Shown piece after piece: positions 1 to 64,000 of a stretch of DNA of 64,000 nucleotides. The stretch is from a virus. Location of the stretch: positions 72,410 through 136,409 of the IMG/VR virus record IMGVR_UViG_3300025120_014916; one strand, 5' to 3'. The translations under genes and the position numbers were made by a program. Numbering within the stretch: the stretch's first letter is position 1; the number at the start of each line of letters is the position of its first letter. Below the pieces are notes generated by a model. The model was not told the DNA's origin, searched no databases, and saw only the letters and a list, made by a program, of their open reading frames with translations.

Positions 1-3000
1 TCTATCAGAGTAACTTCCACCACCTAGTGACTCCGGCCTTGCAAATGACGCATTCATAGGTATCTTGTCTAAGTATGATCCAAAGTATTCGTCTTTTGTT
101 GAGATATTAAATTTATCTACAACAGCTTCACTACCTATAGGTTCATTTATCTGTACAGACGTCAGCGATTGATTCATATTTTCATGATACTCTTTATTTT
201 CTTTGACAAGCGAACCGTAAAGGTGTAATTTTAGATTTTTGCCTATTGTCATTTTATTAAATGAAGTGTCAGTATTTCCGGGTACGCCCTCAATCCCCCC
301 AAGTGGGAGTGGATAATGAAACGTTAATGTTACTTTATCTTCTGGTAGAAGAATATAAGGCGAGATGTTAATATTCGAGCCCTGAATATTTCCGGAGGTT
401 TTTATCTTATAGGGTAATTTGTCTGAATAGAAAGCATTTATATCATATTCTTTAACGTTACTTTTATCAATTGAATAATTGTTGTTTATTATTCCTCTTG
501 CTGTCTTGGTAAAAGTTGTTACACTTTGATTTGTTTCTAGTTTATCTGACAGGGTAAAACCTCGGCCTCCGGTTGGATTACCTGAGTATACTGCAAACAG
601 TTCCCCTGTATCCACGCCTTTAAGATAGATTCTTTGCGTTTCAGAAACAATTGGCATATTCCTAACAGGTGCTTCAATAGTAAAACTACCTGTGATGGGA
701 TTTAATCCCACATCGGCCCAATTTAATGGTTGACTGCTTATATTAGATATTTCATGAGTTCTGTCTCTAGACAACCCATCGTTTAAAAGTTTTTCTACAT
801 CTATTTTTGAATTTGATGACGTTGCATATAGGGTCATCTGTCCGTATGTTATTAATTCTGCTGTATGACGTGGGTACCCAAAAATATTATCTGACGTTGA
901 ATCTAAAATATCTCTTCTTTCAAGCGTGCCATCATTTTTTTCTATTTTGAAGTTTTGGGAATACAACTTTCCTGAATTCTTGTTGAGACGTAATAATGAA
1001 AAAGATGGAATCATTACTAGCGATGAATCAGACATCTTTTTTGAAGGTTTGTTTTCTGATGTATTGTTGTAACTATATGAAAGTTTATATGCATCCCTAG
1101 AACCTGTATTAACACTATTCGCAAATTCAAATTTTGAATCAAATTCTAAAACTACTTTTTCTAGCAAGAATGGTTTTGAAATATAGTTTTTAAGACTTAT
1201 ACCTACATCATGGTTACCCCAGAATCTCGAATCGGCTGGAAACCCAAAAGATGTTGTGGGTTGTGCAAATGATGACAAGGCTTCCCTAGATCTGTTTTTT
1301 AAGTTGGTTTGAGAAGTTGAAGCTGATGCCACTGTATCTATTGTTGTAAATGCTTGTCCGTTTTTATTTAAAAATAATTCAAAGTCCCCAGCATTTTGGT
1401 ATGTTACTGCGCGCCATGGGAATACTGAGGGTGAGAATTTTTTTTGAGTTTCATCCCAATAGACATTTATATTTTGGGCAATATTCGGATCGTTTACTGC
1501 TGTATATACAGAGTTTCCAGATGTTGAATTTAAATTATTTGAATAATTCTCAGTAATTCCTATTACTTGCTCGAAATTACTGTTTAAATCAATTGTAAAT
1601 GAAGTTTTATCTTTTAATGGTGAAGTAAAACCATCTATAATGTTACTATCTACACCTTCGTCAAAAAATGATCTTCCAGTGAAAGGCAACATTACGTTGT
1701 CTTTAAATGCAGTTATTTTCTGGTTTTCATCTGTAAAATATAATGAAGCATCTGAAATACCGGATACAGTACGTGCTGTTGTTGTTATATCTGATCGCGT
1801 GTGTGGGGTTGCAATAAAGTTTTGATCAATATACTTTCCTGCAAAAGATTCATGATCTATTAATATTGGATATCTTATTTCCTGGTTTGCAGAAAGAATC
1901 TCAATTCTGCCAATCCCCCAACAAGTATCTAAAGATCTAAATCTGATTCGGTATGGATTTCTGGAAAATACCATGCCAGACTTATCAATATCTTTAAAGT
2001 GAATTGTAAAAGATCTTCTAAACTGGTGCTGCTTAGGTGTCAATATTATTCCGTTTGAGTATTGAGGACTATAAAACTCTTCCAAGCTAGTTTCATCTGT
2101 TGCTGTATGTGTTTTTATTACTTTCCAAGGTGCCCCGGGTAAAGTCTGTATTTCAACAAACAAACTTGATCCTGGACTAGTAAGCGGTTTAGAAAGATTC
2201 AAATGACCCGATTTTTGATTATAGGGACCAAGTATTAAATCATAATATATTATTGCGTTGTTGACGTAGTCTTTTGTTTGTATCCAAGACTCGCCTGGCT
2301 GAGAAAAAGAAAGTGCTTTATCATATACTTTGCCAGAAACACCAATCTTTTGTTCTCTTTTTATAGATGCTAATGAAACAATCCACAAATTGTCGTCAGG
2401 TATTATACCTAATTTTGGAATATTAAAAAGTCTTTCGCTATCTGTTATATTAGAACTTAAAAATCTGTGCCTTCCTTTTTTAAACTCATCTATTATTTTA
2501 CTACCAAAAAACAATGTGTGTTTATCATCAAAAGGAGCCCTATCCTTAACACGACGGTCACTTCTATCACCTGTTCTATTAATTACTGACAAACTGTTTT
2601 GCTTTTGATCTCTAATTTTTTGCATAATTTTAGGAGATAAGTTTATATAGCCGCTATCTCTTCCAAATACATTAGAGTTTTCAAGTATGCAATTTCTTGT
2701 TGAATCGCAAACAGCGCCTACGTCCTCAGCTGATAAAGCAGAAGACCAAATTGCAATGTCGAATAGAAGACTGTTAGGAAGCTGGGTTCCTCTTACATAA
2801 ATCATATTTGTTTTACTAAGGCTGGTCATTGAGCTAGCATTAGCAGGAATTGCAGTTGAAGCGAATATTAAAGGGGTAGTATAGGTATGCATTGCTGCAT
2901 AGTCTGCCGGGGTTTCTCCTTCTCCTGCTGAACCCAAAACATCACTCATGAATGCTTGATGTGTTGATACCCAAGTATTTTTATCAGCACCTGAAAAAGA

Positions 3001-3906
3001 ACGCGAACGACTAGCGACAACGCTTGGTACATCAGACGTGTTTGTGGAATCAACGCAATTAACGTATATCTTCATTCCGGCTCTAGTTCCTGATCCGTCA
3101 TATGTCACACAAATATGATTCCATTCTCCTGGTTTTAAAATATTAGCTGATGATCTAACTGACAAAGTAGAACTAGTTCCTGAATATGAATATGTTGTAC
3201 CGGTCAAACCTGATGTGATGTTAACATCAAACAATGTAAATTCTAGTTTTCCACACTCCTTTATAAACAAACCGTATTGAAATGTTTTATGAAATATGGC
3301 AGGTGAATTAAGTCTTAAAGTGCCGCCTCTATCGTATACTCTTTGCGGATTTTGCGTCGAATCAACTGGGTGGTACCATATGCTTATGGTAAACGGTGTA
3401 TCTTGTGTTGCGCCGGCGTTGGCAAAATTAATATTTGAAATATTGTCAATAAATAACTTGTCATCACCTATATTTGTAGCCAAACAATTATTATCTTTTG
3501 ATGGTGCACTTATCATTGTTGTGTTTAACCAATAACAATTATCTCCGCATAGTGACATATTTTCCATACTAAAATATGATCTTAGCTTTCTAGGAAGTAG
3601 ACTAGTTAAATATGAAAATTTTGCACTGTCTGATTGTTGGAATACTTGAGTTTTTGCAATTTTTGATGTAAATAAAGAAATATCTGATGAATTCAAACTT
3701 CTGTCGTCTGCTACCTTAATAAATGTATCATCACCTAGTGCTTGAATAGAACCGGTTTTGTCTCCGCAAAAGTTAGACCAAAATACTAAATTTTCTTTTT
3801 GAGTATACACTTTTTCTGAATTTTGAGATATGTAATTTTGATTATGATCATAATAGTCTGTGGCTATCAATTCAGTTGTTCTAGTTTTATTATTAAGTCT
3901 TGGCAT
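1..3906 (-). CDS. Large baseplate/tail structural protein with a LamG (concanavalin A-like) domain; 3' end lies beyond the window (>1302 aa)
   Basis: ATG at 3906 preceded by AGGGA. I read the frame codon by codon and found no stop down to position 1. It begins MPRLNNKTRTTELIATDYY and has LamG motifs TPFTISIWYHP, LKPGEWNHICVTYDGSG..MKIYVN and FDIAIWSSALSAEDV. It sits downstream of baseplate genes. Confidence 0.8.
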   Translation of the reverse strand, partial: MPRLNNKTRTTELIATDYYDHNQNYISQNSEKVYTQKENLVFWSNFCGDKTGSIQALGDDTFIKVADDRSLNSSDISLFTSKIAKTQVFQQSDSAKFSYLTSLLPRKLRSYFSMENMSLCGDNCYWLNTTMISAPSKDNNCLATNIGDDKLFIDNISNINFANAGATQDTPFTISIWYHPVDSTQNPQRVYDRGGTLRLNSPAIFHKTFQYGLFIKECGKLEFTLFDVNITSGLTGTTYSYSGTSSTLSVRSSANILKPGEWNHICVTYDGSGTRAGMKIYVNCVDSTNTSDVPSVVASRSRSFSGADKNTWVSTHQAFMSDVLGSAGEGETPADYAAMHTYTTPLIFASTAIPANASSMTSLSKTNMIYVRGTQLPNSLLFDIAIWSSALSAEDVGAVCDSTRNCILENSNVFGRDSGYINLSPKIMQKIRDQKQNSLSVINRTGDRSDRRVKDRAPFDDKHTLFFGSKIIDEFKKGRHRFLSSNITDSERLFNIPKLGIIPDDNLWIVSLASIKREQKIGVSGKVYDKALSFSQPGESWIQTKDYVNNAIIYYDLILGPYNQKSGHLNLSKPLTSPGSSLFVEIQTLPGAPWKVIKTHTATDETSLEEFYSPQYSNGIILTPKQHQFRRSFTIHFKDIDKSGMVFSRNPYRIRFRSLDTCWGIGRIEILSANQEIRYPILIDHESFAGKYIDQNFIATPHTRSDITTTARTVSGISDASLYFTDENQKITAFKDNVMLPFTGRSFFDEGVDSNIIDGFTSPLKDKTSFTIDLNSNFEQVIGITENYSNNLNSTSGNSVYTAVNDPNIAQNINVYWDETQKKFSPSVFPWRAVTYQNAGDFELFLNKNGQAFTTIDTVASASTSQTNLKNRSREALSSFAQPTTSFGFPADSRFWGNHDVGISLKNYISKPFLLEKVVLEFDSKFEFANSVNTGSRDAYKLSYSYNNTSENKPSKKMSDSSLVMIPSFSLLRLNKNSGKLYSQNFKIEKNDGTLERRDILDSTSDNIFGYPRHTAELITYGQMTLYATSSNSKIDVEKLLNDGLSRDRTHEISNISSQPLNWADVGLNPITGSFTIEAPVRNMPIVSETQRIYLKGVDTGELFAVYSGNPTGGRGFTLSDKLETNQSVTTFTKTARGIINNNYSIDKSNVKEYDINAFYSDKLPYKIKTSGNIQGSNINISPYILLPEDKVTLTFHYPLPLGGIEGVPGNTDTSFNKMTIGKNLKLHLYGSLVKENKEYHENMNQSLTSVQINEPIGSEAVVDKFNISTKDEYFGSYLDKIPMNASFARPESLGGGSYSDR

Positions 3907-3910
3907 TATT

Positions 3911-5092
3911 TTATTCCCTTAAAAGGCCGGCAAAAGCTATTGAGTCTGTGCCCAGGATGGTCTGTATTACATTTTCATACTTAGGTCTTAGTATACTACC
4001 GTTACCACTACTTTTAAACCTCGTACCTACGTCCGAAACGTCTCTTGTTGATTCACTGCTTAATATTGCATTTTGCAATTTTTCGTTTTTTATACTAGTA
4101 TATCTCGCTTCGTAAGCCCTGTCTTTTGCTATCTTGTCAATGTAAGGTGGACTCATATACTTTCCAGTAGACACATAGCCATCCAAACTATACTGATATC
4201 CTGACGTTGTGGTGTTTCCTAGCTTAGTATACGTAAATTTACTGTCTGCAAATACCAAATCTTGACAATCTTCAAAAAAATCATACTTGTAAGATTCAAA
4301 ATCAGTTTTATTCTGTATTTGGCTGGTTCCTTTTCTCAACTCAGTTGTACTGCCGGCCGGTAAATCCCACGGTCCAGAACAAAAAGATGCTCTGATTCCT
4401 CTTACTTGAATATCAGCTGCAGATGTATTTGCTTTTTTACTTCTAACTTCAAGTACGTCAATGGCACCGTCATAAATGGCTTCTTCAGGTTCAGTATAAT
4501 GCAAATAATCTTCAACGTTGTTATTGATGATCATATAAGCTCTATAGTATTTTCCTCTTCTAATATATTCCACTGGGTCCAGGCGTCCCGGATAATCATA
4601 AAAAGGATTAAACTTTTTTTCTATTCCGTCATTTATAACATTAAAATTATAAGAGTACAATTGACCAAATGTTGTTTCTTCATATGTATTAACAACATTA
4701 CCAAATTCATCAACAACCTCGGGTGAGTTAATTGTTAAATGTGGTAGCATGGAACAAACTTTATCGTTTAAGTGATTGACATTGTGACCTTGTTTAAAGT
4801 CTGAAAGACTGTGCGAAGAAACAGAGTCTCCTAAAATCGACACCCTACCTATTCTTTTAACACCTAAGGTATCATCCTCAATTACTACTTTGACTTCAGA
4901 CTGTTTTCTTTCAACAGTTATCTGGCCTATTCTAACTGTGGCAGCTGTGGAAACTGACTGTGCTGCTTCGTCGACATTCTTTAATGTATCTGAAGGAAGC
5001 CCAGCAGCTTTGTCAGAAAAAAATGTTGTCATGTGCTTTCTTAATCTATTATTAAGTCTGGCCTTGACTATGTGTGATGTAACTGATGCCAT
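3911..5092 (-). CDS. Hypothetical protein in the baseplate operon (probably structural)
   Basis: 393-aa ORF tightly packed between two large structural ORFs; no motif recognised. Confidence 0.65.
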   Translation of the reverse strand: MASVTSHIVKARLNNRLRKHMTTFFSDKAAGLPSDTLKNVDEAAQSVSTAATVRIGQITVERKQSEVKVVIEDDTLGVKRIGRVSILGDSVSSHSLSDFKQGHNVNHLNDKVCSMLPHLTINSPEVVDEFGNVVNTYEETTFGQLYSYNFNVINDGIEKKFNPFYDYPGRLDPVEYIRRGKYYRAYMIINNNVEDYLHYTEPEEAIYDGAIDVLEVRSKKANTSAADIQVRGIRASFCSGPWDLPAGSTTELRKGTSQIQNKTDFESYKYDFFEDCQDLVFADSKFTYTKLGNTTTSGYQYSLDGYVSTGKYMSPPYIDKIAKDRAYEARYTSIKNEKLQNAILSSESTRDVSDVGTRFKSSGNGSILRPKYENVIQTILGTDSIAFAGLLRE

Positions 5093-5102
5093 AATAATTC
5101 TC

Positions 5103-8100
5103 TTAAAATTTACAAATTTTGGTAGTTAGTTGTGATAAAAGTAGTGTTCCACGGTTCGGATCTCTAGGTAGTGATTTTAAATAAATCTCATCAAAAAGAT
5201 ATTTAAATCTATTTCTTTCTAAAACATGCGATTCATATACAAAATTAATACCCATAAATGTTGTTGTTCTAGGTATGAGAGAATAAACTAAGTCTGTATA
5301 AGAATTATCAATCCATTTAAAAATATTTCTATATCTTCCCAAATCTAGATCTTCTATGACATTATGAAAGTAAACATTACTAAAAGACCTGATGTCACGA
5401 TATTCCTCTGCGAACAATGAATTTGGTTGACCTAATGCATTTTCAATGGGCTGAAAGTCTGGAAATATCGTCATAATATTTTCATTAAGCCCTTTCATAA
5501 CTGACATGTCTATTGAAAACCTAGTATCGTCTACAGTTTCTTCAAGTAGAGGTGTTTCATAAACAGGTGAAATTAAAGCAAACTTATTATCTTTTAAAAA
5601 GCTAGAATTCTGTAGAGATCTTATACGGATTTTTTCTTTTGTGCTGTTTAAGTCAAAATTTTCAGATAGTATTTCGTATATGTGATGATTTGGTGTCATA
5701 ACAATTTTTAGCGGTTCAAAATTTTCCCCTTGCAAATGCAAGTTATTTTGTGAAAAGTCAAAAAATTTAATTTTTCCATCTACTTTTGAGCTAGTTGTTG
5801 CTTGTTTTCCGTAGGTTTGAAGTCTCAATCTTTCAAAGCTACCGGTCTCACTTAAAGAAAAGTTATAATTAATTTCAGGATTGTTTGTGCCAACTGAGTT
5901 TGGATTTTTTGCATAACTTAAAAATTCATTTTCTTTTTTAAATGATGACCAAAAATTTAAATAAGATACTTCACCAGAAAATATTGTTGACTTATATTTT
6001 TCGTCACTACTTTTATTGATAAACTTTGCTGATGATTCTATACTTTGTGAACCTATTATTAAAAAAGACCCAGAAGAATTATACTGTGGTGACCAATTGG
6101 TGACAACTGAATCGCTTTTTTTAGATATGAAAGAAGAAGTATAATGATACTCTTGCTGCTTACCACCTAAATATTTTGCTGCTCTTAAGAAATATTCGTC
6201 ACTATAAGTATTACTTGAATTAATTCCATTGTTTTTCGAAAAGTTAATTGACCATATGTCGCCGTCTAAAATATTAACATTTTTTATTTCAATTGAATTA
6301 ATTAAATTGTTAGAAACTCCGTCGCTTATATGCGCGTTTATTGCTGTGTCGGTTGCAACAAGATTAATTACTGTACCTTCTTTATTTGTGCTAGCATCTG
6401 ATCCCGTTACATTCACCCTAAACAAGCTTTGTGTTGACGGGTGATTTAATCTCTTGTCAAAGGTATAATAACCTTGTATCGTAAAAGAAGACGTTGTGAA
6501 AAGGCCATCAGATTTATCGTTACTTTGACCGTTTACGTATGAACCTTTTATTATGGGTATACCCATTTCGCTTCTAGTGCCGGACAAATAAGGAGATTTT
6601 AAAGATGGGGTAGATGAGCTTCGACCCTCATTGTTTAAAGCAGTAATATTTAAATTAGAAATACTTCCTGAAAAATTTAAAAAATTAATAATATCTTTTT
6701 TTAACTCTACAGATGTTGACAAGTCTTTGGTTTTTGAGCCGCCATATTCACGAAAATTAAATATATTTTCAGCTTCAATACCTGAAGAACGAAATATAGA
6801 CCTAATTGCGTCCATATGTCCTTTTGTTTGCTTGATATTTGCAATATCTGATAGTATTCTGCGCCATATTAGGTTTTGTAACTCTTGAAGGCCTCTTACA
6901 GCTAGTTCAGGATTGCTTTTGATGTCGTAACCAGATATTAACTGGTCTACATTTGCATTTGAAAAAAGGCTTGGCAGGTTGAGCCCTAAGTGAGTACCTA
7001 GCCTACTAAGAAACTTATTTGAAACTGTTTCGTATTCATCGTATTCTACAAAATTAATTTTTGAAAAATGATCTAGATATATCTTGATCTCATCGAATAT
7101 TTTTGCCCAACTTAAAAGAAGTTTAACTAATAGTTGAATTGATGTTCTTGTATTTTGCGTTGACTGAATTGATGACTTTTCGCTTAGCGCGTTTTCTAAA
7201 TTGCCGAGTGTTTTTTGAAGATTATCTTGCTCATTTCCTAGTTCTAAGTAGTGGGGTGGCACCAATTTTGTAATTAAGTTTGGATTTACATTATCATATT
7301 CAACTGCTTCATCTAACAAACTTGTGTTTAATGCTACGACCGGTGCATAGCCCGGAAACAATACGGGTGAATCTGACATTTTTTCCAGTTTAACAGGCTG
7401 TGTTGTGTGACTACCTGTATTTCTTGTATACGCTGCGAGATAATTTTTTATTGTTGAATTTAGACTATTTCCTGACGCGTCTAATACAATGTTGTTGCCG
7501 GCATACACACCAAAAGGTTCATTAAACTTATAATACAGTGCTAGATTGTCATGACCTGACACAGATCGATACATATATTTTTTAATTTCTTTTTTAGATA
7601 TTGCCCTATGAAATATTCTTAATTCATCGATCGATCCTGTCAAAGTTTCTTCAAGGGTAAATATACTCTTGTCATCTCTTACATTGAACCCTCTACCTAT
7701 TGACATGTCACCTGTTGGAGATATGCTATTAAAATATACTTTGTTACTAGAGGTTGCATATGTATGATCCTGTATACTGTCAGACATAAGCATTAAAGAG
7801 CTGAACTGGTTGCAATCATGGTATTCAGCTGTAACATGAACAAATTCACCCTTAGGTAGTGTTGCTGATGCTTTAATTGATCTAGATCCTGAATTAATTA
7901 AAAAATCAATTTTGCAATTATTAACATCACTTGATGCGCTTAGGTATACACCAAAATTATAAGCAAGTGATTGATGTTTTTGAATGATCGCCTGATTGTC
8001 ATTTGATTGTTTTGGTAAGTTTATAAAAAATTGTACATTTAAAGGTAATGAACCCGGGTTTATTTTGCTTTCTGCCTTTTTGTTTTTAGATATATCTTTA

Positions 8101-8585
8101 TATTCAATACCTGAAAAGTCTTTAACGTCGATGTAAGTTCCGTTTAGTTGACTTTCTCCCTTTTTTGTTCCTGATAAAATTAAATAGCCTAGGTTTCTAG
8201 GATATATGTCATAAACATGTTTTTCATAGCCAGTTAGGCTATCTTCAAAAGATTCGATATCTTTATTTGTTCCTTCGTACGGAAACTTATTTAGTATTAA
8301 GTCAAAAGATTCATTAACTTTTGCAACAGCTGAATGGAAGAATGTATGATTAATAAAGTTGCTGTAATCAGTATTTATTTCTTGTGTGGACACTACGGCT
8401 TCTTTATCACCGTATCTGTAAGAAGCTGTACTAAAAATATTTGTATTTTTAAAAGATTCAAAAGAAATATTTTTATCTTGAGCTCGATTAAGATAATCAG
8501 ATGATTGCCTGGTACTTTTTCTCATTTTAGGTTTAAATAACTTACTAGGTTGTCGCTGCCTAGATATTGTTTTTCTTTTTGACAT
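5103..8585 (-). CDS. Baseplate wedge-associated protein with LamG domains and a P2 gpI/T4 gp7-like segment
   Basis: LamG motifs (GEFVHVTAEY, LTGSIDELRIFHRAIS, ALYYKFNE); wedge-like segment FLSRLGTHLGLNL...IWRRILSDIANIKQTKGHMDAIRSIFRSSG; co-transcribed with a gp6-like gene. Confidence 0.65.
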   Translation of the reverse strand: MSKRKTISRQRQPSKLFKPKMRKSTRQSSDYLNRAQDKNISFESFKNTNIFSTASYRYGDKEAVVSTQEINTDYSNFINHTFFHSAVAKVNESFDLILNKFPYEGTNKDIESFEDSLTGYEKHVYDIYPRNLGYLILSGTKKGESQLNGTYIDVKDFSGIEYKDISKNKKAESKINPGSLPLNVQFFINLPKQSNDNQAIIQKHQSLAYNFGVYLSASSDVNNCKIDFLINSGSRSIKASATLPKGEFVHVTAEYHDCNQFSSLMLMSDSIQDHTYATSSNKVYFNSISPTGDMSIGRGFNVRDDKSIFTLEETLTGSIDELRIFHRAISKKEIKKYMYRSVSGHDNLALYYKFNEPFGVYAGNNIVLDASGNSLNSTIKNYLAAYTRNTGSHTTQPVKLEKMSDSPVLFPGYAPVVALNTSLLDEAVEYDNVNPNLITKLVPPHYLELGNEQDNLQKTLGNLENALSEKSSIQSTQNTRTSIQLLVKLLLSWAKIFDEIKIYLDHFSKINFVEYDEYETVSNKFLSRLGTHLGLNLPSLFSNANVDQLISGYDIKSNPELAVRGLQELQNLIWRRILSDIANIKQTKGHMDAIRSIFRSSGIEAENIFNFREYGGSKTKDLSTSVELKKDIINFLNFSGSISNLNITALNNEGRSSSTPSLKSPYLSGTRSEMGIPIIKGSYVNGQSNDKSDGLFTTSSFTIQGYYTFDKRLNHPSTQSLFRVNVTGSDASTNKEGTVINLVATDTAINAHISDGVSNNLINSIEIKNVNILDGDIWSINFSKNNGINSSNTYSDEYFLRAAKYLGGKQQEYHYTSSFISKKSDSVVTNWSPQYNSSGSFLIIGSQSIESSAKFINKSSDEKYKSTIFSGEVSYLNFWSSFKKENEFLSYAKNPNSVGTNNPEINYNFSLSETGSFERLRLQTYGKQATTSSKVDGKIKFFDFSQNNLHLQGENFEPLKIVMTPNHHIYEILSENFDLNSTKEKIRIRSLQNSSFLKDNKFALISPVYETPLLEETVDDTRFSIDMSVMKGLNENIMTIFPDFQPIENALGQPNSLFAEEYRDIRSFSNVYFHNVIEDLDLGRYRNIFKWIDNSYTDLVYSLIPRTTTFMGINFVYESHVLERNRFKYLFDEIYLKSLPRDPNRGTLLLSQLTTKICKF

Positions 8586-8593
8586 TTTTACAC

Positions 8594-10108
8594 CTACTCA
8601 ACTATGAACTTTGAAGCAGCGTCTGTTATATAAGTATTTATGCTGCCTTGTTTGACTAAATATTCAAAAACATATGATCTACCTCGAGGCAAACTTGACA
8701 TGTAAAAGTCATAATACATACCATCAGAATCTGTAGATAATTTTGTTGAATTGTTTTTTATATCAAAAGGTATAAGCATCTTACCGTTGATAGCGTCTCT
8801 TACTGAATAGTGTACGTTTTCAAATATCTCGCTTGGCTTATCTATAGGGCCTTTTGTAAAAACAACTTCTCGGTCTGCGTTTTCAATAAACAAGCGTATC
8901 CTTACATAGTCTGTTTCTTTATATCTGTCATTTAAATTTAATGTGGTTGCCAAAAGCCTTCTTTCTCTATACTTTAAACTAGTCCTTAAGTTCTTTTTTA
9001 CTTTTAAAGATGAAGACAAGTATGTAATTGTTTCATCATTAGAAGACCAAATTGCATCAAACTCTAATTCTTTTTTTGTCTTAAGCGCTGTGTTTAAGCC
9101 GGTATCGTAACTTGAAAGAGCAAAAGAAGCAGAGTATAATCCAACTATTCTATTTTCGCTTCTAATGGCTTGTGACACATTGAAGTTTTTAGAAAAAGAT
9201 CCGGATCGGATTTTTAGTATCATCGCCCCTGTTGGCGCGATATCTGTATTATCAGAATTTTTAATATTGCTGGGTGCAGATCTAGAAAAGTTATTTAGAT
9301 ACAATGAACCTGAATAATCAAAAACATAATTTCCATGATTATCAGTAATACTGTCATTATATTTAATAACTAACTTTGGCCTCAATGCAGAATTTGCTGT
9401 ATTTCTTGATGCAAACCTTTTAACAAAGTAAGAGCGATCATCTTTTTCATATGATCCGGATAGCGCAACAAGTAGACCATTATTTGTTATTAAGTTCTTA
9501 ACTGACGCTGACACAAAACTGGTCACATCAATATTTAAGTTTTCCTCTCCTGTTGAAAAGAATTGTTCAGAGCAAAGAGGGATTGCAGAAGCCTGCCCTG
9601 CCAGTGTTCCACTTACTATGACGTCAATATTTGATTCTCCTAAGCTTCCTGATTTACTTGCCCCGGGTAATTGCCACGCTGTCAATACACCGTTTTTATA
9701 CGATGCAGTTATCCAGTTTGTTGCTCCTAAATCTTTGTATTCAGTTATATCGTAACCTGAACCCTCATCAAAGTCTTTTGCTAAAGGAAAGACTATTACA
9801 TTGAAGTTTGAAGGTGTGGTTTGGCCGCCGTATACATCGTGTAGAACTAAGCTTGCTTTAAAACTAGCATCGCCTACATTTATAGATCCGTTATTGTGCA
9901 TATCTTTGATGTCGCTTAAACCAAACTTTAAAAGAAGTCTAGAGTTTTCAATTGGCTTGGTTTCTCCGGAGATCGATGATTCATTATATAACTTAAACAA
10001 GTCAAGAGTTCCCGCCTGGCCTACATTCGCATCAGTTGCTCTGAATCTGTTGTTTATTATTTTATTGGTAATGTAGCCGTCTTTACTAGCTGATAAAACT
10101 CTTTGCAT
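8594..10108 (-). CDS. Baseplate-region structural protein with an N-terminal DNRLRE/CBM96-like beta domain
   Basis: SKDGYI...NSRLLLKFGLSDI...ASLVLHDV...RPKLVIKY pattern; start overlaps the stop of the gp6-like gene. Confidence 0.5.
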   Translation of the reverse strand: MQRVLSASKDGYITNKIINNRFRATDANVGQAGTLDLFKLYNESSISGETKPIENSRLLLKFGLSDIKDMHNNGSINVGDASFKASLVLHDVYGGQTTPSNFNVIVFPLAKDFDEGSGYDITEYKDLGATNWITASYKNGVLTAWQLPGASKSGSLGESNIDVIVSGTLAGQASAIPLCSEQFFSTGEENLNIDVTSFVSASVKNLITNNGLLVALSGSYEKDDRSYFVKRFASRNTANSALRPKLVIKYNDSITDNHGNYVFDYSGSLYLNNFSRSAPSNIKNSDNTDIAPTGAMILKIRSGSFSKNFNVSQAIRSENRIVGLYSASFALSSYDTGLNTALKTKKELEFDAIWSSNDETITYLSSSLKVKKNLRTSLKYRERRLLATTLNLNDRYKETDYVRIRLFIENADREVVFTKGPIDKPSEIFENVHYSVRDAINGKMLIPFDIKNNSTKLSTDSDGMYYDFYMSSLPRGRSYVFEYLVKQGSINTYITDAASKFIVE

Positions 10109-11955
10109 TAGTTAATCCTTCCAATTATGTCATCATTGGGATGTCTAAACTCAAATATTCCGCCTCGCGGCGGGAAAAGCATGCCTCTGTCTAGATTTCT
10201 TGCGGGGCTATAAGTTTCAGGTGAGTATTGCCTATTTTCAAAAGTTCCGAACCTGTTTAAAAATCTTAAGCTTCCTATTGACAATACGCCTCGCGTATTT
10301 AAAATCATGTTTTCTATATCACCTGTTATGATCGGTTGATCGATTTGAAAATTTTCAATTTTAAAATAGCTTTTAAGGCTACTATTAATTGACTGAATTA
10401 CTACTTCTGGATTTGATTTAACATCAATGTTTACAGAATATTTTAACGAAAGATTAATTACTTGTGCGTCTAATACATCAACAGCATCTGATATTAGTCT
10501 ATACTGACTTAAGTAAAGTCCTAGATTTTCTTTTAACACATCCGGAGATAGGATTAATTTTCCAGAACTATCTCTTGAAATAATGTGCAGCTGCGCGGAA
10601 AGAGGATTTGACGGATTATCTCTAACAGATACTCTAAAAACTCTTCCAAAGTTAGAAGGCATACTGTAAACTCTTGCAATTAAGTCTTCTCTAGTAACAA
10701 CACGTCCTTGTGACGTCTTTGCAAAAAGTGCTGTCGTTCTTAATTCTTCCAGAGAAGGTTCGTTTTCACCGCCGGCTGCCGGCAGTCTGTTAGTAACAGA
10801 CAGTGTGCTTCTAATTTCTGAAACTTGACTACTAGGTACGCTTGAATTAAATTTTGTCAATAATTTTTTAACGCCTTGTATTTCTCCAGCAGAAACATTA
10901 TTGTCTAATCCGCCGCCATGGCGGTAAACTATTGTCAAGACAGTATTTTTAGGGCTAACGCCTAGTGTACTTGTTCCTAATAGAGCATTTGGATCAATTG
11001 CTATTTTTGAAAACGTTTTTCTATCACCAAATAATTTGATTGCATGATCTGATGGATCTGGTATAATGTCTTCATCAAATTTTTCTTCATTACCTGAACC
11101 AAACCTAAGAGTTGTCACCCCGGATGTCCTGGATCTAAACTTTATAAATCTTTTAGGCGCAGGAATTACGCGTATTCTTTGTTGAACTAGTTCTGGATTG
11201 TTTCTTGTATTTTCCATTCTTTCGTATACAGTATCTTGGGTTAGAGACTCAACTTCATAATAGTCATCTTCTGAGGCATCTTTGACAGAAATAATTTCAG
11301 TAACATTTGTTTTTTCTAAATTAACTTTTCTAAATGGCACAAAAGTATCAGGTATTGACAATTGCTGTGTGTATGTTTTCGCACTCGTGCAAACACCAGG
11401 TAGTGTCATAGTTACTTCTGTAACTTCATTCTGACTGTTTGTGGTAAATATTTCAATGTCTGCAACATAATTTCCTAACTCATCTTTTTTTGCAAAGTCA
11501 ATTGTATCTAAAAGCGTAAATGTTGTTCCGCCCTGACTAGTAAACATTGATTCGTTTAAGACTTTTGGTATAAAGATAGAATCAGGAATGTAATCAGCGC
11601 CTGACAGTTTTGCTGGGACTTTTATTCTTACTAATAATTCTACAATTGAAGGTGATGGACCGGATATTTCTATTCCTGTCTGTCTTATATGCTGTTCAAT
11701 ATTTGCTTGTTCAACAGCAGTTTCTAGGGATAGTTCATTAAATTGATGATCCATATAAAATGACATACTATCACCAACATAAGCTGCTATGTCTATGAGC
11801 ATTCCTGCAAGAGATCCTTCTGAAAGATCGACAATTTTATCACCGTAGTGTTGTCTAGAGAAAGATTCTAATTGACTTCTAAAAGATTGAAAGTCTTTTT
11901 GAAGATATGAAACCTCTTTGTGTTTTTTTACTTCTTTTTTAATATTTCTTGCCAT
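10108..11955 (-). CDS. Baseplate wedge subunit (T4 gp6 / baseplate J-like)
   Basis: YLQKDFQSFRSQL..., GMLIDIAAYVGDSMSFYMDHQFNE, LRFGSG, GGENEPSLEELR, RVVTREDL motifs. Confidence 0.85.
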   Translation of the reverse strand: MARNIKKEVKKHKEVSYLQKDFQSFRSQLESFSRQHYGDKIVDLSEGSLAGMLIDIAAYVGDSMSFYMDHQFNELSLETAVEQANIEQHIRQTGIEISGPSPSIVELLVRIKVPAKLSGADYIPDSIFIPKVLNESMFTSQGGTTFTLLDTIDFAKKDELGNYVADIEIFTTNSQNEVTEVTMTLPGVCTSAKTYTQQLSIPDTFVPFRKVNLEKTNVTEIISVKDASEDDYYEVESLTQDTVYERMENTRNNPELVQQRIRVIPAPKRFIKFRSRTSGVTTLRFGSGNEEKFDEDIIPDPSDHAIKLFGDRKTFSKIAIDPNALLGTSTLGVSPKNTVLTIVYRHGGGLDNNVSAGEIQGVKKLLTKFNSSVPSSQVSEIRSTLSVTNRLPAAGGENEPSLEELRTTALFAKTSQGRVVTREDLIARVYSMPSNFGRVFRVSVRDNPSNPLSAQLHIISRDSSGKLILSPDVLKENLGLYLSQYRLISDAVDVLDAQVINLSLKYSVNIDVKSNPEVVIQSINSSLKSYFKIENFQIDQPIITGDIENMILNTRGVLSIGSLRFLNRFGTFENRQYSPETYSPARNLDRGMLFPPRGGIFEFRHPNDDIIGRIN

Positions 11956-11971
11956 ATAAGCCCTCTTTGAT

Positions 11972-12520
11972 TTATCCTGCGACAGTAAGTGTTACTTCTA
12001 TAGCTTGATTTACTGTTTGTAACCTAGGTATGTTATACTTTACAAAAACAACAATTCCAAATAATCCGGCTGAGTTTCCTGCATGCTGATAGTCGTTATA
12101 AGTATTTGTTGATTTAACATCTTTGCTATTCGAATCTAGCCCTAATGAATTTATTTCGATATTTGTAATTTCTACAATTGGTATGTATTTGTTTGCTGTG
12201 ACAGTGATTCTTCTAATCACTTCGGATTCAATCGACTCTAGGCTAGACGCATCGTATAACAAACCTTTAAGATTTGCACCTAGACCGGCATTACATAGAC
12301 GTTCTCCGAAATTTGTAAGCAAAAGATTTCTAAAATTGTCTTTAATCTGTGCTGCAGCATCAAAGTGCATTTTGTACATATCTTCGCCTGTTACCCCTTT
12401 GCCGAACTCTAGAGGGGTTTTTATTCCGATCGGTGGGTTAATGACAACGATGTTTTCTGTTAGTTCCCTAGCAGTTACTAACTTTCCTGAACTTTTAAAA
12501 CTAAATTTCTTTCTGGCCAT
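11972..12520 (-). CDS. Baseplate wedge / sheath-initiator protein (T4 gp25 / GPW-like)
   Basis: QIKDNFRNLLLTNFGERL...LGANLKGLLYD...YIPIVEITNI motif; adjacent to the gp6-like gene. Confidence 0.85.
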   Translation of the reverse strand: MARKKFSFKSSGKLVTARELTENIVVINPPIGIKTPLEFGKGVTGEDMYKMHFDAAAQIKDNFRNLLLTNFGERLCNAGLGANLKGLLYDASSLESIESEVIRRITVTANKYIPIVEITNIEINSLGLDSNSKDVKSTNTYNDYQHAGNSAGLFGIVVFVKYNIPRLQTVNQAIEVTLTVAG

Positions 12521-12593
12521 GACATTCCTTGTTATACATTAGATATATATTCTTTTGTTTAAATTTGTTGTCATGTTAATTTAAAAGTTTATT

Positions 12594-14273
12594 TTATTCG
12601 CCAAAGATTTTTTCTGACTTGATATTAATATCAATAACATTAATAGCTTCTTCCTGAATGTTGTCTTGTGTAATGTTATTGCCTGCTGCTTCTAATGAAA
12701 TTGAACTCGGTATTGGCGGTGTTGCCGGTGAGGTTTCATTACCCTCTTCATCAAATACAGCTGAAGTTGCAGGAATTTCAAAAGATTCAGATTGTTGCGC
12801 TGATGCGCCGCTGTCTCTTAAATCTCTAGCAGCATTTAACGCTTCAACAATAGGGCTTAAAATCGGAGCTATAGGAGGAACTTTTGCTAATGCCTGAAGG
12901 AGTGTATCTAAAATAAAATTTGCATATGCAGCATCGCCTGACAGCTTTTTAAGTAGCGGCGCTAATTCGCTATGCAAAATATAGGGCTCAGTTGGCGATT
13001 CATTATCTTCTCTAACTGCTAGTTCTATTTTTGTTTTACCCTGTAATCTTACTTTACCTTCTGAGTCCATGTCAAGAAAAGACTGTCCTAACCTATTAGT
13101 AAGTCTCAAAGATTCATCTGCGACTACCCTGTTATGGTCAGCATACGTTACAATACTAGAGCCTCCCAGTGTCGGTAAATCACTAATAGCTGAACCAAAT
13201 GTTTCATCAATCGCACAATTATTACTTAAATAAAGCCTAGCACCACAATTTGTTGCCTCAAAATCTGTTGACAAACCCGAGAAAAACTCTCTATTTTTAT
13301 CTAAAAGATTTCCTATTTTATCTATTTCATAATTTTCTAGTTCAGAATACAGCGAGCCTCTTTCTGCTTTTACTATTCTTACCTCGCCGGCTTGTGCTTT
13401 GTCTGTGGTTGTGTTTTTTAGTTGATCGAGTTCTAATTTTTTTCTGCCCACGCAGAGGTCGATGGCCGGCGAAAAAGGGTATCTACCTTCAATGTTGGGC
13501 TCCGTCAGCAAACCAGTAAAATCTTTTCTATTAAGTGTATTTGTTTTAAATTTTTCTGTTGTCAAGTGAACAAGCGAATTGTTTGAACCTAGTATTAGTG
13601 TATCTCCGCACTTTCTTCTGACAGGAGGCACGGGTTCTGCTGTAAATTCACGCTTATAAGAAAAAGAACTATCTGCCAACATGCTGGTACTAATATCTCT
13701 GGGTAGATTAGACTGGGATTTGTTGTCAAAGCTTGTATACGCAGATTCATCTATTTTCGATACAGATTCATCATCAAATAAATTTGTTTTTTCTTTTTTA
13801 TTGTTTGGATTGTTTTCATTTAATTTTGATTCTATTAAACTAAATCTTTCAGCATGGGTGTAGTTTAGATCATCAGTTTGTTTAATTCCTGTCTTTCTAG
13901 AAAGCCAATAATACACGTCCCGACCATGAAATTCTTCTTTTAGCAGCCAAACGTGCTCACCTACTTTTATAGGTAAAGACATGTGAGGAAAAAAGGGATA
14001 GCATATAACAGGCAGGCCGCTGATATCAACGAGATATGCGATCAAACAATTCTTTGTCATTATTTCATAGTCGCCGCCATTTGAAACTCGAGGAAGTTTT
14101 CCTTTTCTTACTTTAAGATAAACATCTGGCTCGCCAATGAACTCCTTAACGATTCCTGTTTGATAAAAATATCCTGTTCCAGACCCAAATAAATTTTTAC
14201 GATCTTCTGTTAGTCTGGTCGGATCTTTGTCACCAACATTCTTTTTTAAACTTGTTGCTAAATATTTTGTCAT
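12594..14273 (-). CDS. Putative baseplate hub/central spike protein (gp5/gpV-like, no lysozyme domain seen)
   Basis: OB-fold-type motif CYPFFPHMSLPIKVGEHVWL, GDTLILGSNNSLVHL, and position directly upstream of gp25/gp6. Confidence 0.5.
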   Translation of the reverse strand: MTKYLATSLKKNVGDKDPTRLTEDRKNLFGSGTGYFYQTGIVKEFIGEPDVYLKVRKGKLPRVSNGGDYEIMTKNCLIAYLVDISGLPVICYPFFPHMSLPIKVGEHVWLLKEEFHGRDVYYWLSRKTGIKQTDDLNYTHAERFSLIESKLNENNPNNKKEKTNLFDDESVSKIDESAYTSFDNKSQSNLPRDISTSMLADSSFSYKREFTAEPVPPVRRKCGDTLILGSNNSLVHLTTEKFKTNTLNRKDFTGLLTEPNIEGRYPFSPAIDLCVGRKKLELDQLKNTTTDKAQAGEVRIVKAERGSLYSELENYEIDKIGNLLDKNREFFSGLSTDFEATNCGARLYLSNNCAIDETFGSAISDLPTLGGSSIVTYADHNRVVADESLRLTNRLGQSFLDMDSEGKVRLQGKTKIELAVREDNESPTEPYILHSELAPLLKKLSGDAAYANFILDTLLQALAKVPPIAPILSPIVEALNAARDLRDSGASAQQSESFEIPATSAVFDEEGNETSPATPPIPSSISLEAAGNNITQDNIQEEAINVIDINIKSEKIFGE

Positions 14274-14275
14274 TT

Positions 14276-14641
14276 TTAATCCGATATTTTATTAAATATA
14301 TCATCATCAGATATCATGCTTGTATTTTCTTCTTCTTTTGCTATTAACTCAGCTAACTTAAGTATTTGGTCATTTGACTTGCTCATTCTTTCCAGATATT
14401 TGGTCATCAAAGTCCCGAACTGAATGTGATTTGTTGAATTGCCGTGAGTCTGCAAAACTAAATCTGTTAATAGAAGTCCTGCTGTTTCTCTATCGTCAAC
14501 AGCATTTTGGTATGATTCTTTCCACAAAAGCTTTTTTTTATCTTCAGTATTTTCCAAAGAATCTAAAAGATCTGAAAATTCTTTTATTTTTTCTTCTTTT
14601 TTGTCGTTAACATCGCTTATAATTTCTTTTGATTTCGTCAT
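14276..14641 (-). CDS. Hypothetical helical protein
   Basis: 121-aa ORF, 2-nt spacing to both neighbours. Confidence 0.65.
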   Translation of the reverse strand: MTKSKEIISDVNDKKEEKIKEFSDLLDSLENTEDKKKLLWKESYQNAVDDRETAGLLLTDLVLQTHGNSTNHIQFGTLMTKYLERMSKSNDQILKLAELIAKEEENTSMISDDDIFNKISD

Positions 14642-14643
14642 TG

Positions 14644-15399
14644 TTATCTCTTAAAAAGAACGTACTCATCATTGTTTTTTGCCAATTCTCTATACTGTTT
14701 TCTAATTCCTGACATTGCAACTGATAATTGTTTTGGGTTTAGCCCTGATATTTCTCTTAAATATACAAATACAGCTCGCTTGTTTAAAAAGTCTAAGTCT
14801 TCTATGCTATTAAAGAGTGTAATGATTGCATCTATGCAAAGTTTTTCATTTGAATTTGTAATTTTATCTTTTAGTTTTTCATTAACGATATGAATTGTTG
14901 CAATTTCTTCTTTTAGTATGAAACTATCTTCTGGTGAGGGGGATATCTGGTGTGACTCTATATACGACTTGTCTCTAAAGCTTAAGTTTTCATCATGTAT
15001 ACTAACATGCCTATTTCTATTTTTGACACGTTTTTTGCTTTGAATTATTAAAAAGTTTTTTGCACACACATTAAAATAAGAAAAAGCTTTAGAACCTTTC
15101 GCCGGATCAAATTTTTCCAGTATTTCAAATAAAAAGCTAACACAATCATTTTTTAGTTGTACAAAATGATTTTGACTGTATGAGAAGCCATGAATAAAAA
15201 TTAGATTTTCTGCTAACTTTTCAAATGAAGGCTTAATATCAGCAGTGTAGATTTTATTTTTTACATTCCTACAATCTGCATCTTGATAGCGAACAACAGC
15301 ATTGTGTGCGTCTTTTCCAAAATAAGGTCTTTTTTTAGTCTTTTTTTGATTTTTTGATTTTATATTACTTGACTTGACGGTCTTCTTCTTTAATTTCAC
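14644..15399 (-). CDS. Sigma-factor-like transcription protein (T4 gp55 / sigma region 2-like)
   Basis: PYFGKDAHNAVVRYQ and DCVSFLFEILEKFDPAKGSKAFSYFNVCAKNFLI resemble the sigma 2.2-2.4 FDP.KG..F.TY motif; heads the structural operon. Confidence 0.6.
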   Translation of the reverse strand: MKLKKKTVKSSNIKSKNQKKTKKRPYFGKDAHNAVVRYQDADCRNVKNKIYTADIKPSFEKLAENLIFIHGFSYSQNHFVQLKNDCVSFLFEILEKFDPAKGSKAFSYFNVCAKNFLIIQSKKRVKNRNRHVSIHDENLSFRDKSYIESHQISPSPEDSFILKEEIATIHIVNEKLKDKITNSNEKLCIDAIITLFNSIEDLDFLNKRAVFVYLREISGLNPKQLSVAMSGIRKQYRELAKNNDEYVLFKR

Positions 15400-15691
15400 T
15401 TTGCATCCCAGAATCAGAAGTTAGCTTATTAGCGATTTTTAAAATAGCAAAGTGACACTGTTTAATGTCGTTCATAACTTGTCTTACTTCAATAGAATCA
15501 AAAAAGACAGGTTTCTGAATGACTTCATTCATTTTGCCATAGTGATGGTTTAACAAGTCTAAGCTTTCTTCAATTGATTCTTCTACGTTAAGAATTATAA
15601 CTGAAAATGTATATAGCTTTTTTGCAGCAATACACAAGCATGCAAATAGAAGAATAATAATAGAGATATAAAAATATTCTGGTAAAAACAC
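15365..15691 (-). CDS. Hypothetical membrane-anchored protein
   Basis: N-terminal hydrophobic stretch YFYISIIILLFACLCIAA followed by a coiled-coil-like segment. Confidence 0.6.
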   Translation of the reverse strand: MFLPEYFYISIIILLFACLCIAAKKLYTFSVIILNVEESIEESLDLLNHHYGKMNEVIQKPVFFDSIEVRQVMNDIKQCHFAILKIANKLTSDSGMQSEIKEEDRQVK

Positions 15692-16866
15692 TACAGTACT
15701 TCCGCAAATAACTTATTATACTTTTTAATAATTGCATTTTTTGAAAAGTTCTTACAAATGTGTGTAGAAACTTCCAAAGCATTACTTTTATGGTATTCAT
15801 AATTATAATACACGTCATTTAACTTTGTAAAATAAGATTCTTTTGATGGTTCAGCCCACCTTGTATCTTTTACAAATATTCGATCATCTATTTTTTCCTT
15901 AGGTATGTCTACCATATTATAGTCTATAGGTAGAAATTTTTGACCTTTTAGAAATTGTAAGTGACCAGAATAGTTTGTCACGATTATCGGCAGGCCTGCA
16001 GCAGCAGCTTCTACTAGCGGTAATCCATATCCTTCTGCCCTAGTTAGGGATACATAACATTTTATATTTTTACTTCTATATAGCGCTGCAATCTCTTTTT
16101 TTGTCATATCACCATGCAAAAGATATATCTTTGGATAAATAGAATCTCCTTTTGCAGCTTTTGCTATCTGGCTAAAATATTCCTTTGTTTTCTTTCTATC
16201 AAAAGAAGAATTCTTACCTAAACATGTTTTTACAACAATACCTACATCTTTATTGTTTTTAAATTTTTCACACAAATGCGATATTGTATTGAATATATTT
16301 TTCCTATCTTGCTTAGGATCAGTATGAGTTAACATACCTACAGTTAAAAAATTAAAAGATGTGCTAAGATTTAGGTTTATTTCTTCTAGGGTATTGTCTT
16401 CAATTGTTTCATGAAACCACTCAGGAACAACGTCTATTTGCTTTAATAGGATTCCAGATCGCTTTAAAACGTTTTTTGTGAATACTGACGGGACAATTAT
16501 GCGATCCATTTTGTTGCAACATTCTAGCCATTCTTGATTACACTTGTCAGACTCTACAGCAGCTGTTATCCCTACGTTAAATTTACCTAATGCTGGATTC
16601 CATTCGTCGGGTAACTGAATTTGGAAAGTTATATCATACGGTGCAGATAAAGGTTTTGATCTTTGCATTATTTCTTTTATCAAACCTGATTCTTTTTCTT
16701 CACTTACAATCCAAGAACAGTTTCCCCAGTTTAGACACTCAACGTCTATTTCAAAATTTCTTTTTTTACTTTCAGCTAGCAGCCAACTAAAGACTTGCCT
16801 TGAATGGACTCCATATCCACTATTTGTTAATAGTGGAGCTCTTACTAAAACTTTTTTCATTTGCAC
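15691..16866 (-). CDS. Glycosyltransferase, GT4/GT-B
   Basis: NSGYGVHSRQ N-terminal loop; FLTVG..RKNI; YVSLTRAEGYGLPLVEAAAAGLPIIVTNYSG (EX7E). Confidence 0.9.
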   Translation of the reverse strand: MQMKKVLVRAPLLTNSGYGVHSRQVFSWLLAESKKRNFEIDVECLNWGNCSWIVSEEKESGLIKEIMQRSKPLSAPYDITFQIQLPDEWNPALGKFNVGITAAVESDKCNQEWLECCNKMDRIIVPSVFTKNVLKRSGILLKQIDVVPEWFHETIEDNTLEEINLNLSTSFNFLTVGMLTHTDPKQDRKNIFNTISHLCEKFKNNKDVGIVVKTCLGKNSSFDRKKTKEYFSQIAKAAKGDSIYPKIYLLHGDMTKKEIAALYRSKNIKCYVSLTRAEGYGLPLVEAAAAGLPIIVTNYSGHLQFLKGQKFLPIDYNMVDIPKEKIDDRIFVKDTRWAEPSKESYFTKLNDVYYNYEYHKSNALEVSTHICKNFSKNAIIKKYNKLFAEVL

Positions 16867-16879
16867 CTTGCCTTATTTG

Positions 16880-18145
16880 CTAATAGTCAAAAACTTGCCA
16901 AGAAGTCTTGCTTTTGTTTTCTTTAAAATTTTTAATTGCATCAAACATTGAATTGTCCCATAAGTCAACAACCTTTTGATGTGAAAATTCTGTTCTTGCG
17001 TAATTCAAAACCTTCTTTCTTAGCTTTTTGTATTCGTAAGGTTTTCTTTTCCACATTTTATAAAGTTTCATTATACCAAACGAAGTGTTTTTATTCGTAA
17101 CATAGTCTTCATATATATACGGTACATTTTGACTCCCAACTAGTGTTTTAAGGTCTATGTTAAGTGCTACGCCATTCTCCCTTCCCGTCTTATGATCAAT
17201 AACTTGCCTAGTTAGTCCGCCTGTTTTGGCTGCAATTATAGGTGATCCTGTCATCATCGCTTCAAGTGTTGATAGGCCAAATCCTTCAGCAAAAGATATA
17301 TTAATACAAAAGTCTGTTATATTATATAGTACATTTATTTTTTCAAATTCTAAGCGTTCTCTAGAGAAAAATACATTTTGCTGAATTCCTAATTCATTGG
17401 CAGTCGCAAACAGATTAGGACCTTCCGCGTCTGTTGGCTCAGTATGCATTATTAACGTTGCTTTTCTATGCCCTTCTCTCTTTTCTAACATGTCTAAAAA
17501 CAATTTCCATGATTCAAGTACATCATTTGGTCTTTTTCTTTTTGCATTCCTGTTAACCCATATACCTACAAAATGATCGGAACGGTCTACACCTAACAAG
17601 TTAATCTTGTGTTTTCTTTTTTCTTCATCTGGTAACGGAAAAAATAAATTTTCAGGCAATGCGTGAGGGATAAAATGTGTTTTTTCTGGGTAGTACTTTT
17701 TTAACATTGTATACGTCATATGAGAATGACAGTTTATAACATCTGTGCCTTCATAGTAAGGCTCGTTAAACTTTGGAAAAGGATAATTATCCCAGACATG
17801 CCACCATACTATTGGACATACCTGATGAACCTCATCTTCCATATCAAAGAGCCACGTAAAAAATCTAGGGTCTGTAAAGATAAACAAAAGGTCGGGTTTT
17901 TCTGTGGCTAGCGTAATTCTTAACAGCTCTGGTGTTCCAAACCCATCTATTGGCTTGATTATAAAATCATCGTTAACAACAACAGTGCGATAATCACTAT
18001 GTTTCATCGCAGCTCCAAATTGTCTAAAAGTCCACCTATTTTTCTTTATAAGCCCTTCAATAAGGTGTCTTGTTTGTGTTCCAACTCCGCTGGTAGAAAG
18101 TGCATGATCTGAAAGTACTAGTACCTTAAGTTTTTTATTGTTCAT
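16880..18145 (-). CDS. Glycosyltransferase, GT4/GT-B
   Basis: SDHALSTSGVG; VNRNAKRKR; AEGFGLSTLEAMMTGSPII. Confidence 0.9.
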   Translation of the reverse strand: MNNKKLKVLVLSDHALSTSGVGTQTRHLIEGLIKKNRWTFRQFGAAMKHSDYRTVVVNDDFIIKPIDGFGTPELLRITLATEKPDLLFIFTDPRFFTWLFDMEDEVHQVCPIVWWHVWDNYPFPKFNEPYYEGTDVINCHSHMTYTMLKKYYPEKTHFIPHALPENLFFPLPDEEKRKHKINLLGVDRSDHFVGIWVNRNAKRKRPNDVLESWKLFLDMLEKREGHRKATLIMHTEPTDAEGPNLFATANELGIQQNVFFSRERLEFEKINVLYNITDFCINISFAEGFGLSTLEAMMTGSPIIAAKTGGLTRQVIDHKTGRENGVALNIDLKTLVGSQNVPYIYEDYVTNKNTSFGIMKLYKMWKRKPYEYKKLRKKVLNYARTEFSHQKVVDLWDNSMFDAIKNFKENKSKTSWQVFDY

Positions 18146-18175
18146 AAGTTTAAAATCCTCTCCAAATATATACTA

Positions 18176-18203
18176 ATTTTATACTTCTGTCATTAAAAGT
18201 AAA
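18176..18203 (-). promoter_or_regulatory. Candidate sigma70-type promoter TTTACT-N16-TAAAAT
   Basis: Read on the minus strand upstream of the GGAGAGG RBS of the 18145 gene. Confidence 0.4.
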
Positions 18204-18237
18204 CTTTTTTATAGCAGAATTAGTATACAGGCTTAAC

Positions 18238-19080
18238 TTATTTACAGTGTTCTGTGTTTAAATAGGGACAAAATTTGCAACTATGCCTATTTTTTAAAAA
18301 CATTCCTTTTCTAACAGACTTAATCATGTTTCTCATTAGCTTGACACCCTTTGCGTGAGTTTTAGGTCCTACACCTACATTTACAATATCACAAAGCTTG
18401 CCTGGCTTAGCACCTCTCTTAAGTAAAATAAAAGCGCAACGTACGTCTTTCAAGGGAATGTTGTGTTTCTTTGACCAAAAATGCTTATATAGAATAAGTT
18501 GTGCTGTCATACCTAAATCTTGCTTTTTATCTCTTCGCCATCCGTATGCTCCGGCTGTCTTCCAATCAACGATCCAGTATTCGTGACCTTTGCCTCTTTT
18601 TTTAGGAACTTTAAAAACAGCATCAATAAAGCCTTTAAAAGAAAGATCTTTGTCTAAGTTTTCTATTTCTTCATATAGCTGTTCTTCAGCTTTAAAACAT
18701 TCCCAACCTGGAAGCTGTGTATCTAAAAAACCTAACACTTCATCCCACATATTATTTGCCCAACTTTCCCATTCTTCAACAGGTTGGTGTTTATACCAGC
18801 CGGGCTGCTTAGAATACCATGTTGGGTCCTCGAAACCAGCTTTCTGCCAACTTTCTTTCATGACACCTAGTATTTTATCACGGTCAACTTTTCCTGTCTC
18901 TATAAGCGTTTCACAGCCTTCGTGGACTGCAGTTCCAAAATGAAGATAGGGACTGTCTTGAAACATATCTATCTTGTCAATGTACGTTAACTTATGACGG
19001 TAGCTACATTCTTTCCATTGTTTTATTTCAGAAAAAGATATGTGTGGTTTTCCTGTCGGAAATAATTCCTGTGTACTCAT
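18238..19080 (-). CDS. PD-(D/E)XK nuclease, RecB/AddB/Cas4-like with a 4-Cys Fe-S staple
   Basis: HISFSEIKQWKECSY, FGTAVH, KGFIDAV, IVDWKT, QLILY, C-terminal CKFCPYLNTEHC. Confidence 0.85.
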   Translation of the reverse strand: MSTQELFPTGKPHISFSEIKQWKECSYRHKLTYIDKIDMFQDSPYLHFGTAVHEGCETLIETGKVDRDKILGVMKESWQKAGFEDPTWYSKQPGWYKHQPVEEWESWANNMWDEVLGFLDTQLPGWECFKAEEQLYEEIENLDKDLSFKGFIDAVFKVPKKRGKGHEYWIVDWKTAGAYGWRRDKKQDLGMTAQLILYKHFWSKKHNIPLKDVRCAFILLKRGAKPGKLCDIVNVGVGPKTHAKGVKLMRNMIKSVRKGMFLKNRHSCKFCPYLNTEHCK

Positions 19081-19161
19081 TTTTCACCATATTATTAGAG
19101 ATATATCAAAACTGTATCAGCTATGTTAAGATATACTAAGTTTACACAAAATATATTAGAT

Positions 19162-19474
19162 TTACACAACTAGTTCTGGGTCGTACAAAGTATACTTTGC
19201 AGTTAATTCTTCGTTGGGCTGTATGTCTTTTATTGTTACTAGAAATAAATAGTCATCATCCTTTAGTATTTTACAGTTTGGCTTATTTGGATTGTGATTA
19301 AAAAACCCGCCCAGTGGAGTTCTTATGTAATTATTTATTATTTTCAAAGAGCGGGTTAAAAATATGGGTTAATCCTAAATTTGTATTTTTTTTAATACTT
19401 GCTGTTGCAAACAGACCTAATCCGTGGACTTTCGATTCTTTGATTGTTAAAGACGCTGGCAAGGGTTTAAACAT
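19162..19474 (-). pseudogene. Small SET-domain lysine methyltransferase, frameshifted by a 7-bp tandem duplication
   Basis: ATG at 19474 gives MFKPLPASLTIKESKVHGLGLFAT...FENNK*. The other frame continues NYIRTPLGGFFNHNPNKPNC...EELTAKY. ATTATTT occurs twice at 19330-19343, and removing one copy gives a 101-aa intact SET ORF. Confidence 0.85.
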
Positions 19475-20365
19475 TTAATAACTCATTATTTTTTCTGATA
19501 GTGTGTATTTGGGTGACCATCCTAAATCTTTTATAGTCTCGCTTATATCTGCAAGTGTTTCTTGAACTTCTGCCGGCCGTAAAGGAATTATATCTGTTTT
19601 CCCTCCAATCATCTCTGCTATTTCCCACATTGAATGATTTTTTCCTGTTCCGACGTTATAGACGTTAAATGGGATATCAACAGTTGATGATCTCATTGCA
19701 AGAATATTTGCTTCCACTACATCTTCGATATATGTAAAATCTCTTCTTTGTGTCCCGGGTGCAACTATGGTCATAAATTTATTATTCTTGCTTTGACGTT
19801 TAAATAAACCAATTACTGGAGCGTATTCTCCCTTGATAGGCTCTCTCGGCCCGTATACATTAAAGTATCTTAAAGTTATGCTTGGTACCCCGTAAAGCTG
19901 GTTATAAAGTTTACAAATTTGTTCACCCATCCATTTTGACATTGAATATGGGTTGAGGCAGTCTGCAGGCATATTGGGTGCAAACGGAATTGAATTCTGG
20001 TGACCATAAAGTGAAGAGGTACCTGAATATATTACTCTTTTTACAGAATGCAATCTGGACCATTCTAGGACCCTCTGCGTGCCTACTACGTTAACCTCGA
20101 AACACTCATTAGGCGCACCAATAGTTGGTTGGATGCGGCTTCTTGCTGCTAGATGAAAGACATAATCAACTGACTTGAAAATGTCGTTGCAGTCATCTTT
20201 AGATATATCTTTTTGCCAATATGTTACTTGATCATTATAATAAAATCTCTCATTTTCTTGTGCAGACAAGTCATCTATCACAACTACCTCGCAACCAATC
20301 AAAATAAGCTTATCTACTATATGGCTACCTATAAATCCGCAACCGCCTGTTACTAAACATTTCAT
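19475..20365 (-). CDS. NAD-dependent epimerase/dehydratase (extended SDR)
   Basis: VTGGCGFIGSH, FHLAA, SSLYG, PYSMSK (YxxxK), LRYFNVYGP, RDFTYIEDVV. Confidence 0.92.
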   Translation of the reverse strand: MKCLVTGGCGFIGSHIVDKLILIGCEVVVIDDLSAQENERFYYNDQVTYWQKDISKDDCNDIFKSVDYVFHLAARSRIQPTIGAPNECFEVNVVGTQRVLEWSRLHSVKRVIYSGTSSLYGHQNSIPFAPNMPADCLNPYSMSKWMGEQICKLYNQLYGVPSITLRYFNVYGPREPIKGEYAPVIGLFKRQSKNNKFMTIVAPGTQRRDFTYIEDVVEANILAMRSSTVDIPFNVYNVGTGKNHSMWEIAEMIGGKTDIIPLRPAEVQETLADISETIKDLGWSPKYTLSEKIMSY

Positions 20366-20393
20366 AATTAACCTACCTGCTATAATCTAATTT

Positions 20394-21251
20394 TTATTTT
20401 TTATTTGTACTCACTGCACCCGGGATGTCATACCAGTCTAGATCCTGTCTAACCTGTTTATTCTTTTCCCAAGCACCTTTCATAACATCAGGTGAAACGC
20501 CAAGCTCTTCTGCCTTTTTAATCATTGCATTTAGATCTTTAGGGAAGCATTTACCACCAAAGCCAAAGTCACCATCATGGCCCGGGACATCAATATGAGA
20601 GTTCCCAATTCTACCATCTGTTATAAATCCTTCAAGCGCTTTATCCCAGTCTCCACTAATAGCTTTACAAACTTGGTACATTTCATTCATAAAAGAAACT
20701 TTCGTGGCAAAAAAACAATTTGCCATGTATTTAATTAACTGTGCAGTTCCAAAATCTGTTTTTATGATGTTTGTATGTGGGAACCTTAATCTATATAAGT
20801 CTTCAACTTTTTGCAAAGATTTTTTATTATTACTGCCTAAAACAATTCTTGCAGTATTTATAAAGTCTAGTCTTGCTTTTCGCTCAGTTAGAAATTCAGG
20901 ATTGAAGACAAAATTCATGTCCGGGTATTTCGCTGCTAAACGTTCAGTCGTTCCAGGAACGACTGTTGATTTGATTACTAGTACTTGATCTTTACGCCTA
21001 TGCGTAAGCGGATAGTTGTTCATTATTTCATCAACAACACCCTCGACAATTGAAAGATCGCATTCTCCTGACTCGAACATCGGTGTTGGTACGCAAATAA
21101 ATACAACGTCTGAGTGTAAAATCAATTCACATAAGCTATGTGTAGACCGCTTTGGGTCTTTGTCATGTATCATTATATCATCTGAATGGAGCATGAAGCC
21201 GTGTATTATTGCGGAGCCTACAAACCCGTTACCTATTATTCCAATTTTCAT
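20394..21251 (-). CDS. UDP-glucose/GDP-mannose dehydrogenase family, short form without the C-terminal domain
   Basis: GIIGNGFVG, FICVPTP, KSTVVPGT, FNPEFL, KYMANCFFATKVSFMNE, GFGGKCFPKD. Confidence 0.88.
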   Translation of the reverse strand: MKIGIIGNGFVGSAIIHGFMLHSDDIMIHDKDPKRSTHSLCELILHSDVVFICVPTPMFESGECDLSIVEGVVDEIMNNYPLTHRRKDQVLVIKSTVVPGTTERLAAKYPDMNFVFNPEFLTERKARLDFINTARIVLGSNNKKSLQKVEDLYRLRFPHTNIIKTDFGTAQLIKYMANCFFATKVSFMNEMYQVCKAISGDWDKALEGFITDGRIGNSHIDVPGHDGDFGFGGKCFPKDLNAMIKKAEELGVSPDVMKGAWEKNKQVRQDLDWYDIPGAVSTNKK

Positions 21252-21264
21252 AATCTAACCTTTT

Positions 21265-21858
21265 TTATTTTTGAGCAATTATTGTACTGTTGACATAGTA
21301 AGCATTTTCTGATATTACGTTTCCGCTAAAGATAGATTTAACCATGTCATTAGGTAGGTATTGAATCTTTTTAAACTCTTCACTTCTTCTATCAGTTGGA
21401 TTGTTGATCATGTGTATCATCATCTTATAATTACCTGTTTTTTCTTTTAACAGTATTTTTGAAAATTTTTCAACTAAAACTGCTAAACCCTCTGTTGTAA
21501 ATCGCCAAAAGTCGGTAGGGTGTGGGTGTTCTTGGTAGAAAAAGGGTGAAGTTATTATAATTATACCACCCGGCTTAAGCACACGATAAGCTTCGTCTAC
21601 GCATATCCATGGCTTTCTAACATGTTCTAAAACCTGGTCAAAAGCAACACAATCGTATTCGTCGTCTTTATACGGTAGTTTATGAGCATCAACTTCAGGA
21701 TAATCAGCTCTTGTTACGTTTTTATAGAAATTTGACCAATGAGGTGTATGACCACTAATTTCTAAAATTTTTTCATTTTTAATCGTACTGTCGCTTGCAA
21801 TAATATTGCTTAAAAATTGCTGCGTTTTTACAAGATACTCTATTCTTGTGCATTTCAT
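21265..21858 (-). CDS. Class I SAM-dependent methyltransferase
   Basis: KILEISG, DAHKLPY, QVLEHV, YRVLKPGG, HPTDFWRFT. Confidence 0.8.
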   Translation of the reverse strand: MKCTRIEYLVKTQQFLSNIIASDSTIKNEKILEISGHTPHWSNFYKNVTRADYPEVDAHKLPYKDDEYDCVAFDQVLEHVRKPWICVDEAYRVLKPGGIIIITSPFFYQEHPHPTDFWRFTTEGLAVLVEKFSKILLKEKTGNYKMMIHMINNPTDRRSEEFKKIQYLPNDMVKSIFSGNVISENAYYVNSTIIAQK

Positions 21859-21872
21859 TACATTTCCTTTTT

Positions 21873-22631
21873 TTAAATTTTTGCTTTTTCAATCTCACCA
21901 AATACGCTTAGATATTTTGTGTGGAAAAATTGTAAATTTTCTATCGGCATTGTTTTATCATCTAGAAATCTAAAATCATTGTATTTAAAACAATCATCAT
22001 TACCCATATTGTTCATTTTTTCATTGTTATAAAAATTAATTGCGTAAGCTGCTATTTTGCGTATATCATCATCATTAAAATTAAATAAATTTGCATGACC
22101 CCTGTTGATCCTGTTTATGATAACATTACAAATTTTACTCGGGTATTGCTCAAAATCATGAAGATTTGTTACAACATCATACGTTTTCCATGAAGCATCC
22201 TTTCTTTTGTTTGTGAATAAAGAAATAAAATCAGACTCAGGTTTTTTTGAGTTCGGTACAACGATATTCTTAAAAGCGTCTACTAATTCTTTTTTGTATA
22301 TAACGGGTGTTCCGCCTCTATATTTTTTCATTAAACAGTCATAGTATAACCCTTCAGAGCATAAAACATGTTTATCATTAATTGTTAAATCGACTAATGT
22401 ATCGAGTCCTTTATAGACTAATCGATCAGCGTCAGATCTAATTACAAGATCATAGTTTTCTAAATTTTCAATACAGTATTTTCTAAACTTATCTAATTTT
22501 TGATAAAAAGAAATACTTTCGTTATCAACAACAATGTCATTGTAGCCTAACTTTTCAAAACAGTATCTTGACAATTCTTTTGTTCTTTCATCTAGTGATG
22601 TTATATAAATCAAGCATTTCTTTTTATTCAT
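21873..22631 (-). CDS. Putative GT-A-fold glycosyltransferase
   Basis: YDLVIRSDAD (DxD after a beta strand) and sugar-island context only. Confidence 0.45.
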   Translation of the reverse strand: MNKKKCLIYITSLDERTKELSRYCFEKLGYNDIVVDNESISFYQKLDKFRKYCIENLENYDLVIRSDADRLVYKGLDTLVDLTINDKHVLCSEGLYYDCLMKKYRGGTPVIYKKELVDAFKNIVVPNSKKPESDFISLFTNKRKDASWKTYDVVTNLHDFEQYPSKICNVIINRINRGHANLFNFNDDDIRKIAAYAINFYNNEKMNNMGNDDCFKYNDFRFLDDKTMPIENLQFFHTKYLSVFGEIEKAKI

Positions 22632-23538
22632 TTGACAACCTCATAATTAAAGTGTCACACATCCCAAGCGAAGCCAGCTTATTACCGTATGCCTCATTTA
22701 GATTATCACTGTTTAAAAAGTCGTAAACTTTGTGACCATTTGGTTTGTTTTTTTGTAGCCAATGTATGTGATTTGATGGTGGAAATCTTTGGATTTGTTT
22801 TACATAGTCGACTTTGTAACCTGCTTTTTCTCCAATAACTCTTAAACTTTTCTGACTGTAATAATACAGATGGCACGTCCAAAAATACCAGTCTCTAAAA
22901 TCTTGAATGTCATATAAATCAAGTAGTGCGTCATTAATGTTGGGCACTTCAATAATTATTTTACCACAATCTTTTAAATTTTTTTTAAGCTTTTTCAATT
23001 CTGATATTGGGTCTTTAATGTGTTCCATAACATGAAAACATGTTATGAAATCAAATTTTTTACTCACCCTGTCTAGACTATGATGAATCGGTATGTCAAG
23101 ATCTACAAAGCTATTTTTTAAGTAGTGTATTAGATGAGTGTCAGGTTCAACCCCCACTACTGAGTTACAAAATTGATTAATCTTATTTATAAAGCCACCA
23201 GCGCCGCAACCGTAGTCCAATACAGACTTGTTTGCGACACTATTGACGAGCATGTTTTTTCTTCGTTCGTCGTCAAAATTTGCATTCTTTTTCCAAGATT
23301 CGAATTTTTCAAAATTAGTAATTTGTTGCTTGCTTAAAAACCTATCATTTTTTAGCATTTTTGAGTTTTCGTAAAAGTCGCCCTCAATAATGTGATCGTG
23401 GTGTGACAAGAATACAAAATCGCAATCATTACATTTTAAAATTTTAAAGTCTAATTCGGGTTTTACATCGACGTCTCTTATTTTAGTTGGAATGCACGCA
23501 ATGTTCATTGATTCACACAAATAACATTTTTTAATCAT
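22624..23538 (-). CDS. Class I SAM methyltransferase with an N-terminal Zn-binding motif
   Basis: CYLC...CNDC, VLDYGCGAGGF, FDFITCFHVMEHI, IIIEVPN, HLYYYS. Confidence 0.85.
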   Translation of the reverse strand: MIKKCYLCESMNIACIPTKIRDVDVKPELDFKILKCNDCDFVFLSHHDHIIEGDFYENSKMLKNDRFLSKQQITNFEKFESWKKNANFDDERRKNMLVNSVANKSVLDYGCGAGGFINKINQFCNSVVGVEPDTHLIHYLKNSFVDLDIPIHHSLDRVSKKFDFITCFHVMEHIKDPISELKKLKKNLKDCGKIIIEVPNINDALLDLYDIQDFRDWYFWTCHLYYYSQKSLRVIGEKAGYKVDYVKQIQRFPPSNHIHWLQKNKPNGHKVYDFLNSDNLNEAYGNKLASLGMCDTLIMRLSNE

Positions 23539-24202
23539 TTCTATTTTCCTTTCTGTTTAAAGATTGACGTAACAACATTTCAGCATACTCAAAATCATCT
23601 TTATCGTCGATATCGATTGACTCGAAATTATTTAGTATAATTGTCTTACAATTGTCTGATGTTCTTGCGTTAGAATCTAATACACAGTTCTTGTAACCGT
23701 ATATTCCGGATGTTTCAACAAGCACAGGTAAAAGATCCTGTGTCTTAGGTCTAGGTAAAGAAAAATTGATTTTTTCATCATTGAACCAGCAAAAAGTTTT
23801 AATTTTACTCACAGAAGCTACTGATTCGAAGTTATCTTTACACAGAAAGTCTATTGAGCGTTGGTAACTTGAGAGTTTTATAAACGGAGACGTGCAGTGA
23901 GTTAAAATGTAATTATCAGCAGGAATAATTTTTCTAAACTCCTTGTATATCTGGATTCCTAAAACATCATCATGATCAAATCTTTTATCTCTGTCTAAAA
24001 AAAATATATTTTTACTGTCAAAGTCTATCTTTTTCTTAAGAAGTTCACAATCGCTTGAGAAAACATAAACAGGAACATCTAATTTGTCAAGTGTTTCCAA
24101 GCTCCAGCAAAATAATGGTCGACCTAATAAATTTTTAATGCTTTTATTCTTAAGCCTAGTTGAGTTTATTTTTATTGGCATTAAAAATACTAGATCTTTC
24201 AT
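23531..24202 (-). CDS. Acylneuraminate/ulosonate cytidylyltransferase (NeuA / CMP-KDN-synthetase type)
   Basis: PIKINSTRLKNK..LLGRPL, HCTSPF, KTQDL, ETSGIY, SIDIDDKDDF. Confidence 0.88.
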   Translation of the reverse strand: MKDLVFLMPIKINSTRLKNKSIKNLLGRPLFCWSLETLDKLDVPVYVFSSDCELLKKKIDFDSKNIFFLDRDKRFDHDDVLGIQIYKEFRKIIPADNYILTHCTSPFIKLSSYQRSIDFLCKDNFESVASVSKIKTFCWFNDEKINFSLPRPKTQDLLPVLVETSGIYGYKNCVLDSNARTSDNCKTIILNNFESIDIDDKDDFEYAEMLLRQSLNRKENRND

Positions 24203-24774
24203 TTATTCCGCTCCCTATCCTTAATAATTTTTTTACCAATTGAACCTGCAGGGTGGTTTCTTTGGTAGTCTTGTATTGAACATTTTCTTCTTATAACTGT
24301 CTCGCATAATATACCGTGTAAGCATATCATGTACAATGTAGTTGACATCATGGGCGCGTATCCAAACGGTGAAGATTCTCTTTCTACAGGGATGTGAATA
24401 TTGTTTTTACACATCTTTGTTAAAGAAGACTTTTCATCGCTCGTAACAGATACAGTTTCCCATTTTTTGAAATATTTAGCGACGTCGATTGTTTCTTTTG
24501 TTTCTCCTGACTTAGAAACAAAAACAAGTAAGTCACCTTCTTTGATCAACCCAGCATCTCCGTGAAAAGCATGACACACGTCTAAATCATGCCAGTCTAG
24601 GCTGTAAGATCTAGCTGTGTATACTATTTTTCTGCATGCAAAAGCACTTTTACCCATCGTGCAGAATATTACTCTGCTATAATTACAAAATATATCAATT
24701 GAACTTTTAATTTCACGATAACTAGGGATATTACTTACTGAGTGTATTGCCTCGCTTAAATGTTGATCGTACAT
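24199..24774 (-). CDS. kdsD: SIS-domain sugar-phosphate isomerase, KdsD/KpsF/GutQ-like, without CBS domains
   Basis: TMGKSAF, AFHGDAG, VSKSGETKE, APMMSTT, RNHPAGSIG. Confidence 0.82.
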   Translation of the reverse strand: MYDQHLSEAIHSVSNIPSYREIKSSIDIFCNYSRVIFCTMGKSAFACRKIVYTARSYSLDWHDLDVCHAFHGDAGLIKEGDLLVFVSKSGETKETIDVAKYFKKWETVSVTSDEKSSLTKMCKNNIHIPVERESSPFGYAPMMSTTLYMICLHGILCETVIRRKCSIQDYQRNHPAGSIGKKIIKDRERNK

Positions 24775-24775
24775 T

Positions 24776-25561
24776 TTAGTTCACCGCTTTTTTTATCTTT
24801 ACACATTTTTTAATTATTTTTTCAATATTTGACATGTCAAGCATAGACATGCTATCGCTTAATGCTGAATTGGGGTCTGGGTGTGTTTCTATGAAAAGAC
24901 CATCTGCACCTGCTGCAATTGCTGCATAACACATTGTCGATATTAACTCAGGATCGCCACCGGTGATACCATCGCTTCTATTTGGCTTCTGCAAACTATG
25001 TGTGCAATCAACAATAACATTGCTACAATATTTTTTAATTTTCGGTATGTTTGTAACGTCAACAATTAAGTCTGAGTAGCCAAACGTATTACCTCTTTCT
25101 GTTATGAAAATCTTGTCTTTACCTGCTTTTTTTACTTTTTCATAGGCATACTTCATTGTTATGTGAGAAGCAAATTGACCTTTTTTTATATTAATTGATA
25201 AACCTGAATTTGCTGCTGCTAATAACAATTCTGTCTGTCTGCATAAAAATGCAGGAATCTGGACGTGACTGACATAGTCTTTGACAATATCTACATCTTT
25301 GCATTCGTGTATATCAGTGATGACAGGCAAATCAAATTTTCCGCTTACTTCTTTTAGAATATTAAGCGCTTCTTCATCACCTATACCCGTAAATGAATTA
25401 ATTTTTGTCCTATTTGCTTTTTTATATGAAGCCTTAAAGATTAATTCAATATTATTTTCATTGCAAATTCTTTTTAAGTGTTCTGCTATTTTAAAGACAG
25501 TGTTTTTGCTTTCAATAACGCACGGGCCGGCAATTAGTTTAAAGTTGTACTTATTTTTCAT
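24776..25561 (-). CDS. kdsA: 3-deoxy-8-phosphooctulonate (KDO8P) synthase, metal-dependent type
   Basis: IAGPCVIES, FKASYKKANRT, QIPAFLCRQT, NIKKGQF, TERG, DCTHSLQ, GLFIETHPDP..ALSD. Confidence 0.95.
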   Translation of the reverse strand: MKNKYNFKLIAGPCVIESKNTVFKIAEHLKRICNENNIELIFKASYKKANRTKINSFTGIGDEEALNILKEVSGKFDLPVITDIHECKDVDIVKDYVSHVQIPAFLCRQTELLLAAANSGLSINIKKGQFASHITMKYAYEKVKKAGKDKIFITERGNTFGYSDLIVDVTNIPKIKKYCSNVIVDCTHSLQKPNRSDGITGGDPELISTMCYAAIAAGADGLFIETHPDPNSALSDSMSMLDMSNIEKIIKKCVKIKKAVN

Positions 25562-25564
25562 CTT

Positions 25565-25885
25565 TTATAAATCCTTTATTAGTGCTAATAAATCTTTATT
25601 TTTTCCTTTTTCCCATCTAAAGCCTCTATCATCAACAAACAAATCGCAGTTAATCTTATTCATAACCAAACCAGTATAATTCAAACCGGCTTCTTTAAGA
25701 AAATTATCTGTGTATTTAAAGTGTTTAAAGTGTCTGGCAGTAAAAATGTATATTTCATGACCTTTTTCATATAAGTCATTTACCAAATTAATCATATCAG
25801 GGTACAGAAAAGAATCTTTGTAATTCTTTTCCGGAGAACCTTGTGATGCTAACGTATTATCTAAATCAAAAGCTATTCTTATCAT
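25565..25885 (-). CDS. Minimal HAD-family phosphatase (candidate KDO8P phosphatase)
   Basis: IAFDLDNTL (DxD), FTAR, NK, FVDDR motifs. Confidence 0.8.
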   Translation of the reverse strand: MIRIAFDLDNTLASQGSPEKNYKDSFLYPDMINLVNDLYEKGHEIYIFTARHFKHFKYTDNFLKEAGLNYTGLVMNKINCDLFVDDRGFRWEKGKNKDLLALIKDL

Positions 25886-25891
25886 GTTAAC

Positions 25892-25919
25892 ATTATACTT
25901 TTCTTTATCTAAATGTACA
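25892..25919 (-). promoter_or_regulatory. Candidate sigma70 promoter TGTACA-N16-TATAAT, 6 nt before the ATG (leaderless)
   Basis: Minus strand reads ATGTACATTTAGATAAAGAAAAG-TATAAT-GTTAAC-ATG; no SD. Confidence 0.5.
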
Positions 25920-25924
25920 TTAAT

Positions 25925-27043
25925 TTAAATTATTTTATTTTCTACCAAGTAGTTTATAATATTTTTATCAGCTTCTATTTCTATTTTGTGCTTATAGTCT
26001 TTATTCTTGCTAGGTCTATCTTTAATTGATGTTATTTTTTCTTTTATTTCATCAATTCCACTAGTTACAATTGTTACTTTTCCGGAAAGCTCTTGTTTAA
26101 GCGTATCAATTGCAAACTTATTGTGATTATTTGATTGGTCTGAGTTGTATACGATTATGTTTTCTGCGTTTTTTATGTAAGCACTGTCAACAAAAGAAGA
26201 TGTTATACCTAAAAGTAAAATTAAATGTGATTCTTTAAACATTGTCATCATAGCACTGGGGAAAAATAGATCTCTTTCTATTACTATGTCAGGTTTTGCA
26301 TCGATAGCAAGCTTGTGAAGTACTGTATGACTTTCGTTGAACGGGTATCCTTTTTCTCTTCTTTTCCAAACTACTGTATATCCCGCTTGTTTTAAAAAAA
26401 TTATAATCTCTTGAATGTTATTTACAAGAGTACTTTCATCTTCTTCTTTCCTGAACCATCTTTCAGGTATAAAACATACTTTTTTACTACTGATATCTTT
26501 TATTAGCTTTTCTGTATTGCTATTATTGTTATATTTAAACTGACTAAGCCTAGTATTGCCCAAGTATAAACAGTTTTGCACTTTATTTTTAAACAAGAAG
26601 TCTTCATCAATCTTATAACGTGCAATATTTAAAATAATTTTATTTTTATATGGGCTTCTATGAAAAGTTTGTATTGCATCGTAACTCCAAGTAAAATGTA
26701 TTATTTTATCAGGAACCTTAGGTATCCAAGTAGGATATTTATGCCAAACACCTTGAATAAATGCCACGTTAGGTTTTCTTTTGTCAAAAATATTTTCAAA
26801 TTTTATTTTATCATTTTGACCAAAAAAATCAATATCAGATTCGGGTATTACTATATTATTTTTAGCAAGTGTATCTTTGATGAAATTAATTATTTCATTT
26901 TTTTCATAATAATAGAATTGTCTTTTTTTACTTAAACAATCAAAAATGCATATCCAGGGTTTATATCCCTTATTTATTGATTCTATTAATGTTGTAAACA
27001 TATCTTGGAAATCAACGATTCCTGTGAAGTAAAATGCTATCAT
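25925..27043 (-). CDS. Putative GT-B-fold glycosyltransferase (unassigned)
   Basis: Two Rossmann-like halves; KVCFIPE...YTVVWKRRE...HLILLLGITSSFVDS loosely recalls KxHP/SST-type transferases; context. Confidence 0.4.
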   Translation of the reverse strand: MIAFYFTGIVDFQDMFTTLIESINKGYKPWICIFDCLSKKRQFYYYEKNEIINFIKDTLAKNNIVIPESDIDFFGQNDKIKFENIFDKRKPNVAFIQGVWHKYPTWIPKVPDKIIHFTWSYDAIQTFHRSPYKNKIILNIARYKIDEDFLFKNKVQNCLYLGNTRLSQFKYNNNSNTEKLIKDISSKKVCFIPERWFRKEEDESTLVNNIQEIIIFLKQAGYTVVWKRREKGYPFNESHTVLHKLAIDAKPDIVIERDLFFPSAMMTMFKESHLILLLGITSSFVDSAYIKNAENIIVYNSDQSNNHNKFAIDTLKQELSGKVTIVTSGIDEIKEKITSIKDRPSKNKDYKHKIEIEADKNIINYLVENKII

Positions 27044-27699
27044 TTTTTTGTTCCTTGCAAAATAATATAAAGTTGTGGGTTGTCATCCCACAGAGGCATA
27101 CAGAAGACAGATATGTTTTTAAACATTTCTTCAACATCGTTTAAATTTATAATTGTGGGTACTTCGCTTTGTATAGCATTTTCCAAATCATCATAACCAT
27201 ATTTTTTAATTCTGTCAGAAAATACTTTGACGCCTTCTTGATTCAGAAAGCTTTTATCCCAAAGGCATGAAGCTATATAGTTACCTTCAAAATAACATTG
27301 TTCTTTTTCATTTTCATCTTGGAATCCCACTCTAAACTTTTTATATCTTAAGTGATCGCCTAAACCCCAGTCAACAAATATTCTACCACCAGGATTTAAA
27401 AAATTATTAATTTCAGAAATAAACTTTTTTGGATTATTAGAAAAGTAAGGACATCTTGTGCACACAATTAAGTCAAACTTCTTATCAAATTTGTATGGGA
27501 AGCTATTTATATTCCAGTTTTCCATGCTTATGTCGTAAAATTCTCTAATTTCAGACTTTATTTGCTTTGTAAATGTATTTTCTTTATCTTGCCCTAAAAA
27601 ACAAATAGACTTTACATTATTTTTAATATTAAATTGAGTGGTATAAAAATTAAAAAAATTCTCATATACATCAAAAACATAAGGGTCTGATTTTCCCAT
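27040..27699 (-). CDS. Class I SAM-dependent methyltransferase
   Basis: KFDLIVCTRCPYF, FLNPGGRIFVD. Confidence 0.72.
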   Translation of the reverse strand: MGKSDPYVFDVYENFFNFYTTQFNIKNNVKSICFLGQDKENTFTKQIKSEIREFYDISMENWNINSFPYKFDKKFDLIVCTRCPYFSNNPKKFISEINNFLNPGGRIFVDWGLGDHLRYKKFRVGFQDENEKEQCYFEGNYIASCLWDKSFLNQEGVKVFSDRIKKYGYDDLENAIQSEVPTIINLNDVEEMFKNISVFCMPLWDDNPQLYIILQGTKK

Positions 27700-27700
27700 T

Positions 27701-28432
27701 TTATAATTCCCTTAAGAAACAAAATTGCTTTTCTTTTTGTTGTTTTAAAAAGCTTATAAGCTTATTTGATAGATTAGTTGATAAATAATTTTTGTCCCAT
27801 TCACAAGCATGATATACTATTTCTGTCTTTTCATATAACTTTAGTTCATCAAATGGCGGATTTACATTATAATAAACAACATTTTTAAAATCTTCATCTT
27901 TTTTGCAATAAGTTTTTTTTGCGTACTCTTTGGGCGACAAAGCTAACAATTCAATCCCTATATCTGATGCTGCCTGTATTGCTTCTGGCGACATTCGCCA
28001 CGCAGGTGGCCTAAAAATATTTTTAAATTCGTTTTTTAAATTAGCTAACTTGACAACTTCAAACATTGCTTTGAATGTCTGAACAGACTGATCGTAATTT
28101 AAATTATTAAATTCGTCATTGTCACTTTTTCCCGGTATTCCGTGATAAAATCCGTGATAGCATATTTCAAAATTTAATTTAGGTAAGTTTCTAAGCTCAT
28201 TACAGAATTCTGGAAATTTATTAATCTGTAACGGTATCGACGTGGTTGTCCCGGGTTTGATTGTCCGCCAGTAAGATAATGGTACAAATAATGAAAATTT
28301 TACTTTAGGAAACTCACTAATGACTTCAAAGCAACGATCCAAAACCTTAGTGGAAGACATTGGGTGTGGCGATATGTCATCAATACTAATGTTAACTTTA
28401 TACATAGGACTCTCCATTTTTAATATTTTCAA
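27701..28432 (-). CDS. Polysaccharide deacetylase family (NodB-like / DUF2334)
   Basis: NISIDDISP, YHGFYH, FRPPAW motifs. Confidence 0.75.
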   Translation of the reverse strand: MKILKMESPMYKVNISIDDISPHPMSSTKVLDRCFEVISEFPKVKFSLFVPLSYWRTIKPGTTTSIPLQINKFPEFCNELRNLPKLNFEICYHGFYHGIPGKSDNDEFNNLNYDQSVQTFKAMFEVVKLANLKNEFKNIFRPPAWRMSPEAIQAASDIGIELLALSPKEYAKKTYCKKDEDFKNVVYYNVNPPFDELKLYEKTEIVYHACEWDKNYLSTNLSNKLISFLKQQKEKQFCFLREL

Positions 28433-29348
28433 TACACTTGATGTACATCATGATTGACGTATTTATTCTTTCATTGTATTTTAATACATTTGACTTAAAT
28501 TTACCAAAATTGTCTATTATTGTTTCAGCTGATTGTATAAAACCATTAATGTCATTATAACTTAAACCGTAGTCTTTACAGTATTCGTTTATTGAGCCAC
28601 CCTTATCATGATATATTACAGGCAAACCTGCCGCCATTGCCTCTAATACATGATTTGCTCCGGCTTCCTCTACTGATGCTGTCAAGTATATGTCATACGT
28701 TGGTAGCATTTCAGATAAAATTATTTCGTCTACTGGTTCTATTAAGTTCCAGCCTTCATTGCTGAAGTCTTTGTTGTATCTGCCGATATAAGTTAATTCA
28801 AAATCTTTTTTAGAAAGCTTTCCAAGTTTTGAATAAATACCTACTTTATTATAAAAATCAAACCCTTTTTTTTCATTTGTCGACCAATGATGTGTAACAA
28901 TCTTTATTTTTTTACCTATTTTTGAATTAATTCTTTTATTGTAAAATATATCCAAAGGTTTGTTTTCAATAATTTTAAAGTTATTTCCTTTATAACTCAA
29001 GTATTCTCTTGACCAATTACTTGGAAAAATAAATAAATCTGTATAACCTGCGTCTATGATCGCTTTTAAAAGATATGTTAACTCAGGTTTTGAGTGTGTA
29101 CCAACGTCACCCACTCTTTGGATTATAACTGTATTTGGATTGTTACGTTTATAGTTGACAAAATGTTCATACCATATACTACTTTGGTTTGGTCTAGGGT
29201 CATAACAAAAAATTACATCAATATTCTTTTCTAGTTCAAAGACTACTTTATGATTTCGTGACATCAATGCTTTGCAAAGCTCTGTTAATGTTTTGTTTCC
29301 TCCGCCCCAGGGTCCAATTGTGGGTTTTCTATTAATATATATTTTCAT
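28398..29348 (-). CDS. Glycosyltransferase, GT4/GT-B
   Basis: GPWGGGN, DIYLTASVEEAGANHVLEAMAAGLPVIY. Confidence 0.85.
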   Translation of the reverse strand: MKIYINRKPTIGPWGGGNKTLTELCKALMSRNHKVVFELEKNIDVIFCYDPRPNQSSIWYEHFVNYKRNNPNTVIIQRVGDVGTHSKPELTYLLKAIIDAGYTDLFIFPSNWSREYLSYKGNNFKIIENKPLDIFYNKRINSKIGKKIKIVTHHWSTNEKKGFDFYNKVGIYSKLGKLSKKDFELTYIGRYNKDFSNEGWNLIEPVDEIILSEMLPTYDIYLTASVEEAGANHVLEAMAAGLPVIYHDKGGSINEYCKDYGLSYNDINGFIQSAETIIDNFGKFKSNVLKYNERINTSIMMYIKCIENIKNGESYV

Positions 29349-30415
29349 AAAAAATCTTTATGCCTTGATATCTTTATTTTATCCAAAAACTCATTTAAAT
29401 TATCTCCTACACATAAGTGTGGGCATTTCTTTACGTCGAGTTTATTTAAAACTTCTTTTCTTTTTTTACCATGCCATATCTCATAAAAACTTTTAAATTT
29501 TATATTACCTAAGTAGCCTTCACTCTTACCAGTTAGAGAACAACATATATATAGATCGCCTGTTGCAGTAATTGTTGTCGACTTAAAAGATTGTGCATGA
29601 CAAACATTATAGCTTCTACATGTTCCTTGACCAGACAATATTTTTTTATATTTACCTTCATCAATTATTACCTTGAACTTATCATCTTCGTATGTCATAG
29701 CATCACAAAATATTCTATTTAATTCTTCAGAGTCTACAGACTTGTAATCGTATAAAAACCCGAAGCTAGGTCTTAACTGAGCATAGTCTAAACCACATAT
29801 TTTGCATAACTTGATAAATTTATATAATTCTCTATCCATTTCAGGATATTGATTTGTTATATAGCCTGCGCCTAATGTCACAGAAAGATTTTGTTTTGTT
29901 TTGATTCTAGCAAGAAGCTTCATGTTTCTTACTGTTAATGCAAAATTTGCTGTCTTTCCATGTGTTTTCTTATGTGTTTCAATGCTAAATGCATCAAGCG
30001 ATATTCTAATCCACTCAAACATGCATAATAATTCTTCCATAGGCCATTTATCAAATCTAGATCCGTTACATATAAGACCTATTTTAAAACCTTTTTCATG
30101 TGTTAGTCTAATTATTTTATCAAATTGCTTATGTGTCGTTGGTTCCCCACCGCCCGTATAATTAATACCTTTTACACCACATTTCTTAAGACTGTCTAAT
30201 AAACCTTCGAATAGGTCGAAGCTTAAACTATTGTTATCGTTGTGGATCAATTCATAATCAATGCACCCTGGACAGTCATGATTACAAACGTTTGTTAGAT
30301 CGATTTTAATATTAACCGGACCGGATGTGTCTCCATGCGCGTACCATTCAGCGTACTTAGCTGGATGATTTAACACCTTATTACCTTTTAAAAAACTCAT
30401 TTTATTAATACACAC
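29345..30415 (-). CDS. Radical SAM protein with a SPASM/Twitch domain
   Basis: DLTNVCNHDCPGC (CxxxCxxC), TGGGEPT, IRISLDA, C-terminal CHAQ..ATGDLYICC..GNI..SFYEIW..C. Confidence 0.9.
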   Translation of the reverse strand: MCINKMSFLKGNKVLNHPAKYAEWYAHGDTSGPVNIKIDLTNVCNHDCPGCIDYELIHNDNNSLSFDLFEGLLDSLKKCGVKGINYTGGGEPTTHKQFDKIIRLTHEKGFKIGLICNGSRFDKWPMEELLCMFEWIRISLDAFSIETHKKTHGKTANFALTVRNMKLLARIKTKQNLSVTLGAGYITNQYPEMDRELYKFIKLCKICGLDYAQLRPSFGFLYDYKSVDSEELNRIFCDAMTYEDDKFKVIIDEGKYKKILSGQGTCRSYNVCHAQSFKSTTITATGDLYICCSLTGKSEGYLGNIKFKSFYEIWHGKKRKEVLNKLDVKKCPHLCVGDNLNEFLDKIKISRHKDFL

Positions 30416-31337
30416 TCTTTAAATATTTAACAATTGCTTTAGGCGTCCAAAAATTTTCATAATACTCTCTACAATTATTACCATGATGTTTATAGTTTTT
30501 TATAACTGAGCCCAGCCTTTCAATCCAGTCATCATCATTTAAATTTATTTCCGGTATGTGATTTTTCCAAGTCAAACCGTTATCGTATGAATTCTTTCTT
30601 AGTACTATACAGTTACCTAGGTAACATTGATCAACCATCCTAGACGTATATTCTCCAATACCAGGAGGATTAATTACAACCTTGCAGTTTAAACTGGCTT
30701 TTATATATTCCTTATAGGGTAAACCAGCATGTAAAACTCTAAAATTTGTTTTCTTAAGACGGTTTATGATGTCTAATCTAGAATTATTAATATATTCTCC
30801 CATGTTTTTACTATCACCTGTTAAATTAAATTTTTTATGATCTGACCATGCTATTAAAGGGTCAGATTCGCTAGGTCTCGGGTAGTTGTATGGCTTCTCT
30901 TGGAAAAACACCCCTATGTCATATTCTTTTTCTACGACGTCGTACTTTTTGATTATTTCGTTTCTATTATTATAAAGTATGTCATAAAAATTTTTATTAA
31001 ATGACCACTTAAAAAATGGAAAAACCTTTCCATTGTTAGCTTCTGCTATATCTTTTATGTTTTTTGACCACTTGTTTGAATAAGCAGACTTAAAAAATAT
31101 AAAGGGTTTACCACTACTGTCTTTGATAACTCTCTTTATTCTTCCACAATATTCTTGTATGTTTATATCCTCATTGACACCATCAGAAGTGTCAATGAAG
31201 AAATTAATATCTTTCCCTTTAAAAACTGCAGTCTTAGGTATTAGCGTCTGATTTTTGTACGTGCTAACTAAACCTGATTTTAATAGTTCATTGTGTAAGA
31301 ATCTAAATCTTTCCCTATCGTAATATGCATCAAACAA
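30405..31337 (-). CDS. Putative glycosyltransferase (exostosin GT47 / CgeB-like C-terminal motif)
   Basis: YKEYIKASLNCKVVINPPGIGEYTSRMVDQCYLGNCIV. Confidence 0.55.
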   Translation of the reverse strand: MFDAYYDRERFRFLHNELLKSGLVSTYKNQTLIPKTAVFKGKDINFFIDTSDGVNEDINIQEYCGRIKRVIKDSSGKPFIFFKSAYSNKWSKNIKDIAEANNGKVFPFFKWSFNKNFYDILYNNRNEIIKKYDVVEKEYDIGVFFQEKPYNYPRPSESDPLIAWSDHKKFNLTGDSKNMGEYINNSRLDIINRLKKTNFRVLHAGLPYKEYIKASLNCKVVINPPGIGEYTSRMVDQCYLGNCIVLRKNSYDNGLTWKNHIPEINLNDDDWIERLGSVIKNYKHHGNNCREYYENFWTPKAIVKYLKSVY

Positions 31338-31339
31338 TT

Positions 31340-32035
31340 TTAGCCTCCTTTAAGAAAATCTTCATACAATCTAGAGGTTTTCTGGTGTATGTTTTCTGGG
31401 TCTTTTGATATATTATCAATTTGTTCTTTTTCTAGAAAACTATAGATTAATCTTATCGATTTTTTATCTTTATTTTCTGGAATGACAGCATGCAAACCCG
31501 ATGTATCAAAAAGTATCGCTTTACCTTTACTGGGTTTTACTATCCGTTGTTTTAAAAGTCCAAATATCTGCCTATCATATGTATTATCCGGAAAGATCAG
31601 CCTATTCGATCCTTCCAAGTAAGCTAGCCTACCATGATCTTTTTCACTCTCATCAAATATAGGATAATATATTATTTTAACACCTGCAGGTGCATGCCCT
31701 ATCAAGTTTCCCTTTTGATTATAATACGTATCCCTATGCCAATTCATATAGCTATTTTCATCTTCAACAATTCTGATCTGGATGTGAAACAAAGTTAAGT
31801 CTCTTAGCGTAGCCTTTCTAATTGTTGATTTTATATCGTTTTTCTTCAAAACGTTTAAAAAACAAGGATCATATGAAATTACATTCGGTCTTAAATCATA
31901 AGTTTTGTTATACTTTGATTTAAGAAAATAATCATCTTTTACTTTAAGCTCTAAAATTTCACTTAGGATATCTTCTAGTAATTCATCTTGGAAGTCGACA
32001 TCAGTTATACCACTTTTATAAAATGACTTGTACAT
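31340..32035 (-). CDS. 2OG-Fe(II) oxygenase / PhyH-like protein
   Basis: WHRD (HxD), GRLAYLEGSN, ILFDTSGLHAV, RLIYSF. Confidence 0.65.
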   Translation of the reverse strand: MYKSFYKSGITDVDFQDELLEDILSEILELKVKDDYFLKSKYNKTYDLRPNVISYDPCFLNVLKKNDIKSTIRKATLRDLTLFHIQIRIVEDENSYMNWHRDTYYNQKGNLIGHAPAGVKIIYYPIFDESEKDHGRLAYLEGSNRLIFPDNTYDRQIFGLLKQRIVKPSKGKAILFDTSGLHAVIPENKDKKSIRLIYSFLEKEQIDNISKDPENIHQKTSRLYEDFLKGG

Positions 32036-32162
32036 TTAAACACTCTTTTTTCTAATAACGATTAGATATATTCTTAAAAATATATATTTCTAAGTAACCG
32101 TGCTGATTTTTATTAGTTTTTAGATTTCTTTTATTAAAAATTTTAGTTAGTTTTTTCACTTT

Positions 32163-32879
32163 TTACGCCTTATTATACTTTGATACTAAAACTTGACCGT
32201 AGTCTATTTGATCGTCAGGAATCCTTCTATCATCAAAAAATATTCTTCTGTCCATGATTATTAATTCTTTTTTATAGTCTTTGATATCATCAATAACTCT
32301 TGAACACTCAATATCTTTTTGATTTTTTGTCGGCATATGATAGTCATCAAATAGAACAAATTTTTTAAAATGTGTTTTTGCATATTCCCAATCATTTTTT
32401 ACTGCTTCGTACTTGTGATCACCATCAATATATACAAAGTCGAATAATTTATCTGGATTTGATTTATAATATTCATCTCCTGTGCTTTTTACAAAATTAA
32501 TTTTTTCGAACCATTCACGTGGAAATATTTTAGTGAGTTGTTGTAGAAATTCTTCGTTTAAATTGGGATCAACTGTTGTGATTTGGCCTGCAATACCGTG
32601 ATCACACATTGCTTTTGCCATACACATTGTCGCATATCCTCTACCAAAACCTATTTCTAGTACAGATTCGAACTCTAACTTTCTTAAAAGGTGATACATT
32701 AATATTCCTCTTTCATAGTTAGGCCTAAAAAAACAACCTGCGTTTTTATATTGCGCTTTGTCAGGTGTTCGGTTTTTTTTTGCTGTGTACTCGCCAATAA
32801 CATCAAAGTCACCTAATGAAATGTCTTCTAAGAAAACTCCCATATTTTTTAACTTTTTCTGGATCATGATTTGTTTCAT
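32163..32879 (-). CDS. Class I SAM methyltransferase (Methyltransf_24-like)
   Basis: VLEIGFGRGYAT, TTVD, FDFVYIDGDHKYEAVKND, LFDDY. Confidence 0.8.
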   Translation of the reverse strand: MKQIMIQKKLKNMGVFLEDISLGDFDVIGEYTAKKNRTPDKAQYKNAGCFFRPNYERGILMYHLLRKLEFESVLEIGFGRGYATMCMAKAMCDHGIAGQITTVDPNLNEEFLQQLTKIFPREWFEKINFVKSTGDEYYKSNPDKLFDFVYIDGDHKYEAVKNDWEYAKTHFKKFVLFDDYHMPTKNQKDIECSRVIDDIKDYKKELIIMDRRIFFDDRRIPDDQIDYGQVLVSKYNKA

Positions 32880-33811
32880 TTTATTATCTCCTTAAAATAT
32901 TCATCGTAGCTGTTAATATGCAATGTGTCAATCAGGTGTTTGACATTGTTAAAATTTTCATTTACACTATCAGCGACAATATTTAATTTTTTGTTAGTGA
33001 TTTTATCTTCTTTATTATACACAGTGTTTGCAGATAGTAAATTATATTGGCCGACTGGGGTTGTGATGATTGGTTTTTTAAGATAGGCACACTCAAATAT
33101 TGCCTGTGGGCCGCCTTCGCATCTTGAACTTACAATGTACAAATCTAAAGCATTATATAATTGATTTACCTTTTCATTATCAGGTAATTCAAAATATGTG
33201 TATGGTATTCCTCGTTTCTCCAACTCAACAATCACATATTGCCTTCGCCATCCTGCTAAAATAACATGAACATTCTTGAATTTAGATATATCAGATACTT
33301 TGTCAACAAAAATATCCGGCCCCTTTTCAAGCTTAGGTGTTTTTAAATCTGACCCTTCTGTATCTCTTTGAAAACTACCGATCAAGTATTTGTCTTGTGG
33401 TAATCTTAATAATTTTTTAATTAAATTAGTGTCAATCTCTTTCCATATATCAGTATTAATCCAGTGAGGAATAATCTTGACAGGCTTTTTAGAAAGAGAC
33501 TGTATTAGCTTTTTAGTCCCTTCATTGTAGGTTAAATAATGGTCTACAATCTTGTCTCTTATTAAAAAATTTGCTTTTCTTTCCTTATCAAATTTCCATG
33601 GTACTTCATGGTGAATTGTACAAACAACTGTATTTTTTTGGAGAACATGTACAGGTATTTGATTCCAACACCAGCTACCTAGAAGCCATATTATTTTTGT
33701 ATCGGAGTCAATAGTATCAAAACTAACATCAAAGCTTGACGTTGACTTAAACTCGTGACCCATCCTGTCAACAATCCAGCCTTCACGTGGTACATGACAA
33801 AATAATTTCAT
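32876..33811 (-). CDS. Glycosyltransferase, GT4/GT-B
   Basis: EKGPDIF, LYNALDLYIVSSRCEGGPQAIFEC. Confidence 0.82.
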   Translation of the reverse strand: MKLFCHVPREGWIVDRMGHEFKSTSSFDVSFDTIDSDTKIIWLLGSWCWNQIPVHVLQKNTVVCTIHHEVPWKFDKERKANFLIRDKIVDHYLTYNEGTKKLIQSLSKKPVKIIPHWINTDIWKEIDTNLIKKLLRLPQDKYLIGSFQRDTEGSDLKTPKLEKGPDIFVDKVSDISKFKNVHVILAGWRRQYVIVELEKRGIPYTYFELPDNEKVNQLYNALDLYIVSSRCEGGPQAIFECAYLKKPIITTPVGQYNLLSANTVYNKEDKITNKKLNIVADSVNENFNNVKHLIDTLHINSYDEYFKEIIK

Positions 33812-34764
33812 AATATATCTCCCATAACATCACAATAAGCATTAATGCACTGTTCGAAACTTGTTGCTCTTTTATTTGTTTCTTTATCTTTAAAGTCACT
33901 ACGAATTACTACTTCTTTTGTCTTGCTAAATTCCATTTGTGGCGGATTATACAATTCGCAAGGTTTAAAATCCCACTCAGCTTCTAAAATAATAATTCCA
34001 TTATCAACAACTTCATGAGTCCCACCCGTAGAAGAACATATTATTTTGCAACCTGCAGCTTGGGCATCAACTACAACGTTTGGGCAATGATCAAGATATG
34101 CTAAGTGAACAAACGTTGTTGATCTGTGGTATAAGCAGATTAACTGTGGGTAATTTAACTTTCCTAAGTAATGTATTCTAGCACCTAGACTGGTATAGTA
34201 CTCTGATTTGTCACCTCCTAAATCTCCCGCTATAGCAAAAACAGCATTGTCAGGGGCATGATCTAAAAAATAACGAACATTGTCTTTTAATCTTTTATGA
34301 GGTCGCCAGGATGCAGCGCAAGACCAAACTTCTTTATCTTTTGGCCATGGCCAATCTATTTTCTTACTTAACTTCAGCACATCGGGATGACTAATTATTT
34401 GAGGATCTGCCGCGTTATGTATTACATGTCCGTTTTCATGAGGACCAAACCAAGATTCAGTTAATTTTTTGTTAAAATTAGATTGAAATATCACAGCATC
34501 TGCATTTTCATATGCAAACTTAATTGGTGCATTCTGTCTATTATAGTCTTGATCAGAATTAAACCATATACCATCCAAACGAAGAACCATAGGTTTAACC
34601 TTATGCACTTGCTGTTGAATTAAACAGAATTCAACGTCAGCATCCGATTGATTATTTGTAATGCTTACATCTTTGTTTTTAATGAGTGAATTAAATAATG
34701 TTCTAGAAAACTTATTAGGACCGCTATTAGATTCAGGATTAAAGTTGTGCGTAAAAACTTTCAT
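33808..34764 (-). CDS. Glycosyltransferase, GT4/GT-B
   Basis: SGPNKF, WRPHKRL, HLAYLDHCPNVVVDAQAAGCKIICSSTGGTHE. Confidence 0.85.
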   Translation of the reverse strand: MKVFTHNFNPESNSGPNKFSRTLFNSLIKNKDVSITNNQSDADVEFCLIQQQVHKVKPMVLRLDGIWFNSDQDYNRQNAPIKFAYENADAVIFQSNFNKKLTESWFGPHENGHVIHNAADPQIISHPDVLKLSKKIDWPWPKDKEVWSCAASWRPHKRLKDNVRYFLDHAPDNAVFAIAGDLGGDKSEYYTSLGARIHYLGKLNYPQLICLYHRSTTFVHLAYLDHCPNVVVDAQAAGCKIICSSTGGTHEVVDNGIIILEAEWDFKPCELYNPPQMEFSKTKEVVIRSDFKDKETNKRATSFEQCINAYCDVMGDIL

Positions 34765-35102
34765 CTTTCATAATCATCCGCTAATCTAACTACATCTTCT
34801 AATTCTGGTGTGCTAACTTCTAAAAGTCTGGTTGGCTGATTGCCTCTTGGAGCTCCAAATCTATGAACCTGCCCTGGTTTGACGTGATAAACTGTGCCTT
34901 TATTGAAAATAAATTTACCAGTTTCGTCGTCAGACACCCATACTATTAGTTTTCCTTCTAGAACATATATAGTTTCTTCTTTTTTTTCATGATACTGTAG
35001 ACTTAGCCTGTGGTTCGGCAGTATTGTTAGGATTTTACCTACATATTTATCTGTTTCTGCCCATATTTCTTCGTATCCCCACGGTTTCTCAATTTTTCTC
35101 AT
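34761..35102 (-). CDS. Cupin protein (mannose-6-phosphate isomerase type II C-terminal-like)
   Basis: KPWGYE, RLSLQYHEKKEETIYVLEG, PGQVHR, LLEVST. Confidence 0.85.
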   Translation of the reverse strand: MRKIEKPWGYEEIWAETDKYVGKILTILPNHRLSLQYHEKKEETIYVLEGKLIVWVSDDETGKFIFNKGTVYHVKPGQVHRFGAPRGNQPTRLLEVSTPELEDVVRLADDYER

Positions 35103-35809
35103 TTAATAAAACCTCTTGCTCTTACTAGCCTAACTGTGTCCATCTGTTCTTTTTCGCTTAATAGTCTTACCGGTATACTTTTTGAATTAATTCTATAAAG
35201 GTAGCATATTTCATTAATAAATTTTCTTTTACTACTTACACTTAGAAGCGGTAAATAAAGAGCCTGGTCGTATCCTCGCTTAAACCATTTTCCGTCTAGA
35301 TCTTTAAAATTATCATCACTAATATTGGCTAATATGTCTGCCCGCCATGTTTTTAAATGAGAACTACACCAAGAAAACTCATAAGGGTTGATACCTTCAG
35401 GCAATCCTCTTGAAATATTCATTCCATTAATGTCCCAAGTATGAGAAGTCCAAGCTGTTCCTAGTTCGTCGTCTTTGTAAGTATTTAATAGAAGCTCAAC
35501 TGTATTCTCGTTGCAAAGAGAATCATCACCGTCTATATTTGCTATTATTACATCAGAGGTAGTCTGATACTCTCTTGCTACTTTAATGACATTTTTAAGG
35601 GCCCATCTTTTTTCTTGATTTTTTCTGATTTGAAAATGGTCATCATTTCGAGTTAACTCACAAGCAACATTAAAACTATTATCTGTCGACATGTCATCAA
35701 TTAATATATGATACCAGTTATCATTTGTTTGTTCTTTCATTGATTGAATTAGATCAGGAAGATGTTCTGATGCGTTATACATCGGTGTTATAAATACAAC
35801 TTTTTTCAT
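35099..35809 (-). CDS. Glycosyltransferase, GT2/GT-A
   Basis: ITPMYNA, ILIDDMSTD, NIDGDD, DQALY. Confidence 0.88.
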   Translation of the reverse strand: MKKVVFITPMYNASEHLPDLIQSMKEQTNDNWYHILIDDMSTDNSFNVACELTRNDDHFQIRKNQEKRWALKNVIKVAREYQTTSDVIIANIDGDDSLCNENTVELLLNTYKDDELGTAWTSHTWDINGMNISRGLPEGINPYEFSWCSSHLKTWRADILANISDDNFKDLDGKWFKRGYDQALYLPLLSVSSKRKFINEICYLYRINSKSIPVRLLSEKEQMDTVRLVRARGFIK

Positions 35810-37728
35810 TATTCTACTCCTCTACTTGCCAGCCAGGCTTTCATTGCTTTAGGGTGATCTTTGTTTATTTTCAGCCATGGTGTAGGTTTGTTAAAATCTA
35901 CTCTAGAATGGAAAATCCACCCACCTATTTCTGTTTCCATTCTTTCCGCGAGACTAGTGATATCTTTATCAGACACATCTGACCATTTTCTATCAAAAAA
36001 CATATTATTTTCTGGGATATCTTCTGTGATCTTATTGTAAAGACTGGTCCAGTGTTTGCTCCAGTAATTTTTATAAGTATGTACCTTTCTTTCAATATCA
36101 AACCACGAATAATGGTAGATTGTTGGTAGTTCTGTTATTGCTGAATTAATAAAATTTTCATAATGTGATAAATTATCTTTTCTAAATTCTAAGTTTTCCA
36201 TGATTTCATGTCTAAACTTTGCATGATCAGGTGTATAGAAGTTCATATGAGGTATAGGTTCATAATTATCAGTGTGAATATAGTCACATCCGTCTGATCC
36301 TAATGAGAAAACATTTCCATTTTCATCATATTTTCTATGTTGTGCAGGTATCCCGTGAGTTATGTGGGTATCATTTCTAGAAAGCCTCCATTTCCAAGGG
36401 TTGACATCAACTCGAACTTTTCCTTGCTTGCCCCAATAATCAATGATAGGTAAGCAAACAATTTTTACTGATTTAGGGATGGTTCTGGCTAGTCTGCTTA
36501 CCTTTTCATAGTCATCTTCATGTATAACTTCGTCGATATCTTGTTGCCAACACCAGTCTTTAGTGCATAGTGTTCTTGCAATTGCCTTTTGCTGTCCGTC
36601 AAATACTGCAAATCTATGGTCGTTCCAGTCTCTTTCAAACTGGTATACTTTTAATTTGCCTTTATTTTCTTCTGCTAAGTAATTTAAAGCTTCCCAAGTT
36701 CCGTCTTTTGAACCTCCGTCAACAACGATAACTTCGTCACAAAATGCTAGCATTGATTCAATAGATGCTTGCCATGGATAATCAGACTCAATTACATCTT
36801 TTGTTGTTGTGTAGCCGCTAATACTGACCGGTCGTTCTATATGTTCTGTTATTTTATTCCAAAATCTATTGTGTCCTTCTAAAAGATACATTTCAATAAA
36901 TTCTCTGTCTTTGTTAAACCACACTTCATTAGCATGTTGAACATTTTCATTAAGAATTAATTCTAGACCTAAAAGTTTTGCTTCAATGACTAGTCTAGGA
37001 CACGTGTCATGACCAAGTGGCTGAGAAACCAAACCTTTGAACTCTGAGAGTCTTAGAAGTAAATCGCTATATGATAGTCCACCTAGTAACTCGTAAGCCT
37101 CTCCTCGATCATCTAGGTAGCTTTTAGATTCATCTACACCTTTGATCCATGAATTGCCATCAACAACAGCCCACTTATCATTATTTCCAAAAGCTTTTCT
37201 GGATCGATTGAGACCTTCTATTTGTTCTAGATCTTTAATATTAAAAACAGAGGATAAAACTGATGAGTTTTCTGATAAGAAAGGAAATCTTTCTAGATAT
37301 AATTCACGTTGTTTTTTGGACATGTAAAATAAATGTTCAGCAGCTGTATAAAAAGCGGAAATAATTTTTCCTACTTGTTGCTGATGACAGTCACAATCGT
37401 TACCAGTCTCTCTTTTATGTAATTCCAAAGATCTGTATTGACAGAACTTATAGTCATATTCTACAACAAAGTAGTAGAGGTTCTGGACAATGAAAGGAAT
37501 AAGATTATGGTCCATTCCTCGAAAATTAAAGAAGACCCATGTTTTTTGGGCCCCTTGTTGAATCTGTTGCTGTGTTAGGTCACTTGATTTTATGCAATGG
37601 GTTTTATATGGTGCTGTTTGGAGAAGTGCATCTGTTGTTAATTCTCCTCCTCCTGCATATTCCTCACGGAACATATCAGCTACAAAAATGATCCCTGCCG
37701 CTTCAAATGAAGTCAAATTCTGTGTCAT
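35809..37728 (-). CDS. Two-domain glycosyltransferase (N-terminal GT-B-like plus C-terminal GT2)
   Basis: N: AGGGELT...DTCPRLVIEAKLLG; C: SMLAFCDEVIVVDGGSKDGT...WQQDIDE. Confidence 0.75.
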   Translation of the reverse strand: MTQNLTSFEAAGIIFVADMFREEYAGGGELTTDALLQTAPYKTHCIKSSDLTQQQIQQGAQKTWVFFNFRGMDHNLIPFIVQNLYYFVVEYDYKFCQYRSLELHKRETGNDCDCHQQQVGKIISAFYTAAEHLFYMSKKQRELYLERFPFLSENSSVLSSVFNIKDLEQIEGLNRSRKAFGNNDKWAVVDGNSWIKGVDESKSYLDDRGEAYELLGGLSYSDLLLRLSEFKGLVSQPLGHDTCPRLVIEAKLLGLELILNENVQHANEVWFNKDREFIEMYLLEGHNRFWNKITEHIERPVSISGYTTTKDVIESDYPWQASIESMLAFCDEVIVVDGGSKDGTWEALNYLAEENKGKLKVYQFERDWNDHRFAVFDGQQKAIARTLCTKDWCWQQDIDEVIHEDDYEKVSRLARTIPKSVKIVCLPIIDYWGKQGKVRVDVNPWKWRLSRNDTHITHGIPAQHRKYDENGNVFSLGSDGCDYIHTDNYEPIPHMNFYTPDHAKFRHEIMENLEFRKDNLSHYENFINSAITELPTIYHYSWFDIERKVHTYKNYWSKHWTSLYNKITEDIPENNMFFDRKWSDVSDKDITSLAERMETEIGGWIFHSRVDFNKPTPWLKINKDHPKAMKAWLASRGVE

Positions 37729-37797
37729 ATGTATACTCCTGTTTCTAGAAGTATACTATGATAAAAGATAATTTATAATATCAAGTCAGTATTAATA

Positions 37798-40700
37798 TCA
37801 AGTACCGAACGTCTTAACACCGTAAAGTCTTACTAGCCATTTCCCTGCGCCGTAAGTTCCTGCGTCAGACGTACCACCGTTTCCATTAGCAAGATATAAA
37901 TAATAGTTATGAAGTCCATTTGTATATGCAGGATCTGTTGATCCTGGAAATGGGCCAATTTGTTCTTTATACTTACTTACAATCCAGTCGCCATCTGCAT
38001 CAATTAATTTTGCAAAATCTCCACCAACTCCGCCACCTTCTGGTTGAAGATCTGATTTTGCATAAAGGTCTAAGTCGGGTTCTCCTGTTGTTGGAGCTTC
38101 TACACAAATCATTTCTGCCTTATATATTAAACCGTTTACTCCTGAATTAAGCCTTGCGAAATATGCGTTAGCTGCACCGGAACTGTCGCCTATTATTCTT
38201 GCACCTGATCCGGCTGTTGACACCATATTATCAATATTTATTTTAAACGTTGTAACAACTTCATTGTTTATTTCTTGAACGTCAGCAGTTGGAGCGCCGT
38301 CCTCTCCGCCATCGAAACCATTACCACCAGCTGTTGTTGTACCAGCGTTCATTGTTACAGCGCCGCCATGATTAATTTCTAGTTTTGCAGCAACACTTGT
38401 TGCGTCTTCAGACTTAGCTGTAAAAAACGCTAGTTTTGTTTGGTTGTTAGCTGAATCAAATTCAGCTTCTGCGATTGCCTGAATAGAAGCACAAATCTCT
38501 TGTGCATCTGTTCCAGATTCACCAATTGCCTGAAAATCTATTTGACCAACAACTTCATCAGCAACTAATGCTGCCTCACTAGATAATAAATTAAGCCTGA
38601 CTGGACTGTTATCACCTGTTGGGATTCCTAAAATAGTGAATCCGGCTGCAGGTACGTGGGCTACAAGAGAATTTGATCCGTCTTCGTCATATTCAATATA
38701 AGCATCTGAATCTGTTCCAAATAGTAACTTTTTATCGTCTTGTATTAACACATCCTTGAAGAATGTAACAAGCTCAGAGCCACCTGTTGTTGCAAACTTT
38801 GCATAAAGATTACTGCCTTCTTTGATTACTAGTGCATCAGCTTGATTATCCGGTACTAATATTGCATTTTCACCTGCTTTAGAAAACTCGAGGGTACCTC
38901 CTGCGATTTCCAAATCGGTTCCAATTGTTAAGGGAGATCCACCGTTAAGTGACCCAGAAATTACAACGTCGCCACCGAATACTGCAGTTCCTAAGGTTGC
39001 TGTACCTCTAGAGCCTATCGATCCCGACACGAAGAAGTTAGTATCTGCGTAGAGAGATTCATTAATAGAGTTTGGTGACCCGTTAACACCTGATAGAATC
39101 AATACTCTTTTTGATTCTTTTATTCTAAATGTTTCTTGGTAAGGGTTTACGGTATTGCCTGAGCCGGCTGCGAGCGCTGATTGAAATATAATGTCGCCGC
39201 CCGAAGCACTACCTTTACCTCGGCCTGCATTTAGAAATAGATCACCACCACCAAGATTATTATTACCACCAGCGGTCGCATTACCTGCATCGATGATAAA
39301 TTTTCTACCTGCAACGTTGTTTGCAACCGTCGCTGATTCTATTGTTGCATCATTTGTATTTATTGTATCACCCAATATAACTGTGGGTATTCCGCCTCCG
39401 TTAACAACCAGTTTACCGCCCACAAGCATTGAAGATTGAACATGAACTGAATCATCTGCAGAAGATCCGGAAAGAATAACTTTGGCTGTATTTGATTTAA
39501 TAGTAACGCCACCTGCTGTCGACTCAATTTTAATAGCGTCATCTGCATTTCCGGATGTATTTGTTAACGATATCTTTTCATTAGCCGCAGTTCCGTGTGG
39601 AGTAAACACCATTTCAGTGGCTGAGGTTGGTCCTATTTTTAATGTTTTTCCATTTATCAAATTAGGTGCTATAAGCATGTCACCAGCAGTAGCGTCTATC
39701 TTAATAGCATCAGTGCCAGTACCGGCTGCAGTAATAATAATTGATGAATCATTTGCACCAACTTGTGCAATTGTTAAATCTTCTCCTGCAGTAGAAGAAG
39801 TGACAGTCAAGTTTACATCATCTGTTCCGTCGATAGATATTGTGGTTCCATCAATTGTCACAGCACCGGAAGCATTTACATCAAAAGTCGTACCATCCAT
39901 CGTGAACGTTCCATCAATATCTACATTATCTAGATTTGAAACTCCATCAACAGCAAGATCAGTTGTAACTGTCAAATCACCTGCAATAGTTGTTGTTGAA
40001 GCTGCACCTGCTGCTATTGTGACATCAACTTGTCCATCTGTTGCGTGTTCACCTTCAAGCTTAAGACCTGTTGTCATTGCAGTATTTGTACCGTCACTTT
40101 CTGCAACTTGTAATTCTAATGTTCCCGCCTCGTCTGTTTCATCAGATTCGCTAATAGAAGCAACAATTCCAGCAAACTGTGTGCTATTGTTTCCTTCGTC
40201 TTCACCAAAGAATGTAATCTTACCAAGTATTTCACCGTCCTCTGTGTCTGCTGCGTCCTTAAGAAATTGCAATTCACCAGAAGAGGCTGCTGTTGTATTT
40301 GTTGTTTTGATTGTTACAACAGGTTTTCCATCGGTTGCGGAATCAATTATAACTGCCGGACTAGTAACTGTCAATGATGTCGAAGCTGCAATTGATTGTG
40401 TCGCTGCGGTTGTTGTCATTGAAGTTGCATCTAAAGTTGCTGCACCCGTTACATCAATATCTAGAATACCTGCATCAATTTGAACTTCAGATGCCGAATC
40501 TGCGTCTGCATCTATATGAAATGCGACGCCGGCAGTATGCGCAGTCTTTAAAATAATGTTACCAGCAGCGTTAGTGGATTCAATATCAATTGGATGAGCG
40601 CCAGTTGAAGTGAAATCTAGACCACCAGCAGAAGTAATGCCAACTGCTGCTGCTGCAGTTCCTGCAGAATCGATTGTTATAGCAGTACCCGCATCAAGTT

Positions 40701-43629
40701 CAACAGTTGCTGCGTTAACGTCTACTTTTGTAGAAGTATCATGACCCACTGTTATTGTTTTTGCTTGACTGATATTACCAATTTCGATATTTGATGTATT
40801 AGCATCTGCTCCAATCTTTATAATTTCAGATGATCCGAGCTGGAGACCGGGAGCTGCGTCTTTAATAAAGTGCTCTTGCCCTGTACCAATTTTAAGTGAT
40901 TTTTCATCAGCTATGTATATATCGCCCCATTCATTTGTTGTAGTTCCTAGGTCACTTCCGCCAGAAGCGCTTGGAGATAAGTTTTTATTGACTTCAAATG
41001 AGTTGGTATCATTCTGCCACTGGAATGTTTTATCAGTAGTACCTTTAATAGTAATACCGCCGCCATCTGCTGTAGTATCTGATGCAGCTGCAACATTAAA
41101 AACCATTGAACCTGCTGAACTGTGATTGGCATCAAGTGTTATTTGAGTTGCACTATTAATTGCAGTAATTGTCCTTGTACCGCTATTTGCTGTATTGAAA
41201 GCACCGGTTCCGGAGGCTTTTACAACTGTTTGACCAATAATCATTCCGGTGGTCGATGCCACATTAACAGTTGCATTTCCCGTGGTTAGATTAGATGTTG
41301 CACTTACACTAGAAATTGCTACAACTGATCCTAATTCTATATTTTTATCATCAACTATCAATGTTGAACTGTTAACAGTCGTTGTTGTGCCATTAACTAC
41401 TAGATCACCTGCTACTACAACTTCGCCAGTTGATGATATTGTAAGTCTGTCTGTATTGCTTCCTGCATCAAATCTGATTTTGTCAGTGCTATGATCATAA
41501 TAAATTTGTCCGGATGCTGCAGCTGCGTTATCGCCAAATTGAATCAAACCAATATTGTTCGCAGAGCCTACCAACTGAATAGCTGGCCTTGCGTCATCTT
41601 CACTAATTACTGTTGCTGTTGTTGAATATACACCTCCTGATGATTGGTCACGTTTTGCATGGACCTCAGCTTGTGCCTGTTCTGTTCCGGCGCCTAGGCG
41701 TTCAACACTAAGATTAGCTTTTGTAAATGTCAGGTCGCCAGTACTTGCTCCTGTTGCTGTTGTTGTCCCAAGAGCAAACTCATCACGAGATTCATCCCAG
41801 ATAAATGCGGCATTATCGCTAGAGCCTCTTTCAATTATAAAGCCGGCGTCACCTGAAGGTGTTCCGGTGGTTCCATTTGCTAATTCAATTAATTTATCTG
41901 AAGTTTTGACGCTTCCATCGAAAATTGATGGGCCTACGACTGTAAATGTATTTGAACCTGATACTGTCATCGAACCGGTTACAGTCATTGAACCTGATAT
42001 GGAAAGGTTTGCACCTACATTAGATCCGGATGCTGCTACTATTTCTACGTTACCGGAGACTATTAATGCATCATTTGATCCAGAAGCACCTATCTTAAGT
42101 GGTGATGATCCCCTGAGTTCACCTTTTACTACTTGGTCACCCTCAACTACGAAAGTAGTGGCTTCACCAAACCTTCTTACTGTTATAACTTCAATGTTTC
42201 TAGAATTAAATCCAACTCCATCAACAACACGAGTAGTCGCATTTCGATGATCCGGATCACTTAGTACAATTAATTCTTGCAAGTCTGTGGTTGTCGTTCC
42301 TTCTGGAACAAAGCAAGGTTTTTGGAATATTGTTCCGGAAACAACTAAGTCACCTGCAATTACAGTTACCCCTGATGTTGCAGGTAGTCTTCCTGTTGTA
42401 CCACACGCCCCAGATATATAAGTACTGATATCTGATGGAAGGGCTGTTGTTGCAGCATTCAAACCGTAACTCTTAGTTGCAGCAACTCCGCCACCCTGAA
42501 TAACAACTTGATTTGTGCTACCGTCAACTAAAATAGCACCTTGCTTTTTTACTGGTGCACCTGAAATAATAGAAGAGCCCTCAACACGGAAATCTGCAGT
42601 TTTACCGTCTTCATTGAAAACTGCAATATTTGATGCAGCAACAATAAAGTTAGAACCTGAGATTATTGTTCTTTTAAGACCGCCGCCGGCGTAGGTTGAA
42701 CCAAAACCAATTACAACTTCACCAGTATTTGAACTGGTTAGGCTTTGTCCTATTACAGTGCTATAGTTTTGTTCTGTTTTGTTAAATATTCCACCCATAA
42801 CATTAGAGTACGATCCGGATACCTTATTATAAGCCCCACCAAATATTCCTGAAAAATCAGAGCCACCTGAAGCTAGATTAGTTGTTCCAGATATGTGATT
42901 ATCTCCGCCTCCAACAATTACACTTGCACTTGAACCTGAGATAAGATTGTTCTTTCCGCCGAATATTGCATTTTTTGTATTTGACGTCAATTGTGTTGGC
43001 TTAGTTGCGTTACCAAAACCTCCAACAACAGCATCATGCTCTCCTGAACCGGTTACTTTATTACCAAATGCAATACTATTTGTCCCAGAAGCTAATGGGC
43101 CATCACCAATAGCAACTGAATGTGTACCTGCTGCTAGCGGGTCTAATGCTGGTGTACCATTATATTCGTCATAATAGTGAAGACCTTCAAGCACATCATT
43201 TGTTATTGTACTTTTAATTGTTAGCTGACCATTTGATGCAGAAGTAATTTGAATTCCTGCAGCTGCAACAAGATATGAAACACCGTCAGCTGTATGGTGA
43301 ATGGATCCACTTATAGACCCACCGAAGTTGCGGCCGGCGTCTTTAACAACAAGGGATCCGGAAATATAAGTATCGCCTTGAAGTAATACTGCTCCACCGT
43401 TTGAGCCGTCCTTAGAAGTCTGTGAACCACTTATAAAAATTGATACATCATTTCCGATATCTGTATATGCAGGCGCAGCTGGATTACCTCCAAGCTCATT
43501 TGGCGCTACTGACTCACTATAAACAGAAAGTTCTAGTTTTTTATGAACTATACCGCCGGAAGGCGAGCTTCCTGTCATTATTACTTTAGCTGTTCTTATT
43601 TGATTAGCTGTAAAATCTCTAACTGCCAT
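37798..43629 (-). CDS. Giant modular tail fibre / receptor-binding protein (1943 aa)
   Basis: G/S/T/A-rich; YadA-head-like repeats (SVAIG..ASG.NSIAFG, GG.NN.ISG); repeated GD.VISGSL, D.K.IEL and fibre knob modules; higher GC than neighbours. Confidence 0.8.
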   Translation of the reverse strand: MAVRDFTANQIRTAKVIMTGSSPSGGIVHKKLELSVYSESVAPNELGGNPAAPAYTDIGNDVSIFISGSQTSKDGSNGGAVLLQGDTYISGSLVVKDAGRNFGGSISGSIHHTADGVSYLVAAAGIQITSASNGQLTIKSTITNDVLEGLHYYDEYNGTPALDPLAAGTHSVAIGDGPLASGTNSIAFGNKVTGSGEHDAVVGGFGNATKPTQLTSNTKNAIFGGKNNLISGSSASVIVGGGDNHISGTTNLASGGSDFSGIFGGAYNKVSGSYSNVMGGIFNKTEQNYSTVIGQSLTSSNTGEVVIGFGSTYAGGGLKRTIISGSNFIVAASNIAVFNEDGKTADFRVEGSSIISGAPVKKQGAILVDGSTNQVVIQGGGVAATKSYGLNAATTALPSDISTYISGACGTTGRLPATSGVTVIAGDLVVSGTIFQKPCFVPEGTTTTDLQELIVLSDPDHRNATTRVVDGVGFNSRNIEVITVRRFGEATTFVVEGDQVVKGELRGSSPLKIGASGSNDALIVSGNVEIVAASGSNVGANLSISGSMTVTGSMTVSGSNTFTVVGPSIFDGSVKTSDKLIELANGTTGTPSGDAGFIIERGSSDNAAFIWDESRDEFALGTTTATGASTGDLTFTKANLSVERLGAGTEQAQAEVHAKRDQSSGGVYSTTATVISEDDARPAIQLVGSANNIGLIQFGDNAAAASGQIYYDHSTDKIRFDAGSNTDRLTISSTGEVVVAGDLVVNGTTTTVNSSTLIVDDKNIELGSVVAISSVSATSNLTTGNATVNVASTTGMIIGQTVVKASGTGAFNTANSGTRTITAINSATQITLDANHSSAGSMVFNVAAASDTTADGGGITIKGTTDKTFQWQNDTNSFEVNKNLSPSASGGSDLGTTTNEWGDIYIADEKSLKIGTGQEHFIKDAAPGLQLGSSEIIKIGADANTSNIEIGNISQAKTITVGHDTSTKVDVNAATVELDAGTAITIDSAGTAAAAVGITSAGGLDFTSTGAHPIDIESTNAAGNIILKTAHTAGVAFHIDADADSASEVQIDAGILDIDVTGAATLDATSMTTTAATQSIAASTSLTVTSPAVIIDSATDGKPVVTIKTTNTTAASSGELQFLKDAADTEDGEILGKITFFGEDEGNNSTQFAGIVASISESDETDEAGTLELQVAESDGTNTAMTTGLKLEGEHATDGQVDVTIAAGAASTTTIAGDLTVTTDLAVDGVSNLDNVDIDGTFTMDGTTFDVNASGAVTIDGTTISIDGTDDVNLTVTSSTAGEDLTIAQVGANDSSIIITAAGTGTDAIKIDATAGDMLIAPNLINGKTLKIGPTSATEMVFTPHGTAANEKISLTNTSGNADDAIKIESTAGGVTIKSNTAKVILSGSSADDSVHVQSSMLVGGKLVVNGGGIPTVILGDTINTNDATIESATVANNVAGRKFIIDAGNATAGGNNNLGGGDLFLNAGRGKGSASGGDIIFQSALAAGSGNTVNPYQETFRIKESKRVLILSGVNGSPNSINESLYADTNFFVSGSIGSRGTATLGTAVFGGDVVISGSLNGGSPLTIGTDLEIAGGTLEFSKAGENAILVPDNQADALVIKEGSNLYAKFATTGGSELVTFFKDVLIQDDKKLLFGTDSDAYIEYDEDGSNSLVAHVPAAGFTILGIPTGDNSPVRLNLLSSEAALVADEVVGQIDFQAIGESGTDAQEICASIQAIAEAEFDSANNQTKLAFFTAKSEDATSVAAKLEINHGGAVTMNAGTTTAGGNGFDGGEDGAPTADVQEINNEVVTTFKINIDNMVSTAGSGARIIGDSSGAANAYFARLNSGVNGLIYKAEMICVEAPTTGEPDLDLYAKSDLQPEGGGVGGDFAKLIDADGDWIVSKYKEQIGPFPGSTDPAYTNGLHNYYLYLANGNGGTSDAGTYGAGKWLVRLYGVKTFGT

Positions 43630-43632
43630 TTT

Positions 43633-44256
43633 TTAACATCCTCTTTCGATTGCTTGCATATAAACTTTTCCTTTATAGCCGGCTTTTGATACTTCTATTG
43701 TTACTGCTGTTGTTGATATTGCTGTAACAAATGCATTCACATCTTCATCTGCTGATACTGTAACGATTGGTGTACAACTAAATGCTGCTTGAAATGTATA
43801 GGTATATTGATCTTGACCAGACACTTTTGGAAATTGCAGTGTTGCTACTTCTAATTCTTTTCCGATATTTGGCATTTCATATACTCCGTCTTCTAATGCT
43901 TGATAGTATACATATCCTGTATAATATCCACTAGTTCTAAATATGCACTGAGAAGTTGTTATATCCGTAATAAAAACATTAAAGTTAGGATTGTTTATTG
44001 TGGCATCGTCTGTTGTTCTTGCAAGTGTTGTTGCTATTACTGCTGGAGGTGTATCAAAACAGCATGGAAATTCATGCACTAGTTCAGACTGGTTGTCAAA
44101 ATATTCCCAATATGCGCCCCATGTAAACGTTGATACGTTTTTAAGATCATCACACAATAGCGGTCTTGGCTTCTTTCTTATATAACGATATATTTTCCTA
44201 TATCTATTTTGGTCTCTTACAAGAACCTTTTTGTCGTCTTTTATGAAAGTTGCCAT
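43633..44256 (-). CDS. Fibre-associated protein with two tandem H-type-lectin-like beta modules
   Basis: Internal repeat F..P.V.AT..FNVFITDITTSQC.FRTS..YTG.VYYQAL versus FS.TPIVTVS..VNAFVTAISTTAVTIEVS..YKGKVYMQAI; 3 nt upstream of the fibre gene. Confidence 0.5.
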   Translation of the reverse strand: MATFIKDDKKVLVRDQNRYRKIYRYIRKKPRPLLCDDLKNVSTFTWGAYWEYFDNQSELVHEFPCCFDTPPAVIATTLARTTDDATINNPNFNVFITDITTSQCIFRTSGYYTGYVYYQALEDGVYEMPNIGKELEVATLQFPKVSGQDQYTYTFQAAFSCTPIVTVSADEDVNAFVTAISTTAVTIEVSKAGYKGKVYMQAIERGC

Positions 44257-44273
44257 TTAAAACCCGCTCGTCG

Positions 44274-45632
44274 CTAAATTATTTCCGCTGCTATAGAAGA
44301 TAAATATGACCTTTCTCCCTTTTTTAACTGTACATGGCCTGCAACTTTTTCATTTTTAAATTTTTCGCTAACAATAGTCAGACCATTAGAGTGTGAATCT
44401 ATGTAAGGCGTATCAATTTGATCAACATCACCTAGTAAAACAATTTTACTATTTTCGCCAACTCTTGTAATTACTGTCTTTAATTCATGAATAGTGCAGT
44501 TTTGTGCTTCATCCATAATTAAAAAAGTATCAGCAAATGTTCTTCCTCTCATGAAAGCTAGGGGTGCAATCTCAATATCCCCCTTATCTCTCATTGAACT
44601 AAAGTATGTAAGGTCATTATCTTTCAAACCTTGACGAAAGTTATCCATGATTGGTGCTATCCATGGAAGCATCTTATCATTCATATCGCCCGGTAAAAAT
44701 CCTATATCCCTACCAACAGGCTGTACATTTCTAGTGATAACAATTCTTCTATATCTTCCTGCATGCAATCCTTCTATTCCTGCTAATAATGTTAAGTAAG
44801 TCTTTCCGCTGCCCGCTAGTCCGGTTATTGAAACAAGTGGAATAGAATCATCATTCAAAAGGTTAATTGCATAAAGCTGTTCTCTATTTCTTTCTTTTAC
44901 CCAAGCTAGACCACTACTCATTTCTTCACTACTTTTTAGTTTTTTAATATTGCCTTCCGAGTAAAATCCTAAAAAGGATTGACTTCCTGATTTTAAACAA
45001 ATAAATTCGTTTTCTAGAAATTTTCTTCCTAAACTCTTTTCTGCTGCAGTTAAAATGGTCTTATTATGTGAATGCAGATCAGAATAGCACATATCTATAA
45101 TATAATTGTCACTATCTTTTATTTCTATATCGACATAACCTCTATAGAATTCTTCATCTGCTAAATCTATTTTATCTTTAAGATAGTCTTGCGCAGTAAT
45201 CCCCAGTGCATCACACTTAACTCTGAAGTTAATGTCTTTTGTTACCATTATGACAGGACATTTATTTTTTTGAGTTAATTCTAAAGCTAATCCGATCATC
45301 TGATTGTCTGGGGAAGACGCGTCCAATCCTACTGGTACCTTGTATTTTGTTTTAATATCAACTTTTATTGTTTGATTACTTCTATTTTGTATCTCTATGC
45401 CTGAATGTAAATTTCCAACCTTTCTTAAATTATCCAAATATCTGTTTACATATCTCGCATTTTCACCGATTATACCTTTTTTATCTTTAAACCTATCTAA
45501 TTCATCAAGTGCTACTAACGGTATAAGTACATCATTACCAGAAAAAGAATGAATTGAGCACCTATCGTAAAGCATCACGCTGGTATCTAAAATAAATATT
45601 TTTCTATTTTTATCTGTTTTTAACTTAGACAT
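44274..45632 (-). CDS. phoH: PIN-PhoH fusion ATPase (YlaK/PhoH2-type)
   Basis: PIN motif ILDTSVMLYD..LDELDRFK; GLAGSGKT; GFLPGD; MRGRTF; DEAQN; GDVDQID. Start placed at ATG 45632 behind AAGGTGA. Confidence 0.93.
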   Translation of the reverse strand: MSKLKTDKNRKIFILDTSVMLYDRCSIHSFSGNDVLIPLVALDELDRFKDKKGIIGENARYVNRYLDNLRKVGNLHSGIEIQNRSNQTIKVDIKTKYKVPVGLDASSPDNQMIGLALELTQKNKCPVIMVTKDINFRVKCDALGITAQDYLKDKIDLADEEFYRGYVDIEIKDSDNYIIDMCYSDLHSHNKTILTAAEKSLGRKFLENEFICLKSGSQSFLGFYSEGNIKKLKSSEEMSSGLAWVKERNREQLYAINLLNDDSIPLVSITGLAGSGKTYLTLLAGIEGLHAGRYRRIVITRNVQPVGRDIGFLPGDMNDKMLPWIAPIMDNFRQGLKDNDLTYFSSMRDKGDIEIAPLAFMRGRTFADTFLIMDEAQNCTIHELKTVITRVGENSKIVLLGDVDQIDTPYIDSHSNGLTIVSEKFKNEKVAGHVQLKKGERSYLSSIAAEII

Positions 45633-45714
45633 TATACATTTCACCTTTTTTTTGTTTTTTTTAAGTAGACCGGTTATTATTATAAGTATAACACGTTAAA
45701 AGGTATAAATAAAT

Positions 45715-45954
45715 ATGAAACAAAAATGCTTTGAAAAATGCTCTTCAGAAAAAAAGAATTGTAGTGTTAATGCATGCAGATACTGGATAGAAGCTAAGGA
45801 ATATAACAACTGCTGTATAGTTGGCGCAAACTCTAGTGAAAAAATTACATTACAGAATATAGGTGAAATATTTAAAGTAACTAGAATGAGAATATGTCAA
45901 ATAGAAAAAATAGCTGTTAAGAAGCTTAAAGAAAAAGTTGTTTCGATACTGTAG
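45715..45954 (+). CDS. Stand-alone sigma-70 region-4 HTH protein with a Cys-rich N-terminus
   Basis: ITLQNIGEIFKVTRMRICQIEKIAVKKL matches TL.EIG..F.VTRERIRQIE.KAL.KL; six Cys in the N-terminal half. Confidence 0.75.
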   Translation: MKQKCFEKCSSEKKNCSVNACRYWIEAKEYNNCCIVGANSSEKITLQNIGEIFKVTRMRICQIEKIAVKKLKEKVVSIL

Positions 45955-45981
45955 TGTTTTTCACTAATAAAATAAAAAATG

Positions 45982-46011
45982 AAAAGGGGATCAAATATGA
46001 TCCCCTTTTTT
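45982..46011. terminator. Bidirectional intrinsic terminator
   Basis: AAAA-GGGGATCA-AATA-TGATCCCC-TTTTTT between convergent genes. Confidence 0.8.
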
Positions 46012-46037
46012 AGCATAGTAAGAATGATTTAGATTAT

Positions 46038-46226
46038 CTATTCATTCTTATCATACGTCAAAGAACTTTTTACAAGATCAGCTGCAGCTTTTTTAACTTC
46101 GCGTAATGCTTTTCTTGCTCTAACACCTGCTGATTTATTACCTTGCGCATTTTTAAGTACATCTGTTTGAAGTGTTTCAACAAGTACTTTTAATTCTTCG
46201 TATTGTGTAACAATTGTTTCGTTCAT
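46038..46226 (-). CDS. Histone H1-like nucleoid protein, short Hc1 family
   Basis: KNAQGNKSAGVRARKALREVKKAAADL matches the Hc1 core GNKAAG.RARK. Confidence 0.75.
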   Translation of the reverse strand: MNETIVTQYEELKVLVETLQTDVLKNAQGNKSAGVRARKALREVKKAAADLVKSSLTYDKNE

Positions 46227-46237
46227 GATTATCTCCT

Positions 46238-46498
46238 CTAGTTTAAAAGAATTTTATTTTTGTTGCTGTCTTTATCTATATTATTACTATTTTCTTCTGC
46301 GTTAAAATTTGAACCAAACTTTTTTAAAAAACTAGCTATTTTTTTCATATTTTCATTATCCTCTAATGACATTGCAAGGTTAAGCATTATTTCTATTTTT
46401 TGCTCATCTGTTACGCCAAATTCTAAGATTGTTTTACAGATTTTTCTTGCCTCTTTTTTTCTATTTAATAACTCAATAGCTTTCTTTTTTTCTGACAT
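46238..46498 (-). CDS. Hypothetical protein
   Basis: 86-aa ORF within the operon, 2-11 nt spacings. Confidence 0.65.
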   Translation of the reverse strand: MSEKKKAIELLNRKKEARKICKTILEFGVTDEQKIEIMLNLAMSLEDNENMKKIASFLKKFGSNFNAEENSNNIDKDSNKNKILLN

Positions 46499-46500
46499 TT

Positions 46501-46968
46501 TTACTCCACAATATCAACAATTACATTGTTTTTAATTTTAAAAATATTAGACGATGATACTTCTATAGTTTTTACATGTTGTTTTTCATCTATTATCTCT
46601 CTTCTTAACACAACGACTTCACCCCATCTTTCTTCTTCAAATATGTCTACTATTTGTTCCCAATTAGATATATCAGTTTCTATTTTTATAAGTGCGTTTG
46701 TCAGCCTTTCTGGTAGCATGTATCCTAATTCTTCTATAGAGACTGTTAAACTGCTTTGATCTTTTCCGCCTCTTATCTCTGATCTACATATGTCTTTAAC
46801 GTGGTGCATCGTATCACAGTTGTTGCACTTTACTAGTTTTGGAATTACATTTCCATTCTTATCAAACTTAGAATATACTGGAAATTTGTGACTAGGCATT
46901 TCTTTTTTTACAGCCCTATATATTGCTAAAACACAGTGACACTCTATTAAATGCTTAATTCCCTGCAT
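46501..46968 (-). CDS. Hypothetical Zn-binding protein
   Basis: HLIECHC...CNNC..MH...C; overlaps the end of the chaperonin-like gene. Confidence 0.6.
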   Translation of the reverse strand: MQGIKHLIECHCVLAIYRAVKKEMPSHKFPVYSKFDKNGNVIPKLVKCNNCDTMHHVKDICRSEIRGGKDQSSLTVSIEELGYMLPERLTNALIKIETDISNWEQIVDIFEEERWGEVVVLRREIIDEKQHVKTIEVSSSNIFKIKNNVIVDIVE

Positions 46969-48205
46969 GTATGACCAGCCTATCTATTTGTGAATATATA
47001 TTTTTTATACTGTTTACCTTTTTATTGACAAAATTTATCAAATTTTTTGGTAGATAATAGGCTGAACTATTAAGACTTACAACACAGAATACTTTATTTG
47101 AATGACCGGTCAACCTCATCATATAATCAACTTCTCTTATAAAGTCATTATTAGAATATAAAATTTCAGGTATAAATAGTTTAATTGACTTATTAGTAAA
47201 CCTCTTTATCCTTTTAGATAATAGTTTTTTACTTTCTTCGTGCACTGTTATTTTATTTAATTTATTACTAAGAAAAGATCGATGAATTACTAGATCCGCT
47301 TCCGAAGCAACAGGTTTTATTTTAAAACCTTTTTTATGAAATGTTATTTCTCGACCTACCGATAAATTGCTTCGAACAGCTTGTGATATTGTCTCTCCCG
47401 TCCTACTAGAAACAATATTATCTTTATGCAGGACTGCTATATCATTTAGTACATTTATTGTATTTTCATCAAATGTTATGATAATAGGCATAACTTCAAA
47501 CTTGCTATGTGAATTATTATGTTTTATTACATGACTTACTTCATCTGACATTCCAAAACAAAAAATTACATGAGGTACTTTTGTTTTATTTGCCTGGTCA
47601 AGTAAATGGTGTATTTCGCCTATTGATTCTACATACCCGTCAATTATGATAAACTTGTAATCACTCATTGTGTGGAAGTCTTTACCTCCTAAAAATGATG
47701 TGTCGTAATCTAGATCAAAATTAAGAACGTTCTTTTTTTCAACATATATATCTGTTAACTTACTACTATGAATACTAACAGTGTACTCGCGCGAAGCATT
47801 TTCAATAATCCATTTAAAAATGGATTTTAACTCTTTAAATTTAAAGCTATCAATAAAGTATTTTGATGAATCTTTGCAAAATAGATGTTTATCATAAATT
47901 TCTTTATTTTCTTTTGAAAAATACTTCTTAATAAAAAAGTCTCCCAAGTATGGGTATATCTTTTCACATTCAATAAATTCTTTTTTTAATAATAACTTTA
48001 ACTGTTCTTTGCACTCATTACCAGAAAAAGTATTTAAGTAGTTTAATGCTTGATCTGAAACTAAATTCATATCAGAGTAAAGACATTGCTGACTATTCCT
48101 TAGATCATCGAACATTATATTGCTTTCATCTAAGAAATTATCAACTTCCTTTCTATTAAAAACTTTTTTCTTTTTAGGAATCACGCCATAAGTTGTTTGC
48201 TGCAT
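46955..48205 (-). CDS. Degenerate GroEL/Cpn60-like protein lacking the GDGTTT motif
   Basis: KFIIIDGYVESIGEIHHLLDQANKTKVPHVIFCFGMSDEV...LNDIAVL..IVSSRTGETI parallels the GroEL apical domain; 416 aa; no ATP-binding loop. Confidence 0.75.
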   Translation of the reverse strand: MQQTTYGVIPKKKKVFNRKEVDNFLDESNIMFDDLRNSQQCLYSDMNLVSDQALNYLNTFSGNECKEQLKLLLKKEFIECEKIYPYLGDFFIKKYFSKENKEIYDKHLFCKDSSKYFIDSFKFKELKSIFKWIIENASREYTVSIHSSKLTDIYVEKKNVLNFDLDYDTSFLGGKDFHTMSDYKFIIIDGYVESIGEIHHLLDQANKTKVPHVIFCFGMSDEVSHVIKHNNSHSKFEVMPIIITFDENTINVLNDIAVLHKDNIVSSRTGETISQAVRSNLSVGREITFHKKGFKIKPVASEADLVIHRSFLSNKLNKITVHEESKKLLSKRIKRFTNKSIKLFIPEILYSNNDFIREVDYMMRLTGHSNKVFCVVSLNSSAYYLPKNLINFVNKKVNSIKNIYSQIDRLVIHAGN

Positions 48206-50102
48206 ATGTCAATATCTCTTCAGCTGAATTCTCATTGTAACCATATTCTTCCATTAGAGTTACAAGCATCTCGCTGTATCTTTTCTTTTGGTTGTCATCT
48301 CTTGATTTTGATTTTGTAACAATCCTGGAAATGTCCTTTACAGATGTAATAAGGTATTGTTCTACTGCATCTTTTAGAGGCCCATAAGATTTATAATCAA
48401 CTGTTTCTTTTCTTCGTAACTTAGAAAACATATAAGCAGTTACATCAGATCTAAAACCATCTCTAGCTGATCCGACCACACCAATCATCTCTTCAATAGA
48501 TTTCATGAATTTTTCATCAGGTTGTCTTTCTTCTCTGGTTATTTTGTCTTTAAATCTAGTCTTAGTTGTATAAGCCTCTGCGTTATCTAGATAAGAATCA
48601 AAAAGTGACTGCGCTTGTTCTTCGTAAGCTGTTATAAAAGCTTTCGCGATTTCTGTTTCTAGTATTCTTAAGTATTCTTCGCGAATAATCTTACCTAATA
48701 TCTCTGTGTATCTACTTTTTGCTTCTTCGTCAATTATTTGTTCTTTTACTTGTCTAGACAGCGAGTCAATAACATTTATAGGAGTTATCATGTTTTTATC
48801 AGAATCTGAAAGAGCTGCGTCCAATGCTTTCATGATAAATCTAGTTGAAATTCCTTCCATTCCTTCATGCTTAGCTTCGTCTTTTAAGTCTTTAATATCT
48901 ACTTTTTTAACACGACCTTTTTCTATAATTGCTTCACCATTATAGATTTTCATTTTAGTAAGTAGATCGCACTTATTTGATGGCTTAAGTCTACTCATAA
49001 CTGAAAACATGGAAGCTATTTTTAAAGCATGAGGTGCAATATGCGCTTTATTAAAGTCTGATTTTCTAATAACTTTTTCATAAATTTTCTGTTCTTGATC
49101 TAATTCTAAAACATAAGGTACTTCAATCTTTAACACCCTATCCAGAATAGCCTCGTTGGTGTGTTCAGATTTAAATCTGTTCCACTCTGATTCGTTGCAA
49201 TGTGATAATATTACGCCATCAAAGTAGATCATATCGTTCTTACCTGGGGAAGGTACACGCTTTTCTTGTGTTGCAGTTAACATTGTATGCAAGAATTCAA
49301 TTTCATTTTTAAATACTTCAACAAATTCAACGATACCGCGGTTACCAACGTTAAACGCACCGTTAAGAGATAGGACTCTGGGATCATCTTCTGGATAAAG
49401 ATCTAGTTTACTAATGTCTTCAGTTCCAATCAATACAGAGACATCCTGGGAGTTTGCATCCATAGGAGGCACCACAGCTATACCTCTGCGCCCTCTTTGA
49501 GAAAAAGTAGTCTGGGTGACTGGAAAATTTTCATATTTTCCATCAAATTCTGTCATAAGCCGGTGGCGACAAACTGGGCACAGATCACCTTCTAAATGTA
49601 CACCCAGAATATCTTCAAATTCTGACCTTAGTCCTCGAGGAAGTAAGTGAAGTGGCTCTTCTTTGATTGGACAACCTTCCAAGTGATAAAAAGGCTGGGA
49701 GGACTCTAAGGACCTTTTTACAGCTTCTACTAACGCAGATTTTCCGGCACCAACTGGACCCATGAGCAAAAGTACTTGCCGGCTTTCTTCACCTTTATGT
49801 GCTGCTGACTTTAAAAACCTCATCAGTTTGTTAATAACTGATTCCATTCCAAAAAACTCTTTTTCAAAATAGTCGTAAGTTCTAATCTTGTCACCATTAA
49901 ATATGTCTCTATATTGGTCTGAATCAACATCAACAGTATCCATTCCAAACTTTAAGATGGCTTCGTAAAGTCTTTTATGGGCAAGTTTAACTGTTTCCGG
50001 TTCTTCTTGTATGACTCTTAAGTAATCTAGAAAAGTTCCTTTAAACTTTTTATATTTTGAAGCTGATCTTTGTTTTTTGATCATATCTAAAAAATTGCTC
50101 AT
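48174..50102 (-). CDS. prkA: PrkA/YeaG AAA+ protein
   Basis: Walker A GPVGAGKS, LAHKRLY, CPIKEEPL, NRGIVEFVEVFK, HCNESEW, EGMEGISTRF, YGYNE.SA.EIL.YAANNLW. Confidence 0.95.
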   Translation of the reverse strand: MSNFLDMIKKQRSASKYKKFKGTFLDYLRVIQEEPETVKLAHKRLYEAILKFGMDTVDVDSDQYRDIFNGDKIRTYDYFEKEFFGMESVINKLMRFLKSAAHKGEESRQVLLLMGPVGAGKSALVEAVKRSLESSQPFYHLEGCPIKEEPLHLLPRGLRSEFEDILGVHLEGDLCPVCRHRLMTEFDGKYENFPVTQTTFSQRGRRGIAVVPPMDANSQDVSVLIGTEDISKLDLYPEDDPRVLSLNGAFNVGNRGIVEFVEVFKNEIEFLHTMLTATQEKRVPSPGKNDMIYFDGVILSHCNESEWNRFKSEHTNEAILDRVLKIEVPYVLELDQEQKIYEKVIRKSDFNKAHIAPHALKIASMFSVMSRLKPSNKCDLLTKMKIYNGEAIIEKGRVKKVDIKDLKDEAKHEGMEGISTRFIMKALDAALSDSDKNMITPINVIDSLSRQVKEQIIDEEAKSRYTEILGKIIREEYLRILETEIAKAFITAYEEQAQSLFDSYLDNAEAYTTKTRFKDKITREERQPDEKFMKSIEEMIGVVGSARDGFRSDVTAYMFSKLRRKETVDYKSYGPLKDAVEQYLITSVKDISRIVTKSKSRDDNQKKRYSEMLVTLMEEYGYNENSAEEILTYAANNLWRDS

Positions 50103-50141
50103 TGTTTCCTCTTTTAATCTATGCTGTTATACATTTAGTAT

Positions 50142-50170
50142 ATTATACTGTTGTTAATGAATTGTTTAAA
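50142..50170 (-). promoter_or_regulatory. Candidate internal sigma70 promoter TTTAAA-N17-TATAAT for prkA
   Basis: Read on the minus strand; AAGAGGA RBS follows. Confidence 0.5.
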
Positions 50171-51497
50171 TTTCCCATACATCATTTTCAATAATTGTAA
50201 ATAATTTTACATCGCCTTCTTGCCATAAATGCCTTATGCTTTCCACTACATTGTCTGCATAGTCCAGATCTAGGTCGCGGCCATCATGTTCATGCTTTAA
50301 AACCAAAGTTCCGTCTGAGTCGATTCTATCTACATAGATGTGTGGTATTGTATTGACGCCTGTATTTTTGATCATTTCGCTTCTTACTATTTGCCATTCC
50401 TCTTGATCTGATACTTCTGCTATGAATATATCGCCATTCTTCTTTCTTTCGTAAGCAAACATGTTTAATTCTCTAAAATCTTCTTCTTCTAGGAATAATC
50501 TAATTGCTGATACATCATCATGTATTTCTCTAACTTCAAAACATTTTTCTAATCCAAACTCTTTTTCAAGTTTTTGGAATATATAGAAACCTACGTGATA
50601 GGGGTTAACTCCCCCAATATGTGGCCGGACAACTGCATTGTGCATTTTAAGAAAAGGAACATGCATTCCATCATCTAGTTGAAGTTCATGTAGAATTTTG
50701 TAATGCCAAAAAGATGCCCAGCCTTCATTTAATATTTTTGTTTTTATCTGGGGCATAAAATAATGACTTTCATCTTTAACTATTTCAATTAAGTCTAATT
50801 GCCATTTTTCATAGCCGCGACTATACTCTAATAAAAAAGATAATAAATCATGATCTTGTTTAAGCAATCTTTTATTTAAAACATTGTAGTCTAATAATAT
50901 TCCTTTTTCTTTATAAATGTTAAATCTATCAATCTCTGCTGTTTTAATTTCTGATTTTGATCTTCTGGGAATTCCGTACCTTTCTGTTTGAAACCTGACA
51001 GTGTGTAAACTATCTAAAAACTTTTCTACTTTCTCTTGACCTATATTAGGATCTTCGGTGTACTCTTGAATTCTACGTTTAGCATTTCTCATTTTAGAAA
51101 CTATGGTTTCCGGATCTGTTTTACTAAAACATCTATTATTTTTAAAAAAGTCACTATGACCTACGCAATGAGCCATAATCAAGACTTGCAAATAAAAATC
51201 ATTTTGTAGCATTAAATAAGCTATTGAAGGATTTGAGTTAATGATTAATTCATAAGGAAGACCACTTTGACCCATATTATACATAAAGTGTGTTTTTTCA
51301 AATGATTTACCATAAGACCAGTGATTATAGTGACTAGGCATTCCATGATATGCCATATGTCCAATCATTTCATAATAGTCACAAATTTCATAATTAATAG
51401 GATACCAGTCTAGATCATATTTTTTTGCAATTTCGCATATCTTATCATCAAATACTTTAAGGTCTTCTATTTTATACTTATCTTTATTGAACTTCAT
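50166..51497 (-). CDS. spoVR: SpoVR/YcgB family protein
   Basis: GMPSHYNHWSYGK, YELIINSNPSIAYL, MAHCVGHSDFFKNN, TKILNEGWASFWH, NPYHVG, HDGRDL; start at ATG 51497 behind GGTGG. Confidence 0.93.
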   Translation of the reverse strand: MKFNKDKYKIEDLKVFDDKICEIAKKYDLDWYPINYEICDYYEMIGHMAYHGMPSHYNHWSYGKSFEKTHFMYNMGQSGLPYELIINSNPSIAYLMLQNDFYLQVLIMAHCVGHSDFFKNNRCFSKTDPETIVSKMRNAKRRIQEYTEDPNIGQEKVEKFLDSLHTVRFQTERYGIPRRSKSEIKTAEIDRFNIYKEKGILLDYNVLNKRLLKQDHDLLSFLLEYSRGYEKWQLDLIEIVKDESHYFMPQIKTKILNEGWASFWHYKILHELQLDDGMHVPFLKMHNAVVRPHIGGVNPYHVGFYIFQKLEKEFGLEKCFEVREIHDDVSAIRLFLEEEDFRELNMFAYERKKNGDIFIAEVSDQEEWQIVRSEMIKNTGVNTIPHIYVDRIDSDGTLVLKHEHDGRDLDLDYADNVVESIRHLWQEGDVKLFTIIENDVWEI

Positions 51498-52656
51498 ATT
51501 TACCACCAAGAAGTCTAGAAAACTCAGGCCAGATATCTTTTTTACCTGAGACTTTTACCACCTTAAAACTATCTGATGACAGTGGCTCGAATACTTTTGC
51601 CATTTCTTCTCCCCACATAGATTCTTTCTGGCCTTTTATTTGAATATAACCAGATAATTGACTAAGATTAATTAATCTTTCCATATAATCTACTGCTTTA
51701 ACATTGTCTTCTTTCCAGTTTTCACCATCTGAGCAGTGGAAAGTATATATATTCCAAGCGCTTGGGGAATATCTTTCATTTACAATATCATGTGCCATTT
51801 TAAGACCGGAGCTTATGTAAGTACCACCCGATGAACCTTTTTTAAAAAAATCATCTTCGTTAACTTCTTGAGCTTCTGTTGAGTGAGAAATAAATACTGT
51901 TTCAATATTTTGATATCTATACCTTATAAACTGATATAGTAAGAAAAAGAACGATCTGGCCAAATATTTTTTAGTTTTTGTCATTGAACCTGACGTGTCC
52001 ATTATGAAAAATATTACTGCACTAGTAACCGGTTTTTTAGTAACCTCTATGTGCTTATATTTCAAATCATCATCATGAAAAGTAAATCTTTCATCACCTT
52101 CCGGATCGTGTGTACCGTTTCTTATTGCAGCTTTTTTTCTTCTTATCTTATTTTTAAGTGTTTCTTTTTTTGAAAGTCTAGGTCTTATCCCTTTTGTTCT
52201 ATATCCTTTTCTTTTTACTTTTTCAGAAAATATTTCTGCAGATTTCTTTTTAACTAGATCAGGCAAGTCTAAATCATCAAATAGATACTGGGCTAGTTCA
52301 TCTAAAGATACTTCAACATCATAGTAGTCTTCGCCCTTTTCGTTTCCCGGCTTATCAGGGTCTCCTTTACCTTTTTGTTTTTGTCCTTCTTTTATCTTCT
52401 GACCCTTTTTAATATCAGATCCAGGTGCAGCACCTACCCCCTTAGATCCGTTTCCTTGATCGTAAATGAATCTGTATTCTTTCATACCTCTTACAGGTAT
52501 CTTAATCTTCTTTTTTCCACTCTTTCCTATAATGCTTTCTTCAGCTATAATATCATGAATGCCTTCTTTGATAGCTTTATCTATTTTTTCTTTATGTCTT
52601 CTTCTATCTGATGCTGATCGATCAGCATTAGTATTGTGTTTTTTAAATATTGACAT
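51484..52656 (-). CDS. yeaH: YeaH/YhbH (DUF444) VWA-domain protein
   Basis: DRRRHKEKI..AIKE, FDDLDLP, DDLKYK, FIMDTSGSM (MIDAS), SGGTYISS, WNIYTFHCSDGENW. Confidence 0.93.
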   Translation of the reverse strand: MSIFKKHNTNADRSASDRRRHKEKIDKAIKEGIHDIIAEESIIGKSGKKKIKIPVRGMKEYRFIYDQGNGSKGVGAAPGSDIKKGQKIKEGQKQKGKGDPDKPGNEKGEDYYDVEVSLDELAQYLFDDLDLPDLVKKKSAEIFSEKVKRKGYRTKGIRPRLSKKETLKNKIRRKKAAIRNGTHDPEGDERFTFHDDDLKYKHIEVTKKPVTSAVIFFIMDTSGSMTKTKKYLARSFFFLLYQFIRYRYQNIETVFISHSTEAQEVNEDDFFKKGSSGGTYISSGLKMAHDIVNERYSPSAWNIYTFHCSDGENWKEDNVKAVDYMERLINLSQLSGYIQIKGQKESMWGEEMAKVFEPLSSDSFKVVKVSGKKDIWPEFSRLLGGKYEVQ

Positions 52657-52742
52657 TAATAAATTACCTCTCTATGCTATAATTATACCTATAATTATTA
52701 TGAGGTATATAGAAATTTATGAATAATGAATTATTATGTATA

Positions 52743-52766
52743 ATAAAAGTACATATGTACATTTAT
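52743..52766. repeat. 24-bp near-perfect palindrome in a divergent intergenic region
   Basis: ATAAAA-GTACATATGTAC-ATTTAT; perfect 12-bp core, 11 of 12 arm pairs match. Confidence 0.7.
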
Positions 52767-52834
52767 AAAAATACTTTAAAGAATAATTATATTTAAATGT
52801 TAGGATAATAAAATTAATCTAGGAATAAGTTGAG

Positions 52835-53608
52835 ATGAAAGACATTAATATACTAAACACAATTTTAAAAGATTTACAAAAATTAAATGAAAAAAAGAAA
52901 AAATTATCAAAGAAGCAAATGAAAATTGCACAAGCTGCACCACCTCCTGACGAAATAACAGGAGCAGACTTTAAAGCACTTAATAAGAATGAAGATAGGG
53001 ATCTAGATCCTGGATATAAGCCGGGCAGAAGCCCGGGTGAACAGGATAAATTAAAAAAGGCAACAGCTGCTTACAGAAAAGCTGTTAAGACACCCGGAAA
53101 AGCTGATGATAATAAAGCCATTAAAGCTCGAAATAAGGTTGCCGAAAGCAAAACTATAAAAATAGACCCAGATATTATTCGTGAGTATATTGAGGAGTTA
53201 ATAGAAGAACAGAAACTATATGCTGCACTTGAAGAAGTTTATCAAATTGAAGACGCTGAGTCAGAAATAAGAGATCTTTTAGAATATTCAGAAATTAGTG
53301 ACTTGGATGAAAAAAAGCGTCGCAAAAAAAGAAAGAAGCGCAAAAAAAGAAAATCAACAAAATCAGGTCGTACGCTTTCTAAGCCAACTAAAAAATCGCT
53401 TGATAAAAAGGCAGATCGTAGGTGTTTGACTAGAGGATCTGTTTATGCAGAATTTAGAGCAGGTTTGGGTGCTTATTACACCTCAGGTTCTAGAAAGGGA
53501 ATGACTCCACAACAATGGGCCCATGCTAGAGTTAATTCTGCGAACCCAAATAAGTCATGGGCTAAAGTTAAAAAGCGTAAAAAGTGCCCTAAAAAGAAAA
53601 AGAAATAA
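52835..53608 (+). CDS. Basic multi-module protein with a C-terminal DUF5824-like domain
   Basis: C-terminal RAGLGAYYTSGSRKGMTPQQWAHARVNS; Lys/Arg tract KKRRKKRKKRKKRK; APPPDEITGADF motif. Confidence 0.55.
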   Translation: MKDINILNTILKDLQKLNEKKKKLSKKQMKIAQAAPPPDEITGADFKALNKNEDRDLDPGYKPGRSPGEQDKLKKATAAYRKAVKTPGKADDNKAIKARNKVAESKTIKIDPDIIREYIEELIEEQKLYAALEEVYQIEDAESEIRDLLEYSEISDLDEKKRRKKRKKRKKRKSTKSGRTLSKPTKKSLDKKADRRCLTRGSVYAEFRAGLGAYYTSGSRKGMTPQQWAHARVNSANPNKSWAKVKKRKKCPKKKKK

Positions 53609-53610
53609 TA

Positions 53611-54318
53611 TTATAGATCGCTAAGATTTTGATCTTCAATATTGTTCATTGTATCGAAAAGTTTTTGTAAAAGGCCTTGACTTCTAAGTACCTTATATAT
53701 GATATTCTCATCAGATAACTCTCCTGCCTTTTCAAGACCTGATGCTCTCATTTTCTTAAGTTTTTTAATCATTTTTACTATATCAGTAGTCGAGGACTTT
53801 TTTATGGAATCTTTTAAGATACTATTAATCTCTTTAGCAACCTTTTTTGATCCTCTTTCTATGCTTTTAATATCAATACCGCTCTTAAACTTTTTAGGTT
53901 TGACTACCCACTCATCTTCTTCTACACTATATACTCCTGAAGATGAGTGTGGTTCATTTGTGTCTTGTGGATACAATTCAACTTCTATACCTTTAAGTTC
54001 TATGTCATGCCTGTCATTCCAGAAAGATTTTTTTGCATTAAAAAATTCTTTTACCAGGTCTTCATCTTCATTTAGAGATGACATGTCTACTAGTATATGT
54101 AAGTCAATATCACTAAATACAGTGTAGTTGTAATTTGCATAAGATCCTGTCATTGTAATGTCGACAACGTCTATAGGGATTCCTAGATAGTCAATAAATG
54201 CGTCTGATATTTTAAGTAATGCTTTCCTAAATTCGGGAAGCATTTCCTCTCCTATCCATACTTTTTTACTTAGTTGATTATGAGGCAAGTGAGATTTTAT
54301 TGTTTTCTTGATGTTCAT
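53611..54318 (-). CDS. Pol-beta-superfamily nucleotidyltransferase
   Basis: MTGSYANYNY..SDIDLHIL (GS, DxD), third acidic residue in VELYPQD. Confidence 0.85.
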   Translation of the reverse strand: MNIKKTIKSHLPHNQLSKKVWIGEEMLPEFRKALLKISDAFIDYLGIPIDVVDITMTGSYANYNYTVFSDIDLHILVDMSSLNEDEDLVKEFFNAKKSFWNDRHDIELKGIEVELYPQDTNEPHSSSGVYSVEEDEWVVKPKKFKSGIDIKSIERGSKKVAKEINSILKDSIKKSSTTDIVKMIKKLKKMRASGLEKAGELSDENIIYKVLRSQGLLQKLFDTMNNIEDQNLSDL

Positions 54319-55237
54319 TTATCCAATCCTTCCTGTATTTCATTAAAGCTTTTTCTTTAGCTTTAGCTTCAATAACAATATCGAGTCTATGTCCGTAATT
54401 TTCTATCTTATCATAAATATAGTCTGAATGGGCATTCAGCACTTTCTTTTTTCCTTCTTTGAGACATGCTGACTCAGAGTAGTGACACGTTGGTACAATT
54501 TCTCCCCACGTCGACACAGCGATGGCAAGCGCATCTTTTTCGCTAATGCCGCCACTCCGAAACTTGTGATGATGATAATCAAATACAATCGGGCAGCCGG
54601 TATTTTTGTAGACTCCTTCATAAAGATCCTGTGTTGAAAATAAGTTTGGTCTATCGTCGTTTTCTATAGTCAGTCTAGATTTTACACTGTCATTGAGTAA
54701 ATTAAAGTTTTTGCAAAATCGCTCCATTGCACTTTTACGATCCCCATACGAAGCGCCTATATGAATATTTATTTTTGCATTATGATTTCGTGGCATTCCC
54801 ATAGTATCCATAATCTTACCGTGAATAGAAAGGTCAACAATACTGTTTGCAACAACATATTCTTTGTTTGAAGAAAGAATATTAAAAGGCCCGGGATGAA
54901 AAGATAAACGTATGCCATTTTCTTTTGCATAGTCACCTGCTCTTTTAAGATTATAAGCAATTTTTTCCCATTGCTGCAAATCTTCTAACATATATTCAGA
55001 TGCCCATGGAAATAAGCAGGATGACATTCTAAAGACTTTTATGTTGTGCCTTTGATTCCACATAAGGATAGGTAAAATGTCCCTTGTATTTAATTCTGCT
55101 AGCTCAGATGCATATTCTACGCCCTTAGCTTTAAACGTTCTTTTTATCATACTTCTATTTGTTGTGATCCTTTGCTTTTTAGGTCTTTCTGACAGTTCCA
55201 TGCATATGCATGCGTAGCCTAGTTGAATTTTTGACAT
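54278..55237 (-). CDS. uvsE: UV-damage endonuclease
   Basis: LGYACI, FRMSSCLFPWA, RLSFHPGPFNIL, NIHIGA, RLTIENDD, IVFDYHH, CHYSES, AHSDYI, IEAKAKEKAL. Confidence 0.93.
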   Translation of the reverse strand: MSKIQLGYACICMELSERPKKQRITTNRSMIKRTFKAKGVEYASELAELNTRDILPILMWNQRHNIKVFRMSSCLFPWASEYMLEDLQQWEKIAYNLKRAGDYAKENGIRLSFHPGPFNILSSNKEYVVANSIVDLSIHGKIMDTMGMPRNHNAKINIHIGASYGDRKSAMERFCKNFNLLNDSVKSRLTIENDDRPNLFSTQDLYEGVYKNTGCPIVFDYHHHKFRSGGISEKDALAIAVSTWGEIVPTCHYSESACLKEGKKKVLNAHSDYIYDKIENYGHRLDIVIEAKAKEKALMKYRKDWINEHQENNKISLAS

Positions 55238-55298
55238 AAAGTATCTCCTTTAGTGATATGTATTTAATAGACGGGGGTCTAGTTTTAGGGGTTAGTAA

Positions 55299-56078
55299 GT
55301 GAAAAAAATAAAAATAATGAGGGGTATTATGTTTGGTTTTATTATAATCCTTTTCATATTTGGTTGCATGAATATGAAAAGTGATAACGTAAGCAAAGGT
55401 GTAGAAAACTACTTTAATAAAAGTGTTGATAATAGATATAAAATTGGCATTGACAATTTTGTTTATATGGTTAAAAAACATCAACTAGATATTGGTTGTG
55501 AAGGCATGACAGATATTCCTGTTTGCATACCCGTCATAACATCAACTGCATCCGGTTTAGTTTTTTCATCAGATGATAATTCAGTTTTTATATTAACAGC
55601 AGCTCACTTTTGCAAAAGAAATATCATACCCGGTGCATCTGAACAAATCACGGGAATAGCTAAAGATCAAGAGCGACCATTATCAATACTTGCAACTAAT
55701 GAAGAAGCTGACATATGCCTTCTAATGGGTGTAAGATACGCAAATGAAACCTTCAATCAGATCATTTTAAAATTTGAAGAACCTAACTTAGGTTCAGATG
55801 TATATACTGTAGCGGGTCCTAACGGAGTAGGCGGACCCGGGTTTCGTCCGGTATTTACTGGAAAATTTGCCGGATGCGATAAAAAAAATTGCATGTCAAC
55901 ACTTCCTGCAACCTTTGGATCGAGTGGTGCTGGAATATATACAAAAGATGGAAGGCTTATTACCATAGTAATGGCAGTTACAGAAGGATTTGAAAACTTA
56001 ATATTAAGTCCGTCACAAAAAGACTTACAAAAATTTATTCTTACTATTGATAGTGCGGTAGATATTTATTCTTACTAG
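55299..56078 (+). CDS. Trypsin-like (S1) serine protease with an N-terminal membrane or lipoprotein signal
   Basis: ILTAAHFC, DICLL, FGSSGAGI; hydrophobic leader ending FGC. Confidence 0.85.
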   Translation: MKKIKIMRGIMFGFIIILFIFGCMNMKSDNVSKGVENYFNKSVDNRYKIGIDNFVYMVKKHQLDIGCEGMTDIPVCIPVITSTASGLVFSSDDNSVFILTAAHFCKRNIIPGASEQITGIAKDQERPLSILATNEEADICLLMGVRYANETFNQIILKFEEPNLGSDVYTVAGPNGVGGPGFRPVFTGKFAGCDKKNCMSTLPATFGSSGAGIYTKDGRLITIVMAVTEGFENLILSPSQKDLQKFILTIDSAVDIYSY

Positions 56079-56087
56079 AGGTTAAAT

Positions 56088-56492
56088 ATGAAATTATACA
56101 TTGATAAAAATTTACAATTAAACAATAAGCAGGTTACTTTAGCATCTGACTTTTGTGTATTCTGCGCAGAACACTTAAGAATTGAACCACCTTACACCAT
56201 ATATCTGGTTTCAGATCGATCCAGCCATGGTATATCGACAACAGCACTTTATGAAATAGGTAATAATATATGTAAAATATATTGTAAAAATAGATCTCTT
56301 GCAGACTGCTTAAGATCTGTTGCTCATGAAATGACGCATATGATGCAAGACCAATTTGGCCTCATAAAAGGCCCAGTAAGAGACGCAGGTGGGTTTCATG
56401 AAGATCAAGCAAATGCAAAAGCAGGTGAAATATTAAAACTTTTTGCTAAAAGTAAACCTGAAAGAAAAATGATTTATGAGAGAAAAAACTAG
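56088..56492 (+). CDS. HExxH zincin-like protein
   Basis: LRSVAHEMTHMMQ...EDQANAKAG. Confidence 0.65.
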   Translation: MKLYIDKNLQLNNKQVTLASDFCVFCAEHLRIEPPYTIYLVSDRSSHGISTTALYEIGNNICKIYCKNRSLADCLRSVAHEMTHMMQDQFGLIKGPVRDAGGFHEDQANAKAGEILKLFAKSKPERKMIYERKN

Positions 56493-57133
56493 CCTATTTT
56501 TATATGCCAGTGTGGGTTTTTATATCCTGTCTCATCATTGATATATATCTTTATGTTTTTTAACCTAAACTCTTTAGCAACAGCGTAAATAATTTCGCTA
56601 ATATTATTATGCCCTATCGACCTTATATCTATTGCTTTCCCTGACCCATGAGCAGACACTGGCTGTTTTTTCAGTATCGATGCTGCAGTCCTCCAGTCGT
56701 TAGTACTAGTAAAAGTATCACCAACTCTTTTAGCTAATTTGTCGTTAGCATAAAGACCTATTAGATATTCTGTACCTCCTGAAACGCCACCGTGAAGCTT
56801 CCAGTTATTAAACATAACTCTTGCTTGAGAAACAGGACCTCTAAAGCCACTAGTAATTTTTGGTTTCTTGTAATTTTTTTCTTTTGCGTAAGAATTTAAT
56901 CTTGCTATAAACTCTTTTGTTTTGGGTTTTAGTCCATTAACGTTTGCTTCTTTTGCTTCTTGATATTCTTCTGGGGAAGTTTCCCCATCTTTTTCGTACT
57001 CTTTTTCTTCTTTTTCAATCCAATCTGGTTCCATTGAGCGGACTAGGACAGTTTGTTCTAGAACATTATTTTCTGTTTTCAATATCTCAAAAATTATTTT
57101 TCTAATTGAATTTTCTGATAGTAGCATAATCAA
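56489..57133 (-). CDS. M15-family Zn peptidase (peptidoglycan hydrolase)
   Basis: ITSGFRG..SQ, SAHGSGKAIDI, PHWHI. Confidence 0.8.
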   Translation of the reverse strand: MIMLLSENSIRKIIFEILKTENNVLEQTVLVRSMEPDWIEKEEKEYEKDGETSPEEYQEAKEANVNGLKPKTKEFIARLNSYAKEKNYKKPKITSGFRGPVSQARVMFNNWKLHGGVSGGTEYLIGLYANDKLAKRVGDTFTSTNDWRTAASILKKQPVSAHGSGKAIDIRSIGHNNISEIIYAVAKEFRLKNIKIYINDETGYKNPHWHIKIG

Positions 57134-57135
57134 AT

Positions 57136-59238
57136 CTATCTTATTAATTGTTTAGTTATAGCTCTTCTTATTAATTTACGAAGTACTTTATTTTCGCTTA
57201 ATGAGTATAACCCTGATTCTAATCTAATTTGGATTCTAAGTTTGTCAAATACTATTCTAGTTTTATTGTCAAACTCATCGTTTAAAACTTGTTCAACTAC
57301 TTTTGTTAATTTTCCAAAGTTTCTACCCATTCTATTACCAAAAGTTTTTGCCTCTTTTGCTTTTTTAACTTTTGCCTCACCGTTTCTTTTAATATCAACT
57401 TGCAATTCATAAACTGTGTCTACGTTAACATCTCTTCCAGTTCTGCCAGATAAAAAATCCCGCTCTTTCATGTTGTCAAGTAATCTTTGAGTAAGTCGGG
57501 TATTGAACGATGGAAAAACATCACTTAACAAGCTAGCATCTTTGAATCTTTTTGCTTTTAATTTATCACCCACATTATTATCAACAACTTCGTTATTGAA
57601 ATCAACTCCAATAATAATATTTTTTAAACCTTTTTCACCCATGGACATGTCAATGTCTGTCTGAGTGCCACCTTTCTTCGAAGACTGGCCTCCGCCAATT
57701 ACGACAACACCCGCACTAGCGCCAGAACCACCAGAACCGCCGGCGCTGCTAGGTTCCATCTCACCCGGCTGTTGTGTACCAAAATATACATTGCCGTAGT
57801 ACGCGTCAAGTGAAAAGGCGAGAGCACCACACTCGCTTTTTGTGTAACCCGGATATGTGCCTATTAATGAAACAGATATATCGCGCCATAATGTAACTTG
57901 CCCACTAGAAACTACATCTGCAATAGAGGTAGTTGAAAAAGTTGAGTGATTTGCAAATACGTGTTTAACAAACTTACTCCACATTCCACGTGTTTCAGGT
58001 CCTACTTTTCCATCTATTTTGATATTTGGATATCCTAGTTTTCTAGAGCTAGCATATGCATTCATGACACCTTGATATTTTTTTATACATTCCGTTTTAT
58101 TTTTCCCTAATCCGTTAATGTTACTAGGTAATGGCGGATATATATTTTCACCACCGTCAGTATCACCACCATCAATAGCTTCTTCATCTGGTGGGAAAGG
58201 TATTGATACCTTTGATGATTGATCCAAAAGATCTTTCCCCGCCTGTTTAAACTGTGCATTTAATGCTCGATACAAATTAGGAGAAAGCATGCTTTCTTCC
58301 TGTAATGTAAAGTCAGCCTCATCAAATGCCATAAATAATGCAGATCCTACTGCCAAAACACCTAATGCAACCCAACCCGGCCCAGGAATCAAAGCCAATG
58401 CAGGGCCAACAACCGGTAATGTTGCTGCCCAACCGGGTGCCGCTCCTGTTGCACCAGCAATAAAAGTGCTTGTATAGCCAACCCCGGCAAACCCACCTGA
58501 ATAAGCTAGACCGGCTGCCTGTAACGTGCCCATGGTTGCAGAAGCAGCTGCTACACCTTTTCCTGCATCTAAAACTCTTTCACCACCACTTCTACCAACA
58601 AGTTCTTGCGAATCAGATACGAATTTTTCTGCATCACTTTTCATTTGTGCAATCTTTTCAGCATCGTATTTTTCTTCGCCTAAGATAAAAATAGGACTAT
58701 CAGACAGTAAATCTTCTAGTGGATCTCTTACATTTTTTCTAAAGTCTGTTGAAGAAAAATAACCATATTCTCCCGCCAGTGTACTAGCAATATCGTAACC
58801 CGGGTAATTTTTTTCATACATATGAGCCACGTAAGATAAGTCAACTAACGACTGTATGGCAGGGTCAGAAAATACCGCCTGAACTTCATCTTCATCTGTT
58901 CCAAACCCTAAATCAAGAAAACCACCTTCTGTTGCTTCATATAAACGATCAGATAATTCTCTTGCTTTTTGTCTAGACATTTGCTTACTGAGTCCGACAC
59001 CTGGAGCGCATCCATCTTCAAAAAGCTTTGCCTGTGAAAGAAATTCATCTTTCGCTTTTTTTGTAGCTTCTGGGTCTTCTTCTAGTTTTACTTTTGCACT
59101 ACTTTTAATGGCCGGCCCGGTATCTCTATCTATACCGTCGGGTACCCCATCTTTATCAACGTCAGTAGCTTCGCCAGAAATTTGCTCTAATATCTTTTTC
59201 CTAACCAGACTTCTAATTCTTTTTTTATTGATTTTCAT
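57136..59238 (-). CDS. Multidomain protein: TSP3-like Ca loop, annexin-like repeat, PGPGW hydrophobic hairpin, peptidoglycan-binding-like domain
   Basis: DVDKDGVPDGID; LYEATEGG..GFGTDEDEV..F...YEKNY.GYDIASTLAGE; LALIPGPGWVALG; IKKYQGVMN..IDGKVGPETR. Confidence 0.6.
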   Translation of the reverse strand: MKINKKRIRSLVRKKILEQISGEATDVDKDGVPDGIDRDTGPAIKSSAKVKLEEDPEATKKAKDEFLSQAKLFEDGCAPGVGLSKQMSRQKARELSDRLYEATEGGFLDLGFGTDEDEVQAVFSDPAIQSLVDLSYVAHMYEKNYPGYDIASTLAGEYGYFSSTDFRKNVRDPLEDLLSDSPIFILGEEKYDAEKIAQMKSDAEKFVSDSQELVGRSGGERVLDAGKGVAAASATMGTLQAAGLAYSGGFAGVGYTSTFIAGATGAAPGWAATLPVVGPALALIPGPGWVALGVLAVGSALFMAFDEADFTLQEESMLSPNLYRALNAQFKQAGKDLLDQSSKVSIPFPPDEEAIDGGDTDGGENIYPPLPSNINGLGKNKTECIKKYQGVMNAYASSRKLGYPNIKIDGKVGPETRGMWSKFVKHVFANHSTFSTTSIADVVSSGQVTLWRDISVSLIGTYPGYTKSECGALAFSLDAYYGNVYFGTQQPGEMEPSSAGGSGGSGASAGVVVIGGGQSSKKGGTQTDIDMSMGEKGLKNIIIGVDFNNEVVDNNVGDKLKAKRFKDASLLSDVFPSFNTRLTQRLLDNMKERDFLSGRTGRDVNVDTVYELQVDIKRNGEAKVKKAKEAKTFGNRMGRNFGKLTKVVEQVLNDEFDNKTRIVFDKLRIQIRLESGLYSLSENKVLRKLIRRAITKQLIR

Positions 59239-59256
59239 TACAAATTCCTTTTAAAT

Positions 59257-59931
59257 TTAAACTGGTTTCGTTTCGCCTGAAAACATGTTTTTAATACCGC
59301 CTAAAGCGCCACCAAAACCAGATTTCAATGAGTCTAGTATAGCTGAATAATTAAAACTACAAACAGTATCTTTGATTCCTTGCTTGATTCTAGTTTGAAA
59401 TTCTGTGCTATTTAGTGCGTTTGTGAAAGACTCGCGCATTGTACTGACTAACATACCAGAATCAGAACGATCGCCAAATAGCTTGCTGAGGCCTTTCTGT
59501 ATAATAGCTTCGGATATACCCTTGTACAACATCTCAACAATGGGATCACATGCACCTTCTCCAAAATATTTGCTTAGTTCTGTAATATCAATGTTTTCTA
59601 AAACATTAGCAATAACAACACCTACAAAAGAATCTGGATCATAATCTCCAAATAGTGCTTTGAGTAGTTTTTCAATAACCATTTGCTCAACTGTATCTAA
59701 AAAACCTCCGGGCGCACCTAAAACAGTATCACCTGCCAGACCTAATAAGTCACCCATGATGCCTTCGTTAACTTCCATGCGAGAATAACCTTCAGATAAC
59801 ATTAACTTTTCTTTATTAGCACACCAGGTAGCAATCTTTATGTTTTGTTCATGAAGTATTTTTTGTCTTTTAATTGCTTTTGCTTCTTGTATGATCATCT
59901 TTCTAATTATTTTTCTATCAAGTTTTTCCAC
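59257..59931 (-). CDS. Hypothetical helical protein with the shared leader motif
   Basis: 224-aa ORF with RBS GGAG; leader KLDRKIIRKMIIQE, then LSE and VNE sites. Confidence 0.65.
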   Translation of the reverse strand: MEKLDRKIIRKMIIQEAKAIKRQKILHEQNIKIATWCANKEKLMLSEGYSRMEVNEGIMGDLLGLAGDTVLGAPGGFLDTVEQMVIEKLLKALFGDYDPDSFVGVVIANVLENIDITELSKYFGEGACDPIVEMLYKGISEAIIQKGLSKLFGDRSDSGMLVSTMRESFTNALNSTEFQTRIKQGIKDTVCSFNYSAILDSLKSGFGGALGGIKNMFSGETKPV

Positions 59932-60010
59932 ACTTAACTCCTTTTTTATAAACTAATGATTATAATTATTACATATCTGTCGTTTTATCTTAGTCATTAT
60001 TGATTATTAG

Positions 60011-60310
60011 CTAATTACTTACTTCTATTACATATCTAAATGGTGATGGGCATCTTACTATTCTTTCTTGAAACATAGTAGTTTCTTCTTTGTAGATCAA
60101 TTTAAAATCTGAATCTAAAAAAAATATTTTACATCCGTAACCTATTTCTGAAAAGTCGTAACCAGAAGTACTGTCTCTTTCATAAACAAAAATAACGCCA
60201 CGATTTGAATCCAATGAAGGATATCTTTTTAATCCTTCTAGCTTTTCATTCTTGCTTACTAAAACTTCTAGTATATAAATATTACCATTTATTTTGCACT
60301 TAATCACCAC
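60011..60310 (-). CDS. DUF192-family protein (divergent)
   Basis: LEV..EKLEGL..SL..NRGVIFVY..IFFLD..P.RYVIEV; GTG start with GAGG RBS. Confidence 0.7.
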   Translation of the reverse strand: MVIKCKINGNIYILEVLVSKNEKLEGLKRYPSLDSNRGVIFVYERDSTSGYDFSEIGYGCKIFFLDSDFKLIYKEETTMFQERIVRCPSPFRYVIEVSN

Positions 60311-60373
60311 AGCAAACCTCGTGTAACATGCAGCTGTTTTGTTATATAATATAAATATAACAAAGAGGTTAAA

Positions 60374-60874
60374 ATGAAATTATTATTTTTATTATCAGCA
60401 ATCACAAACACTGTGCATGCAGGCGATATTTTAATGAATTATTCACAGTACGATGGTCATGATAATTATTGGAAAATGGTTCCTGAAGTCGTTGTGTGTA
60501 AAAAACAAACAGTTTTCAGTATACAGCAAATTAAAGAAGCCCTAGGCGTCTGGAAAGAGGAATATTCTAGAATAATCATTAGAGAAAAATGCAATTATAA
60601 AAATGAATACGGTAAAATTAAAATAATAGATGGAAAGCAATTAAAATCAGATCAGTGGGGTTACACTTACTATTTTTATACTGAAGAAAAAGTCAATAAC
60701 AAAATAGTGAGAGTAAACGAATCAGCACTCGTTCAACTAGACAAGAACGTAAATGACGTGTCGTTATTAATTCATGAGATAGGTCATGCTTTTGGATATA
60801 ATCATTACGATCATCAAAAAGATGTAATGAACACTTACACTAATTTAAAATCGTCAGGCATATATCCTTATTGA
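60374..60874 (+). CDS. Secreted matrixin/M10-like metallopeptidase
   Basis: HEIGHAFGYNH (HExxHxxGxxH) plus Met-turn DVM; signal-peptide-like N-terminus. Confidence 0.8.
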   Translation: MKLLFLLSAITNTVHAGDILMNYSQYDGHDNYWKMVPEVVVCKKQTVFSIQQIKEALGVWKEEYSRIIIREKCNYKNEYGKIKIIDGKQLKSDQWGYTYYFYTEEKVNNKIVRVNESALVQLDKNVNDVSLLIHEIGHAFGYNHYDHQKDVMNTYTNLKSSGIYPY

Positions 60875-61276
60875 TCACAACTTAAGTGTATCGTCATAAA
60901 TTCTACTAACAGGCATTGTTGAATCATCACTTCCGCCCTGCTTAAGCATTTCTATGTAAGCATCAAGCTTAGCTGATTCCTTTTCTTCCTTTTCTGCTTT
61001 TCTCTTCTTCTGTCTAGCTTCAAACTCTCTTGTCATTTTTTCAGCCATTGCCTCGATATAAGCAATTCTTTCTTTGTGAGCCATAGAAAAGGGATCTAGA
61101 TTATCCAGGCTTTGGATGACATAGTCATCTCTATCTTGAGAATTATAATCTCTAATCTTTTCTTTTCGTTTTGGGTCGTTCCACCTTATTACTTCTTCTG
61201 TTTCATCATCAAAGCCTAGTGTTTCTATTATTAGTTTAATGAATATATTTTTGAGTTGTTTTCTTTCTATTAGCAT
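60875..61276 (-). CDS. Hypothetical protein with the shared leader motif
   Basis: 133-aa ORF; leader LIERKQLKNIFIKLIIE. Confidence 0.6.
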   Translation of the reverse strand: MLIERKQLKNIFIKLIIETLGFDDETEEVIRWNDPKRKEKIRDYNSQDRDDYVIQSLDNLDPFSMAHKERIAYIEAMAEKMTREFEARQKKRKAEKEEKESAKLDAYIEMLKQGGSDDSTMPVSRIYDDTLKL

Positions 61277-61324
61277 AAGATATCTACCTTTGTTTACAAT
61301 ATAAATATAATCAAAATATATATT

Positions 61325-61561
61325 TTATACCAACTTGTTTATAAATCTTGTTGATATCCAACTCATTTCACCTGAAGAATTCATTATCTTACAAATAATT
61401 ATTTCTTTATTCTTTGAAGAAGTAGGATCGATTAAACTAGTTTTCATAATATCTATAACTATAAAGTAGCCGTCATAAAACAGCAAATGCACAGGCATGC
61501 TTCCACTTAAGTGTGCTGTGTGCGATTCACGCGTGACAATATCCCCAATTACTATTCCCAT
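61325..61561 (-). CDS. Small hypothetical beta-rich (SH3/KOW-like) protein
   Basis: IVIGDIV...GYFIVIDI...NSSGEMSWI pattern; weak. Confidence 0.5.
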   Translation of the reverse strand: MGIVIGDIVTRESHTAHLSGSMPVHLLFYDGYFIVIDIMKTSLIDPTSSKNKEIIICKIMNSSGEMSWISTRFINKLV

Positions 61562-61586
61562 CCCAAATAGTAAGTATGCTTAAAAC

Positions 61587-61614
61587 AAAAAAAGGGATCA
61601 AAAGATCCCTTTTT
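61587..61614 (-). terminator. Intrinsic terminator
   Basis: A7-GGGATC-AAAA-GATCCC-T5, 22 nt past the stop of 61637..61873. Confidence 0.75.
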
Positions 61615-61636
61615 AAATCATCATATCTAATCTTTA

Positions 61637-61873
61637 TTAGATAGAATCAATCACAGCGCTTTTATCTTCTACAATAAGATATTGATTAAGAAATCGTTGA
61701 AAAGCACGTGCTTCTTTGACAGTCATTGTCATCTGAGTTACCATCCCGGTATACTTGCCATCCTGAGGATTAGTACCGATAATAACAGTATTTGAACCAG
61801 CTTTGTGACTAGTCTCATTACGATTAATTTGAAAGTTAAAACGCTTGGTAGACTTAGACTTTGAATATGACAT
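61637..61873 (-). CDS. Small monocistronic hypothetical protein
   Basis: 78-aa ORF with AAGGGA RBS, its own promoter and terminator. Confidence 0.7.
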   Translation of the reverse strand: MSYSKSKSTKRFNFQINRNETSHKAGSNTVIIGTNPQDGKYTGMVTQMTMTVKEARAFQRFLNQYLIVEDKSAVIDSI

Positions 61874-61928
61874 ATGTTTTTTCCCTTTTGATTAATTTAT
61901 ATTAATTGGTTGTTTTACCAATATTAAT

Positions 61929-61957
61929 AGTATACAATAGATACCTGTTCTTTACAA
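61929..61957 (-). promoter_or_regulatory. Sigma70-type promoter TTGTAA-N17-TATACT
   Basis: Exact 17-nt spacing; near-consensus -35 and -10 hexamers. Confidence 0.7.
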
Positions 61958-61967
61958 ATAATAATAA

Positions 61968-62261
61968 CTATTTTTCCCACCAAATGTTAGCAACATCCCA
62001 GTCTATCATTTCACATAACCAGATAGGTAAAGAGCCTACACACTCAAAATCAAACCACTCACCCTTGCAATCTTGTTTATAGGGCTTCAACGTTGTATGC
62101 AGAGACCTTTCTAATTTGCCCTTACCGTTTACTACAGCTAGCAGCTTAAGTGCATACGGTGAACCGGTCTGTAGTTGTGTCATACGTCGCTTCGGGTTCT
62201 TGCTACGACCGATTTTAATAGCACCGGTAATATCTGATTGGATCACGTATAAATCATTCAT
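61968..62261 (-). CDS. GIY-YIG family nuclease (T5orf172/MUG113-like)
   Basis: LYVIQ..AIKIGRSKNPKRRMTQLQTGSPY.L..LERSLH..KGEWF. Confidence 0.85.
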   Translation of the reverse strand: MNDLYVIQSDITGAIKIGRSKNPKRRMTQLQTGSPYALKLLAVVNGKGKLERSLHTTLKPYKQDCKGEWFDFECVGSLPIWLCEMIDWDVANIWWEK

Positions 62262-62267
62262 ATCTAT

Positions 62268-62295
62268 ATTATACTTATTTTTTTAAAAATATAAA
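62268..62295 (-). promoter_or_regulatory. Candidate promoter TTTATA-N16-TATAAT, 6 nt before the ATG (leaderless)
   Basis: Minus strand reads AAG-TATAAT-ATAGAT-ATG; no SD. Confidence 0.4.
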
Positions 62296-62345
62296 TATAA
62301 CTATTGAACGTTTTTTCAAAAGTTCTGCCAAATTTGCCCGGGCCT

Positions 62346-62373
62346 AAAAAATAAAAAGCCAGTGCCAACTGGC
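62346..62373 (-). terminator. Intrinsic terminator
   Basis: GCCAGU-UGGC-ACUGGC followed by UUUUUAUUUUUU, downstream of 62441..63460. Confidence 0.75.
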
Positions 62374-62430
62374 GCGAGCTGCCCTGCCCTATGAACGCCG
62401 AGTAAGACCCCCTAGGGTCCTTCTCGTCTG
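62358..62430 (-). ncRNA. Candidate structured RNA or cis-element of unknown class
   Basis: 47 of 73 nt are G+C in an AT-rich genome; hairpin CGAG-A-AGGACCC-UAGG-GGGUCUU-A-CUCG upstream of the terminator hairpin. Confidence 0.3.
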
Positions 62431-62440
62431 ACTATGCTGT

Positions 62441-63460
62441 TTAATTAATTTTGTCAAACAACGCTTTTATTTCAGCATCCGTATAGTATCTTCCTGCTTT
62501 ATAGTCGCATATCATAGGATTAGGGAAGCCCACTTTTGACGCGTTTTTAAGCCGATGAAAAGGCGTCGGCCGTCTTTCGCCAAATTTGTTAATTTTTCCA
62601 GCCAGTTCATCGATGCTGTTATTATTCAAAGATATAATATCCATATCTAAGAATAAAGTAACACCTGTCACTTTCCAATTGTCAATGATCATTTCATCAA
62701 TTAAAGGGTGGGGAATATTATCGACGTCTTCTTCGTCTAGTAAGATAGGAAAAGTCCTCAGATCTTCAGGGCTATTAAAAAGACTGACACCACCAGGACG
62801 CTTTGGAATTCCAGAAGACTTAGTTGCTGCAATTGCAGATTTTCTTTTAAGATCGTTTTCCGAACCTTCAGCTGACTTATGAGAGCTTAATTCTTCAGTA
62901 TACGCATCGAAGTCACCGGCCCAAGTTATTCTACCATCTAAGACAAGATACAGAATAGAGCTTTCCTGGGCACTACCGTAAGAATTAGCTACATCATATA
63001 GTTCTTTAGGTGCTGGTTGTAAAGGGTTAATAGACTTAATGCCCCAAACTGATAATTCTGCACTACTAGACAGATATCGCTTATCAATGCTAGCATCAGT
63101 AAGAGCACCGGTATCCGCGTAGCCTATTTGATGTAACTTAGCGATGCTTGACTTGAAAAATGCATGATCGGCAAATCTGTTCCAGATTGCCTTGGAGTAT
63201 TTCCGATAATCACGGATTGTCTTTCCCTCTTCTGTGCTGTAATCATCGTATTGTGTACCGAACTGTCCTCTAAAATCTGCGCCCGATATATTGCCGTAGT
63301 CCTGCATGCGTCTCAAGATAAATCTCTTGATATCGTCTTTACTTTGGAACTGAGGATAGGCGTATTTACCCTTGGCTGCGTAGCCAGGTGCATCCGGCAA
63401 CTCGACTTCTTTTAAAAAAGATTCAATGATTAAATTCAATTGTTTCCGTATAATTTTCAA
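62441..63460 (-). CDS. Hypothetical protein with the shared leader motif
   Basis: 339-aa ORF; TTG start after GGGG; leader KIIRKQLNLIIESFLKE. Confidence 0.65.
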   Translation of the reverse strand: MKIIRKQLNLIIESFLKEVELPDAPGYAAKGKYAYPQFQSKDDIKRFILRRMQDYGNISGADFRGQFGTQYDDYSTEEGKTIRDYRKYSKAIWNRFADHAFFKSSIAKLHQIGYADTGALTDASIDKRYLSSSAELSVWGIKSINPLQPAPKELYDVANSYGSAQESSILYLVLDGRITWAGDFDAYTEELSSHKSAEGSENDLKRKSAIAATKSSGIPKRPGGVSLFNSPEDLRTFPILLDEEDVDNIPHPLIDEMIIDNWKVTGVTLFLDMDIISLNNNSIDELAGKINKFGERRPTPFHRLKNASKVGFPNPMICDYKAGRYYTDAEIKALFDKIN

Positions 63461-63513
63461 AACAACCCCACTATATTATTTATATATCAACGACTCTAAG
63501 CAGCATATAAGAT

Positions 63514-64000
63514 TTATTTAATCTTTAAAAACTTGTCAAAAGAAAAACGAACTATTTTTTTATTTTCAACTATTCCCAAAGATTTAAGTACGGGAGATCT
63601 CTTAATATTAAAAAAGCTATTCTGTCCCTCCATTTCCCTGACTAGTCTATCAACGCCATGCATCGTTTTCCATGCATCTCTATCTGACGTATCAATATTT
63701 TGGCCGATCATAGACATCATAGTATAGTTTTTCTCAAATTCTGAACGATCGCCTCGATCGAGAGCTTTTTCTGCAGCTACCTGATATTCTAAAAATTTAA
63801 CGCTTTCACTTGGATGATAAGTGCCAGACATGCCTACTTCGTCACGTGTCATTTGATCAAGTCTATCGACGTCATCAGCTTCTTTCGAATAGTATGATAA
63901 AGCATCTTCCTCCTCTCTTGCATTATGATCTTCATACCCAGATTGTCTAGCAAGTAAATCGTCAAGATGCTGTACTCTGTTATCGTAATCATCATCCATT
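63514..64000 (-). CDS. Acidic hypothetical protein, possibly 5'-truncated by the window edge
   Basis: Frame open to the window edge; D/E-rich; ends IVENKKIVRFSFDKFLKIK. Confidence 0.6.
   Translation of the reverse strand, partial: MDDDYDNRVQHLDDLLARQSGYEDHNAREEEDALSYYSKEADDVDRLDQMTRDEVGMSGTYHPSESVKFLEYQVAAEKALDRGDRSEFEKNYTMMSMIGQNIDTSDRDAWKTMHGVDRLVREMEGQNSFFNIKRSPVLKSLGIVENKKIVRFSFDKFLKIK

Follow-up and report, generated by a model that had tools for sequence, protein, structure and literature searches.

The window analyzed here is a stretch of 64,000 nucleotides (positions 72,410 to 136,409 of IMG/VR record IMGVR_UViG_3300025120_014916) from an uncultured marine jumbo phage. The contig of 136 kb corresponds to about 40% of the phage genome, and the absence of a gene from it is therefore weak evidence. 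Between positions 23531 and 25885 there are four intact open reading frames, all on the minus strand, co-directional and tightly packed, which code for a HAD phosphatase, KdsA, a SIS-domain isomerase and a cytidylyltransferase (CT), and both the ORF list and the HMM matches confirm the four-gene cassette described in the initial annotation. The tight junctions reported there are also found, with a 3 nt gap between the HAD gene and kdsA, a 1 nt gap between kdsA and the isomerase gene, and a 4 nt ATGA overlap between the isomerase and CT genes. Comparison with the relative L106 gives dN/dS values of 0.04–0.26 for the cassette genes, showing that purifying selection acts on these genes and that they are not ORFs arising by chance. 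The four linked genes can be assigned to families, with their catalytic residues conserved, as described below.

KdsA (24776..25561, minus strand; 261 aa) is a metal-dependent KDO8P synthase, as judged by equivalog HMMs and aligned ligands. It scores 335.2 bits against NCBIfam model NF003543 (cut-off 242) and 325.2 bits against TIGR01362 (cut-off 314), its best PDB match is the Aquifex aeolicus KDO8PS (232 bits), and its GPC, CTH and ETH..SD segments align with the Cys/His/Glu/Asp metal ligands of that enzyme (C11/H185/E222/D233). It also has the sequence KANRT, matching the KANR(S/T) motif that separates KDO8P synthases from DAHP synthases, and the latter score only 83–97 bits; a DAHP-type identity, which the initial annotation had named as a possibility, is rejected by sequence. 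The kdsA dN/dS is 0.10 relative to L106, and KdsA is the sole ulosonate synthase encoded on the 136 kb contig.

The HAD gene (25565..25885, minus strand) encodes a 106 aa mini HAD-superfamily phosphatase that is a candidate KDO8P phosphatase from its motifs and context. All four HAD catalytic motifs are present in the translation (D7-L-D9-N-T11, i.e. DLDNT in agreement with DxDxT; T49; K77; and D85-D86), but the HMM matches are weak, N-terminal and to HAD-IIIA/IIB models, with the generic HAD-IIIA N-terminal match at 37.6 bits (cut-off 44.6), and the best PDB match is 9iqw, a 134 aa 'capsule biosynthesis protein' (2.5e-5). No KdsC-type model was matched in Pfam and NCBIfam profile searches, and with only the sub-cut-off HAD-IIIA match a KdsC identity is rejected; the HAD step of the pathway proposed initially is thus retained as a fold and not as a KdsC-type enzyme. 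Homologues of the mini-HAD lie directly after kdsA in other loci (L014, L031, L038, L042, L109, L114 and L117), and it is from this context that we infer a role as the KDO8P phosphatase.

The third gene (24199..24774, minus strand) codes for a 191 aa single-SIS-domain arabinose-5-phosphate (A5P) isomerase, identified by HMM matches and PDB motif alignment. It matches PF01380 (5.8e-16) and the SIS half of the KpsF/GutQ model TIGR00393 (3.7e-25), for which its 89 bits are below the full-length cut-off of 203.7; a profile search for the architecture of SIS plus two CBS domains found no CBS domain in the protein. The best PDB matches are single-SIS-domain entries, namely 5uqi (a phosphosugar isomerase), 3etn from B. 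fragilis, which has been named as an A5P isomerase (API; PMC13326640), 3fxa (a SIS domain protein) and 2xhz (an arabinose 5-phosphate isomerase). The GKS, HGD, SxSGET (SxSGE(T/S)) and HP(G/A)G motifs align with those of all four entries, which include characterized A5P isomerases.

The CT gene (23531..24202, minus strand) encodes a 223 aa protein that is NeuA/CMP-Kdn-synthetase-like by profile, predicted fold and tree, and is a candidate CMP-Kdo(-type) synthetase. It scores 26 bits against PF02348 (CTP_transf_3; cut-off 22.6), and its best NCBIfam match is PseF (TIGR03584; 9e-10, 38.6 bits), under the equivalog cut-off of 205.7. A KdsB/KpsU identity, evaluated with models TIGR00466 and PRK05450 and by tree placement, is rejected; the KdsB model matches residues 5–47 only, at 20 bits against a cut-off of 193, whereas true phage KdsBs reach 200–276 bits. 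When the CT family profile is compared with the PDB the match to the PpNeuA CMP-Kdn synthetase is 2.3e-14 and to murine CMAS 2e-11, with 5.7e-5 the best value for KdsB. An AF2 model (pLDDT 91) gives Foldseek TM scores of 0.82 to 9t4z and 0.81 to 1qwj, compared with ≤0.72 to KdsB. The P-loop R/K and the DxD are conserved, and the TSPF, TQDL and IDID motifs are all in the translation, so the NeuA-type motifs and class claimed for the activating enzyme at the outset are borne out. Its dN/dS relative to L106 is 0.04, it is the sole CTP_transf_3 gene on the contig, and neither a KdsB nor a NeuB (PF03102) match was found on these 136 kb (~40% of the genome).

In the tree, the KdsB clade is separate from the CT clade with 100% support, and nearly all members of the window CT's clade with known gene context adjoin kdsA. 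This KdsA-linked clade covers marine phage contigs, a Limisphaerales exopolysaccharide (EPS) locus and CroV-like giant-virus contigs, with the NeuB-linked CTs branching basally to it. One exception is L014b, a kdsA-adjacent CT that groups with the NeuB-linked enzymes, and adjacency to kdsA is therefore an imperfect predictor of CT clade. A second distinguishing feature is at position 102, where a His replaces the Gln of the QxTSP motif (Gln110 in PpNeuA), which is strictly conserved in CMP-sialate synthetases (PMC12934254) and contacts O8 and the N-acetyl group in those enzymes. His102 is invariant across the 16-member CT family, and the KdsA-linked CTs of bacteria and giant viruses have His as well; the NeuB-linked CTs of L013 and L015, and also L014b, retain Gln. 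R180 of the phage CT occupies the Kdn gatekeeper (C5-OH) site, a position at which Arg selects sugars with a C5 hydroxyl (PMC12934254).

The search for the four-gene cassette suggested in the initial annotation was run on metagenomes, and the whole cassette recurs in L004, L106 and L110; related CTs occur with SIS-KdsA(-miniHAD) in L109, L113, L114 and L117. In the Limisphaerales EPS locus the arrangement is KdsA-KpsF-CT-methyltransferase, with 40–44% identity to the phage proteins, and the same genome also has a canonical KdsB, indicating that mere replacement of KdsB does not account for the NeuA-like CT in that genome. The initial annotation cited CroV as the precedent for viral Kdo genes, and the rarity this implied is overstated: kdsA and kdsB are present in cyanophage S-SCSM2R (PMC12801897), NeuA and KdsA in a marine viral genome described in 2017 (PMC5332604), kdsA/kdsB are included in marine AMG lists (PMC10653327), and kdsA is on at least 580 IMG/VR contigs. 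As judged from the sequences, the combination of a NeuA-type enzyme with KdsA is shared by giant viruses, other marine phages and a few bacteria.

The cassette is part of a larger co-directional glycan island of approximately 27 genes and 23 kb (14276..37728, minus strand), defined by profile searches of gene content. The island codes for six GT1/GT4-type (Glycos_transf_1) and two GT2 glycosyltransferases, five methyltransferases, a radical SAM/SPASM protein, an SDR epimerase, a short UDP-Glc dehydrogenase-like ORF, a cupin, a DUF2334 protein and a PD-(D/E)XK nuclease; a baseplate wedge gene and genes for giant Laminin_G_3 proteins border it, and tail-fibre-like genes lie on either side. There are no polytopic membrane proteins in the island, and a flippase, polymerase, ligase and lipid-carrier primase are all absent from it. 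Likewise, the contig (~40% of the genome) has no match to the Kdo transferase families PF04413 (GT30 WaaA), PF05159 (KpsC/KpsS) and PF00777 (GT29).

Three of the neighboring genes are of particular relevance. First, a 304 aa SAM methyltransferase (Methyltransf_23; 22624..23538, minus strand; PF13489, 9.7e-27) overlaps the CT gene by 8 nt and is translationally coupled to it; it is 93% identical in L004/L106, and in L003, L005 and L007 there are likewise methyltransferases bordering the module. Second, a 252 aa protein (21873..22631, minus strand), whose gene overlaps that of the methyltransferase by 8 nt, has no Pfam or NCBIfam family match and in the Atlas matches nothing but 'hypothetical' phage clusters, apart from a weak hint of GT2; a relative with 33% identity is in the same position in L004. 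Third, a 372 aa orphan (25925..27043, minus strand) is a candidate transferase on the basis of a predicted GT-B fold. It has no Pfam or NCBIfam match, belongs to a six-member family and is syntenic in L004/L106. Its AF2 model (pLDDT 79) matches UDP-GlcNAc 2-epimerase/NeuC at Z 17–19 and many GT-B glycosyltransferases at Z 14–17, so the fold does not discriminate between these functions; Atlas features point towards a TagF-like CDP-glycerol transferase cluster (0.97).

The best explanation, to which we give a probability of roughly 70%, is that the cassette is a self-contained supply of a CMP-activated Kdo-type sugar, made by way of the NeuA-like CT and feeding a phage-specified glycan island. 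The route proposed initially, from ribulose-5-phosphate through A5P, KDO8P and Kdo to a CMP-sugar, is supported by the family assignments of the four products, and from these and the gene context we infer the substrates, the HAD role, methylation, transferase and acceptor. The single-domain SIS enzyme would convert host ribulose-5-phosphate to A5P, the metal-dependent KdsA would condense this with PEP to give KDO8P, and the mini-HAD would take off the 8-phosphate to yield Kdo. The CT, rather than a KdsB, would then activate this eight-carbon 2-keto-3-deoxy acid sugar with CMP, and would represent a distinct KdsA-associated subfamily common to bacteria, tailed phages and CroV-like giant viruses. 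A possible task of the coupled methyltransferase is to O-methylate the sugar, either ahead of its transfer or afterwards, and the CMP-sugar would feed the soluble glycosyltransferases and methyltransferases of the island to build a phage-specified glycan. The lack of a flippase, polymerase, ligase and lipid-carrier primase, together with the tail-fibre and baseplate setting, makes a cytoplasmic acceptor such as virion proteins more likely than a self-exported pathway. The coexistence of KdsB in the Limisphaerales and the recurring adjacent methyltransferases lean slightly towards the CT being a dedicated or modified-Kdo activator as opposed to a plain non-orthologous replacement.

The alternative that survives best, and which we nevertheless consider unlikely, is an AMG role in which the cassette would only boost the CMP-Kdo pool of a Gram-negative host for LPS or capsule, with host WaaA or KpsS/C and host export placing the glycan on the envelope of the host, where it could serve, for instance, in masking or in the exclusion of superinfecting phages. 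Marine viral kdsA and kdsB are listed as AMGs and are so read for T4-like phages (PMC10653327, PMC9529941, PMC12801897, PMC5332604), a true kdsB accompanies kdsA in other phages, and no phage-encoded Kdo transferase is recognized on the contig. However, the activator here is not KdsB, the eight glycosyltransferases and five methyltransferases of the surrounding island imply a phage-specified product, membrane and export components are absent from the island, and it lies among tail-fibre and baseplate genes. Activation by the CT of a nine-carbon nonulosonic acid (Kdn, Pse or Leg) that comes from the host or from genes in the 60% of the genome not on the contig, with KdsA, SIS and HAD functionally separate, seems improbable. 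There is no NeuB on the 136 kb, NeuB is present in 0 of 23 related metagenome loci, the window CT's clade is linked to KdsA whether in phages, bacteria or giant viruses, the SIS and CT genes overlap by ATGA, and the Gln that contacts O8 and N-acetyl is swapped for an invariant His; set against these are the closest characterized CT relatives, which are CMP-Kdn and CMP-Neu5Ac synthetases, the more distant viral CT relatives, which adjoin NeuB and the same type of mini-HAD, and a contig only ~40% complete. Hypermodification of phage DNA by the island, including its Kdo-type sugar (as glycosylated hydroxymethyl- or hydroxy-pyrimidines), with the A5P isomerase for nucleotide-sugar supply, is highly implausible, since KdsA commits A5P to an octulosonate, which is not known as a DNA adduct, and the contig (~40% of the genome) has no thymidylate-synthase/dCMP-hydroxymethylase-like or TET/JBP gene (the TET model matched no control genome either). 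The 3etn-type phage A5P isomerases do feed DNA arabinosylation in arabinosyl-hydroxycytosine phages (PMC13326640), and the island has the PD-(D/E)XK nuclease and two GT4 proteins matching the 'GT4-conflict' model, but the arabinosylation route is a UDP-arabinose pathway and not one that uses a CMP-transferase.

Returning to the CMP-Kdo-type supply for a phage glycan, we suggest only tentatively that the His-for-Gln KdsA-linked CTs could be a third octulosonate-activating class besides KdsB/KpsU, acting on Kdo or on an O-methyl-Kdo that KdsB cannot handle, and that the 372 aa GT-B orphan could place the product on virion proteins as an acidic LPS-like coat. CroV and Fadolivirus are the only published viral examples of this design, a prediction since 2010 in giant-virus systems that are hard to work with, whereas in the phage the four proteins are small, soluble and unfused and can be produced in E. 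coli; the phage system offers a simple test of Kdo activation by a sialic-acid-type enzyme and could also show what the recurrent methyltransferases do. If correct, there would be a new class of CMP-octulosonate synthetase with a clear sequence signature and better annotation of genes now called 'NeuA' or 'CMP-NeuAc synthetase', as well as Kdo-type glycans made by a marine phage lineage without export genes of its own, with a bearing on virion glycosylation and phage-host recognition in the ocean.

Comparison with the canonical KdsD-KdsA-KdsC-KdsB pathway (and its capsule paralogues KpsF/KpsU) shows the same predicted intermediates, a clear KdsA orthologue, and a phage SIS catalytic domain homologous to KdsD/KpsF. 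It differs in that the phage isomerase lacks the CBS pair, neither the phosphatase nor the activator is of the canonical type (KdsC and KdsB/KpsU, respectively), and the contig is without WaaA or KpsC/KpsS. Phages with kdsA+kdsB pairs, including cyanophage S-SCSM2R (PMC12801897), huge phage LR756500.1 and IMG/VR contigs such as L018/L020, have a kdsA 40–58% identical to that of the window and adjoining the activating enzyme, and often also a single-domain SIS isomerase and methyltransferase, but in them a genuine KdsB, scoring over the NCBIfam cut-offs, is the activator, and there is no mini-HAD. The PpNeuA CMP-Kdn synthetase (9t4z) and other CMP-sialic acid synthetases are the best profile and fold matches of the phage CT; PpNeuA shares with it the P-loop Arg/Lys, TSP motif, RxQD, DxD metal site and gatekeeper Arg (PMC12934254), but identity is ~20%, Gln is changed to His, and the genomic partner is KdsA and not a NeuB-type synthase. 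The closest cellular relative is the exosortase-type EPS locus of the Limisphaerales MAG (L097), in which KdsA (43%), API, NeuA-like CT (40%) and Methyltransf_23 are in the same order as in the phage; ahead of them come an SDR epimerase and a UDP-Glc dehydrogenase, a feature shared with the phage island. In L097, however, the API has CBS domains, there are exosortase and acyltransferase_3 membrane components, the mini-HAD is missing, and KdsB is elsewhere in the genome.

The viral counterparts are CroV (crov265-267) and Fadolivirus, which have a predicted Kdo pathway with an activator placed by phylogeny with CMP-NeuAc synthetases and, in CroV, fused to a methyltransferase (PMC9614988). The initial citation of CroV as a precedent thus holds but understates the likeness, as its predicted activator is itself of the NeuA type with a fused methyltransferase, the same design as the phage cassette. 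Clustering of a KDO8P synthase, A5P isomerase, HAD and NeuA-type CT with attached or adjacent methyltransferases is seen in CroV, Fadolivirus and GVMAG contigs (L005–L007) and in the phage. There are informative differences. The giant-virus genes are fused (KdsA and CT alongside a KdsC-like HAD::SIS::CBS fusion in GVMAG contigs; CT::MTase and KdsA::MTase in CroV). In the phage, by contrast, the four small ORFs are separate, none of these bifunctional fusions (HAD::API, CT::MTase, KdsA::MTase) occurs, and the methyltransferase too is an ORF of its own that overlaps the CT gene. The HAD of the phage is a 106 aa mini-HAD and not KdsC-like, the phage API lacks CBS domains, and the phage KdsA is of the Cys (metal) type as opposed to the Asn (metal-independent) type of the GVMAGs; the hosts are a bacterium and protists respectively. 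The GVMAG CTs are nonetheless 35–39% identical to the phage CT and share its His-for-Gln signature, and in both the giant viruses and the phage, each known as a prediction, the module lies inside a larger glycogene cluster.

The four genes of the cassette follow one another on the reverse strand, with the small HAD-superfamily phosphatase (mini-HAD, 106 aa) at 25885..25565, KdsA (261 aa) at 25561..24776, the SIS protein (191 aa) at 24774..24199 and the cytidylyltransferase (CT, 223 aa) at 24202..23531. The first two junctions are gaps of 3 nt and 1 nt and the third is a 4-nt overlap (ATGA), and the ORF listing matches exactly both the extent (23531–25885) and the tight junctions given in the initial annotation. 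Transcription in the same direction would continue into a Methyltransf_23 gene (23538..22624, reverse strand), which overlaps the CT gene by 8 nt and is itself overlapped by 8 nt by a 252-aa ORF (22631..21873, reverse strand) to which Pfam, NCBIfam and Atlas-type searches could assign no family. No tRNA genes lie in the window (GC ~31–35%), and a promoter/terminator scan resembled that of shuffled sequence (93 vs 95, and 10 vs 7.5). The window covers positions 72410–136409 of a 136,409-bp IMG/VR viral contig with an estimated completeness of ~40%, and the presence of baseplate-wedge and PhoH genes identifies it as part of a jumbo tailed phage.

KdsA exceeds two NCBIfam equivalog cut-offs (NF003543, 335 bits against 242; TIGR01362, 325 bits against 314), and among solved structures it is closest to the metal-dependent KDO8P synthase from Aquifex aeolicus (232 bits), with which its Cys/His/Glu/Asp ligands and KANR(S/T) motif align. 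DAHP synthases score no higher than 97 bits, ruling out that alternative and bearing out the earlier assignment as a KDO8P synthase. The 191-aa protein is a single SIS domain matching the SIS half of KpsF/GutQ (3.7e-25). Its closest solved structures are all single-SIS-domain proteins (5uqi, 3etn, 3fxa and 2xhz), of which 3etn has been named a Bacteroides fragilis A5P isomerase (PMC13326640; B. fragilis) and 2xhz was deposited as an arabinose 5-phosphate isomerase; the GKS, HGD, SxSGET and HP(G/A)G motifs of these relatives are kept. All four HAD motifs are present in the 106-aa protein, which matches only generic HAD models and 9iqw, a 134-aa 'capsule biosynthesis protein', and is not KdsC. 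A search for fusions of this mini-HAD type found just two multidomain proteins, both NTP_transferase-like.

The activating enzyme had been described as NeuA-type rather than KdsB, and profile, predicted fold and tree agree on this. It belongs to CTP_transf_3 (26 bits, cut-off 22.6); its top NCBIfam match is PseF (9e-10, far under the cut-off), and its likeness to KdsB is confined to residues 1–47. A profile built from 16 sequences of the CT family and run against the PDB finds the PpNeuA CMP-Kdn synthetase (9t4z) at 2.3e-14 and the murine CMP-Neu5Ac synthetase at 2e-11, with KdsB no better than 5.7e-5 and at the N-terminus only. The AlphaFold model (pLDDT 91) superposes best on 9t4z (TM 0.82) and 1qwj (TM 0.81), compared with TM ≤0.72 for KdsB structures. 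The same profile recovers 180 cluster representatives at E ≤1e-30, some of them fused with SIS, HAD, HMGL-like aldolase or radical-SAM domains.

Residues of the PpNeuA active site were mapped onto the CT through an HMM alignment, with a chain numbering offset of +18 at which the identities of all three residues check. Gln110 of PpNeuA is strictly conserved in CMP-sialate synthetases and contacts O8 and the N-acetyl nitrogen in co-crystals, and the C5 pocket is formed by Leu109, Tyr183 and Arg196, the last of which prefers a C5-OH (Kdn) over N-acetyl sugars (PMC12934254). In the CT, His102 replaces Gln110, while Tyr168 and Arg180 correspond to Tyr183 and Arg196; where PpNeuA has Arg196, the murine Neu5Ac enzyme carries Leu. 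His102 is invariant across the 16 sequences, and His at this position is common to bacterial and giant-virus CTs linked to KdsA. Gln is retained in L014b, a CT that adjoins KdsA, and in two NeuB-linked viral CTs (L013 and L015). In an alignment at ~20% identity, these residues would fit a non-acetamido sugar with a side chain unlike that of a nonulosonate.

A maximum likelihood tree of the CTs, with characterised NeuA and PseF sequences outside it and compared by PDB profile scores, places true KdsBs in a separate clade with 100% support and the NeuB-linked CTs in a basal position. The 42-row group with the window's enzyme holds all the other KdsA-linked CTs, namely those of the viral contig L004, the two metagenome-assembled loci L097 and L098, the giant-virus metagenome contigs L005 and L006, and L007 and L042. 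L014b is an exception in that it adjoins KdsA yet clusters with the NeuB-linked CTs. Gene context was examined in viral contigs, bacterial genomes and metagenome loci. L004 has the same four genes, a counterpart of the 372-aa ORF upstream of our cassette, and methyltransferases; L005, L006 and the similar L007 have KdsA, a CT that is 35–39% identical, and a KdsC-like HAD::SIS::CBS fusion; and L097 (Limisphaerales) and L098 ('Cyanophyceae') encode UDP-Glc dehydrogenase, exosortase, KdsA, KpsF, a CT (40% identical), a 482-aa protein and Methyltransf_23. We note that L097 and L098 are near-identical in sequence and gene order despite their different phyla, and one bin assignment is probably wrong. 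Among 23 related metagenome loci the CT adjoins SIS and/or KdsA, with or without the mini-HAD, in eight, and NeuB is found in none; L106 is syntenic with the window over 15 genes, and L110 has its exact gene order.

CT relatives at 24–28% identity instead accompany NeuB and the same type of mini-HAD. Four viral contigs (L016, at 234–2027, L010, L013 and L015) combine a NeuA-like CT, this mini-HAD and a NeuB synthase, and are phage nonulosonic-acid pathways in which the synthase alone differs from the Kdo-type module. The related phage L014 (5986–11871 of IMGVR_UViG_3300030430_005214, 104 kb) shows a further variation: its syntenic glycan island encodes two PseF-like CTs, a DegT aminotransferase, a DHQ-synthase/Fe-ADH-like enzyme, a GmhA-like SIS_2 isomerase, KdsA and a mini-HAD, a set that may yield an amino-octulosonate (Kdo8N-like) or other modified sugar.

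Comparison of 22624–27043 with L106 (5170–9579) gives dN/dS values of 0.10 for KdsA, 0.26 for SIS, 0.04 for CT and 0.07 for the methyltransferase. The genes fall into two groups: SIS, CT and the methyltransferase have dS of 0.34–0.41, and amino acid identities within this group are 98, 93 and 85%, with 93% for the methyltransferase, whereas HAD, KdsA and the 372-aa ORF are saturated for dS, with identities of 79, 70 and 64% within the group. This difference indicates a recombination breakpoint within the cassette, between the SIS gene and kdsA.

Homology and conserved linkage give good support to the Kdo biochemistry originally proposed for the cassette, and the most likely mechanism is a route from Ru5P to a CMP-octulosonate. 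The SIS enzyme would convert Ru5P to A5P, KdsA would convert A5P to KDO8P, the mini-HAD would release Kdo, and the NeuA-like CT would form the CMP-octulosonate, to be consumed by soluble transferases of the surrounding island. Five settings have methyltransferases beside the module: the window, the Limisphaerales locus, huge phage LR756500.1, the giant-virus metagenome contigs and CroV, the last with methyltransferase fusions of both the CT and KdsA (PMC9614988). In the Limisphaerales genome the cluster KdsA is the sole one above cut-off, and a canonical KdsB is encoded elsewhere. This recurrence and coexistence suggest that the NeuA-like CT has an activating role of its own, possibly on a methylated Kdo, and does not simply stand in for KdsB.

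The co-directional island (~14.3–37.7 kb) encodes eight glycosyltransferases (six GT1/GT4-type and two GT2), five methyltransferases, a radical SAM/SPASM enzyme, an SDR epimerase, a short UDP-Glc dehydrogenase-like ORF, a cupin, DUF2334 and a PD-(D/E)XK nuclease. The dehydrogenase-like ORF (20394–21251, reverse strand, 285 aa; UDP-glucose/GDP-mannose type) has the N-terminal and central domains without the C-terminal UDP-binding domain; since it is of equal length and 77% identical in L004 and L106, it is a conserved short form and not a fresh truncation. The nuclease and two GT4s, both matching 'GT4-conflict' (PF20706), form a block (15691–19080, reverse strand) kept in L014, L108 and L113, and the radical SAM/SPASM gene (29345–30415, reverse strand), with a GT4 gene on one side and unknown ORFs on the other, is kept in L106. 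The 372-aa ORF (25925..27043, reverse strand), directly upstream of HAD, has a predicted GT-B fold with structural matches to UDP-GlcNAc 2-epimerase/NeuC (Z 17–19) and many glycosyltransferases (Z 14–17), and Atlas features hint at TagF-like CDP-glycerol transferases; as the fold fits all three alike, we did not adopt it as a Kdo transferase.

The island is flanked by a baseplate wedge gene and very large reverse-strand proteins (1–3906, >1302 aa; 5103–8585, 1160 aa; 37798–43629, 1943 aa), two of them with Laminin_G_3 (ConA-like lectin) domains; these are probably fibre or baseplate-associated and are possible glycan acceptors or binders. A hydropathy scan found no polytopic membrane protein among 29 ORFs in or beside the island. 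On the 136-kb contig there is a single KdsA and a single CTP_transf_3 gene, and NeuB, the WaaA N-domain, a KpsC/KpsS domain and GT29 are all absent, although absences are weak evidence on an incomplete contig. Because export machinery is lacking and structural genes lie nearby, we tentatively favour an acceptor in the cytoplasm, for instance virion proteins, whose glycosylation is described as shown for mycobacteriophages in work cited in PMC12619734; remodelling of the host envelope is possible if the product were passed to host machinery. DNA hypermodification we reject, as hydroxymethylase and TET genes were not found on the contig (a thymidylate-synthase-like gene is absent, and the TET/JBP search was empty with a model also silent in every control genome) and KdsA commits the pentose to an octulosonate.

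Real kdsA genes occur in no more than a handful of 50,697 phage records, which a tblastn search with the CT did not match at all, and blastn of the region matched only 231 bp of kdsA in LR756500.1. kdsA is present on at least 580 IMG/VR contigs, and among the best 80 of these a KdsB-type CT accompanies it in 11, a single-domain SIS in nine, a mini-HAD in four and a NeuA-like CT in two. Previous reports include kdsA and kdsB in S-SCSM2R, called the 'first in a cyanophage' (PMC12801897), a 179-kb marine environmental viral genome encoding NeuA, KdsA and WaaG (PMC5332604), and a list of surface-ocean viral AMGs with kdsA and kdsB (PMC10653327). Of the systems described so far, the nearest is the predicted Kdo pathway of CroV and Fadolivirus, whose activator is phylogenetically a CMP-NeuAc and not a CMP-Kdo synthetase (PMC9614988); each has a NeuA-type activator, but the phage genes are unfused. 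The novelty is moderate, the cassette being an unfused phage form of a viral design already known as a prediction. Our analysis contributes two points: the activating enzyme falls in a coherent KdsA-associated clade that takes in bacteria, phages and giant viruses, and this clade has a recognisable active-site signature.

Follow-up and report, generated by a model that had tools for sequence, protein, structure and literature searches.

The 64,000-nt stretch of DNA analyzed here (the window) carries a complete yeaH-spoVR-prkA triad that is followed on the same strand by four further genes, and these seven genes are two neighboring, separable modules rather than one new system. The best explanation, held at a probability slightly above even (about 0.55), joins this two-module reading with a triad that serves as a phage-inherited, ATP-driven device for the turnover or remodeling of host proteins. 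The window lies within a 136 kb IMG/VR virus record (~40% complete) from an uncultured marine jumbo phage, and it was compared with related viral loci that were retrieved in two sets (30, then 80).

The seven ORFs were confirmed on the minus strand, all co-directional, in the order yeaH, spoVR, prkA, a GroEL-fold protein, a Cys/His protein, an 86-aa ORF, and Hc1, followed by a strong terminator (table 1). Adjacent genes overlap at the yeaH/spoVR (26 nt), prkA/GroEL-like (32 nt, the GroEL-like start overlapping the prkA stop), and GroEL-like/Zn protein (14 nt) junctions, and gaps of 2 and 11 nt separate the 86-aa ORF from the Zn protein and Hc1 genes, respectively. The spoVR start is a TTG codon at position 51509 with an ATG 12 nt further downstream. 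An earlier note made from the sequence had described such a run of the triad and four genes to one terminator, and this description is confirmed in the present phage. In relatives a hairpin and T-run with different sequences lie at the same place, and in 24/80 more distant relatives a tmRNA gene takes the position of the terminator instead. The run is likely transcribed from a promoter in the divergent intergenic region, which contains no late motif of the T4 type (TATAAATA), and AGTATA-type boxes are ~5-fold enriched in the intergenic DNA of the window. The same note had assigned a promoter-like box of its own to prkA. The box is present in the 63-nt spoVR-prkA spacer and might serve as an internal promoter, but the window shows no excess of sigma-70-like sites over shuffled sequences (57 vs 50.9 ± 7.5) and the box is not conserved across the clade, the spacer measuring only 2-5 nt in relatives.

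Table 1. Coordinates of the seven-gene run and neighboring features within the window
Feature	Description	Position	Strand	Evidence
Divergent intergenic region	A/T-rich, upstream of yeaH	52657..52834	.	GGTATAAT; Shine-Dalgarno GAGAGG
yeaH/yhbH (DUF444)	VWA-type protein with MIDAS, 390 aa	51484..52656	-	PF04285 E 1.9e-115, 386.8 bits; TIGR02877 yhbH 4e-122
spoVR/ycgB	SpoVR family, 447 aa	50166..51509	-	PF04293 6.7e-111, 371.3 bits; PF24755 (SpoVR_C) 28.9 bits
Promoter-like box	TTTAAA-17-TATAAT	50142..50170	-	
prkA/yeaG (spdA)	AAA+ ATPase with PrkA C-terminal domain, 642 aa	48174..50102	-	PF08298 5e-143; PF06798 5e-75
GroEL-like gene	Predicted GroEL-fold protein, short and divergent, 416 aa	46955..48205	-	
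Zn protein gene	Probable Zn-binding protein, 155 aa	46501..46968	-	CxC...CxxC pattern and four His
86-aa ORF	Conserved in near relatives	46238..46498	-	tblastn 34-59% identity
hc1	Hc1-family histone-H1-like DNA-binding protein, 62 aa	46038..46226	-	PF07432 E 5.3e-12, 45.9 bits (cut-off 23.5)
Intrinsic terminator	12-bp stem (5 GC pairs) and T-run, closes the run after hc1	45982..46009	-	
Sigma-4-like gene	Sigma-70 region-4-like neighbor, 79 aa	45715..45954	+	PF04545 8.5e-9
phoH	PIN-PhoH neighbor, 456 aa	44274..45644	-	PF02562 2e-53; PF13638 1e-25

The three genes of the triad are adjacent and co-directional here and in all relatives, and the proteins were said in the earlier note to be full length with intact Walker A, MIDAS, and SpoVR motifs, which is borne out by the Pfam matches and by residue conservation across 106-138 phage and bacterial homologues. 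The MIDAS residues of YeaH (D220-x-S222-x-S224, T279, and D310) are kept in at least 96% of 126 homologues, and residues H114, H118, D120, E262, H269, and H290 of SpoVR are conserved in phage and bacterial homologues alike. In PrkA the Walker A motif GPVGAGKS occupies residues 115-122 (its lysine corresponds to K108 of Bacillus subtilis) and at least 96% of 138 homologues retain residues E259, E262, N303, R322, and R371. The PrkA protein scores 476.9 bits with PF08298 and 252.8 bits with PF06798 (cut-off 25 each), matches PDB 9xip over residues 5-637 (E 1.5e-98), and is encoded by the most conserved gene of the region (64-88% identity in relatives). Among the defence-system models of PADLOC, only DolB was matched, weakly and at the level of the P-loop, by PrkA (E 1e-5).

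The triad is under strong purifying selection, with dN/dS values of 0.067 (yeaH), 0.054 (spoVR), and 0.06 (prkA), a range of 0.05-0.07 compared with 0.16-0.41 in the GroEL-like/Zn/Hc1 block. A phylogeny against the cellular copies, one of the checks suggested in the earlier note, places the phage sequences in one monophyletic clade for each gene of the triad (support of 99 for PrkA, 93 for YeaH, and 97 for SpoVR in unrooted trees). The phage PrkA proteins group with a Clostridia 'type II' paralogue (support 100) in an unrooted tree, which is compatible with transfer in either direction between phages and Clostridia. Identity to this minority paralogue, found in Cellulosilyticaceae, Clostridium, and Ruminiclostridium, is 56-61% for PrkA, 48-50% for YeaH, and 40-42% for SpoVR, and the phage PrkA is 36-42% identical to the canonical PrkA of the Bacillota and 32-35% to proteobacterial YeaG. 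The cellular module consists of the same three families, full length and with all motifs, adjacent and on one strand, but it differs from the phage module in its carrier, here a lytic-type jumbo phage, and in its gene order. The order yeaH-spoVR-prkA is fixed throughout the phage clade whereas 69 out of 76 of the nearest bacterial loci have the order prkA-yeaH-spoVR, in agreement with the permutation, with prkA last, that had been noted before. Gene order is not a functional criterion, however, since the genes are distributed over two operons in E. coli.

In the preferred reading the triad derives from the cellular PrkA/YeaG(SpdA)-YeaH/YhbH-SpoVR/YcgB system and is inherited among the phages; it would have been captured once, by the forerunner of a large group of uncultured jumbo phages from aquatic habitats, then cyclically permuted and maintained by purifying selection. 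The three proteins would act jointly as they do in cells, PrkA as the AAA+ ATPase, YeaH as its VWA/MIDAS partner, and SpoVR as a third obligatory component, and would drive an ATP-dependent, largely non-specific turnover or remodeling of cytoplasmic proteins of the kind attributed to E. coli YeaG/SpdA. Host protein might in this way be broken down to supply virion synthesis with amino acids and energy during a long infection of a nutrient-limited host, the starved state of the host being assumed because the homologues come from marine sources. The triad is probably useful to the phage, and it would represent an auxiliary host-takeover function rather than a switch for sporulation or dormancy. 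Six bacteria show cofitness (r > 0.7) of yeaG, yeaH, and ycgB (bioRxiv 10.1101/072470), and 2026 data indicate that E. coli YeaG/SpdA is needed for non-specific starvation-induced protein degradation (PMC13684143). An ATP-dependent protease activity was found for B. subtilis PrkA (PMC9512850), and the in vitro protease and kinase activities of B. anthracis PrkA were negligible (PMC13001217).

The biochemistry of PrkA is disputed, since the negligible activities of the B. anthracis protein stand against a reported kinase activity of E. coli YeaG, which has been described as a kinase required for adaptation to nitrogen starvation (PMC4664914). The triad might accordingly be a signaling device in which a PrkA Ser/Thr kinase together with YeaH and SpoVR reprograms the stress, stationary-phase, or dormancy regulation of the host, for example by keeping a starving cell metabolically competent or by blocking entry into dormancy during infection. 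The trio has been proposed as a conserved signaling pathway from the cofitness data, the C-terminal kinase-like domain of PrkA is fully conserved in the phage proteins, and the phoH and sigma-4-like genes lie nearby. However, the kinase activity was not reproduced with PrkA from B. subtilis or from B. anthracis, the kinase has a degenerate P-loop, bulk proteolysis is the role assigned to YeaG by the 2026 work on E. coli, and no substrate or regulator gene is found consistently beside the triad across phage lineages; a signaling function is regarded as unlikely.

The genes downstream of the triad form a separate syntenic block that comprises the genes of the GroEL-fold and Zn proteins, the 86-aa ORF, and hc1 and continues with the sigma-4-like and phoH genes; in relatives this block also includes one extra small gene and, often, a tmRNA, and it abuts the triad in most of the clade. 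Its gene content varies, as the window has lost a small gene present in all relatives and one or two additional genes occur in other relatives. The sigma-4-like gene is syntenic with the GroEL-like gene, hc1, and phoH, and phoH travels with the GroEL-like/Hc1 block and not with the triad. An AlphaFold model (pLDDT 83) gives the GroEL-like protein the three-domain fold of chaperonins, and the listed top Foldseek matches in the PDB are all group I GroEL/Hsp60 proteins (E 2.5e-18, ~10% identity). No match to PF00118 (Cpn60_TCP1) was found for this protein or in the whole record, and none to the protein among GenBank phages; its match to the NCBIfam GroEL model (9e-8, 30.8 bits) is far under the cut-off of 352, and phrog_5725 is matched at 2e-11. 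Phage-encoded GroELs, such as gp146 of Pseudomonas phage EL and gp246 of phage OBP, are ~545 aa long with a catalytic Asp398. The protein in the window shares the chaperonin fold with these GroELs (PHROG 5725) and resembles them in the sequence of the intermediate and apical domains, but it is shorter and carries a tyrosine (Y361) at the D398 position in a sequence-level hhalign alignment. This alignment to a true phage GroEL covers residues 125-374 only, the N-terminal equatorial part being unalignable by sequence, and recognizable nucleotide-binding motifs of the GDGTTT type were not found in the GroEL-like sequence. A related 278-kb phage (G001) encodes the GroEL-like protein in addition to a normal 540-aa GroEL. 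The 155-aa protein probably binds Zn, judging from the residues that are invariant in its alignment (C10, C12, C48, and C51; H6, H11, H27, and H55); its AlphaFold model (pLDDT 85) has no fold match in the PDB and a protein atlas search returned weak zinc-knuckle leads only. The 86-aa ORF (dN/dS ~0.3) has no family match in profile searches of Pfam, PHROGs, and NCBIfam, and Hc1 is kept in relatives with 47-72% identity.

Transcription of the triad probably reads through this block to the terminator after hc1 in the present phage, and the earlier note had taken the seven genes for a single functional unit with a chaperonin adaptor. Such a proteostasis or dormancy machine would use an ATPase-dead GroEL-like protein as a phage-specific substrate adaptor of PrkA/YeaH, with the Zn protein and Hc1 as further parts. 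The co-directional, overlapping genes and the single conserved terminator are what would be expected of it, and the overlap between the prkA stop and the GroEL-like start, which spans 29-32 nt in the majority of near relatives, agrees with co-expression and may point to a functional link. The theme is also coherent (PrkA, a chaperonin fold, and the tmRNA that directly follows hc1 in the 24 relatives above). The linkage of the triad with the GroEL-like and Hc1 genes holds in 76 out of the 80 closest contigs but not in G001, where both modules are present and the GroEL-like/Zn/Hc1/PhoH block lies ~95 kb from the triad. The block further occurs without an adjacent triad in three contigs (L226-L228; one 212-kb contig lacks PrkA), and several sublineages (L024-L029, L033, L035, and L039), as well as every phage lineage that acquired the triad independently, have the triad but not the block. 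Moreover, the rate of evolution is 4-6 times higher in the GroEL-like gene than in prkA, the content of the block is variable, and flanking synteny extends upstream of the triad too, so that the collinearity is general and not specific to an operon. A single seven-gene machine therefore appears improbable. Still more doubtful is a cooperating 'proteostasis island' in which the ATPase-dead GroEL-fold protein, its translation coupled to that of prkA, captures host or nascent proteins, the tmRNA of the relatives tags them, and PrkA/YeaH/SpoVR unfolds or degrades them; if true, this would be a virus-run pathway of bulk protein recycling.

The earlier suggestion of an undescribed system does not stand for the triad, which has been on record in phages since phiYS40 in 2006. 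Complete sets of DUF444, SpoVR, and PrkA are also encoded by the Thermus phages phiYS40, TMA, Lalka8, and phiLo, the Ralstonia jumbo phage RsoM2USA, and the huge phages LR745206, LR756502, LR756504, and LR756511, and PHROGs families exist for all three genes. The triads of these cultured and huge phages are only ~30-34% identical to those of the marine clade and represent independent acquisitions, so that the triad recurs in several phage lineages. The Thermus phages have the order yeaH-spoVR-(x)-prkA, like the marine clade, and in RsoM2USA, which is placed inside the Pseudomonadota, and three of the huge phages the triad is of the proteobacterial type and has the order prkA-yeaH-spoVR. The marine triad resembles the starvation genes of the AMG type (phoH, viral spoVR), which are host-derived stress genes kept by aquatic phages. 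Viral spoVR has been counted as the most abundant 'sporulation' AMG in a study of oxygen-minimum-zone viromes (PMC8940887) that considered this gene by itself and interpreted it in terms of sporulation; in the present phage it belongs to a complete module of three genes with a cellular role that is not specific to sporulation.

The location of the triad between the portal/minor head genes and TerL in Lalka8, and next to TerL in phiYS40, raises the alternative that it acts on the virion rather than on the host, as a MoxR-like AAA+ and VWA pair that chaperones the morphogenesis or maturation of a large virion or replication complex. Pairs of AAA+ and VWA proteins typically serve as assembly chaperones, and the window contains structural (baseplate) genes. 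In the marine clade, however, the triad has neighbors such as PhoH, UvdE, and a nucleotidyltransferase and no head or tail genes, and most phages, most jumbo phages included, assemble without such a module. Proteins that are 56-61% identical to the cellular copies and keep all family residues show no visible retargeting, and the morphogenesis alternative is considered very unlikely.

The search of IMG/VR for the triad proposed in the earlier note identified relatives of PrkA on at least 542 contigs, and the claim that the triad is phage-borne and not a contamination was upheld. The possibility that the block is host DNA, from an assembly chimera or a mis-called viral contig, is dismissed on the grounds of synteny and phylogeny even though the three families are typically cellular and five close homologues are located in bacterial MAGs, as base composition is even across the window, phage-gene synteny flanks the triad on both sides in ~100 viral contigs, and the true cellular copies closest to the triad reach only 56-61% identity and have another gene order. 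The five MAG contigs belong to five unrelated taxa, display the phage gene order and phage neighbors, and are mis-binned phage.

The window spans bases 72410–136409 of the source record. This record represents part of a jumbo phage, since it comprises 136 kb with an estimated completeness of ~40% (CheckV). The window contains baseplate-wedge genes, its composition is uniform with a G+C content of ~30–40% throughout, and nearly all of its genes are located on the minus strand. The seven co-directional ORFs described in the earlier note are all present (table): the triad yeaH-spoVR-prkA, followed by four genes (hereafter module B) that encode a GroEL-like protein, a Zn protein, an 86-aa protein (s86) and an Hc1-family protein. 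The run contains overlaps of 26, 32, and 14 nt, gaps of 2 and 11 nt and a single 63-nt spacer ahead of prkA. As the earlier note had also proposed, it closes at one terminator 3' of hc1, a hairpin whose GC-rich stem of 12 bp is accompanied by a T-run. Near relatives carry a hairpin and T-run at the matching position with unrelated sequences, which marks the structure as a real terminator. Because the genes are co-directional, overlap or are separated by small gaps, contain only one longer spacer and end at one terminator, they probably form one transcription unit in this phage.

Coordinates of features in the window and in loci from related viral contigs or bacterial genomes (L-numbers).
Feature	Position	Strand	Details
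yeaH/DUF444	52656..51484	-	390 aa; Pfam E 2e-115
spoVR	51509..50166	-	447 aa; Pfam E 7e-111
prkA	50102..48174	-	642 aa; Pfam E 5e-143/5e-75
GroEL-like ORF	48205..46955	-	416 aa
Zn-protein ORF	46968..46501	-	155 aa
86-aa ORF (s86)	46498..46238	-	without family
Hc1-family ORF	46226..46038	-	62 aa; Pfam E 5e-12
Trypsin_2 peptidase	55299-56078	+	N-terminal hydrophobic segment ending in lipobox-like FGC
AGTATA-type box regions	18146-18237, 19081-19474, 25886-25924, 37729-37797, 50103-50165, 61277-62440	coding strand	intergenic
Type II loci	L040-L114, L133-L137		minority of Clostridia
tmRNA loci	L020:5725-6130, L018:13990-14347, L019:12491-12859, L030:13289-13688, L034:13425-13765, L037:11474-11836		

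The triad proteins are full length with intact motifs, as had been noted from the sequence. NCBIfam concurs with Pfam on all three (YeaH is closest to the short Firmicute-type YhbH), and the alignment of PrkA with a solved PrkA structure, 9xip, covers its full length (E = 1.5e-98). PrkA has its Walker A box, YeaH its MIDAS residues and SpoVR its conserved His/Asp/Glu set, and these motif residues are kept in at least 96% of 106–138 phage and bacterial homologues. None of the defence-system models was matched. Compared with the closest relative, the window has a dN/dS ratio of 0.05–0.07 in the triad and 0.16–0.32 in the four downstream genes, approximate values because dS is saturated (>1.4, and undefined in some pairs). 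On these estimates, the triad is strongly conserved (dN/dS ~0.06) in the aquatic phage clade, which comprises hundreds of contigs.

Two checks suggested in the earlier note, a search of IMG/VR for the triad and a phylogeny against host copies, were both carried out. A first scan of IMG/VR identified 30 contigs with PrkA proteins 64–88% identical to that of the window, all 30 in the order yeaH-spoVR-prkA, and a wider scan identified at least 542 viral contigs with a PrkA relative, the best 80 of which all belong to this clade. Over 120 clusters at ≥80% identity were listed in the protein database, several of them from Tara and other marine metagenomes. The five best matches in GTDB (67–71%) were found in MAGs labelled Luteolibacter, Methylococcaceae, Halobacteriovorax, Legionellales, and Bdellovibrionota. 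These five contigs (L035–L039), which include NHDW01000006.1, a 306-kb contig in a "Methylococcaceae TMED69" MAG, are almost certainly mis-binned jumbo-phage contigs because they display the phage gene order and phage neighbours. One Halobacteriovorax MAG also has a PrkA of its own (35% identical). Host contamination of the block was ruled out by the synteny and the phylogeny. A blastn search of GenBank phages with the 6.7-kb block returned no match, and matches to the baseplate gene, in an uncultured huge phage, a Microcystis phage and Flavobacterium phages, reach no more than 32% identity, indicating that the clade is without a close cultured relative.

The nearest true cellular copies of the phage PrkA (56–61% identical) belong to type II, a Clostridia paralogue of the operon that is only ~40% identical to canonical Bacillota PrkA. 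The canonical Bacillota PrkA and the proteobacterial YeaG are 36–42% and 32–35% identical to the phage protein, respectively. Type II was present in 5 out of 101 sampled Bacillota, and one genome (G146) carried both types. The gene order in 69 out of 76 type II loci is prkA-yeaH-spoVR, in contrast to yeaH-spoVR-prkA in the phage clade, where the order is permuted with prkA last. Quick maximum-likelihood trees placed the phage clade on one branch for PrkA, YeaH, and SpoVR (support 99, 93, and 97, respectively) and joined it to the Clostridia type II in the PrkA tree (support 100). Since all three genes give a single phage branch, the trees point to one en-bloc capture of the triad, the direction of which could be either way between phage and Clostridia.

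The suggestion that the triad represents an undescribed system does not hold. PHROGs families exist for all three genes, the Thermus phages phiYS40, TMA, Lalka, and phiLo carry DUF444-SpoVR-(x)-PrkA, and the Ralstonia jumbo phage RsoM2USA and three huge phages of 630–640 kb carry prkA-yeaH-spoVR of the proteobacterial type; a fourth huge phage carries a divergent set. PrkA and SpoVR are listed in the annotation tables of RsoM2USA (PMC8504454), and a study of oxygen-minimum-zone viromes described viral spoVR as their most abundant "sporulation AMG" (PMC8940887), a reading that is corrected by the triad context. The literature searched contained no paper in which the phage trio is treated as a system. 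RsoM2USA falls within the Pseudomonadota in the tree, so that the trio has been captured repeatedly by phages: it was acquired complete by a minimum of two, probably three or four, unrelated large-phage lineages. The module was thus on record in phages before; the window adds one more well-supported instance, from a very large aquatic clade with a permuted order, and is no basis for proposing a new kind of system.

The earlier note had further read the seven genes as one machine with a chaperonin adaptor. In favour of this linkage, 76 of the 80 closest contigs have the module B order after the triad (GroEL-like, Zn, in some s86, Hc1, an opposite-strand sigma-4-like gene and PhoH), and the overlap of prkA with the GroEL-like gene recurs in near relatives. 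The linkage is however not obligatory. The related phage G001 (278 kb, 84% complete) has the triad at about 26–30 kb and the GroEL-like/Zn/Hc1/sigma-4/PhoH block at about 116–126 kb. In three contigs of the G001 sublineage, module B follows a divergent glycosyltransferase homologue; the 212-kb contig among them lacks PrkA altogether. Other triads are followed by convergent genes (L024, L025, L027, and L033) or giant ORFs (L026 and L028), and module B accompanies none of the independently acquired phage triads. Because synteny is as conserved upstream of yeaH as downstream, the adjacency looks like ordinary genome collinearity. The seven-gene extension thus reflects clade-specific synteny of two separable modules, and a seven-gene machine is improbable.

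The spoVR-prkA spacer within the triad is only 2–5 nt in several relatives. The junction tolerates interruption, since one relative carries a 730-nt insertion with an extra ORF there (L006:7273–8001). Upstream, yeaH directly adjoins the divergently oriented Trypsin_2 peptidase gene in relatives L152–L154; in the sublineage of the window, UvdE, nucleotidyltransferase, and DUF5824 genes are inserted between the two. The peptidase was considered as a partner protease of PrkA and rejected on account of its lipobox-like FGC; it is probably an exported lipoprotein and hence not a PrkA partner.

Among bacterial modules that are still poorly understood, the PrkA/YeaG-YeaH-SpoVR trio ranks with the most widespread. 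In E. coli, starvation triggers a largely non-specific degradation of cytoplasmic proteins that supplies amino acids and ATP and depends on YeaG (renamed SpdA), and a 2026 study identifies YeaG as the key factor of this bulk proteolysis (PMC13684143). A literature search for a structure of the YeaG/YeaH complex gave nothing relevant. Since every family-wide residue is kept, the phage trio is predicted to function as the cellular trio does: it would drive ATP-dependent turnover or remodelling of cytoplasmic protein, and the phage would thereby draw on host protein while it infects nutrient-limited cells over a long period. The rival reading as a signalling kinase that acts on dormancy is unlikely beside the degradative role of the E. 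coli protein; an assembly chaperone is less likely still. The repeated capture of the complete trio and its low dN/dS in the aquatic clade argue that the three proteins are a self-sufficient, host-portable machine that pays off in infection. The triad is of interest because a complete starvation module has been captured more than once and is strongly conserved, and because the idea that phages recycle host protein in starved cells is concrete and can be tested in cultured carriers (Thermus phages and RsoM2USA).

The claim that prkA has its own promoter-like box stands in part. A TTTAAA-17-TATAAT box is present upstream of prkA and is one of the AGTATA-type boxes that are ~5-fold enriched on the coding strand in the intergenic DNA of the window (10 out of 46 sites in 4.6% of the sequence), although in a sigma-70 promoter scan boxes were no commoner than in shuffled sequence and the short spacer of several relatives speaks against it. 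The AGTATA-type box is a candidate −10 element of phage promoters, part of its enrichment may result from base composition, and an internal promoter before prkA is possible in this sublineage. The T4-type late motif TATAAATA occurs at 12 sites in the window (11.5 expected), none upstream of the triad. A common element GTATAAT...AGCATAGA before yeaH and prkA was rejected because 11 out of 100 shuffles do as well. A near-identical AAGAATATAT(AT)CTAAT element lies just upstream of a gene start at 12521–12593 and 32036–32162 and may represent a second promoter or regulatory class.

Within module B, the label "pseudo-GroEL" is fair. The 416-aa protein did not match the Pfam chaperonin family and matched GroEL models weakly, in the intermediate and apical domains only. 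Its AlphaFold model (pLDDT 83, built from 18 homologues) gave only GroEL/Hsp60 chains among the PDB matches listed (E = 2.5e-18, ~10% identity). In a profile comparison with a true 540-aa phage GroEL, residues 125–374 align and a Tyr occupies the position of the catalytic Asp398; ATPase activity has presumably been lost. More distant relatives (L118:967–2589 in G001, and L117 in genome G003) encode a GroEL of normal length (540–545 aa), in G001 together with the short GroEL-like protein, and the 136 kb of the window's own record contain no Cpn60-family match. The alignment of the GroEL-like family (A1) is too divergent to serve in a pattern scan; a scan with the single G001 protein recovered three loci. 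In the Zn protein, C10, C12, C48, C51, and four His are invariant; its fold is confidently predicted and has no match among PDB folds, and protein-atlas leads are weak.

The gene content of module B is plastic. All relatives carry an extra gene of 65–84 aa between the GroEL-like and Zn genes (e.g., L005:9189–9443), whereas these genes overlap by 14 nt in the window (46955–46968), which suggests a recent deletion, and some relatives have an additional gene of 154–162 aa. No tmRNA was found in the 136-kb record. In 24 of the 80 relatives (PrkA 68–75% identical), the site of the window's terminator is taken by a tmRNA gene, on the same strand as hc1 and 5–100 nt behind it (in one locus, 746 nt). 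The tag peptides differ (e.g., ...YDYALAA, ...SVRLAA, ...NMEMAA, and ...IYAIAA), which may reflect different hosts.

Follow-up and report, generated by a model that had tools for sequence, protein, structure and literature searches.

A single annexin repeat in a leader-bearing protein of uncultured marine giant T4-like phages, a candidate head-packaged envelope-binding cargo

Genes and features at the locus

The stretch of DNA analysed here (the window, 64,000 nucleotides) belongs to an uncultured marine giant T4-like phage, whose genome we label G000. Three consecutive minus-strand genes of the window open with the same leader motif, and the middle one encodes a protein of 700 residues, P0001. 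The first-pass annotation had placed an open reading frame at 57136-59238, and our analysis confirms a single frame on the minus strand, with every motif then described found in its translation. The start codon is ATG, preceded at 8 nt by an AAGGA ribosome-binding site; the gap to the upstream gene is 18 nt, and the downstream peptidase gene begins 2 nt past the P0001 stop. The features are as follows:

59257..59931, minus: upstream partner gene, 224 aa, with the same leader (KLDRKIIRKMIIQE) and a Gly-rich tail
57136..59238, minus: P0001 open reading frame, 700 aa, seen in translation, homologues and AF2 model (mean pLDDT 77)
59185..59238, minus: amphipathic leader at the N-terminus (aa 1-18), with I16-L17-E18 at its end; candidate capsid-targeting propeptide of the T4 type and candidate site of gp21 cleavage
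59122..59163, minus: DxDxDGxxDxxDxD loop, aa 26-39 (D26-V-D-K-D-G-V-P-D-G-I-D-R-D39); candidate Ca2+ site resembling TSP type-3/DxDxDG loops
58705..58983, minus: single annexin repeat, aa ~86-178, from profile against PDB, VIA-align and Foldseek
58897..58926, minus: extended AB loop, aa 105-114 (G-GFLDL-GFGT), a hydrophobic insertion before G-x-G-T, with acidic partner E157
58324..58566, minus: Gly/Ala-rich hydrophobic region, aa 225-305, with IPGPGW at 284-289 and a TM-type helix at 287-305, then an acidic FDEADF patch
57781..58113, minus: aa ~376-486, a helical domain that is probably PG_binding_1/3-like and has one more conserved helix, YPGYT..GCLAF..DAYY
57637..57780, minus: Gly/Ser-rich disordered linker, aa 487-534 (pLDDT <50), weakly conserved and variable in length
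57199..57636, minus: C-terminal alpha/beta domain, aa 535-680 (pLDDT 94-97), tentatively likened in fold to TonB-C/TolA-III
57139..57201, minus: amphipathic helix at the C-terminus, similar to a leader, aa 680-700 (L-S-E-N-K-V-L-R-K-L-I-R-R...), opening with a second L-x-E (L680-S681-E682)
56489..57133, minus: downstream peptidase gene (P0066), 212-214 aa, translationally coupled, with the same leader (MLLSENSIRKIIFE...); probable LAS/VanY-type (M15)

Eight close metagenomic homologues of P0001 were retrieved, and the family comprises 59 clusters at 50% identity, the members seen coming exclusively from uncultured marine T4-like giant phages. Most features of P0001 are conserved in the family, the TSP3-like loop excepted, and they are therefore not due to chance. 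No cultured relative came to light: 50,697 phage records contained no tblastn match to P0001 or to two distant members (P0012 and P0025). P0001 was likewise without a match when scanned directly with Pfam and PHROGs, a BFVD fold search gave no meaningful viral match, and IMG/VR scans with profile A2 (too divergent), with A1 and with P0025 found no locus. The IMG/VR scan with member P0021 found one, in a distant phage (L011). The AF2 model used throughout is m222cff7841db; an earlier one from 9 sequences (pLDDT 52) was set aside. P0001 has four disordered Gly-rich linkers, and the domains between them span at most ~165 residues.

The annexin repeat

P0001 holds a genuine annexin repeat at the level of sequence profile and fold. 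A match of aa 92-166 to annexins had been proposed from the sequence, and it stands: in hmmsearch against the PDB, profile A2 (P0001 family) and profile A4 (distant members), which are partly independent, retrieved annexins alone (E=2.5e-7 and E=5.4e-10, respectively), with 60/60 annexins among the matches listed. In VIA-align, ranks 1-8 of the P0001 model are annexins or giardins (Z 7.3-9.1), alpha-11 giardin and annexin A2 both reaching Z 9.1, and rank 9 is the annexin-like domain of astrotactin-2. Annexin I domain 1 (1bo9) aligns over 73/73 residues (rmsd 1.9, Z 8.4), and whole annexin repeats superpose on P0001 at 1.9-2.5 A. A Foldseek comparison, which the first-pass annotation had suggested as a check, likewise gave annexins as the best matches, at E-values of 0.1-1. 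Because a VIA-align Z of ~9 can be reached by helical domains through chance, the case for an annexin is made by sequence profile and fold jointly.

The model has helices A (89-104), B (116-123), C (131-144), D (150-158) and E (164-180), with a pLDDT of 88-98 over aa 50-210. Profile and structure matches are confined to aa ~82-180, which corresponds to one repeat and not to the four-repeat core. The annexin pattern reads A92...LYEATEG-GFLDL-GFGTDE...E157, with an insertion of 5-6 residues ahead of GxGT. This greasy insertion in the AB loop had been overlooked in the first-pass annotation; across the family it has a median length of 8.5 aa (range 1-37) and is mostly greasy, against a single residue in the canonical K-G-x-G-T.

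A type II Ca2+ site is predicted from the sequence, formed by G111-F-G113-T114-D-E and E157, the latter being aligned by HMMER with the glutamate of the annexin S-E-L. The Thr-to-Glu spacing is 42 residues, compared with the canonical 38. The G-x-G-T-[DN]-E motif and the distal Glu are the best-conserved part of the family (>90% of ~56 members), with G113 kept in 52/56, T114 in 53/56, D/N115 in 53/56 and E/D157 in 54/55. P0001 alone has no match to Pfam Annexin even at E<=10, probably because the AB-loop insertion breaks the model. Sub-threshold matches occur in 2 of 33 family members (best E=5e-4), and the score of the member in L011 is 15.1 bits, below the cut-off of 25.

Hydrophobic region and accessory domains

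Between the annexin repeat and the helical domain, the first-pass annotation had described a PGPGW membrane hairpin. One clear hydrophobic helix is indeed present (aa 287-305), the most hydrophobic of the protein, where the Kyte-Doolittle mean over 19 residues peaks at 1.8, but the Gly/Ala-rich segment before it, in which 31 of the 66 residues at aa 225-290 are A or G, is weakly hydrophobic and differs in length among close homologues. IPGPGW precedes this helix and does not end it, and the AF2 model has aa 214-290 disordered, followed by a helix at 288-306.

The hydrophobic segment lies before the annexin repeat in half of the family and after it in the other half, a variable order that had previously been missed. 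In the members with leader-TM-annexin arrangement, the hydrophobic helix sits at residues ~30-45 or ~100. Such variability is easier to reconcile with a protein delivered to one side of the membrane than with one of fixed, bitopic topology. A fixed arrangement with cytoplasmic annexin and periplasmic PG-binding domains was dropped, given that the hydrophobic segment can stand on either side of the annexin repeat.

With regard to the TSP3 loop noted near the N-terminus, the motif itself is present, aa 26-37 matching D-x-D-x-D-G-x-x-D-x-x-D exactly, but it is an insert specific to a lineage rather than a trait of the family, found in 6 of 65 family sequences, all close relatives. It occurs as a single copy in a disordered linker (pLDDT <50), and P0001 gave no match to Pfam TSP_3.

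The first-pass annotation had also likened aa 385-420 to PG_binding_1. Fold, embedding and a marginal profile alignment lend some support to a PG-binding domain here, but no Pfam match does: PG_binding_1 was detected neither in P0001 nor in any of 33 members at E<=0.1, and a six-frame genome scan for it gave nothing at E<=10. In the ESM Atlas, PG_binding families account for 26 of the 30 nearest clusters by features and for 9 of 10 rows by structure, the nearest PG_binding_1/3 clusters having scores of 0.90-0.91 and TM values of 0.41-0.52. VIA-align matches the helical domain to the SleC PG-binding domain (Z 5.2), and hhalign against 10 Pfam-verified PG_binding_1 domains places aa 381-423 in the expected register (P=0.02, probability 2%). 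A DG-x-x-GP-x-T motif lies at aa 408-416. For the helical domain (aa ~376-486), no PDB sequence match was found. Pakpunavirus tblastn matches to aa 376-486 (E=0.2) were discarded as spurious, being antisense to annotated genes.

The C-terminal alpha/beta domain had gone unmentioned in the earlier reading. An Atlas structure search relates it to TonB_C and TonB_2/TolA clusters (TM 0.50-0.53), and VIA-align to 1tol (Z 4.5) and to the TonB C-terminal domain 5lw8 (Z 4.4, 92/92 aligned); profile A6, covering the C-terminal half of P0001, gave noise only against the PDB. We take the likeness of the modelled fold to TonB/TolA as a lead.

The leader and the neighbouring genes

The leader motif opens 9 genes of G000, and two of these immediately follow the gene for the gp21 protease in the head module; a second phage, G001, likewise has two leader genes directly behind its gp21 protease gene. 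Both genomes encode a gp21-type protease (PF03420, Peptidase_S77; E=3.1e-28 in G000 and 2.7e-28 in G001). Among 51 full-length family members, 39 carry the strict core of the leader, and 35 of these 39 have [LIVM]xE just behind it. The leader also occurs on small soluble proteins next to the gp21 protease and on TM-less peptidases. In T4, gp21 cuts after L/I-x-E, and the CTS is a short N-terminal propeptide (PMC9026906). In sequence, the P0001 leader thus fits as a candidate T4 capsid-targeting sequence. The proposal of a packaging leader is in this way supported by a leader common to 9 genes, its I-L-E end and the gp21-type protease, while packaging itself is what we infer from them.

A second leader-like helix, at the C-terminus of P0001, had escaped notice. 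It is found in close homologues and several distant ones, and is absent from most distant members. In T4 Alt, propeptides are present at both termini and both are processed (PMC9026906).

No signal peptide was detected in P0001 or in the downstream peptidase, P0066; neighbouring proteases on the opposite strand carry classical Sec or lipoprotein signal peptides. An M15 peptidase had been noted as co-transcribed with P0001, and our data agree that P0066 is a probable LAS/VanY-type (M15) peptidoglycan peptidase: it scores 16.5 bits with Pfam VanY (cut-off 25; E=0.0073), and R96, S158-x-H160-x-x-G-x-A-x-D167 and H206-x-H208, which comprise the zinc motifs, are invariant in 8 homologues. Searches of the PDB with its sequence and profile gave no match. 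In the relative L001, the same slot is occupied by a leader-tagged Peptidase_M23 (E=5.9e-27). In the neighbourhoods compared, drawn from few of the distant family members, the gene after the P0001 homologue always encodes a leader-tagged wall peptidase: (i) VanY-like in G000, (ii) M23 in L001 and (iii) one with a LAS motif in L011. The 224-aa partner is syntenic in L001-L006 and has a homologue in L011 (E=4e-6).

The P0001 gene is located amid auxiliary genes, away from the modules for head and tail. The T4 late-promoter motif TATAAATA showed no enrichment, and none was found upstream of the P0001 operon on the coding strand. G001 has, in addition, a separate leaderless amidase, which could serve as its endolysin.

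Discussion

Annexins are textbook eukaryotic Ca2+- and lipid-binding proteins, and to our knowledge few bacterial examples are known. P0001 shares with the annexins (PF00191, including A2, A5, A8, the alpha-giardins and the bacterial proteins) the five-helix repeat of ~75 residues, the G-x-G-T-[D/N]-E AB loop and the distal acidic ligand. Both single- and multi-domain annexins have been described in bacteria (Kodavali et al., 2014; PMC3894181), and in some of them a single repeat is fused to other domains and hydrophobic segments, as it is in P0001. The P0001 family differs by its single repeat, the greasy insertion of 5-37 residues, the 42-residue spacing and a score below the Pfam threshold. 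P0001 is, moreover, encoded by a phage and flanks its repeat with a capsid-type leader and PG_binding-like and TonB-like domains. The 2014 survey listed no annexin in viruses (PMC3894181), and we found no published report of a phage annexin protein.

From the annexin homology and fold, the sharing of the leader, the protease gene and the conserved synteny, all of which are observed, we infer that P0001 may be a cargo protein packaged in the head, ejected and able to grip the envelope, a reading whose chances we place at about even. By analogy with the T4 CTS, the N-terminal leader, and perhaps the C-terminal helix too, would dock P0001 on the prohead core; the gp21-type protease would then cut behind I-L-E18, freeing P0001 of its leader, and possibly behind L-S-E682, freeing it of the C-terminal helix, as in T4 Alt. 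At infection, P0001 would leave the head through the tail together with its two leader-tagged neighbours, the 224-aa partner and the wall peptidase, and would act in the periplasm. Domains of no more than ~165 residues between Gly-rich linkers would suit passage through a narrow channel.

Once outside, the annexin repeat would bind acidic phospholipid through its G-x-G-T...E calcium site, its enlarged and greasy AB loop becoming immersed in the bilayer, and the Gly/Ala-rich segment and helix 287-305 may insert into the membrane. The PG_binding-like domain would keep hold of the wall during its cleavage by the peptidase delivered alongside, and the TonB/TolA-like domain may touch a partner in the outer membrane or the periplasm. 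Membrane and wall, and possibly the outer membrane too, would in this way be linked by one device at the site of entry. Ca2+ at the seawater level of ~10 mM, on which the lipid binding would depend, is available to the periplasm and not to the cytoplasm.

Compared with T4 cargo proteins (IPI-III and Alt), P0001 shows the same use of a short N-terminal candidate propeptide, ending in L/I-x-E and common to otherwise unrelated proteins, in a genome that also encodes a gp21-family protease. In size it is similar to Alt (~680 aa, processed at both termini), with a possible C-terminal propeptide of its own. The P0001 leader is longer (~14-19 aa), basic and amphipathic, and its sequence is unlike that of T4. 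Furthermore, the P0001 modules would be of the envelope-binding kind, whereas T4 packages cytoplasmic enzymes and an anti-restriction protein. T4 cargo proteins are thought to reach the cytoplasm rather than remain in the periplasm, which counts against an ejected protein that acts in the envelope. The location outside the structural modules and the lack of a recognised late promoter upstream also speak against a cargo, as does the resemblance of the leader-TM-annexin N-termini to an ordinary type II signal-anchor.

A second point of comparison is provided by the podoviruses. T7 gp16 brings its own wall-cutting domain, the counterpart of which would here be the leader-tagged peptidase. T7 gp14, gp15 and gp16 and P22 gp7, gp16 and gp20 are head-internal proteins proposed to exit with the DNA and to build a structure across the periplasm (PMC8954989; PMC8402733). 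No sequence or fold similarity was detected between these ejection proteins and P0001, which belongs to a T4-like myovirus with a contractile tail and would make its membrane contact through the annexin repeat. As for the remaining modules, P0001 may follow the general plan of TonB and TolA, in which a hydrophobic anchor is succeeded by a long flexible linker and a small C-terminal alpha/beta domain, and differs from them in having no Pro-rich linker and no ExbB/D or TolQ/R context; its putative three-helix DG-x-x-G-x-x-T module would be comparable to the wall-binding domain of phiKZ-type endolysins (PG_binding_1). Both likenesses are at the level of fold or embedding.

We consider it unlikely that P0001, synthesised in the course of infection, is never packaged and instead remains in the inner membrane of the host, with either a bitopic or a hairpin topology. 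The annexin, PG-binding and TonB/TolA-like domains would then be exposed to the periplasm, and the basic leader would be a plain cytoplasmic tail. The role of P0001 could in that case be lysis (spanin-like bridging from membrane through wall to outer membrane, beside an endolysin-like peptidase), superinfection exclusion or envelope remodelling. This would account for the layout of about half of the family, where leader, hydrophobic helix and soluble domains follow each other as in a type II signal-anchor protein, for the adjoining wall peptidase, as in lysis cassettes, for the position of the gene away from the structural modules, and for a TonB/TolA-like fold typical of membrane-anchored proteins that span the periplasm. 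It is harder to reconcile with a leader that is also found on small soluble proteins by the gp21 protease and on TM-less peptidases, with the ordinary signal peptides of the exported neighbours and with the separate leaderless amidase of G001. In P0001, moreover, 285 residues, including the annexin repeat, come before the hydrophobic helix, so that the annexin and PG-binding domains would lie on opposite sides of the membrane unless the segment forms a hairpin.

There is a slim chance that P0001 is an accessory of the prohead core, packaged by way of its leader and not ejected as a functional protein. T4 proheads assemble at the cytoplasmic face of the inner membrane, and P0001 could, for example, tether the core to that face and then be degraded or left behind. 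The leader common to core-module genes, the gp21 protease and the L-x-E sites at both ends of P0001 agree with such a role, and attachment to the inner leaflet could be provided by the annexin repeat together with the hydrophobic segment; PG_binding-like and TonB/TolA-like domains and Ca2+ sites, however, make little sense in the cytoplasm, and the conserved coupling to a wall peptidase indicates the periplasm.

It is very improbable that P0001 resembles annexins through convergence, or only as helical repeats in general match one another, and that the region simply serves as a spacer of helices in a phage protein unrelated to annexins: the missing Pfam match of P0001 alone, the modest Foldseek E-values, the VIA-align Z possible for helical domains, the single repeat and the non-canonical spacing would allow it, but two partly independent profiles that list annexins only, the full superposition, a Ca2+-site motif conserved in the family above all other parts and sub-threshold Pfam Annexin matches in three members (E=5e-4 to 0.025) argue against it.

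If the cargo reading of P0001 holds, contractile-tail phages too send proteins acting on the envelope from the head, and Ca2+-bridged lipid binding would belong to phage entry at sea. More tentatively, and on balance doubtfully, the at least 59 clusters (50% identity) could represent a family of capsid-delivered annexins, the first viral ones, in which annexin, peptidase and third partner, injected together, join up in the Ca2+-rich periplasm to span membrane and wall, perhaps with the outer membrane, and so ready or steady the place of DNA entry, as a myovirus counterpart of the T7/P22 conduit; annexin repeats in the phage gene pool would then link bacterial and eukaryotic annexins. An intact annexin repeat is, in any case, what this sizeable protein family of uncultured marine giant T4-like phages has conserved best. 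With it, phages join the question of how annexins spread across the domains of life, and the annexin field gains a minimal single-repeat module with a natural loop predicted to insert into membranes.

A tail tape-measure function for P0001 was also considered and dropped, as the gene lies far from the tail module and its leader is of the head type.

Gene, source phage and relatives

P0001 is encoded by the sole ORF at its place, which carries a good ribosome-binding site:

57136-59238, minus strand: P0001, 700 aa

The window covers the right-hand 64 kb of an IMG/VR virus record of 136,409 bp, whose completeness is estimated at 40%. Since genes for a T4-type major capsid protein (PF07068, E=1.8e-64) and for a prohead protease of T4 type (PF03420, E=3.1e-28) are present in this record, along with auxiliary genes, PrkA, SpoVR, YeaH and PhoH among others, its source is an uncultured marine T4-like giant phage. 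The P0001 sequence alone gave no match in Pfam or PHROG scans, and no relative was present among 50,697 deposited phage genomes. Metagenomes hold 8 close homologues (alignment A1), and the family comes to 59 clusters at 50% identity when 1.84 billion representatives are scanned in full with HMMER.

A single annexin repeat

When A2, a profile built from 33 members of the family, was searched against all PDB sequences, all matches listed were annexins, the best being annexin A8 (E=2.5e-7), at the predicted place; a second profile, made mostly of distant members (A4), reached E=5.4e-10, with all matches listed again annexins. Three individual family members also gave sub-threshold matches to Pfam Annexin. 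In an AF2 model of the whole protein from 65 sequences (mean pLDDT 77), residues 50-210 stand at 88-98, and an exhaustive comparison of this model with 48,161 PDB chains returned annexin-family folds at all of ranks 1-8 (Z 7.3-9.1): alpha-11, alpha-14 and alpha-1 giardin, annexins A2 and A8, annexin I domain 1 and a Schistosoma annexin. The isolated annexin I repeat superposes on the model over 73 of 73 residues at 1.9 Å. Foldseek, named beforehand as a check, also placed annexins at the top, at E-values of 0.1-1. As a Z of ~9 is attainable by chance for helical domains, it is sequence profile, predicted fold and motif in combination that carry the case and bear out the annexin repeat proposed in the first-pass annotation.

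No part of the family is better conserved than the annexin motif (G113 in 52/56 members, T114 and D/N115 each in 53/56, E/D157 in 54/55). In contrast to canonical annexins, the family has a single repeat, and a hydrophobic, Gly-rich insertion precedes G-x-G-T, with a median of 8.5 residues versus 1; it reads GFLDL in P0001 and is as long as 21-37 residues in relatives. The G-x-G-T loop of annexins faces the membrane, and such a greasy extension is as would be expected for a loop dipping into the bilayer. A 2014 survey by Kodavali et al. (PMC3894181) detected no annexins in viruses, and full-text literature searches that combined annexin and phage terms returned no publication describing one from a phage.

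Other modules of P0001

An exact D-x-D-x-D-G-x-x-D-x-x-D loop is present at aa 26-37, where a resemblance to a TSP type-3 calcium loop had been annotated; it sits in a disordered linker, occurs in six close relatives only and lacks Pfam support, and is a lineage-specific addition. Ala or Gly make up 47% of residues 225-290, which the AF2 model shows as disordered, and the single clearly hydrophobic helix (287-305, hydropathy 1.8) directly follows IPGPGW. The Gly/Ala-rich stretch and IPGPGW of the first-pass annotation are present; a two-helix hairpin is possible, given one clear helix and a preceding segment whose length differs among close relatives. Two domain orders are about equally frequent across the family (alignment A3): annexin, hydrophobic segment and PG-binding-like domain, as in P0001, or hydrophobic segment, annexin and PG-binding-like domain (for example L011:5001-6785, from the related phage G001), the segment that differs in position being the hydrophobic, Gly/Ala-rich one.

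Residues 376-486 are confidently folded (pLDDT 93-97). Their ESM Atlas neighbours, by features and by structure, are nearly all PG_binding_1/3 proteins, and their best PDB fold match is the SleC wall-binding domain (Z 5.2). When ten naturally occurring PG_binding_1 domains of phage endolysins, Pfam-verified at E=1e-15 to 1e-20, were compared with it profile to profile, 381-423 aligned in the expected register (V..IQ..MN...DG.WGP.T..W..F), at P=0.02 only. The PG-binding domain of the first-pass annotation is probable here. The C-terminal domain (535-680, pLDDT 94-97) resembled TonB-C and TolA-III folds at low scores in two independent structure searches, a likeness for which a profile search gave no sequence support and which may serve as a lead only.

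A leader shared by nine genes

Nine genes of the record start with a basic, amphipathic leader, K-[LI]-x4-[LI]-[RK]-x-[LIM]-[IV], with [LIV]-x-E within a few residues after it. Among them are small ORFs resembling T4 core or internal proteins:

G000 C1:31348-32304 and 40338-41150, minus strand: five leader-tagged ORFs, 49-160 aa

Two of these directly follow the gene for gp21, the prohead protease, in the head module, and three form a run just past the capsid gene; leader genes likewise lie beside gp21 in G001 (236 kb). Three successive leader genes stand in the window, encoding a 224-aa protein, P0001 and a peptidase. Of the 51 P0001 family members that are full-length, 39 have the strict leader core, followed immediately by [LIVM]-x-E in 35 of the 39, and most of the remaining members show visible variants. 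The leader of P0001 ends in I-L-E18.

T4 gp21 cleaves after L/I-x-E, otherwise unrelated internal proteins of T4 have in common a short propeptide at the N-terminus, the capsid-targeting sequence, and T4 Alt, an ejected enzyme of ~680 residues, is trimmed at both ends (PMC9026906; PMC3012670). P0001 has a leader-like helix at each terminus, which recalls the two propeptides removed from Alt; the second helix, very similar to the leader, is confined to close homologues and some distant ones:

57139-57201, minus strand: leader-like helix LSENKVLRKLIRR at the P0001 C-terminus, preceded by L-S-E682, an L-x-E site

The motif at nine genes, I-L-E18 and an encoded gp21 are consistent with the packaging leader first proposed, and by analogy with T4 the leader would act as a packaging tag.

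Another leader-tagged protein was observed in G001; it has no Pfam match, and close to the C-terminus a leader-like motif occurs again, as NRAGLRRMILQEM:

L011:226-2349, plus strand: 707-aa protein with four internal repeats of ~115 aa (…HL..I..LID.G....A.SL.DALGG…)

Conserved neighbours and the wall peptidase

The upstream gene order up to P0001 is kept in seven marine metagenome loci, all of which retain the 224-aa leader gene except the most distant, L007. In every locus where the position is readable, a leader-tagged wall peptidase directly follows the annexin gene, and its family varies:

56489-57133, minus strand: probable LAS/VanY enzyme, with weak Pfam support and invariant zinc motifs
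L001:2806-3477 (a marine metagenome locus), plus strand: clear Peptidase_M23, E=5.9e-27

In L011, whose annexin protein is ~25% identical, the next gene bears S-x-H-G-x-G-x-A-x-D. The M15 peptidase of the first-pass annotation is this probable LAS/VanY enzyme of the window. With M23 in L001 where the window has a VanY/LAS-like gene, the slot shows non-orthologous replacement while its place stays the same. This swap of one wall hydrolase for another argues that selection keeps the annexin protein paired with an enzyme that cuts the wall.

The products of all three leader genes in the window lack a signal peptide; ordinary ones are found on two of the following opposite-strand neighbours, which are all conserved in L001 and L011 and, from sequence, look like a set of exported proteases:

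55299-56078, plus strand: trypsin-like protease, lipoprotein-type signal (IFGC)
56088-56492, plus strand: small HExxH protein
60374-60874, plus strand: matrixin-like metalloprotease, Sec signal peptide

Other genes adjoin the locus, or lie 120 kb from the annexin locus in G001:

53611-55237, minus strand: UvdE UV-damage endonuclease (E=9.9e-57) and nucleotidyltransferase (phrog_36119), adjoining the P0001 locus and syntenic in L011
L024:948-1892 (G001 C1:101747-102691), minus strand: Amidase_2 protein of 314 aa that has no leader and bears a PG_binding-like motif at its N-terminus; it could be the canonical endolysin of G001

Proposed mode of action

The most economical reading is that the 224-aa protein, P0001 and the peptidase are packaged, trimmed and released together. 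The leader would load all three into the prohead, where gp21 would trim them, and at infection they would leave through the tail, to work from the periplasmic side. The membrane may then be the target of the annexin repeat and the greasy segments, with Ca2+ at seawater level, and the wall, which the co-delivered peptidase would cut, that of the PG-binding-like domain; the C-terminal domain may act on some partner. A delivered protein, rather than one of fixed bitopic topology, is the better match for the bead-and-linker build of the AF2 model, with its four disordered linkers, and for the two orders in which hydrophobic segment and annexin repeat occur. In the main rival reading, P0001 would become part of the host membrane in the course of infection and serve in lysis or exclusion; we consider this less likely, though it carries real weight, above all for family members whose N-terminus resembles a signal anchor.

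A putative promoter motif

No T4-type late promoter was recognised for the P0001 genes. Three genes on the minus strand, encoding DUF192, a 133-aa product and a 97-aa T5orf172 protein, are each preceded, at 23-39 nt, by an exact copy of one motif:

60349-60359, 61299-61309 and 62289-62299, minus strand: TATATTTATAT

A further copy lies upstream of a gene at G000 C1:34926. In reverse complement the motif includes TATAAATA, the late-promoter word of T4; it is probably a phage promoter, of unassigned class.
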